Positions 1-17,434 of a stretch of DNA of 17,434 bases are shown in pieces. Source of the stretch: a virus (lineage: Duplodnaviria; Heunggongvirae; Uroviricota; Caudoviricetes). The translations under genes were made by a program, and so were the position numbers. Location of the stretch: IMG/VR virus record IMGVR_UViG_3300037067_014938, positions 1-17,434 of that record; one strand, given 5' to 3'. Under the pieces are notes generated by a model that saw only the letters and a list, made by a program, of their open reading frames with translations, was not told the origin of the DNA and searched no databases. How positions within the stretch are numbered: the first letter of the stretch is position 1; each line of letters starts with the position of its first letter.

Positions 1-482
1 GCATATGTCACCGAGTCAGGGCCAAATGCTGAGCTATCAGCCCAGTTCCATACAGCCCCAGCTAACTCAAACTTAGTTTTAACAGTTGTTGTATCCCAGT
101 ACTTGCCAAAGTAGCCAGTAAACGCACCATTGGTGGTATCTATTTTAGTTGCAGAATCAGCATGTTTAGCATATGTTACCGAGTCAGGGCCAAATGCTGA
201 ACTATCAGCCCAGTTCCATACAGCACCAGCCAACTCAAATTTAGTTTTAATAGTTGTCGTATCCCAGTAATGACTAAGGCTATCTCCTAAATCAACATCT
301 TTTACTATATTGGCATCTGCTGGTTCATATACACCCGGATGACCATGAAAGTATGTAGCATAATGCACAGACAAGTAGCCAGTGAATGCACCATTGGTGG
401 TGTCTATTTTAGTTGCAGAATCAGCATGTTTAGCATATGTTACCGAGTCGGGGCCAAATGCTGAGCTATCAGCCCAATTCCA
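1..482 (-). repeat. In-frame coding tandem repeat, 168-bp (56-aa) unit with one 96-bp insertion
   Basis: GCATATGT(C/T)ACCGAGTC starts at 1, 169 and 433 (offsets 168 and 264). Unit peptide is WNWADSSAFGPDSVTYAKHADSATKIDTTNGAFTGYFGKYWDTTTVKTKFELAGAV. Most differences between copies are synonymous. Confidence 0.95.
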
Positions 483-581
483 ATGTGGTTTACCTAAGTT
501 TAATAAATTTGAGGATAGCAAATTTCCAACACACAATATAGTCAGCATTAAATATAAGGCTATTTTATTGTATATTTTCAT
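1..581 (-). CDS. Secreted or virion repeat protein with N-terminal signal-peptide-like segment, 3'-truncated by the window edge (193 codons visible)
   Basis: Manual translation from the ATG at 581, 3 bp after the stop of the 585-929 gene: MKIYNKIALYLMLTILCVGNLLSSNLLNLGKPHWNWADSSAFGPDSVTYAKHADSATKIDTTNGAFTGYLSVHY...; open frame to position 1. Absent from the supplied ORF track because it has no stop in the window. Confidence 0.85.
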   Translation of the reverse strand, partial: MKIYNKIALYLMLTILCVGNLLSSNLLNLGKPHWNWADSSAFGPDSVTYAKHADSATKIDTTNGAFTGYLSVHYATYFHGHPGVYEPADANIVKDVDLGDSLSHYWDTTTIKTKFELAGAVWNWADSSAFGPDSVTYAKHADSATKIDTTNGAFTGYFGKYWDTTTVKTKFELAGAVWNWADSSAFGPDSVTY

Positions 582-584
582 TAT

Positions 585-929
585 TTATGCCTTATTGATT
601 AAATAATTAAATATTATAGAAATAACAGCAGTTATTAACGCTGAATATATTAATACTTTTGTTTGAAGTTCCACAAGTTTTTCAGAATTCATTTGAAGTT
701 TTTGTGTTACACCTTTTCTATAATCATTTTCTTCATTTGTACGATTCTCATTAGTTTTTTCTAAAGCAGAGATATCCTCATCCTGAACTTTTAATATTTG
801 TAACACTTGTGCTCTAAATGCAATATATTCAGTAGGTGATAATATACTTATATCATGTTCAAGATTTGTTATTTTACTTAATAACTCCATTAATTTTTCA
901 GATGTTAATTGAGTTGTATTATTTTCCAT
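585..929 (-). CDS. Coiled-coil protein with single C-terminal transmembrane helix (holin/XhlA-like architecture)
   Basis: Heptad-like charged N-terminus, then hydrophobic VLIYSALITAVISIIFNYLI and a short basic tail. Function is inferred from architecture only. Confidence 0.55.
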   Translation of the reverse strand: MENNTTQLTSEKLMELLSKITNLEHDISILSPTEYIAFRAQVLQILKVQDEDISALEKTNENRTNEENDYRKGVTQKLQMNSEKLVELQTKVLIYSALITAVISIIFNYLINKA

Positions 930-1323
930 CGTGTTGTTCTTTCAATAATGATTGTACTGGAGGATGAACAATTACAATGCAAATTCCATCAATACTCAGT
1001 CTGCATGAATGTACCGTCCCAGGTTTTATAATCCTCACTTCCCCTGAACCTATTGATATTCCATCATTAAATGATGTAGTTCCTTTAATTTGATAAAACA
1101 CTTCTTGTGAATATTTGTGATAATGCAATGGAATATCCCCGCCTTTTAATAAATCATTGTTATATACACATTCAAAAATTTGACAATCATTAGATGTTTC
1201 TTTATTATTTAATAAAAACATTTTCCATGTGCCCGTATGTGCTACATAAGTTCCTTTATTAAATGGCGTATCAACAACTAATGATGTTTCCAGGGCGGAT
1301 AATAATTCTTTTCTGTGTGACAT
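919..1323 (-). CDS. Cupin-domain protein
   Basis: Cupin motif 1 PLHYHKYSQEVFYQIKG and motif 2 GEVRIIKPGTVH retain the H-x-H, E and H metal ligands. GGAG lies upstream of the start. Confidence 0.85.
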   Translation of the reverse strand: MSHRKELLSALETSLVVDTPFNKGTYVAHTGTWKMFLLNNKETSNDCQIFECVYNNDLLKGGDIPLHYHKYSQEVFYQIKGTTSFNDGISIGSGEVRIIKPGTVHSCRLSIDGICIVIVHPPVQSLLKEQHDGK

Positions 1324-1324
1324 A

Positions 1325-3487
1325 TTACTTAAACTCCAATTTACACGAACAATTTGGATGGCCGGGAAAAAACTCAGTTAGATAACTCAAATCAAATTCT
1401 TGTTCATGGTTTGTAATACAAAGAATGTTTGATTCTTCTGTATTTTTACATTTCCATATTCCCTTTGTCTTTCCTGATATTCTAGCTAATGATATCAAAC
1501 CAACCCATTTTGCTTTTTTATAACTCTCTTGAGCATATAAGAATACTCTATTTTCACTTTTATCCAATTTATTCAAAAAGGATTCTTTTCCTTCTTTCAA
1601 AGAATTATTTAATTCATCAAAAAATTTAGTTACTACTTTTTTATTCCATGAATAAAGTACATCTAAATCTTCTGTTATATTACCTCCGGTAGTTTCTAAA
1701 TAAGTTGATCTTAATTGAGAATTAACTAATTGTTCAAATTCTATGAATTTTGATTTTAACATAAAAGAAGCAAATTCTAAATCATTATTTATATTCAAAT
1801 AATTTACAAGATCTGTTGTAATTTTTTCAAATATTGCACTATAAATTGAAAAGTATAAAGTTACAGAATCATATGGATTTATACCAGATGCAGCAGCGGG
1901 TTTCTTTTCAGTTTTAGTTTTAGTCTCTGTTTTTGATCCGGGTGGACGACCTTCTCCACCATCTGGAAGTGTTGGTGTTGCTGGTTTTATATTCCCGGTA
2001 TACCCTGGGACATTTTCATTAACAAATAATTCTTTTGTTCCATCTGTACTTTCTTTTTCTTTTCTTCTCTTTTCAACGTCAAAGTCATAACCCATTGATT
2101 TGACAAATGTTTCAACTGATAAACCACCAAGTTCATAAACTTTTAATGCAAAATTACGAACCTGTTGTTCATCTTTTAAAGGTAATGTTTCAAATTTATA
2201 TGAGACTGTTTCAAATTTTAGATTATTTGCTATAGCAATATCCATAGCTAATTGAGTGTATATTTGTTCAAGTTCGTATCTAATGGCATTCAAACCAACA
2301 TCAGTACTTAAGAACGTAATCCAACTTTGTGCGGTTGCAGTTGATGTACCATCTATTAAAAGAGGGGGTACATGCAATGCCCTAAGAATATCAATATCTG
2401 CTTGTTTATATTTTCTATCAAATTCTAAAATTTTTCCATCTGGTCCGACATCCTCAACTTCAAGATCCGGGCCGGGCCAAACGAATGAATTAGTTCTTTT
2501 CAAACTATTCAACATATCAACTAATGAATTAACTCTTGCTTGTGAAACCACATGATATGCGGGATTTAAGTCTTTATTTGGCAAACCTAATTTAAATATT
2601 GTTATTCTATTAATGAGACCATCTATAGTTGCATTATCCACAGCTTGTAATTTTCTTTTTGTAGCAACAGCACCAAATGCTTTTATAAATAGGGATACAC
2701 CCCATGGTTTATAGTCTTTTCCATTACGCTTTATATGATATGTTACATTAGGATCAAGTATAATTGGTTGTCTATTATTTATAAACTTCATCCATTCCTT
2801 TGGGAGTAACTTTACTAAATATTTACCTGCGTCGTTAACTGGATTTTTTAATAGTTTTGTTAAATTATCATTTAATGTAAGTTCTATTAATTCAACTCCC
2901 ATTTGAGCTAAGTCTGAGTTGATATTTAAATTTAATGTATCAATAGCTTTTAAAGAAACAGGGAGCATATACGTTTGTGAATCATTTAAATTTAATTTAA
3001 TACCTTTCTGCCAAAAAACAGTAAAGACTGCATCACCATCAGTAATATAGTCGTCAAAAATACGTTTTGAAAATGGTGTTAATCCAGCTACTGGAAATAC
3101 AAATCCTTTTACTTTTGTGTTATTCATTGGACCATTAACTGAAGTTGCCCAATCATTTAATAATTTTTTTAGTTCATCATTATCCGAATCAAAGTATCCT
3201 TTAGTAATACCAAAGTCACATAATAAATCAGCCACTGTAGAACATATACCTTCAACTGAACGCAACTTTCGTGCCAATACTACTACCTTGTTTCTATCTT
3301 CAAGAGTTGTGTCTTGATAATCTACAATATCAGTTAAAACAGTTGTAGAGGTTCTATTTGTAGTTAAAGAATAATTATGAACACCAACCTCTAATTGTTT
3401 GTTCATATCAAGATACTTTTCTACATCACTCTGTCGTTTTGTTTTTGGTATTTTAATAGTTTTAGATATTTTTTTACTATTGGGCAT
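1325..3487 (-). CDS. Phage portal protein with C-terminal MuF/SPP1 gp7-like head-morphogenesis domain
   Basis: Directly downstream of terL. Portal-like segments (H-x-K...WG, helical core), then a Pro/Lys/Thr-rich linker KPATPTLPDGGEGRPPGSKTETKTKTEKKP, and a C-terminal W-x-C...C...PGHPNCSC motif typical of MuF-family proteins. AGGA RBS precedes the ATG. Confidence 0.75.
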   Translation of the reverse strand: MPNSKKISKTIKIPKTKRQSDVEKYLDMNKQLEVGVHNYSLTTNRTSTTVLTDIVDYQDTTLEDRNKVVVLARKLRSVEGICSTVADLLCDFGITKGYFDSDNDELKKLLNDWATSVNGPMNNTKVKGFVFPVAGLTPFSKRIFDDYITDGDAVFTVFWQKGIKLNLNDSQTYMLPVSLKAIDTLNLNINSDLAQMGVELIELTLNDNLTKLLKNPVNDAGKYLVKLLPKEWMKFINNRQPIILDPNVTYHIKRNGKDYKPWGVSLFIKAFGAVATKRKLQAVDNATIDGLINRITIFKLGLPNKDLNPAYHVVSQARVNSLVDMLNSLKRTNSFVWPGPDLEVEDVGPDGKILEFDRKYKQADIDILRALHVPPLLIDGTSTATAQSWITFLSTDVGLNAIRYELEQIYTQLAMDIAIANNLKFETVSYKFETLPLKDEQQVRNFALKVYELGGLSVETFVKSMGYDFDVEKRRKEKESTDGTKELFVNENVPGYTGNIKPATPTLPDGGEGRPPGSKTETKTKTEKKPAAASGINPYDSVTLYFSIYSAIFEKITTDLVNYLNINNDLEFASFMLKSKFIEFEQLVNSQLRSTYLETTGGNITEDLDVLYSWNKKVVTKFFDELNNSLKEGKESFLNKLDKSENRVFLYAQESYKKAKWVGLISLARISGKTKGIWKCKNTEESNILCITNHEQEFDLSYLTEFFPGHPNCSCKLEFK

Positions 3488-3498
3488 TTGTATATTCC

Positions 3499-5349
3499 TT
3501 ATGATATATGAAGAGACATGGGTTTTACCTGATCAAGTAGCGTACTGTAGTCAATATTTGTTAACTCTTCATCTATAAGTTCTCTCATTCTTCCTACTGC
3601 ATATAATAACGCTGAATATAAATCTTTCTTTCCAGACATCCTTTTTCCTGTTCGTGGATCGACAGATTCAATATCAAATTTTGCACCCTTACCCGCTGGT
3701 ATAGCTTTTACTCTTACTAATTGACTTACTAATGTTTCTATATGCCCGGCTGATTCAAAGATTATAGTATTTTCATGATGGTATCTAAGTGGACGTGGAA
3801 AAATAAGAGACATATTTTCTATGATACCTCGCATATATCCATTAAATAACATATTTTGTTCTTGAGTAGTAGCATATAGTTTTAATATTGGCATTCCTTT
3901 TCTTACTTCTGTTTTATACGTTGGATCATAAATAGGTCGTTTGTTTATTCCAAGACTCATTAAATAATCGGCATCTGCTAAAAGATCAGATAATTCATAG
4001 CCACCACCTCTTGAATCCATAGCCACAGAAACAATATTAAATTTTTCCATTAAGTTATAAATTAATTTTACACGTTCTTGTTGACTCATTTTATTTTTTT
4101 CAAATGCGTAGACTACAGCCACATAATTTTTTAATTTACATGATTTTCCTACTTCATAAAATGAACATTGTTCACCAAGATTAGCTGTTGCACATTTTGA
4201 TATATCTCGTTCTTTATTATTTAAGGCACCAACTTTTATAACTACAAGTGCTGTATTATCACCAGATGGGGCCGTATCAACTCCAAGCAAACAATAAGCT
4301 GAACAACTCTCTAATGGTTCTAAAAATAAATCATCTTCTCTATCAAAAGATATTTCTTGTCCTTTTACAATACAATCGTACGGAAAATATCCACCCTGTA
4401 AATTAAGGGGTATATTTTTATTTTCTGAGTTCCATAAGGAAATATCTGTAGTTGGTATATTTAACTTTTGAAGAATTCTTTCATAGTTAATTCCCCATGT
4501 CATTATACGTCTTCCATCGGATGTCTTATAAAAAGTATCTTCTAAATTAAACTCATATACTGAAACATCATTAGCCGATAATGTTTTATCAACAACCTCA
4601 TCCGGAAGTGTAGTTAAATCTTCTTTATTTACATTTTCAAGTAATGATTTATAATATGCATATTGCATATAAAAATCTCTATACGTATAATCACAAGTAG
4701 AAATAGCAATAGACATATTTTTAATTGGTTGTTTATCCTCTGGAAGACTTGGATCATACAATACGTTCATCATAGGATCAAGAACAGCTTGATACAAATT
4801 TGAAGAAATCAAAAATGCCTCATCTTGTCCTAAAGTATGACATCTAATACCACGAATTGAATCACCTTCGGTTGATGCCGCTAGTGGAATACCAAGTATA
4901 GAAGAACCATTTGTAAAATCTATAGACCAGTATGATGGATCTTTTAATATTATTTTTTTAGGGTTACTGACACAACCTAAAGCAAATTGTACATTTTCTT
5001 GTCCGCCTAAATGACATTTTATAATTTTTTCGCATTCATATAAAACAATTTTACTTCCTCTATAACCTTGTCCCGCTGCAGCTACTTGTTTTAAGTTTGG
5101 ATAAAGTATCGCACGAAGTACATACAAAATTGCTAATAATATTGTTTTCCCCATACCACGAGAAGCAAAAAATAAATTAATTGGTTTACCCAATCCCCAA
5201 TCACGCAATACTAATGAATGATGGGGAGATAGTTTAAGCCCTAATAAATCTTTTGCTGCTACATCAAGGTGTTTACGATAAAAATAAATAGGAAACAATC
5301 TATCAATTGTTTCATTTATTGTAAATTGTGTTTTATTCAATTGGGTCAT
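3499..5349 (-). CDS. terL: Phage terminase large subunit
   Basis: Walker A ASRGMGKT, IRGIR followed by Walker B LGQDEAF, RNase H-like nuclease acidic residues (LLGVDTA, AMDSRGGG, KKDLYSA); 616 aa. Confidence 0.92.
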   Translation of the reverse strand: MTQLNKTQFTINETIDRLFPIYFYRKHLDVAAKDLLGLKLSPHHSLVLRDWGLGKPINLFFASRGMGKTILLAILYVLRAILYPNLKQVAAAGQGYRGSKIVLYECEKIIKCHLGGQENVQFALGCVSNPKKIILKDPSYWSIDFTNGSSILGIPLAASTEGDSIRGIRCHTLGQDEAFLISSNLYQAVLDPMMNVLYDPSLPEDKQPIKNMSIAISTCDYTYRDFYMQYAYYKSLLENVNKEDLTTLPDEVVDKTLSANDVSVYEFNLEDTFYKTSDGRRIMTWGINYERILQKLNIPTTDISLWNSENKNIPLNLQGGYFPYDCIVKGQEISFDREDDLFLEPLESCSAYCLLGVDTAPSGDNTALVVIKVGALNNKERDISKCATANLGEQCSFYEVGKSCKLKNYVAVVYAFEKNKMSQQERVKLIYNLMEKFNIVSVAMDSRGGGYELSDLLADADYLMSLGINKRPIYDPTYKTEVRKGMPILKLYATTQEQNMLFNGYMRGIIENMSLIFPRPLRYHHENTIIFESAGHIETLVSQLVRVKAIPAGKGAKFDIESVDPRTGKRMSGKKDLYSALLYAVGRMRELIDEELTNIDYSTLLDQVKPMSLHIS

Positions 5350-6187
5350 ATAGAGGTTCCATCTGCCTTATAAGTTCTCTGGCTTCTTCAACTGACATTC
5401 CCGCATAAGAATAATGTGCAAACAACTCTTTTGAAATTTCTTGTCTATCATATTTACTTAATAGTATCCTAATTTCTTTGTATCTCATTCGTCTGATTAA
5501 ATCAGGCATGTCAGTAAGGCTCTGTTGAAATCTTATAGAAAGTGCGGCTACACTTTGTCTATCTTCTTGATCTTTAACTTTTGACTTTTCACCCTCATCT
5601 ATACCTAAATAGTTTCCTAATTTTATATATGTATCTATAAGATTTTTAAGGGCTACATTAAAAGCAATAACATTGCCATCGACTAATTTTTTTATTAGCA
5701 CTGAAAGTTTACAATAATTTGTTATTGAATTATCTAAATCATTTCTACTTAAAGATGGATAAGCCAATAATAAATTTTTCTTTATTTTATCTATTTCGTC
5801 GTAATCCTCGTTAACCAATAACTTTTCCACTGAAATCTGATCATTGTTATCAGAAACAGCATCCTGGCTTTTTCTTCCAACGTATTTTTTGATTCCAGTA
5901 GAATTGCCATATTTATATCTCCCTTTCGTGGACTGCGTGGCAACATAGTATCCTTTTGTTAGAAATTCTAGTCTATCATCAAAATAGTCTGATGTAAAAG
6001 AAATTTGATTACCATCAAAGTCTAATCCGTTAATGATATTTTCTAGTGCTATTTTTGCTTTCTCAATTGATGAGTTTTCGTCCAGTCCAACAATAAAAAC
6101 GTAATAATCTTTAATAATTTTGACGTATTTTATTGTTTCTGGTGTAGGAATTAAAAATTTTCCACTATTTTTCCCAGTTTTTGACAT
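5333..6187 (-). CDS. Hypothetical protein, putative terminase small subunit
   Basis: First gene of the packaging operon, overlapping the terL start by 17 bp; helical C-terminal half; GGAGAAGG RBS. Assignment is positional. Confidence 0.45.
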   Translation of the reverse strand: MSKTGKNSGKFLIPTPETIKYVKIIKDYYVFIVGLDENSSIEKAKIALENIINGLDFDGNQISFTSDYFDDRLEFLTKGYYVATQSTKGRYKYGNSTGIKKYVGRKSQDAVSDNNDQISVEKLLVNEDYDEIDKIKKNLLLAYPSLSRNDLDNSITNYCKLSVLIKKLVDGNVIAFNVALKNLIDTYIKLGNYLGIDEGEKSKVKDQEDRQSVAALSIRFQQSLTDMPDLIRRMRYKEIRILLSKYDRQEISKELFAHYSYAGMSVEEARELIRQMEPLYDPIE

Positions 6188-6387
6188 AACCTTCTCCCAT
6201 TTATGTATATATCGTCTATTTTTTTGTATTTTGTACCACGTAGCCGATAATAAGCAGAATAAAATTCATTGAGGGGAGAGATTACATAAAACGTAATACA
6301 TTAATTAATTTAATACCTACCTAAAAATTTATAAAATTGATTAATTTATATTATATAAGAACTTCTTAAAAATCCTTTTGGACAATT

Positions 6388-6478
6388 ACCATAGTTAATA
6401 TTAACTATAGTTAGTAATCATCAATAGTTAATATTAACTATAGTATTTTCCTAACTATAGTCTTATACTTACTATAGT
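6388..6478. repeat. Array of six ACTATAGT-like palindromic octamers at 16-17-bp spacing, including two perfect 18-bp palindromes
   Basis: Octamers start at 6388 (ACCATAGT), 6404, 6421 (TCAATAGT), 6437, 6454 and 6471. ATAGTTAATATTAACTAT occurs at 6391-6408 and 6424-6441. Confidence 0.9.
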
Positions 6479-6498
6479 ATAGTATATACGAAAATTGC

Positions 6499-6521
6499 AA
6501 CCCGTTGTGTGACAACAAGTT
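6499..6521 (-). promoter_or_regulatory. 8-7-8 inverted-repeat protein-binding site, copy 1 (inverted relative to copies 2 and 3)
   Basis: AACCCGTT-GTGTGAC-AACAAGTT; reverse complement with flanks is T-AACTTGTT-GTCACAC-AACGGGTT-GCA. Confidence 0.5.
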
Positions 6522-6557
6522 AAAAAATTAGTTTGATAATGTTCAGCTCCAAACCAC

Positions 6558-6620
6558 TTTTTTGGCCCTTTTTTGGCCTTTTTTGGCCCATTTTGGGGTG
6601 TTTTCGGCTGATTTTGGACC
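6558..6620. repeat. Helically phased T-tracts, (T4-6 GGCC-like) x6
   Basis: T-tracts start at 6558, 6569, 6579, 6591, 6601 and 6612 (10-12-bp spacing), separated by GGCC(C), GGGG or CGGC. Confidence 0.85.
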
Positions 6621-6627
6621 TCCCTAT

Positions 6628-6650
6628 AAGTTGTTATCCCACAGTAAGTT
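6628..6650 (+). promoter_or_regulatory. 8-7-8 inverted-repeat protein-binding site, copy 2
   Basis: T-AAGTTGTT-ATCCCAC-AGTAAGTT-ACA. Confidence 0.45.
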
Positions 6651-6668
6651 ACAAATTCTTAAAAAACT

Positions 6669-6691
6669 AACTCATTACCCAACAACAAGTT
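6669..6691 (+). promoter_or_regulatory. 8-7-8 inverted-repeat protein-binding site, copy 3
   Basis: T-AACTCATT-ACCCAAC-AACAAGTT-GCA; arms fit AACTnnTT/AAnnAGTT perfectly. Confidence 0.5.
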
Positions 6692-6820
6692 GCACTTGTC
6701 GGACAACAAGAAGCCGCTCCACAACAACACGTTATAAAAAATTAAAAAAATATCACTATTTGGGAACTTTTAGAGATTAAATTGGTTATACTTTTTATAA
6801 CCAGAAGGAAGGCACGTAGA

Positions 6821-7339
6821 ATGTTGTATAATTTTCATAATGTTGATTTAGAATTAAAAGTAGAGACAGAATCCTTATTTAAGATACAAGAATATTTTCG
6901 CCAAAAATCCCCTGAAATTGAACAAGCGTTTTCAAAATTTAGTACTACAACTAATATTTATATTGACAGTGTAATCTCAAGGTTGTCTACTTCTTTTGAT
7001 TCAGATATTGACTCATTACAAGAACAACTTGTAACATGCATGTCTTTAGTATTTACTGGAGGTCAACTGCTAACTGATGCTCGTGCATTCCATCAAATCT
7101 ATGAAATGCTTTTCTATTGCCCAAAACAAAAGGAGTATTCTGATCCCGATAGAAAGTTATATACACAAACAAAAACTATCTTTCAATCAAGATTAGTTTA
7201 TATGCTAAATCAAATAGTAGATAAATTAGAAAAAAGAATTATAACTTGTCAGAGTTTATTAAAAGTACAAGTAGCCACAATGGGGGATGCAACAGGGATG
7301 CATGGAAATTTACCTAAGTATGATGGAGAGGCAGAATGA
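6821..7339 (+). CDS. Hypothetical alpha-helical protein (172 aa)
   Basis: ATG at 6821 preceded by AAGGAAGG (6805-6812) is preferred over the TTG at 6782 in the ORF track. No recognised motif. Confidence 0.75.
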   Translation: MLYNFHNVDLELKVETESLFKIQEYFRQKSPEIEQAFSKFSTTTNIYIDSVISRLSTSFDSDIDSLQEQLVTCMSLVFTGGQLLTDARAFHQIYEMLFYCPKQKEYSDPDRKLYTQTKTIFQSRLVYMLNQIVDKLEKRIITCQSLLKVQVATMGDATGMHGNLPKYDGEAE

Positions 7340-7611
7340 ATATCTTAGTATTACATAATCAACCGTATAGCAACAAAAAAGTCTTAAATAGGTTTCGAGC
7401 CGCTGATATCAAAGTAGCCCCAGAAGATTTTATTTTAGTGCTAAAAGTAAAAAGAAATGTACCAACGGAAGTTCTCAATAAAACTTGGGATTTGTTATTT
7501 GTAGATTCATCTTCGACAGCATTTGTGGATTATGAACATTACTTACGCAAAATGCGTAAAAAAGGTAATCCAATAATAAAATCTTTTAGTTATAGGACTG
7601 TAGGCCAATGA
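7336..7611 (+). CDS. Hypothetical protein (91 aa)
   Basis: ATGA overlaps at both ends; GGAGAGG RBS. Confidence 0.75.
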   Translation: MNILVLHNQPYSNKKVLNRFRAADIKVAPEDFILVLKVKRNVPTEVLNKTWDLLFVDSSSTAFVDYEHYLRKMRKKGNPIIKSFSYRTVGQ

Positions 7612-8465
7612 AAATAATCGGTATACATGGAAAAGCAAAATCCGGAAAAGATGAAATAGCTAAAATATTATGTTACTCATACGGTTGTTTACATATTACC
7701 TTCGCGGATAAAGTTAAAGAATATGGAATAAAGTATTTTGATTTAACAAAAGAAGTTTGTTATGGCACAAAAACAAAGGAAAGCAGACTCATTCTTCAAG
7801 GAATAGGTAATGGCATTAGACAACTTTTAACAAATGATTCTTTTTTAGTCAAAAGTATTAACCGTATTAGTATTGACAAATTAACTCCAAATGATGACTA
7901 CATAATAAGTGGTGATACCATTGGAGTATCGGGATACCCTACATGGGTAGAAGATATCGCGATTAAAGAATTTAATCTAACCCAATCAGAATTAAAATCA
8001 AAAAAGAAGTTAGTTAAAATTATATTAAGAGGAATTAGTACTCTAATTAAAGAAGAATATCAAACATTAATTAATGCAACAATAAAACAAAAGATATCAG
8101 GGGATCTTATATGGGTGCAACTTTTAATAGAACGATGCAAAGATATTGATGGAGTTATTGTAATATCAGATGTTAGGTATCAAAACGAAAAAGAATTTAT
8201 TGATAAAAACGGGGTCTGCATAAAAGTGATAAGAGAAGACAAACCGGATATTGAAACTGGAGAAACCCATCCATCAGAGATTAATTTAGATGAGATAAAA
8301 GAATCTGAATGGTTTTTTATTATTAGGAACATGCATAAAGAAAATTGGGAAGAATTACTAACTATTCAAACCAGTAATTTAATAAGTAAATTAAGAACAA
8401 AAAAATTCTTTTCACAAGAATATATAAAAACTAAATTTAAGACAAGTGGAGATTTGTATGATTAA
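7608..8465 (+). CDS. Phage-type deoxynucleoside monophosphate (dNMP) kinase with internal insertion/duplication
   Basis: P-loop GKAKSGKD, FADKVK, R-x-x-LQ-x-x-G, IWV, VISDVRYQNE and HPSE, in the order seen in the T4 gp1/T5-like dNMP kinase family. Confidence 0.88.
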   Translation: MKIIGIHGKAKSGKDEIAKILCYSYGCLHITFADKVKEYGIKYFDLTKEVCYGTKTKESRLILQGIGNGIRQLLTNDSFLVKSINRISIDKLTPNDDYIISGDTIGVSGYPTWVEDIAIKEFNLTQSELKSKKKLVKIILRGISTLIKEEYQTLINATIKQKISGDLIWVQLLIERCKDIDGVIVISDVRYQNEKEFIDKNGVCIKVIREDKPDIETGETHPSEINLDEIKESEWFFIIRNMHKENWEELLTIQTSNLISKLRTKKFFSQEYIKTKFKTSGDLYD

Positions 8466-8736
8466 GCATTATGCAAGTTTTGAACATCACGGAAAAACAG
8501 TATTCTCTGTTTGTGGATTAAGAGGAAAACATAGAAAATATTGTTTATGCTTTCAATGTTCAAAATTTAAACCGGATAAAAGAGACGAAAATTGTGCTAT
8601 TGCAAATGATGTGTATAACCTGTGTATAGCCCATAATTTAACAACCCCTGTTTTTGAATGTCCAGAATTCAATCCGATTCAAGGAAAAGATGGATACATG
8701 ATTTGGACTATCAGTTCTATTCAGGAAACTAAGTAA
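8458..8736 (+). CDS. Small Cys-rich hypothetical protein (92 aa), probable metal binder
   Basis: ATG at 8458 follows GGAG by 7 nt; 7 Cys including CLCFQC and ECPEF. Confidence 0.7.
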   Translation: MIKHYASFEHHGKTVFSVCGLRGKHRKYCLCFQCSKFKPDKRDENCAIANDVYNLCIAHNLTTPVFECPEFNPIQGKDGYMIWTISSIQETK

Positions 8737-9038
8737 TGGATTTACATGAAACAATTTTAAAATTAGACAATTATAAATGCAGATATTCTGGGTGTACAAG
8801 ACAAGAATTACAGGTTCATCATATTATACCTCGGTCACAAGGTGGCAAAGATACAGAATGGAATATGATAACTTTATGTTATTATCATCATGATTTAATT
8901 ACACGCAATAAATTATCTGATGAATTTATACTAGGGTTACATTTAGGAAATTCTTATTTTAGGTGGACAAGAGCATTAAAATGGCACTTAATTAAACAAC
9001 AACTACGGAAAAAAGGCAATAAAAATGAGAAAAGATAA
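8736..9038 (+). CDS. HNH endonuclease
   Basis: C-x4-C...LQVHHIIPRSQGGKDTEWNMITLCYYHH: HNH beta-beta-alpha-metal motif with Zn ligands. Confidence 0.9.
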   Translation: MDLHETILKLDNYKCRYSGCTRQELQVHHIIPRSQGGKDTEWNMITLCYYHHDLITRNKLSDEFILGLHLGNSYFRWTRALKWHLIKQQLRKKGNKNEKR

Positions 9039-11079
9039 GTCACTTTCTATTGAACTTTATGAAAGAATAAAAGGCACAGTTGCACCAGTATTAGAACAAT
9101 TTCTATCTATATCTCCCGATGAAAGATTAGAAAGGGAACAACATGGAGAAAATTTGGCAACTATATTAACCGATGCACTTCATCCAGTTATTGAACATAC
9201 CAGAATTAGCTCTATTCTTATTCTTATGGAAGAGGGTATAGGAAATATGGTTATGCTTACTCCAGTTTTAAGAAATTTAAAAAGCACTCATCCGGGTTTG
9301 AAAATAACTGTTCTTTGTAAGAATCCCGCCGCTCAGGTAATCCAGGGATGGGAATGTGTAGATAAAGTCATTACTGAATTTGATTATAATTATTATGATT
9401 TGGTTTATATAACCATATGGGGACAACAGCTAGCCCAAAAGTATAGTGAAGAATTAAAACAATATACGAAATATGTCCTTGCATCATCTTTGAAAACATT
9501 TCATGAAACAATGCAACACATGTCCGTGGCCTCATTCTTAGAATCATCTACTAATTTGAGTGATACCCATTGCCAAGTCGCATATGATGAGACATCAAAG
9601 TCAATACTTGATTATACACACAATAAAGGAAAGTATATTATATTTGCAAATACAGCATTAAGACTTCCCGGTGATCCGTGGAAATCAAAACGTTGGCCAT
9701 ATTATATTGAATTAGCTGAAATAATAAAAAATAAACATCCTGAGTATACGGTGTACCTTGTTGGAACAAAAGACGACGCTGAAGAATTCGAAGGAGTAAA
9801 ATTACCAGATAATATGGATCTCAAATTTTTTGATTCATTAGATATTCCACATTTGGCATATTTAATATCAAATGCAGAGTTCTTTGTTGGCAATGATTCA
9901 GGGCCAGCACATATTGCTGCAGCAGTTGGAACTAAGACATATGTCTTATTTGCACCAACTCTTATAAGCAAAAATAAGCCCCTTGGTAAAAATGTAACTA
10001 TCCTTCATAAGAATATACCCTGCTCCCCTTGTCAATATACTGAGAGATTTGGAAATTGTGATTGTATAGGTTATATGTCTGCACATGAAGTTTATAATGA
10101 AATTTTTTATCCACAACAAACAAAACCTTCAGTATTATTAGTTGGAGATACTTCTTCGGGTGCATTTAGAAATGAGATTTCAATCAAAAGAGTATTAGAA
10201 AAAGAATTAAAAATGAAAGTAACAATGTATGAATATAGACAACGAGAAAATAAATTAAAAAGTAATATTGAGATGACATATGAATTACTTAATAATATAG
10301 TGCATAACTCATATGATTATGTGCTTATTTGTGGAGGACAAACTCTAGTTCCTGATATTCTTTCGACGCTACCCCGATTATCCCCAAAAACAAAACTTAT
10401 CAATTGGTACGTGGATAATCGTAAAACTGTTGAACCTTGGTTTGCTAGATTAAGCTCCATTTGTAAGGCATCTTTTTGGTCTACTGGTGATCCTAATTTA
10501 CTTTCAAAAGTTTTTTCTCAAACTCAAAGACCATGTATGTTCTTGCCTATTACTCCGGATGAACATCTGTTCAAACCTATGCCTGAAGTAAAAAAAGATA
10601 TAGATGTACTGTTTGTTGGTACACCACACTCTAAAGAAAGGGTTGAACTTTTAGAATATCTTGTTAAAAATGGAATAAAAATTGAAATTTATGGTGATGG
10701 GAAATGGCCAGAATCACTAAAGAAATATGTGCATCCCGGAGTGTTTGATAAGGATTTTGTTAACTTGCTAAATCGTGCCAAGTTAGTTCTTAACATTAAC
10801 ATAGTTAATGATGTTCCTTTATATTTTTCAGATAGATATTTTCAACCCATGGCAGTTAAAACTGTAGGTTTGAATAAGCGTGTTCCAAACATAGAAGATA
10901 TGTTTGAAGATAAAAAACATATGTTATTGTATAATGCACCCGAAGATTGTTTAAAGTTAATTCAAGAATATCTTCCCAAAACGGAGGAACTTCAGAAAAT
11001 TTCTGAGGAAGGACATAAACTTTATATCGAAAAGTACACCTTGACTAAAATGCTTAACCAAATGTTTGAGGTAATATAA
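9025..11079 (+). CDS. Bifunctional glycosyltransferase: GT9 (heptosyltransferase-like) fused to a CgeB-like GT-B module
   Basis: GT9 motifs GIGNMVMLTPVLRNLK, KRWP, FVGNDSGPAHIAAAVGTKTYVLF and PCSPC in the N-terminal half; CgeB-like DVLFVGT, RVELLE, IYG-x-x-KW, KLVLNI and SDRYF in the C-terminal half. Confidence 0.85.
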   Translation: MRKDKSLSIELYERIKGTVAPVLEQFLSISPDERLEREQHGENLATILTDALHPVIEHTRISSILILMEEGIGNMVMLTPVLRNLKSTHPGLKITVLCKNPAAQVIQGWECVDKVITEFDYNYYDLVYITIWGQQLAQKYSEELKQYTKYVLASSLKTFHETMQHMSVASFLESSTNLSDTHCQVAYDETSKSILDYTHNKGKYIIFANTALRLPGDPWKSKRWPYYIELAEIIKNKHPEYTVYLVGTKDDAEEFEGVKLPDNMDLKFFDSLDIPHLAYLISNAEFFVGNDSGPAHIAAAVGTKTYVLFAPTLISKNKPLGKNVTILHKNIPCSPCQYTERFGNCDCIGYMSAHEVYNEIFYPQQTKPSVLLVGDTSSGAFRNEISIKRVLEKELKMKVTMYEYRQRENKLKSNIEMTYELLNNIVHNSYDYVLICGGQTLVPDILSTLPRLSPKTKLINWYVDNRKTVEPWFARLSSICKASFWSTGDPNLLSKVFSQTQRPCMFLPITPDEHLFKPMPEVKKDIDVLFVGTPHSKERVELLEYLVKNGIKIEIYGDGKWPESLKKYVHPGVFDKDFVNLLNRAKLVLNINIVNDVPLYFSDRYFQPMAVKTVGLNKRVPNIEDMFEDKKHMLLYNAPEDCLKLIQEYLPKTEELQKISEEGHKLYIEKYTLTKMLNQMFEVI

Positions 11080-11366
11080 TGGATAGAAAAACTAATGTCA
11101 TGCATGTAACTCCAGAAATGACAGATAATCAAGCTGATATAGTTGGCGTTCTTTCATTTTCTCAATTAATGGTTGAAAGATTAATTGAGGCAAAAGAACA
11201 AGGAAAACATGGATGGCATACTAATTTAATTACATTAGAGTACTTAGAAAATAAATTAGATCTCGCTGTTAAAAATAATGATTATCTTGATATTGCTAAT
11301 TATGCTATGATGATTTATCACAAAAAAGAAATGTTAAAAGAGCTTATTAATAAACATGAGGATTAA
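11079..11366 (+). CDS. Small all-alpha phage protein, possibly NTP-pyrophosphatase-like fold
   Basis: TAATG overlap with the upstream gene; motif GKHGW...LENKL...DYLDIANYAMM recalls a common phage hypothetical family. The fold assignment is a guess. Confidence 0.5.
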   Translation: MDRKTNVMHVTPEMTDNQADIVGVLSFSQLMVERLIEAKEQGKHGWHTNLITLEYLENKLDLAVKNNDYLDIANYAMMIYHKKEMLKELINKHED

Positions 11367-11613
11367 TATGCCGATTAATACAGAAAAATTTCAAGTGACT
11401 ATCGTTTTAAATGAACTTGATGGTTCACGAAATAAGAAAAAATTAATAGCATTTGATTCAGAAGAACAACGAGATGGTTTTTTAAAAAAATGTAATCGTC
11501 ATGTATTATATGATTACTGGAGTTATTCATATGGGTTAACTTTTTTAGAGCTTTCTGATGGATCATTAATTAATTATTCACACATAGTTAGAATAGAAAA
11601 AGGAAATGTATGA
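11356..11613 (+). CDS. Hypothetical protein (85 aa)
   Basis: Overlaps both neighbours; no recognised motif. Confidence 0.65.
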   Translation: MRINMPINTEKFQVTIVLNELDGSRNKKKLIAFDSEEQRDGFLKKCNRHVLYDYWSYSYGLTFLELSDGSLINYSHIVRIEKGNV

Positions 11614-12668
11614 GAATTATATATGCAAGAATGGCGGGTTACGGTTTTGTTTCAACTCCATCTGATGCCGTAGTAAGAGAGTTAGAAAATTTAGGACATA
11701 CTGTTTTTTGGACTGATAACTTGTCATATTTACCAACTGACAAATATGATTTTGTATTTTCTCCATATGAATCAGCAACAATTTTGGGGGATGCTATATC
11801 TAAGATTTTGGGTGTACCCCATTATGCTCATATTGAAGTTGTACCGCCGTGGAGATATATTCAAAATATAGATTTTCAAAACTATGGTTTGTCAGCAAAT
11901 GACCCCGAATTACAGCCAGATATTTTCAGAAAAACACGGGCATATTATGCCCAGGTTTTAATGGCCTATAAAAATGCTACTATTTGTAGTACATCTAATA
12001 AATGTAGGTTAGATTACATGCAAATAATGAGCGAAAGACAAAATATATTACTCAGATATCCATCTATTGATACAAGAATAATAGAATGTGCAAAAAAGAT
12101 GTACTCACCTAAAAAAGACCCTAAAAAGATAATTACAATTTCTAGAGCAATGCCAATAAAAAGATACGACTTACTAATAAAAGTAATGAATGAAATTAAA
12201 ACTCCAAATATGACTTGGACTATCATTGGTGAAGGTCCAATGATTGAAATTGTTAAAAAAGAATTAACAAATCCAAACATTAAATTAGAAATCCTTGGAG
12301 TAAAGTGGGGATGGGCAAAATGGTATGAACTAATGAAAGCTAGTTACATGATATATGCCATGGGAGGCATGCCACCTATCGAAGCTGCAATGCTAGATGT
12401 AATGCCAGTGGTAATAGAAAATGAATCTACATTACACTTACCGGAATTTGATAAATTTATGGAGTATAACTTTAACAAAAATATGCCCATCTTTAAGTCC
12501 AATAAGATAAAAGAAATGGCTCAACGTATGGATGAAGAGATTCTTAATAAAGATGTAGCACCGGACCTTCTTATAATAAAAGATGACTTTCTTAATGGAA
12601 AAATGGGTGTAACAACGTCAAAACAAAATGCAATTCAATTAATTGACAGGATGAGCCATGTTGTCTAA
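11610..12668 (+). CDS. GT4-like (GT-B fold) glycosyltransferase
   Basis: C-terminal Rossmann-like segment IITISRAMPIKRYDLLIK...WTIIGEGP...GMPPIEAAM. Confidence 0.75.
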   Translation: MRIIYARMAGYGFVSTPSDAVVRELENLGHTVFWTDNLSYLPTDKYDFVFSPYESATILGDAISKILGVPHYAHIEVVPPWRYIQNIDFQNYGLSANDPELQPDIFRKTRAYYAQVLMAYKNATICSTSNKCRLDYMQIMSERQNILLRYPSIDTRIIECAKKMYSPKKDPKKIITISRAMPIKRYDLLIKVMNEIKTPNMTWTIIGEGPMIEIVKKELTNPNIKLEILGVKWGWAKWYELMKASYMIYAMGGMPPIEAAMLDVMPVVIENESTLHLPEFDKFMEYNFNKNMPIFKSNKIKEMAQRMDEEILNKDVAPDLLIIKDDFLNGKMGVTTSKQNAIQLIDRMSHVV

Positions 12669-13617
12669 ATTTTTAATAACAGGTGGAGCGGGTTTCGTTG
12701 GCGGGAATTTAGTTAGATATTTGCTTGCCAATTCAGACGTAACCTCTCATGTTACAATTCTTGATAATTTTTCTACTAAGGGTTCCTTAGAAAATGCCAA
12801 AGGTATCAAAGATGAATTTAAGGGTAAAGTAACTCTTATTAAAAATAACCTATACTCTGCAAGTTCCAAACCAGAATTGTTTACAATGGTAAAAAAACAT
12901 GATTATATTATGCATCTCGCAACGTGTGATATCAGTCAAAGTTCTATAAATCCAGAACAAGCCGTATATACGAATATACATGGAACAAGAGAAGTGTTAG
13001 AAGCATGCAAAAAATATGAAAAAAGATTATTTTATGCCTCTTCAGCTTCAGTGTATGGAAATCAGTTGATATTACCAATTCCTGAAGATACTGTCTTACA
13101 TCCATTATCTATGTATGCTGTTACAAAATTAACAGGAGAACAACTTTGTTTATTATACCACGATGAATATAATGTTCAAGTTTCTATTGGGCGGTACTCA
13201 AATGTTTACGGGCCTAATTATTTTATTGCTAACCCTTATAGTGGATTAATAACAAAGTTACTTGCTTTATTTAAAAAAGGAAAAATTCCCCAATCAATTG
13301 AAGTAAAAGGTGATGGATCTCAAACTAGGGATTATGTTCATGTATCTGATATAATATATGCATCTATGTTAATTTTATTTTCGCCTAGAGCAATAGGTGA
13401 AATATTTAATATTGGCACTGGGATAGAAACTAGTGTAAATCAAGTTATCAATTTATTTAGAGAAACTTTTGATGTACGAGTTTATCATACAAGTGATAAC
13501 CATATTGATAATATTAGACGAAGAAGTTTAAATGCAGAAAAAATAAGATCAAAACTCAAATGGACTCCCACGGTTTCTTTAAAAAATGGGATAGACGGGT
13601 TGTTAAGAAATGTGTAA
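12658..13617 (+). CDS. NAD-dependent nucleotide-sugar epimerase/dehydratase (extended SDR)
   Basis: GGAGFVG NAD-binding motif, ASSASVYG, catalytic YAVTK (YxxxK), RYSNVYGP, GDGSQTRDYVHV, FNIGTG. Confidence 0.93.
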   Translation: MLSKFLITGGAGFVGGNLVRYLLANSDVTSHVTILDNFSTKGSLENAKGIKDEFKGKVTLIKNNLYSASSKPELFTMVKKHDYIMHLATCDISQSSINPEQAVYTNIHGTREVLEACKKYEKRLFYASSASVYGNQLILPIPEDTVLHPLSMYAVTKLTGEQLCLLYHDEYNVQVSIGRYSNVYGPNYFIANPYSGLITKLLALFKKGKIPQSIEVKGDGSQTRDYVHVSDIIYASMLILFSPRAIGEIFNIGTGIETSVNQVINLFRETFDVRVYHTSDNHIDNIRRRSLNAEKIRSKLKWTPTVSLKNGIDGLLRNV

Positions 13618-14635
13618 AATTGGGATTATTGGATATGACGCCCCTACTGGATTAGGGGTGATTATTTCTGAATTCAAAAAACATTTAGATATTTCAGAAC
13701 ACCTTATTATTAAACACCCTTCATTTATAAATAGTCCAATAAATTGTACAAAAAATGCTGGAGAATGCAGCGATGATGAGTTTATTACTTTTGTAGAACA
13801 ATCCACATTTGACATACTTGTTATTATAGAAACTCCATTTAACTGGAATATTCTTCATATGGCCCATAAATTGGGTATAAAAATCGTATATATTCCTATG
13901 ATGGACGCCATGTCAATAAACACAGTTAATAAATACCATATGTTTATAGATAAGGTTCTTTGTTTTACAAGGTATAGCTTTAAACATTATAAAGAATACT
14001 TTAAAAAAAGTTCAATAGTCTCATATCTGCCTTATCCGGTAGATACAGATATTTTTTCTCCAGAAAGACTGTTAAATGTTTCTAATAAAAAGTTATTTCT
14101 TCATAACCAAGGCAATGGAGGTGCACATTTTAGAAAAGGTTCTGATTTAATTTATCAAGCATTTAAAAATTTACCATCTCTAACTTGCCATGTTAATAAA
14201 CAACCAACATTGAATAAAATGTATCATTTACCAAATGATTTACCTAATTTAACTATTAAGACAATGTTATATAATGAACCAGCAGATGCATATTCATATG
14301 GAAGGATATATTTAGCTCCCTCTAAACGAGAGGGATTAGGGTTACCTATATTAGAAGCTATGGCTTGTGGTCTTCCAGTGATAACTACGGATGCTCCCCC
14401 GATGAATGAGCATGGTAAAAATTTATTAGTTTCAGCAAAACAAATATATTACACTAAAGATAATGATACTCCATTTTTAGATATATCTGTAGATGATCTT
14501 ATTTGTGTTATAAAATTTGCTTCTAGTAACTTGTCGTATATGACAGACCTTTCAAAAGAGAATAGAGATTATATGATCTCTAATCAATCATGGGAAGCAT
14601 TAAAACAAAAATATATTGAATATATGGAAAATTAA
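13610..14635 (+). CDS. GT4 glycosyltransferase
   Basis: RKG motif and EGLGLPILEAMACGLPVITTD (E-x7-E retained). Confidence 0.9.
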   Translation: MCKIGIIGYDAPTGLGVIISEFKKHLDISEHLIIKHPSFINSPINCTKNAGECSDDEFITFVEQSTFDILVIIETPFNWNILHMAHKLGIKIVYIPMMDAMSINTVNKYHMFIDKVLCFTRYSFKHYKEYFKKSSIVSYLPYPVDTDIFSPERLLNVSNKKLFLHNQGNGGAHFRKGSDLIYQAFKNLPSLTCHVNKQPTLNKMYHLPNDLPNLTIKTMLYNEPADAYSYGRIYLAPSKREGLGLPILEAMACGLPVITTDAPPMNEHGKNLLVSAKQIYYTKDNDTPFLDISVDDLICVIKFASSNLSYMTDLSKENRDYMISNQSWEALKQKYIEYMEN

Positions 14636-14637
14636 TT

Positions 14638-14940
14638 ATGCCAACTTATACGTATAAATGTAGCTCATGTAAGAGTAAATTTGACGCATATTCACCTAAA
14701 TACGACTATTTTTTTAGGACAATTTCTCAATGCTGCGGTGCAATCAGCTATAGGGTTTTTTCGTTGGGCATTTTTGCTATAAAAATAAAATCAACGGAGG
14801 TAACCCATAAAACAAAACGAAATGTTAGTAAACTTACTAATGGCATACCTATTGGTGAAGTTCCTGGTGATAAAGAGTACACCAAGGAATATGGCGGACA
14901 TAAAATTGGTGAAAAAGGATATATAGGACCATTACCATAA
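14638..14940 (+). CDS. FmdB-like zinc-ribbon protein
   Basis: MPTYTYKCSSC...SQCCG...RVFS matches the MPxYxYxCxxC zinc-ribbon pattern. Confidence 0.75.
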   Translation: MPTYTYKCSSCKSKFDAYSPKYDYFFRTISQCCGAISYRVFSLGIFAIKIKSTEVTHKTKRNVSKLTNGIPIGEVPGDKEYTKEYGGHKIGEKGYIGPLP

Positions 14941-15890
14941 TGAATATATTAATATGCGGAACATTTGATATTTCAAATTCAACTAGACATGAAGTTAAGG
15001 TTGCTGATTGTCTTAAAGAACTTGGTCATAAAATAATTCTGTATGACTACAGAGAAAATTTACGTTATTACGGCGAGTCTGTATGTATAACTGGGTTATT
15101 TATAAAAGCAAGAGCTACACAAACGGACTTAATAGTTATCTTTTCAGGAAAAGGGCTATCCGCAAAACTTGTTGAATTTCATAATTCAACAAATATACCA
15201 ATACATATATGGTATCACGATTATAACTTAAACTCTCCAAAACAACAATGGTTAGTTAAGTTAGCCTTAATCAGCAATAAAGTATTTTTAACTACGGGTG
15301 ATTTAAACTTCAGAAATTTATACCCAAACAAATATAACGAGCCTGCTATATTTTTACCAACAACAGCTTATGATAAAGTATTTTTCCCTGTTGAGATTTC
15401 AGAAAGAGAATATGACATATCGTTTATGGGTACGCCACATACGCACCGTATTGAATTAATGCGTTACTTGGTAGGTAACGGGGTACGCCTAGTTATCCAT
15501 AGTTATCCATCAATGGATTTTAAATGGCCGGAAGATTTAAAACCATATGTAACAGTTGCTAAATTTAATACGTTAGCAAACATAGTTTTGAACAGTTCAA
15601 AATTAATTTTAAATCCTAATGTTACTCAAGATGTACCACTTTGTTTCTCTGATAGATATTTTATGCCATTAGCCACTAAAACATGTGGGATTAATGAATA
15701 TTTTGAAGGATATGAGGAACTATTTAAACATGACGTCCATATGAGCATATGGAAAACGTATGACGAGTGTTTACACCAAATAAAACAACTGTTAACTGAT
15801 AAAGAAAAACGAATAAAGATTGCTCAAAATGGATATGACTTATATATGGAAAAATACAGACTTCAAGATATGGTAAAAAAATTATTATGA
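14940..15890 (+). CDS. CgeB-like glycosyltransferase, paralog of the C-terminal module of the 9025-11079 gene
   Basis: DISFMGTPH, RIEL, KWPEDLKPYV, KLILN, DVPLCFSDRYF and final NGYDLYMEKY helix all align with the 9025-11079 C-terminal half. Confidence 0.82.
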   Translation: MNILICGTFDISNSTRHEVKVADCLKELGHKIILYDYRENLRYYGESVCITGLFIKARATQTDLIVIFSGKGLSAKLVEFHNSTNIPIHIWYHDYNLNSPKQQWLVKLALISNKVFLTTGDLNFRNLYPNKYNEPAIFLPTTAYDKVFFPVEISEREYDISFMGTPHTHRIELMRYLVGNGVRLVIHSYPSMDFKWPEDLKPYVTVAKFNTLANIVLNSSKLILNPNVTQDVPLCFSDRYFMPLATKTCGINEYFEGYEELFKHDVHMSIWKTYDECLHQIKQLLTDKEKRIKIAQNGYDLYMEKYRLQDMVKKLL

Positions 15891-16735
15891 ATTTACTACA
15901 TGAACAAGTAATAAGAAATTACTATGTTGAAAAATGCATAGAATCTGCCACTAAACAAGGATTATTAACGGGGTCGCTCCATCTTTCAATTGGACAAGAG
16001 GCGTGTGATGTTGGTATAATAAATGCTTTTGATAACCCGCTAGTCTTCGGAAATCATAGAAGTCATGGACAATTTTTAGCAGCCACAAATAACCTTGATA
16101 GTCTAATTATTCAATTAAAAAATGGAATGAGTCAGCATTTGTATGCAGAAAATAAGTTTATCTCCCATGGTGTACAAGGAGGGTTATGCCCTATAGCCGT
16201 AGGAAATGCTTTAGCTTTTAAAAATAAGGGTATAAAAAGAAGAGTTCTATGTTTCATAGGAGATGGCACACTCGCTCAGGGTACTTTTACAGAATCCTTG
16301 TATCTAGCATCAATTTATCAGGCACCAATAACATTTATTATAATAGATAATAAATATTCCATGTCAAATACTAAACTTCCTTCATGTAAAGAAAATTTTT
16401 ATTTTGTAACAGACTTAATACGAGCTTACAATATTAAATGTTATGTGTTGTTGGACTCAAGAAATGTTTTAGGGATATATAACATGGGAGCAAATATAGA
16501 TGCCCTCGCTGGCCCAGATTCTATTTATATAAGATGCAATAGGTTATGTGGCCACTCTTGTTCAGATACTCAAGTGTACAGACCTAAAGAAGAATTAACA
16601 AAAGAATACTTTGATAAATTTTCTCCATTTATTTTTTCAAAAAATGAGATAAATCCTGTTATAGCCTATAAAATAAAGACAGAGGTAATAGAAACCTTTG
16701 TTAAACATTTACCTGAGTTTAAATATGTGCACTAG
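15887..16735 (+). CDS. ThDP-dependent dehydrogenase E1 alpha-like subunit
   Basis: HLSIGQEA, NHRSHG, ThDP/Mg motif GDG-x26-DN, and RLCGHSCSD corresponding to the E1 alpha GHS loop; 282 aa. Confidence 0.92.
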   Translation: MNLLHEQVIRNYYVEKCIESATKQGLLTGSLHLSIGQEACDVGIINAFDNPLVFGNHRSHGQFLAATNNLDSLIIQLKNGMSQHLYAENKFISHGVQGGLCPIAVGNALAFKNKGIKRRVLCFIGDGTLAQGTFTESLYLASIYQAPITFIIIDNKYSMSNTKLPSCKENFYFVTDLIRAYNIKCYVLLDSRNVLGIYNMGANIDALAGPDSIYIRCNRLCGHSCSDTQVYRPKEELTKEYFDKFSPFIFSKNEINPVIAYKIKTEVIETFVKHLPEFKYVH

Positions 16736-17264
16736 ACATGAAATAAACCAAGCATTACGTGATTTAATGACAAAAAATCCCAATATAATCTTATTAGGAC
16801 AAAGTATACGCGACCCATATGGCGGAGTAATGAAATGCACTAGAGGACTAACTAAAGATTTCAGTGATAGAATTATTGATTTACCGATATGTGAATCTGG
16901 ATCTGCCGGACTTGCAATAGGTTTAGCTATGCGAGGATATATTCCAATATTAGAAATTATGTTTTCTGATTTTATAACGTTATGTTACGACCAACTATAT
17001 AATATGCTCGGAAAAATATATGGGATGCATCAATTAAACACAAAGATTATTATCCGGACAATGCAGAATGATGATAAAATGTATGGTCCATCCCATAGTC
17101 AAGTTATGCACGCTGTAATAGAATCTCTTAATGAAGGAAAGTATCCCTGCCCGGTATCTTGGATTTACACTAGTAAATACAAAGTTTATTCCAAGATTAT
17201 TGAAGAAGCCTTGGAAAAAGCAAATCCTTTAACAGTTATTCTTGAACGAAAGGAACTATATTAA
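16725..17264 (+). CDS. E1 beta-like subunit, pyrimidine-binding domain only (179 aa)
   Basis: ATG at 16725 preferred over the TTG at 16698. INQAL...LLGQSI...YGGV, DLPICES (conserved Glu), EIMFSDF, GPSHSQ; ends at VILERKELY-stop with no transketolase C-terminal domain. Confidence 0.88.
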   Translation: MCTRHEINQALRDLMTKNPNIILLGQSIRDPYGGVMKCTRGLTKDFSDRIIDLPICESGSAGLAIGLAMRGYIPILEIMFSDFITLCYDQLYNMLGKIYGMHQLNTKIIIRTMQNDDKMYGPSHSQVMHAVIESLNEGKYPCPVSWIYTSKYKVYSKIIEEALEKANPLTVILERKELY

Positions 17265-17434
17265 TGAATACACTAGTGTTTTTACCTGGAGGTAAAGGAT
17301 TTGAGGTTGCTTGGGATTTTATATATAATAATCCAAATATTTTAACTTCATACGATTCAACAAATGTGATGATCATTGATGACCGTCCAATACGTATTAA
17401 TACCTATGATTGTATAACTGATGAACAAACTGGA
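17264..17434 (+). CDS. 5' part of a CDS truncated by the window edge; possible PglD/NeuD-like sugar acyltransferase N-terminal domain
   Basis: TAATG overlap at 17262-17266; open to the end: MNTLVFLPGGKGFEVAWDFIYNNPNILTSYDSTNVMIIDDRPIRINTYDCITDEQTG. Beta strand-GG-x-G-helix...IDD loosely resembles PglD_N. Not in the ORF track. Confidence 0.55.
   Translation, partial: MNTLVFLPGGKGFEVAWDFIYNNPNILTSYDSTNVMIIDDRPIRINTYDCITDEQTG

What the first reader, a model, noticed from the sequence alone, without database searches (positions are those of the whole stretch)
9025..17434. Virus-encoded multi-enzyme glycan-building operon next to the packaging module
Seen in sequence: more than 8 kb of coupled genes encode five GT domains from three groups (GT9, two GT4-like, two CgeB-like), an SDR epimerase/dehydratase, a ThDP E1 alpha/beta pair and a possible acyltransferase, continuing past the window edge. 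No flippase, polymerase or ABC exporter is visible. Established: prophage serotype-conversion cassettes are small gtrABC-type membrane systems, and some actinobacteriophages glycosylate capsid and tail proteins using GTs encoded near structural genes. Inference: soluble enzymes with several linkage types plus their own sugar synthesis suggest stepwise assembly of a defined oligosaccharide on a cytoplasmic acceptor (virion protein or DNA). I do not recognise this combination as a described phage system, but I cannot verify novelty without a search.
Basis: partly seen in the sequence, partly recalled or inferred. Interest (0 to 1): 0.85.

Follow-up and report, generated by a model that had tools for sequence, protein, structure and literature searches.

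The report
Phage glycan-building cluster, flagellin-glycosylation ancestry
A 117-kb uncultured phage carries a real 9-kb block of soluble sugar-transferring and sugar-making enzymes. Its signature enzymes are related to bacterial genes that sit next to flagellin genes, so it most likely puts a variable sugar chain on a protein, probably the phage particle, though no acceptor has been shown.

Summary
Window 9025-17434, continuing to genome position 17986, encodes a GT9+CgeB-like fusion, two GT4-like enzymes, a second CgeB-like enzyme, an SDR, a ThDP E1 alpha/beta pair and a NeuD/PglD-type acyltransferase. All lack membrane segments.

It is phage DNA, not a chimera. GC is uniform, phage genes flank both sides, and nine independent contigs share the layout, one of them a complete 118-kb genome with terminal repeats.

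New evidence:
- **Flagellin link.** The nearest cellular relatives of the fusion carry TPR repeats and lie within 10 kb of a flagellin gene in 16 of 25 bacterial loci.
- **Second enzyme.** The phage also has that island type's other signature enzyme, a GT2-TPR, conserved inside its head-gene module.
- **Variable content.** Relatives keep the fusion, a GT4 and a zinc-ribbon protein but swap the sugar-synthesis genes.
- **DNA route unsupported.** No hydroxymethylase, TET/JBP or C5-methylase was found, while ThyX and a UDG-family gene are present.

Best reading, about 0.5: a phage-encoded protein O-glycosylation pathway, probably for the virion. Host-envelope, host-flagellin and DNA targets remain open.

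This scan has already noted flagellin-type glycosylation cassettes in other phages with different enzymes. I class this as a new variant of a known kind.

The parts
3499..5349 (-). Large terminase subunit (616 aa). It is transcribed divergently from the operon that holds the glycan cluster.
   Evidence: phrog_2 terminase large subunit, E 8e-9. It is 47-92% identical in nine related contigs.
1325..3487 (-). A 720-aa portal-sized head-module protein. The assignment is inferred from size and position.
   Evidence: No Pfam or PHROG hit. Conserved next to the terminase in relatives. Its counterpart on the P0026 contig has a weak Phage_Mu_F hit.
7608..8465 (+). dNMP kinase-like protein (285 aa), upstream in the same coupled operon.
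   Evidence: phrog_139, E 1.5e-25. Pfam DNMK is below cut-off. Present at this position in all relatives examined.
8736..9038 (+). HNH endonuclease (100 aa) directly upstream of the fusion gene.
   Evidence: Pfam HNH, 38.7 bits, and many PHROG HNH families.
9025..11079 (+). GT9 + CgeB-like fusion glycosyltransferase (684 aa, P0002). This is the conserved anchor gene of the cluster.
   Evidence: - Pfam GT9 83 bits and Glyco_trans_1_2 73.5 bits.
- AlphaFold2 model with pLDDT 90; the domain boundary (near residue 365) is read from the Pfam ranges and DSSP, and the Foldseek hits are GT-B enzymes.
- Foldseek top hits are GT9 3TOV, WaaF 1PSW and WaaC, then GT4 enzymes.
- 38 TPR-less homologues form one clade, SH-aLRT 100.
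- The GT9 'GD' motif reads 'GN'; N74 is invariant.
11079..11366 (+). Conserved 95-aa protein of unknown function (phrog_8298).
   Evidence: PHROG E 3.6e-13. Homologues sit next to or near the fusion in L004, L005, L006 and L008.
11356..11613 (+). An 85-aa protein of unknown function. It is not conserved beyond the closest relative.
   Evidence: No family hit. The only homologue is in L004.
11610..12668 (+). Core GT4-like glycosyltransferase (352 aa), specific to this phage lineage.
   Evidence: Glycos_transf_1 at 28.2 bits. Present in L004, L005 and L006.
12658..13617 (+). SDR nucleotide-sugar epimerase-type enzyme (319 aa).
   Evidence: Pfam Epimerase 178 bits. Best PDB matches are 4-epimerases (4ZRM, 6ZL6). 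The SSASVYG and YAVTK motifs are read directly from the translation.
13610..14635 (+). GT4 glycosyltransferase (341 aa) with an E-x7-E motif. It belongs to the variable part of the cluster.
   Evidence: Glyco_trans_1_4 49.5 bits. phrog_2170, E 4.9e-23. Sequence. No homologue in L004-L008.
14638..14940 (+). Zinc-ribbon protein (100 aa, FmdB-like CxxC...CxxC). It is conserved at the distal end of the cluster in relatives.
   Evidence: Zn_ribbon_8 below cut-off. Homologues in L005, L006, the P0026 contig and L046 lie just before SSB.
14940..15890 (+). Second CgeB-like glycosyltransferase (316 aa), a paralogue of the fusion's C-terminal half.
   Evidence: Glyco_trans_1_2 49.7 bits. 32-34% identical to the fusion's C-terminal domain.
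15887..16735 (+). Short ThDP-dependent E1 alpha-like subunit (282 aa).
   Evidence: E1_dh 82.8 bits. GDG-X27-N ThDP motif at residues 125-155. It belongs to a distinct 235-285-aa family.
16698..17264 (+). E1 beta-like subunit reduced to the pyrimidine-binding domain (188 aa).
   Evidence: Transket_pyr 76.1 bits, with no Transketolase_C domain. The same pairing recurs.
17264..17434 (+). Start of the NeuD/PglD/VioB-type hexapeptide acyltransferase (240 aa). The gene ends at genome position 17986, beyond the window.
   Evidence: Hexapep 51.9 bits. TIGR03570 at 77 bits, below its cut-off. It forms a conserved three-gene cassette with the E1 pair.

Best explanation
The block is the glycan-synthesis part of a phage-encoded protein O-glycosylation pathway.

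**Shown.** It is a fixed-position, content-variable gene cluster of a lineage of roughly 117-kb phages. It encodes five soluble GT-B domains plus sugar-nucleotide tailoring enzymes.

**Inferred.** During infection the SDR epimerase-type enzyme would convert host sugar nucleotides into unusual donors. So would the cassette of ThDP E1 alpha, E1 beta and acyltransferase, which perhaps adds a two-carbon acyl branch from a 2-oxo acid, as AviB1/AviB2 and Pau11/Pau12 are proposed to do. The GT9-CgeB fusion, the lineage-specific GT4, the second GT4 and the second CgeB-like enzyme would then build a short defined oligosaccharide on Ser/Thr of a protein in the cytoplasm. The TPR-bearing GT2 encoded in the head module is the likeliest acceptor-recognising or initiating enzyme, and a virion protein (capsid, decoration or tail) the likeliest acceptor.

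Swapping of the sugar-synthesis genes between relatives would change the glycan, much as O-antigen loci vary.
For: 1. **Phage origin.** The record is 117,045 bases with a CheckV estimate of 99%. GC is 0.28-0.34 across the window. Nine independent contigs share the order portal/terminase, then divergently dNMP kinase, HNH, GT9-CgeB, a variable block and SSB-PolA. One is a complete genome with terminal repeats.
2. **Flagellin islands.** The nearest cellular homologues of the fusion are about 30% identical over more than 90% of its length and carry N-terminal TPR repeats. A flagellin gene lies within 10 kb in L018 and L019 and in 14 of 23 GTDB loci, including 9 of the 10 with full flanks.
3. **Second signature enzyme.** The phage has a GT2-TPR at genome 107011-108468. 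It is homologous (E 1e-21 to 1e-32, over both domains) to the GT2-TPR genes that accompany the TPR-GT9-CgeB gene in these islands, directly flanking flagellin in L018, L025, L036 and L038.
4. **Head-module position.** That gene lies two genes upstream of a YonB/HK97-type capsid gene. It keeps its neighbours in two relatives.
5. **Shared sugar genes.** The GLF-like and HldE-like genes of relative L006 match genes of the L018 flagellin island at E 1e-37 and 1e-36.
6. **Precedents.** TPR-plus-GT flagellin glycosyltransferases (FlmG, PMC7591256) and GT9-related protein heptosyltransferases (TibC, PMC4358343) glycosylate proteins in the cytoplasm.
7. **Intact motifs.** The donor-binding motif GNDSGPAH, the ThDP motif and the GT4 E-x7-E motif are present.
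Against: - No acceptor is identified. Virion proteins show no Ser/Thr-rich tag or tail.
- The phage fusion has lost the TPR domain of its cellular relatives.
- The flagellin link is by gene neighbourhood only. I found no experimental work on this GT family.
- The 9-kb block is coupled to replication genes (dNMP kinase, SSB, PolA), not to late structural genes. Known phage DNA glycosyltransferases sit in such positions (Pyle et al.).
- The canonical GT9 catalytic Asp is Asn in the whole family, so that domain's chemistry is uncertain.
- A functional link between the head-module GT2-TPR and the cluster rests on co-occurrence in only three genomes. Both are absent from one 70%-complete distant relative.
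Confidence: 0.5

Rival explanations
1. Host-envelope remodelling. The soluble transferases act at the inner membrane on host lipid-linked intermediates, such as LPS core, O-antigen, capsule or the lipid-linked donor of a general O-glycosylation system. This would change the infected cell's surface, or the glycan placed on exported phage proteins. Host flippases and ligases would do the export.
For: - GT9 is the LPS heptosyltransferase family.
- Soluble GT4 and GT2 enzymes commonly work on undecaprenyl-linked acceptors (established knowledge).
- The E1 alpha/beta/acyltransferase cassette also occurs in an Acidobacteriota locus with GT2s, a formyltransferase and a Glycos_transf_4 initiating enzyme.
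- The phage encodes a GT-C-like membrane protein.
- An earlier scan note reports exported phage proteins rich in Bacteroidota-type sequons (not tested here).
Against: - The fusion's closest cellular relatives lie in flagellin islands, not LPS loci.
- All NCBIfam heptosyltransferase models score far below their cut-offs.
- The cluster has no initiating phosphoglycosyl transferase, flippase or ligase.
- The GT-C-like gene is missing from the complete relative G002.
- A strictly conserved core gene set at a fixed position is unusual for surface-conversion morons.
Confidence: 0.2
2. Re-glycosylation of host flagellin. The phage uses captured flagellin-island enzymes to alter the flagellar glycan. 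That could block superinfection or prevent progeny being trapped on flagella, if the phage adsorbs to flagella.
For: The GT9-CgeB fusion and the GT2-TPR are homologues of flagellin-island enzymes. The heptose and GLF-like genes in a relative match an island.
Against: - The phage fusion lacks the TPR domain.
- The phage enzymes form a deep separate clade at about 30% identity to the cellular ones, so this is not a recent capture.
- The GT2-TPR is embedded in the head module.
- New flagella would have to be built during a lytic cycle.
- No flagellar genes occur in the phage.
Confidence: 0.12
3. DNA hypermodification. The transferases glycosylate phage DNA to evade restriction, as in T-even phages and the metagenomic gene clusters of Pyle et al.
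For: - The cluster lies in one coupled operon with dNMP kinase, SSB and PolA. Relatives add MazG.
- Pyle et al. (10.1101/2023.12.21.572611) show phage GT-B enzymes related to LPS enzymes placing mono- to trisaccharides, including heptose, on 5hmC. These often pair with an epimerase and lie near polymerase or terminase genes.
- Variable content would fit an arms race with restriction systems.
Against: - No ThyA-type hydroxymethylase, TET/JBP dioxygenase or C5-methyltransferase is found in a genome estimated 99% complete.
- ThyX, a UDG-superfamily protein and a class II RNR point to canonical thymine.
- The homologues' neighbourhoods point to protein acceptors.
- Five transferase domains plus a branched or acylated sugar exceed any DNA glycan described so far.
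Confidence: 0.08
4. Metabolic support only. The genes are auxiliary metabolic genes that boost or redirect the host's sugar-nucleotide pools, with no dedicated phage glycan.
For: Sugar-nucleotide enzymes (SDR, 2-epimerase, heptose pathway) are common phage auxiliary genes, for example phrog_540.
Against: Five transferase domains serve no pool-boosting purpose. The conserved core consists of transferases, while the sugar-nucleotide enzymes are the variable part.
Confidence: 0.05

Closest known systems
Bacterial flagellin glycosylation islands with TPR-bearing glycosyltransferases (e.g. FlmG of Caulobacter, PMC7591256), here the uncharacterised TPR-GT9-CgeB plus GT2-TPR type in KSB1, Calditrichota, Latescibacterota, Nitrospirota and Brocadiaceae genomes
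   Same: - The GT9+CgeB-like domain pair is homologous end to end, at about 30% identity.
- A homologous GT2-TPR is also present.
- The islands have similar accessory sugar genes (HldE-like, GLF-like, SDR).
- The enzymes are soluble and cytoplasmic.
   Different: - The phage fusion has no TPR domain.
- The phage has no flagellin.
- The two enzymes are split between the replication operon and the head module.
- The phage proteins form their own deep clade.
- The bacterial family itself is uncharacterised.
Virion glycosylation of mycobacteriophages (Che8 and Corndog types; Freeman et al. 2023, Cell Host Microbe, cited in PMC12619734)
   Same: Phage-encoded soluble glycosyltransferases, some next to structural genes, are proposed or shown to place O-glycans on capsid and tail subunits.
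   Different: - Those systems have one to four genes and lie in the structural region.
- Their hosts are Actinobacteria.
- Here there are 11 or more genes with their own sugar tailoring and different GT families (GT9, CgeB-like).
- The host is probably Gram-negative (GH108 endolysin).
- No glycan has been demonstrated here.
Phage DNA sugar-hypermodification gene clusters (Pyle et al., bioRxiv 10.1101/2023.12.21.572611; Cell Rep 2024)
   Same: - Clusters of transferases plus epimerases or heptose-activating enzymes.
- They lie near polymerase or terminase genes.
- The transferases are related to LPS enzymes.
   Different: Those clusters depend on a C5-methyltransferase with a 5mYOX enzyme, or on a ThyA-like enzyme, to make 5hmC or 5hmU. 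None was found in this genome.
AviB1/AviB2 and Pau11/Pau12 E1 alpha/beta pairs that attach a C-4 acetyl branch to antibiotic sugars (PMC4753412)
   Same: A split pyruvate-dehydrogenase-E1-like ThDP enzyme with no E2 or E3 partner, sitting in a sugar-biosynthesis context.
   Different: - Both subunits here are much shorter (282 and 188 aa; beta lacks its C-terminal domain).
- They are always followed by a NeuD/PglD-type acyltransferase.
- No 4,6-dehydratase is evident.
- The chemistry is untested.
LPS heptosyltransferases WaaC/WaaF (GT9) and the protein heptosyltransferase TibC (PMC4358343)
   Same: GT-B fold with the GxDSGPxH donor-binding motif. The best structural matches are 3TOV, 1PSW and WaaC.
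   Different: - Scores fall below all NCBIfam equivalog cut-offs.
- The Asp13-equivalent residue is Asn.
- The domain is fused to a second GT-B domain.
- TibC is not among the top 50 structural matches.

Membership tests
Flagellin-island TPR-GT9-CgeB glycosyltransferase family (uncharacterised) | GT9 domain followed by a CgeB-like (Glyco_trans_1_2) domain, homologous over the full length | tested here: met
   About 29-33% identity over more than 90% of the query to P0041-P0057. 46 columns are invariant across phage and cellular members.
Flagellin-island TPR-GT9-CgeB glycosyltransferase family (uncharacterised) | N-terminal TPR repeats | tested here: not met
   The phage proteins start with a 60-residue helical segment and have no TPR hit. 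All 38 phage-type members lack TPR.
Flagellin-island TPR-GT9-CgeB glycosyltransferase family (uncharacterised) | Gene lies next to flagellin, FliD or FliS | tested here: not met
   No flagellin-, FliD- or FliS-like ORF in the phage genome at E<=1. By contrast, 16 of 25 cellular loci have one.
Phage virion glycosylation (mycobacteriophage type) | Glycosyltransferase genes within or beside the structural module | tested here: met
   The GT2-TPR lies two genes upstream of the capsid gene. The 9-kb cluster begins 2.8 kb from the packaging genes but belongs to the replication operon.
Phage virion glycosylation (mycobacteriophage type) | Glycan demonstrated on capsid or tail subunits | not testable with these tools
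   This needs virions and mass spectrometry.
Phage virion glycosylation (mycobacteriophage type) | Recognisable acceptor tail or tag on structural proteins | tested here: inconclusive
   No Ser/Thr-rich tail or window stands out in 29 head and tail proteins. Flagellin-type O-glycosylation has no strict sequon.
Phage DNA sugar hypermodification clusters | An enzyme that makes the 5-hydroxymethyl-pyrimidine handle (ThyA-like hydroxymethylase, or C5-MTase with a TET/JBP enzyme) | tested here: not met
   PF00303, PF12851 and PF00145 have no match in the whole genome at E 0.01-0.1, while control genomes do match.
Phage DNA sugar hypermodification clusters | Transferases placed among DNA-metabolism genes | tested here: met
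   The cluster is flanked by dNMP kinase and HNH on one side and by SSB, PolA and DUF4406 on the other.
LPS heptosyltransferase (GT9: WaaC, WaaF, WaaQ) | Score above the family's curated cut-offs | tested here: not met
   The Pfam GT9 domain passes (83 against 22 bits). NCBIfam equivalogs do not: 65.5 against 134.6, 52.4 against 170.2 and 42.6 against 185.3 bits.
LPS heptosyltransferase (GT9: WaaC, WaaF, WaaQ) | Catalytic Asp in the N-terminal GD motif (WaaC Asp13; recalled from the literature) | tested here: not met
   The motif reads IGNM. N74 is invariant in phage and cellular family members, whereas annotated heptosyltransferases II show IGD.
gtrABC-type serotype conversion | Membrane proteins GtrA (flippase), GtrB (GT2 on bactoprenol) and GtrC (GT-C) | tested here: not met
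   No protein of the cluster has a hydrophobic segment. A lone GT-C-like gene lies 14 kb away and is absent from relatives.
ThDP E1 alpha/beta sugar-branching pair (AviB1/AviB2 type) | Alpha subunit with a ThDP motif plus a beta subunit with the pyrimidine-binding domain, and no E2 or E3 | tested here: met
   GDG-X27-N at residues 125-155, and Transket_pyr at 76 bits. No lipoyl or E2 gene is nearby.
ThDP E1 alpha/beta sugar-branching pair (AviB1/AviB2 type) | A partner enzyme that supplies a keto-sugar nucleotide (4,6-dehydratase or decarboxylase) | tested here: inconclusive
   The only SDR has an epimerase-type motif. The cassette also occurs without an adjacent SDR.

The most novel reading that the evidence does not exclude
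The transferases glycosylate phage DNA by a route that needs no 5-hydroxymethyl-pyrimidine handle. This would be a new attachment chemistry, producing a strain-variable oligosaccharide on DNA. It would explain why the cluster is always welded into the dNMP kinase, (MazG), SSB and PolA operon.
Probability: 0.07. Interest if true: 0.9.

Novelty: new variant of a known kind. Interest (0 to 1): 0.6.

Why it matters
If the main reading is right, virion glycosylation is not a peculiarity of actinobacteriophages. A lineage of large phages, probably of Gram-negative hosts, would build variable, multi-sugar glycans on its own proteins with enzymes descended from flagellin-glycosylation machinery.

The cluster keeps a fixed position while its sugar genes are swapped. 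That pattern resembles O-antigen loci and implies selection on glycan structure, so it bears on phage-host recognition, particle stability and immune recognition of phages.

The work also gives a first functional context (flagellin) for an uncharacterised TPR-GT9-CgeB family. It defines a conserved three-gene cassette of short E1 alpha, E1 beta and an acyltransferase that may make an unusual sugar.

Tried and rejected
- **Chimera or host locus:** rejected on composition and conserved synteny.
- **Cultured relatives:** megablast of the window against GenBank phages found nothing. tblastn of the fusion gave one weak partial hit. PolA is at most 31.5% identical to known phages.
- **Complex prediction:** fusion with the adjacent 95-aa protein gave no verdict (score 0.01 against a mark of 0.32). 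This is not evidence either way.
- **Structure search:** it confirmed two GT-B modules but could not tell protein, lipid or DNA acceptors apart.
- **Promoter and terminator scan:** counts were no different from shuffled sequence.
- **Acceptor search:** looking for a Ser/Thr-rich tag in virion proteins found nothing distinctive.
- **Head-gene annotation:** PHROGs and Pfam named neither the capsid nor the protease. Only the language-model atlas identified the capsid protein. The 'protease/scaffold' label for the 612-aa protein remains a weak lead.
- **Wider terminase search:** it yielded one distant relative, 70% complete, that lacks both the fusion and the GT2-TPR. That is too little for a co-occurrence test.
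- **GT-C-like membrane protein as a missing step:** rejected as a core part because it is absent from relatives.
- **SDR as a 4,6-dehydratase feeding the ThDP enzyme:** not supported by its motif.

Full report
**What the window is.** The window is the first 17,434 bases of a 117,045-base IMG/VR virus record with a CheckV completeness estimate of 99%. The record's last 31 bases repeat its first 31 with one mismatch, so the assembly is probably circular. GC is 0.28-0.34 throughout the window and 0.30-0.43 over the genome, with no break at the cluster. No cultured phage resembles it at the DNA level. Its DNA polymerase A is at most 31.5% identical to known phages.

**The observation.**
- 9025-11079 encodes one 684-aa protein with Glyco_transf_9 (83 bits) and Glyco_trans_1_2, the CgeB-like family (73.5 bits).
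- 11610-12668 is a weak Glycos_transf_1 match (28.2 bits against a cut-off of 26.4).
- 12658-13617 is an SDR (Epimerase, 178 bits).
- 13610-14635 is a GT4 (49.5 bits) with an E-x7-E motif.
- 14940-15890 is a second CgeB-like enzyme (49.7 bits).
- 15887-16735 is E1_dh (82.8 bits) with an intact GDG-X27-N ThDP motif.
- 16698-17264 is Transket_pyr only (76.1 bits, 188 aa).

The gene that runs off the window ends at genome position 17986. It is a hexapeptide acyltransferase of the NeuD/PglB/VioB type. Three small proteins are interleaved: 95 aa (phrog_8298), 85 aa, and a 100-aa zinc ribbon. None of the 17 proteins from 6562 to 17986 has a hydrophobic segment. Starts and stops overlap or nearly touch from 7336 to beyond 20796.

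The block is therefore embedded in one long coupled operon. Upstream are a dNMP kinase (phrog_139, E 1.5e-25) and an HNH endonuclease. Downstream are SSB, DNA polymerase A, a DUF4406 protein and a sigma-70-like factor. The large terminase (phrog_2, E 8e-9) and a 720-aa portal-sized gene are transcribed divergently.

I make two corrections. The SDR reads SSASVYG and YAVTK, which is the epimerase pattern rather than the TDE pattern of 4,6-dehydratases; that rule is recalled from the literature. Its best solved relatives are 4-epimerases. The cluster also does not continue far past the window edge.

**Not a chimera, and a lineage trait.** The fusion protein has about 38 close homologues (42-59% identity, 670-716 aa, all without TPR). 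They form one clade with SH-aLRT support of 100. I labelled that clade by similarity; phage context was checked for nine contigs.

In every one of those nine contigs the gene sits in the same place. The contigs are L004-L008, the P0026 contig with L014, L015/L016, L046 and L047. On the five contigs whose sequence runs past the cluster, the order is portal and terminase, then divergently (MazG), dNMP kinase, HNH (no HNH called on L046), the fusion, a variable block, (zinc ribbon), SSB and PolA; the others break off earlier. One relative is a complete 118-kb genome with direct terminal repeats.

The widely retained genes are the fusion, a roughly 350-aa GT4 and the zinc-ribbon protein (absent from L015); the 95-aa protein was confirmed only in L004, L005, L006 and L008. 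The rest is swapped:
- **L005:** a GT2, a UDP-GlcNAc 2-epimerase, an SDR, a cupin and an RmlD-like reductase.
- **L006 and L047:** methyltransferases, a GLF-like flavoprotein, a TIM-barrel protein, an SDR and an HldE-like heptose-activating enzyme; L006 also has a GmhA-like SIS protein (L047 breaks off within the HldE-like gene).
- **The P0026 contig:** two Methyltransf_21 proteins, a formyltransferase and a 2-epimerase.

This is a fixed-position, content-variable glycan locus, comparable in behaviour to O-antigen loci.

**What kind of acceptor.** The key result comes from the cellular relatives of the fusion. They are about 30% identical over more than 90% of its length and carry N-terminal TPR repeats.

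Two of them were looked up directly and lie in textbook flagellin neighbourhoods. In a Brocadiaceae genome the neighbourhood holds FlaG, FliS, FliD, flagellin, two GT2-TPR genes, then TPR-GT9-CgeB, a GLF-like gene, an SDR, an HldE-like gene and a SIS gene. A second metagenomic contig has flagellin, FliD, a second flagellin, TPR-GT9-CgeB, a GT41-TPR and FliB.

A scan of one genome per GTDB species returned 23 further bacterial loci, from KSB1, Calditrichota, Latescibacterota, Nitrospirota, Brocadiaceae, Syntrophaceae and Cytophagia. Fourteen have a flagellin gene within 10 kb, including nine of the ten loci with full flanks. A rough chance expectation is about 1%, given a few flagellin loci per several-megabase genome; that figure is my inference.

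The phage also carries the islands' other signature enzyme. A GT2-TPR lies at genome 107011-108468 (Pfam GT2 28.6 bits plus TPR). It matches the GT2-TPR genes that accompany the TPR-GT9-CgeB gene in these islands, and that directly flank flagellin in L018, L025, L036 and L038, at E 1e-21 to 1e-32 across both domains. An earlier first-reader note of this scan gave me that lead.

That gene sits in the head module. The local order is proteins of 198, 75 and 135 aa, then GT2-TPR, a 612-aa protein, a 169-aa protein and a 326-aa YonB/HK97-type capsid protein (atlas score 0.98). It keeps its neighbours in the two relatives with enough sequence. Because the record is circular, the head module continues from the window's minus-strand packaging genes.

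TPR-plus-GT enzymes that recognise flagellin (FlmG, PMC7591256) and GT9-related enzymes that heptosylate proteins in the cytoplasm (TibC, PMC4358343) are established precedents. The best-supported reading is therefore a protein O-glycosylation pathway descended from flagellin-type machinery, with a virion protein as the likeliest acceptor.

**Why not DNA.** The position among replication genes matches the phage DNA-glycan clusters of Pyle et al. (10.1101/2023.12.21.572611). Those clusters include heptose additions and epimerase-dependent transferases. They all need 5hmC or 5hmU. This genome has no ThyA-type hydroxymethylase, no TET/JBP enzyme and no C5-methyltransferase; the searches were validated on control genomes. 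It does encode ThyX, a UDG-superfamily protein, RecA, primase and a class II RNR, which fits canonical thymine. I keep this rival at 0.08.

**Why not simply LPS or capsule.** GT9 is the LPS heptosyltransferase family, and the structural search returns 3TOV, WaaF and WaaC first. However, all NCBIfam heptosyltransferase equivalogs score far below cut-off. The canonical GD motif reads GN, with Asn74 invariant in both phage and cellular members. The homologues' neighbourhoods are flagellar.

Soluble GT4 and GT2 enzymes act on lipid-linked intermediates, and the host can export. The phage also has a GT-C-like polytopic protein at genome 31772-33352. That gene is absent from relatives, so it is not part of the conserved system. 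I keep host-envelope remodelling at 0.2 and host-flagellin re-glycosylation at 0.12.

**The ThDP cassette.** The short E1 alpha belongs to a distinct 235-285-aa family. In an Acidobacteriota genome and in an unrelated 130-kb phage contig it is again followed by a roughly 190-aa Transket_pyr protein and a hexapeptide acyltransferase, within glycan loci. This is a conserved three-gene cassette.

The nearest precedent is the AviB1/AviB2 and Pau11/Pau12 E1-type pair, proposed to add a C-4 acetyl branch from pyruvate to antibiotic sugars (PMC4753412). I infer ThDP-dependent transfer of a two-carbon unit to a sugar nucleotide, followed or accompanied by acylation. No dehydratase partner is evident, and the chemistry is untested.

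**Limits.**
- No acceptor is identified, and virion proteins show no Ser/Thr-rich tag.
- The complex prediction for the fusion with the 95-aa neighbour gave no verdict.
- Co-occurrence of the fusion and the GT2-TPR rests on three genomes, plus one incomplete distant relative that lacks both.
- The flagellin link is by neighbourhood only. I found no experimental paper on this family.

**Novelty and score.** Phage virion glycosylation, phage DNA glycan clusters and giant-virus glycan machineries are all known. This scan has repeatedly noted flagellin-type glycosylation cassettes in other phages built on Maf-like or FlmG-like enzymes. Three things are new here:
- the enzyme set: a GT9-CgeB fusion, a lineage-specific GT4 and the ThDP cassette;
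- the split architecture, with a recognition-type GT2-TPR in the head module and the synthesis block in the replication operon;
- the O-antigen-like variability at a fixed position.

I class it as a new variant of a known kind and score interest at 0.6.

Noticed in passing
genome 107011-108468 (minus strand; L003:9966-11423), outside the window: A GT2-TPR glycosyltransferase lies inside the head module, two genes upstream of a YonB/HK97-type capsid gene. It is homologous to the GT2-TPR genes beside flagellin in bacterial islands and is conserved with its neighbours in two relatives.
   Followed up: yes
genome 31772-33352 (minus strand; L002:15273-16853): A 526-aa polytopic membrane protein with nine or more hydrophobic segments looks GT-C/PMT_2-like (Pfam E 7e-4; atlas 0.99). 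It is absent from relatives G001, G002 and G005, so it is an accessory gene of this phage only.
   Followed up: partly
window 9025-11079, residues 68-77 of the fusion: The GT9 N-terminal motif reads MEEGIGNM where annotated heptosyltransferases have xLDxIGDx. Asn74 is invariant in phage and cellular members, so the usual catalytic Asp is replaced across the family. One Omnitrophota GT9 (P0101) shows the same IGNM.
   Followed up: partly
window 15887-17434 and on to genome 17986; also L017:10001-11979 and the P0135 contig: The short E1 alpha, the Transket_pyr-only beta and the hexapeptide acyltransferase form a conserved three-gene cassette. It recurs in an Acidobacteriota glycan/lipid locus and in an unrelated 130-kb phage contig.
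   Followed up: partly
window 1-31 and genome 117015-117045: The record's last 31 bases repeat its first 31 with one mismatch. The 'linear' record is probably a circular or permuted assembly, which places the window's packaging genes next to the head module at the far end.
   Followed up: partly
L020 (JAQTTP010000019.1) and L015 (P0032): Contigs carrying the phage-type fusion are filed in public MAGs as 'Candidatus ainarchaeum sp.' and 'Candidatus Dojkabacteria bacterium'. L015's gene content (terminase-sized and portal-sized genes, SSB, PolA) shows it is a mis-binned phage contig; L020 is only 3.6 kb and was judged by the 53%-identical phage-type fusion alone.
   Followed up: partly
genome 20251-20796 and 21055-21708 (L002:3752-4297, 4556-5209): A DUF4406 protein (nucleoside deoxyribosyltransferase-like) and a sigma-70-like factor follow PolA in the same operon. 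Some relatives add MazG upstream of the dNMP kinase.
   Followed up: no
window 8446-8736: A 96-aa cysteine-rich protein (9 Cys) with no family hit lies between the dNMP kinase and HNH genes. It is found only in the closest relative.
   Followed up: no
genome 65458-66033 (L010:8959-9534): The endolysin combines GH108 with PG_binding_3, a pairing typical of phages of Gram-negative hosts.
   Followed up: no
L047:12075-12731: In one relative a ClpP-like protease gene is inserted directly after the fusion gene, inside the glycan cluster.
   Followed up: no

Follow-up and report, generated by a model that had tools for sequence, protein, structure and literature searches.

The glycosyltransferase operon and its terminal genes

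The analysed window (17,434 nucleotides) belongs to a viral record of 117,045 bases from an uncultured phage, the completeness of which is estimated at 99% (CheckV). At the end of an 11-gene glycosyltransferase operon, in which all genes are co-oriented and their ends overlap or abut, lies an E1 alpha/beta pair, and the operon runs past position 17264 into a further coupled gene. The genes described between 12658 and 17264 are present with scores far above chance, and the pair is indeed embedded among glycosyltransferases and an SDR, as had been stated from the sequence alone, and coupled to this operon. The features are as follows (E values in brackets):

9025-11079, + strand: GT9 and Glyco_trans_1_2 fusion, upstream part of the operon (Glyco_transf_9, 2.7e-23; Glyco_trans_1_2, 2.3e-20)
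within 9025-12668, + strand: two small ORFs, upstream part of the operon
11610-12668, + strand: GT4, upstream part of the operon (Glycos_transf_1, 1.6e-6)
12658-13617, + strand: extended SDR, GalE-type NDP-sugar 4-epimerase (Pfam Epimerase, 2.7e-52; PHROG 540, nucleotide-sugar epimerase)
13610-14635, + strand: GT4 glycosyltransferase (Glyco_trans_1_4, 7e-13; PHROG 2170)
14638-14940, + strand: small zinc-ribbon protein, 100 aa (Zn_ribbon_8, 6.3e-5, below the curated cut-off; FmdB-family CxxC_CxxC, 9.9e-5)
14940-15890, + strand: Glyco_trans_1_2 (CgeB-like) glycosyltransferase, its stop overlapping the alpha start (PF13524, 4.9e-13)
15887-16735, + strand: 282-aa short E1 alpha-like subunit with the ThDP diphosphate-binding domain (Pfam E1_dh, 2.8e-23)
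16725-17264, + strand: 179-aa short E1 beta-like subunit comprising only the pyrimidine-binding domain (Pfam Transket_pyr, 3.4e-21, residues 12-187)
17264-17434, + strand: 5' part of a PglD/PerB-type hexapeptide acyltransferase gene, 240 aa, full gene at 17264-17986 of the genome (Pfam Hexapep, 4.4e-14)

Translation of beta most likely starts at ATG 16725 rather than at TTG 16698, which would yield 188 aa; with the ATG start, beta and the end of alpha share 11 nt. The ATG of the acyltransferase gene in turn overlaps the beta stop (ATGA at 17264), so that the two are translationally coupled. That beta consists of the Pyr domain only, and that the next coupled gene encodes a PglD/PerB-type acyltransferase, had been overlooked in the sequence-only reading.

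The best PDB match of the extended SDR is the UDP-glucose 4-epimerase 4zrm (E = 3.3e-38), and its signature (SASVYG, Y153 and K157) is of the GalE type; the Asp/Glu dehydratase residues of 4,6-dehydratases were not found in it. A role as keto-sugar maker or 4,6-dehydratase was thus rejected, and the earlier suggestion that an extended SDR generates the keto intermediate does not hold for the one SDR examined. Neither an NTP_transferase (PF00483) sugar nucleotidyltransferase nor a DegT aminotransferase was found in the whole phage genome.

The ThDP residues had been described as intact in both E1 subunits, which the E1_dh and Transket_pyr matches and the catalytic residues confirm. Alpha carries the ThDP/Mg motif (GDG at 125-127 and N155) and the GHS histidine (H223), and its best PDB match is human PDH E1 alpha (E = 1.6e-19, ∼30% identity). 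It belongs to a distinct family of 234-284 aa, in which H32, G125-D126-G127, N155, G222-H223-S224, D227, T228, Y231 and R232 are invariant. Invariant in beta are E66, F89, F92 and H133; the cofactor-activating Glu66 and His133 correspond to E59-beta and H128-beta of Geobacillus. Between them, the subunits have lost none of the core residues (GDG..N motif, Glu66, His133 and His223), and they retain both active-site loops that gate the second substrate in Geobacillus E1. No Transketolase_C domain was found in beta, which stops at the ExKxxY domain boundary, whereas long-type relatives run on for ∼150 more residues. In the alpha tree, the members of the short family cluster in one clade (SH-aLRT 100), separate from the reference E1s with adjoining E2 and E3. 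The stem of this clade is long (1.65), and the unresolved backbone neither favours nor disfavours an origin among the lipoyl-linked E1s. Short alpha also bears a 9-residue deletion adjoining the SQH motif which, together with the long stem, would fit changed chemistry.

A three-gene cassette and its lipoyl-armed bacterial relatives

In all 10 distinct loci with a short-family alpha (phages, one Acidobacteriota chromosome and one unclassified bacterial MAG), the gene order is short alpha, beta and a lipoyl-less PglD-like acyltransferase. Beta comprises only the Pyr domain (162-198 aa) in nine of them, DegT is present in only two, and no lipoyl domain was detected in any short-type locus examined. 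In the nearest phage relative with full context (59% alpha identity), the cassette contains the sole LbH of an operon with an SDR, Epimerase_2 and DegT. Another phage encodes a GDP-mannose 4,6-dehydratase, the cassette two genes downstream of it, and DegT; the cassette thus fills the slot of PerB. In two phages and one bacterium, it stands alone, far from glycan genes.

An AF2 model of the phage acyltransferase (pLDDT 83) was compared by Foldseek, and the top matches were the PglB acetyltransferase domain (PglB-ATD), WeeI, PerB, PglD and VioB (all with probability 1.00, TM by target up to 0.77). Over its full length, the fold was matched by NDP-amino-sugar N-acetyltransferases only. His153, located at the catalytic position, is invariant, and the short acyltransferases share a conserved C-terminal VYQG tail missing from lipoyl-fused forms. 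When the profile of the short acyltransferases was searched exhaustively with HMMER against 1.84 billion representative proteins, 36,948 matches were obtained. Of the best 150, 59 were short proteins and 75 carried a lipoyl domain; the other 16 were 13 proteins with tandem LbH domains and three of 280-313 aa in which no lipoyl domain was detected. The list was not headed by any generic PglD/NeuD protein.

The more distant relatives consist of an alpha of ∼300 aa, a beta of ∼335 aa and a protein of ∼375 aa in which Biotin_lipoyl, a PSBD-like segment, PglD_N and Hexapep follow one another. This bacterial long-type module was verified in the loci L009, L012, L016, L018, L020/L095, L045 and L050. 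In every case, the lipoyl-armed acyltransferase gene comes after full-length E1 alpha and beta, and a sugar aminotransferase is often close by: a same-strand DegT lies within 10 kb in nine of 20 lipoyl-LbH loci, 1.1-3.6 kb upstream in seven of the nine. A flagellin-glycosylation island of Pseudoalteromonadaceae, for example, carries RmlA, 4,6-dehydratase, isomerase, C-methyltransferase, DegT, E1 alpha, E1 beta and lipoyl-LbH, followed further on by Maf. Bacterial module and phage cassette share the order alpha, beta, LbH and the E1 catalytic residues, the LbH domains of the two are most closely related to one another, and the module, like the cassette, sits in glycan or amino-sugar loci. Unlike the module, however, the cassette has neither a PSBD-like segment nor a lipoyl domain, and the C-terminal domain of beta is missing altogether. 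Alpha, which has the 9-residue loop deletion, is smaller by 20-40 residues than in the module, and the LbH protein of the cassette bears the extra tail. Loss of the lipoyl and PSBD segment from the acyltransferase goes together with loss of the C-terminal domain from beta, as would be expected from the Geobacillus complex, in which this beta domain is the docking site of the PSBD. As the nearest kin of the acyltransferase are lipoyl-armed and follow E1 pairs, the phage cassette appears from its sequence relationships to derive from a widespread bacterial module, presumably for sugar acylation, and to have shed the lipoyl and docking domains.

Proposed sugar acylation and competing explanations

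Sugar acylation by the E1 pair together with the acyltransferase is the best reading of the cassette, albeit a tentative one. It starts from the observed architecture, intact catalytic residues, gene linkage, translational coupling, lipoyl-armed kinship and absence of a PDH partner, and it is more likely that a keto-acid-derived group is put on a sugar by an undescribed route than that a branched sugar is built. We infer that the E1 and the acyltransferase catalyse successive steps of a single reaction sequence and that its product would be an acylated sugar. The ThDP enzyme would decarboxylate a 2-oxoacid (pyruvate being the default guess), the resulting C2 or acyl unit would pass to a sugar bound by the acyltransferase, ending on an amino or a hydroxyl group, and the five glycosyltransferase domains of the phage would then build the acylated sugar into a glycan. 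Because the phage lacks DegT, either the host would have to supply an amine acceptor, or the target would have to be a hydroxyl. No lipoyl domain is encoded in the short-type loci or in the phage genome and, therefore, no carrier or oxidant for classical reductive acylation; lipoate might be replaced by a lipoyl protein of the host or by another disulfide, or the route might be redox-neutral and run through acyl-ThDP. We know of no lipoate-free acyl relay from any E1. The general idea of the sequence-only reading, a sugar tailored for the glycosyltransferases of the phage, is likewise plausible, but C-branching of an NDP-4-keto-6-deoxysugar is not supported.

That the pair is a genuine auxiliary PDH, acetoin or BCKDH E1, plugging into a host complex and redirecting central carbon metabolism, is highly improbable, although PDH E1 alpha and beta are its best named sequence matches. 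The NCBIfam scores are far under the curated cut-offs (117 vs 394 bits and 74 vs 321 bits). Missing E2 and E3 genes had been reported for the window; this extends to the entire 117,045-base record, in which 2-oxoacid_dh, Biotin_lipoyl, Transketolase_C and Pyr_redox_2 found no match at E ≤ 1. Together with the missing C-terminal domain of beta and the position of the short alpha family, which lies apart from the reference E1s with neighbouring E2 and E3, this upholds the earlier claim that the pair is not a metabolic PDH, as does its translational coupling to a glycosyltransferase operon. Also unlikely is that the acyltransferase works with acetyl-CoA like any PglD-type enzyme and is chemically independent of the E1, which would serve the pathway in another way and, for example, decarboxylate a 2-oxoacid to an aldehyde or boost acetyl units via a host lipoyl protein. 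The whole PglD/PerB comparison family is CoA-dependent, the VYQG tail could restore a CoA site, and no carrier is encoded. Such independence would, however, predict neither that the genes are adjacent in 10 of 10 loci and translationally coupled, in phages as well as in three lineages of bacteria, nor that the closest kin of the acyltransferase are lipoyl-fused, E1-paired forms; co-operation with a host E2 is unlikely for a beta without Transketolase_C.

The loss of the lipoyl arm keeps a further rival alive, though we consider it rather unlikely: as a ThDP carboligase, the pair would transfer a hydroxyethyl or acetyl unit from pyruvate to a keto-sugar, at its carbonyl group, either as the NDP-keto-sugar or when already part of a glycan, yielding a C-branched sugar, and the adjacent acyltransferase would acylate a neighbouring group or merely hold the nucleotide sugar. 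Carboligation needs no oxidant or carrier, which fits the loss of lipoyl arm, PSBD segment and beta C-terminal domain; the long stem and the remodelled loop of the short alpha clade suggest neofunctionalisation, and the GDP-mannose 4,6-dehydratase two genes upstream of one phage cassette makes a 4-keto sugar. E1-like pairs also have precedents in two-carbon branching: for AviB1/AviB2 (avilamycin), this role is a proposal, and for Pau11 and Pau12, the proposed role is supported by a pau11 knockout, which abolishes paulomycin. Pau11 (325 aa) and Pau12 (345 aa), however, are full-length, and no LbH partner is reported. Moreover, with a GalE-type SDR and no NTP_transferase gene, no phage-encoded source of a 4-keto sugar was found; dehydratase-bearing loci also have DegT, which would consume the 4-keto group by amination; and this model gives no reason why the pair should be so strictly linked to a PglD-type N-acyltransferase, the catalytic His of which is invariant. 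In the closest homologous systems, a lipoyl swinging arm is used; such an arm serves acyl transfer, and it points to this chemistry over C-C bond formation. Branching in the manner of AviB1/AviB2 or YerE, as originally proposed, is thus not borne out by the SDR type, the missing nucleotidyltransferase and DegT, or the PglD/PerB-type partner, and YerE is of another ThDP family.

Comparison with known systems

With heterotetrameric E1s (Geobacillus and human PDH, BCKDH and acetoin dehydrogenase), the phage pair shares the alpha PP domain with GDG..N, the activating Glu of the beta Pyr domain, the equivalent of H128-beta, and the GHS His equivalent to H271-alpha. It differs from them by an identity of only ∼30%, its separate clade, the lack of E2/E3 partners, and the lack of the beta C-terminal domain, to which E2 binds in the complex of Geobacillus. 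AviB1/AviB2 and Pau11/Pau12 resemble it in being E1-like pairs without E2/E3 inside a sugar-tailoring set, with pyruvate as the presumed donor; they are set apart by their descriptions, that is, full-length subunits beside TDP-hexose 4,6- and 2,3-dehydratases and no LbH protein. YerE (yersiniose A) likewise uses pyruvate ThDP-dependently in sugar tailoring, but it is a single-chain, acetolactate-synthase-like flavoprotein, whereas the phage proteins are of the E1_dh and Transket_pyr type.

PglD, PglB-ATD, WeeI, PerB and VioB share the two-domain fold and the His at the catalytic position with the cassette acyltransferase, at an identity of only 14-19%. They stand alone and use acetyl-CoA, whereas the cassette enzyme is always coupled to an E1. 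The proposed phage route also resembles QncN/QncL/QncM-type relays of natural-product pathways, which lead from a transketolase/E1 via a lipoyl E2-like protein to an ACP. There, a ThDP enzyme captures a C2 unit for a biosynthetic acceptor and not for the CoA of central metabolism. In relays of this type, the lipoyl E2-like protein is retained and the unit goes to an ACP, whereas the phage cassette has neither lipoyl domain nor ACP, and its terminal enzyme is a sugar acyltransferase.

The glycosyltransferase operon and its E1-like gene pair

The viral record (117,045 bases, the window being its first 17,434) has an estimated completeness of 99%. From position 9025 to the end of the window, its genes form a single co-oriented and tightly packed operon.

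Features of the operon (window coordinates)
9025-11079, +, fusion of GT9 (heptosyltransferase family) and Glyco_trans_1_2, 684 aa, first gene of the operon
11079-11613, +, two small ORFs
11610-12668, +, GT4
12658-13617, +, extended SDR
13610-14635, +, GT4
14638-14940, +, zinc-ribbon protein, 100 aa
14940-15890, +, Glyco_trans_1_2
15887-16735, +, E1 alpha-like protein, 282 aa (E1_dh, E 2.8e-23)
16698-17264 (ORF from TTG), +, E1 beta-like protein (Transket_pyr, E 3.4e-21)

The beta gene is followed by genes for a 240-aa hexapeptide acyltransferase, SSB, DNA polymerase A, and a sigma factor. A lipid-carrier priming transferase, a flippase, and a polymerase are all absent from the operon region, which suggests that the target of the glycosyltransferases is soluble, such as protein. 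DNA hypermodification as their target is unsupported because the phage genome lacks the thymidylate-synthase family, to which the nucleotide hydroxymethylases belong. Elsewhere in the window, an HNH endonuclease gene (8736-9038, 100 aa) lies directly upstream of the operon, a deoxynucleoside monophosphate kinase is encoded at 7608-8465 (+; PHROG 139, E 1.5e-25), and a protein weakly resembling the terminase large subunit at 3499-5349 (−; PHROG 2, E 8e-9). The window gave no megablast match among phage records.

Both E1-like subunits carry intact ThDP catalytic motifs (GDG...N and the GHS histidine in alpha, E66 and H133 in beta), as the sequence-only reading had stated. The ThDP/Mg motif of alpha (G125-D126-G127 ... 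D154-N155) is invariant across the family alignment, as are two residues of beta, E66 (the glutamate that activates the cofactor) and H133 (the histidine of HSQ), which align with the PISE and HSQ motifs in E1 beta chains of solved structure. The equivalents of E66, H133, and the GHS histidine in Geobacillus E1 are E59-beta, H128-beta, and H271-alpha; H128-beta touches pyruvate in the structure, and both histidines have been implicated in the reductive acetylation of lipoate (PMC2663715). The beta subunit consists of the Pyr domain only: it ends exactly at the ExKxxY motif, past which longer relatives run on into a C-terminal domain of ∼150 residues. Its length is 179-188 aa, depending on the start. 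Judged by the N-termini of its relatives, translation probably begins not at TTG 16698 but at ATG 16725 (MCTRHEIN...), from which the gene would overlap the end of alpha, stop codon TAG 16733-16735 included, by 11 nt. In the short alpha, nine residues adjoining the SQH motif are deleted.

Automated annotation will label this pair pyruvate dehydrogenase and class it as an auxiliary metabolic gene, which is wrong. The NCBIfam scores of the pair are far below the cut-offs (117 versus 394 and 74 versus 321). The sequence-only reading had noted the lack of E2 and E3 genes near the pair, and this lack extends to the whole genome: the E2 catalytic domain (PF00198), the lipoyl domain (PF00364), the E3-type flavoprotein (PF07992), and Transketolase_C (PF02780) had no match at E≤1 anywhere in the phage genome (99% complete), while each of these families was detected in 10 to 14 of 14 control genomes. 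Downstream of the pair there are the acyltransferase, SSB, and PolA instead.

Phylogeny agrees with this. The alpha family comprises proteins of 234-284 aa with 40-79% identity to the phage alpha, whereas ordinary PDH-type E1 alphas share only ∼30% with it. In a tree of 119 alpha sequences, all 25 of the short type formed one clade (SH-aLRT 100, stem length 1.65), separate from the clade (98) of Priestia pdhA and of Thermus and Acinetobacter acoA—reference E1s with adjacent E2 and E3—and also outside a clade (98) of proteins named PDH E1 alpha by their sources; the deeper backbone is unresolved among the 119 sequences. The short alphas are thus not nested among E1s with E2/E3 neighbors, which is how the sequence-only reading had proposed to tell the pair from PDH and acetoin E1. 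With the partners missing, the C-terminal domain of beta absent, and alpha outside the PDH clades, the notion of a true PDH E1 pair can be excluded for practical purposes.

A very divergent, separate phage ThDP lineage in a sugar context is found in the cyanophages S-SM2 (a Synechococcus phage; L002:8962-10170) and P-TIM68. It is a fused minimal E1-like protein of 402 aa (PHROG 34187) with an alpha-like N-terminal and a beta-like C-terminal half, and its gene in S-SM2 sits within a heptose/nucleotide-sugar gene cluster.

A conserved cassette with a PglD/PerB-type acyltransferase

The ATG of the acyltransferase gene overlaps the beta stop codon, and the gene itself is cut by the end of the window; the three genes of the cassette extend from 15887 to position 17986 of the genome. 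A word-indexed homologue search with the protein (240 aa) retrieved few relatives and then, via repeat similarity, LpxD. Pfam Hexapep matches the acyltransferase and PglD_N its relatives, and in sequence it matches PerB, PglD, PglB-ATD, and VioB. Its AlphaFold (AF2) model (pLDDT 83, pTM 0.81) retrieved 4m99, 4m9c, 4ea7, 3bfp, and 7txp over the full length with Foldseek; the proteins matched in this way are PglB-ATD, WeeI, PerB, PglD, VioB, and Pcryo_0637. By its predicted fold, the enzyme is therefore of the two-domain PglD/PerB type, with an N-terminal Rossmann-like domain and a left-handed beta-helix (LbH). It begins directly with the PglD_N-like domain, with no lipoyl or PSBD-like segment in front. 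His153 is invariant across 18 short and long relatives, and since the HMMER match to PerB (query 78-198, chain 69-191) spans this residue, it should lie near His141 of PerB.

The three cassette genes occur in identical order in all ten distinct loci for which context was available: this phage, a related phage of 130 kb, a 53-kb phage, five further viral contigs, an Acidobacteriota chromosome, and an unclassified bacterial MAG. Every locus has a short alpha, then beta, then a PglD-like acyltransferase of 186-250 aa that lacks a lipoyl domain; beta is restricted to the Pyr domain (162-198 aa) in nine. No separate gene for a lipoyl carrier was found, neither with PF00364 on the phage genome nor with a custom lipoyl HMM on all ORFs of the short-type loci. 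The real unit is this cassette, which occurs in phages and several bacterial phyla and brings 2-oxoacid/ThDP chemistry together with a sugar acyltransferase.

Its surroundings vary. The closest phage relative with context shares 59% identity in alpha; there, the cassette heads an operon that also holds four glycosyltransferase genes, DegT, a methyltransferase, an SDR, and a member of the UDP-GlcNAc-2-epimerase family, and in which the cassette enzyme is the sole LbH acyltransferase. In another phage, the cassette lies between GDP-mannose 4,6-dehydratase and DegT, which is the place of PerB in the perosamine pathway. In two phages of ∼50 kb (L006:10001-12415 and L091:9992-12120), it stands alone like a moron, adjoining a ParB-methyltransferase and the terminase; in L006, beta and the acyltransferase are separated by an additional ORF (116 aa) that belongs to no known family. 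In the bacterial MAG (L008:3546-6079, JBDRNJ010000006.1), rplL and rpoB flank a lone cassette whose vicinity is free of glycan genes. The beta encoded there is extended at its C terminus by ∼120 residues that match neither Pfam nor a custom Transketolase_C HMM, so this beta was not taken as an evolutionary intermediate.

In more distant bacterial relatives, alpha (∼300 aa) and beta (∼335 aa) are full-length, or the two are fused, and the next gene encodes a protein of ∼375 aa with a lipoyl domain (ETxKA motif), a PSBD-like segment, PglD_N, and a hexapeptide helix. Its domain sequence identifies it as an apparent E2 in which the catalytic core has been swapped for a sugar N-acyltransferase. In this bacterial parent form, the lipoyl swinging arm appears to replace coenzyme A; in the phage form, even this arm has been lost. 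The kinship was probed with a profile of the short acyltransferases (full HMMER, 1.84 billion representative proteins). Among the best 150 of 36,948 matches, 59 were short forms, 75 lipoyl-bearing, and 16 other; 70 of the 75 were 331-440 aa long, with the match beginning near residue 160, and the 16 comprised 13 tandem-LbH proteins and three of 280-313 aa in which no lipoyl domain was detected. Generic PglD/NeuD-type proteins made up most of the 36,948 but ranked lower. The best matches include P0091 (865 aa), P0113 (638 aa), and P0125 (1780 aa), which have two to four tandem PglD-like LbH units; these and others were considered as E1-acyltransferase Rosetta-stone fusions and discarded as tandem LbH repeats.

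A flagellin-glycosylation island of Pseudoalteromonadaceae illustrates the bacterial context. A nucleotidyltransferase, a 4,6-dehydratase, an isomerase, a C-methyltransferase, and a DegT aminotransferase are followed by E1 alpha, E1 beta, the lipoyl-acyltransferase, methyltransferases, and Maf. DegT was present on the same strand within 10 kb in 9 of 20 lipoyl-acyltransferase loci, in seven of them 1.1-3.6 kb upstream. Together, these bacterial and phage contexts assign to the acyltransferase of the cassette the position that an N-acyltransferase has in amino-sugar pathways.

Acylation or branching of a sugar

Tentatively, and with a probability somewhat short of even, we favor a supply route in which the E1 pair and the acyltransferase together acylate a sugar. 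Strict linkage and translational coupling of the genes, the specific relationship of the acyltransferase to lipoyl-armed ones, the amino-sugar setting of related loci, the conserved putative catalytic histidine of the acyltransferase, and the retention by E1 of the histidines and loops of the second half-reaction all argue for it; that neither an oxidant nor a carrier is encoded weakens it. C-branching of a sugar by the pair, as the sequence-only reading had proposed, would need simpler chemistry where lipoate is lacking, and the AviB1/AviB2 proposal and the Pau11 knockout are partial precedents for it. It does not, however, account for the ever-present acyltransferase partner, finds no phage-encoded source of a keto-sugar among the genes examined, and conflicts with loci where DegT would use up the 4-keto group; we consider it unlikely, though a serious contender. 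That E1 and the acyltransferase are independent activities is likewise unlikely. Prediction of an alpha, beta, and acyltransferase complex from family alignments gave a score of 0.00 and no verdict, and speaks neither for nor against binding.

Several facts fit poorly: the lack of a carrier, of DegT, and of a nucleotidyltransferase of the NTP_transferase family, the GalE-type SDR, the lone cassettes, the alpha deletion, and the long branch. They raise the prospect that the chemistry changed when the lipoyl arm was lost. A more specific form of the acylation reading, which we regard as rather improbable, is that the cassette acylates entirely on its own, independently of both lipoate and CoA. 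A minimal alpha2beta2 E1 would convert a 2-oxoacid to acyl-ThDP, either redox-neutrally, starting from a beta-substituted keto acid, or by using a small disulfide as the oxidant, and the acyl group would be handed directly to an amino sugar held by a transferase of the PglD type that docks at the active-site funnel of E1. If true, phages would add unusual acyl groups to their own or host glycans without using the acetyl-CoA pool. Lipoate-free acyl transfer and E1-catalyzed branching coupled to an acyltransferase would each be new glycan-tailoring chemistry, and either outcome would reveal a new way in which phages diversify surface or virion sugars. The cassette is small (three genes, ∼2.1 kb), which makes its mechanism directly testable.

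Comparison with known systems

Both components of the cassette come from known superfamilies, and E1-like proteins have been proposed in sugar tailoring before. The cassette, especially its phage form without lipoyl and docking domains, was not found described in the literature searched; queries on lipoyl with PglD/NeuD, or on E1 with hexapeptide and glycosylation, returned no paper on such a module, which, coverage being incomplete, is weak evidence of novelty.

The sequence-only reading had likened the pair to YerE or to AviB1/AviB2. YerE-type enzymes are single chains (TPP_enzyme_N/M/C) resembling acetolactate synthase, whereas the phage pair is E1_dh plus Transket_pyr on two chains, so the likeness fails at the level of architecture. 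Sugar branching by AviB1/AviB2 is itself a proposal only, while for Pau11 there is knockout evidence. Set against the descriptions of AviB1 (AAK83190), AviB2 (AAK83191), and Pau11/Pau12, the phage pair differs in two features: those pairs are full-length (Pau11 325 aa, Pau12 345 aa, versus 282 plus 179-188 aa in the phage), and their NDP-4-keto-deoxysugar pathway (nucleotidyltransferase, 4,6-dehydratase) has no counterpart among the phage genes examined. The phage genome contains neither a sugar nucleotidyltransferase of the NTP_transferase family (PF00483) nor a DegT aminotransferase. The SDR, which had been taken to generate or reduce a keto intermediate, bears a GalE-type signature (SASVYG/Tyr153/Lys157), has UDP-glucose 4-epimerase as its best solved match, and misses the acidic residues typical of 4,6-dehydratases; by these residues it is a predicted GalE-type epimerase that would neither make nor fix a stable keto-sugar. 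From the lipoyl-armed bacterial module, the phage cassette differs in that the lipoyl domain and the PSBD-like segment are absent from its LbH protein, but it shares with that module the order of alpha, beta, and PglD-type LbH, and the LbH domains of the two are specifically related.
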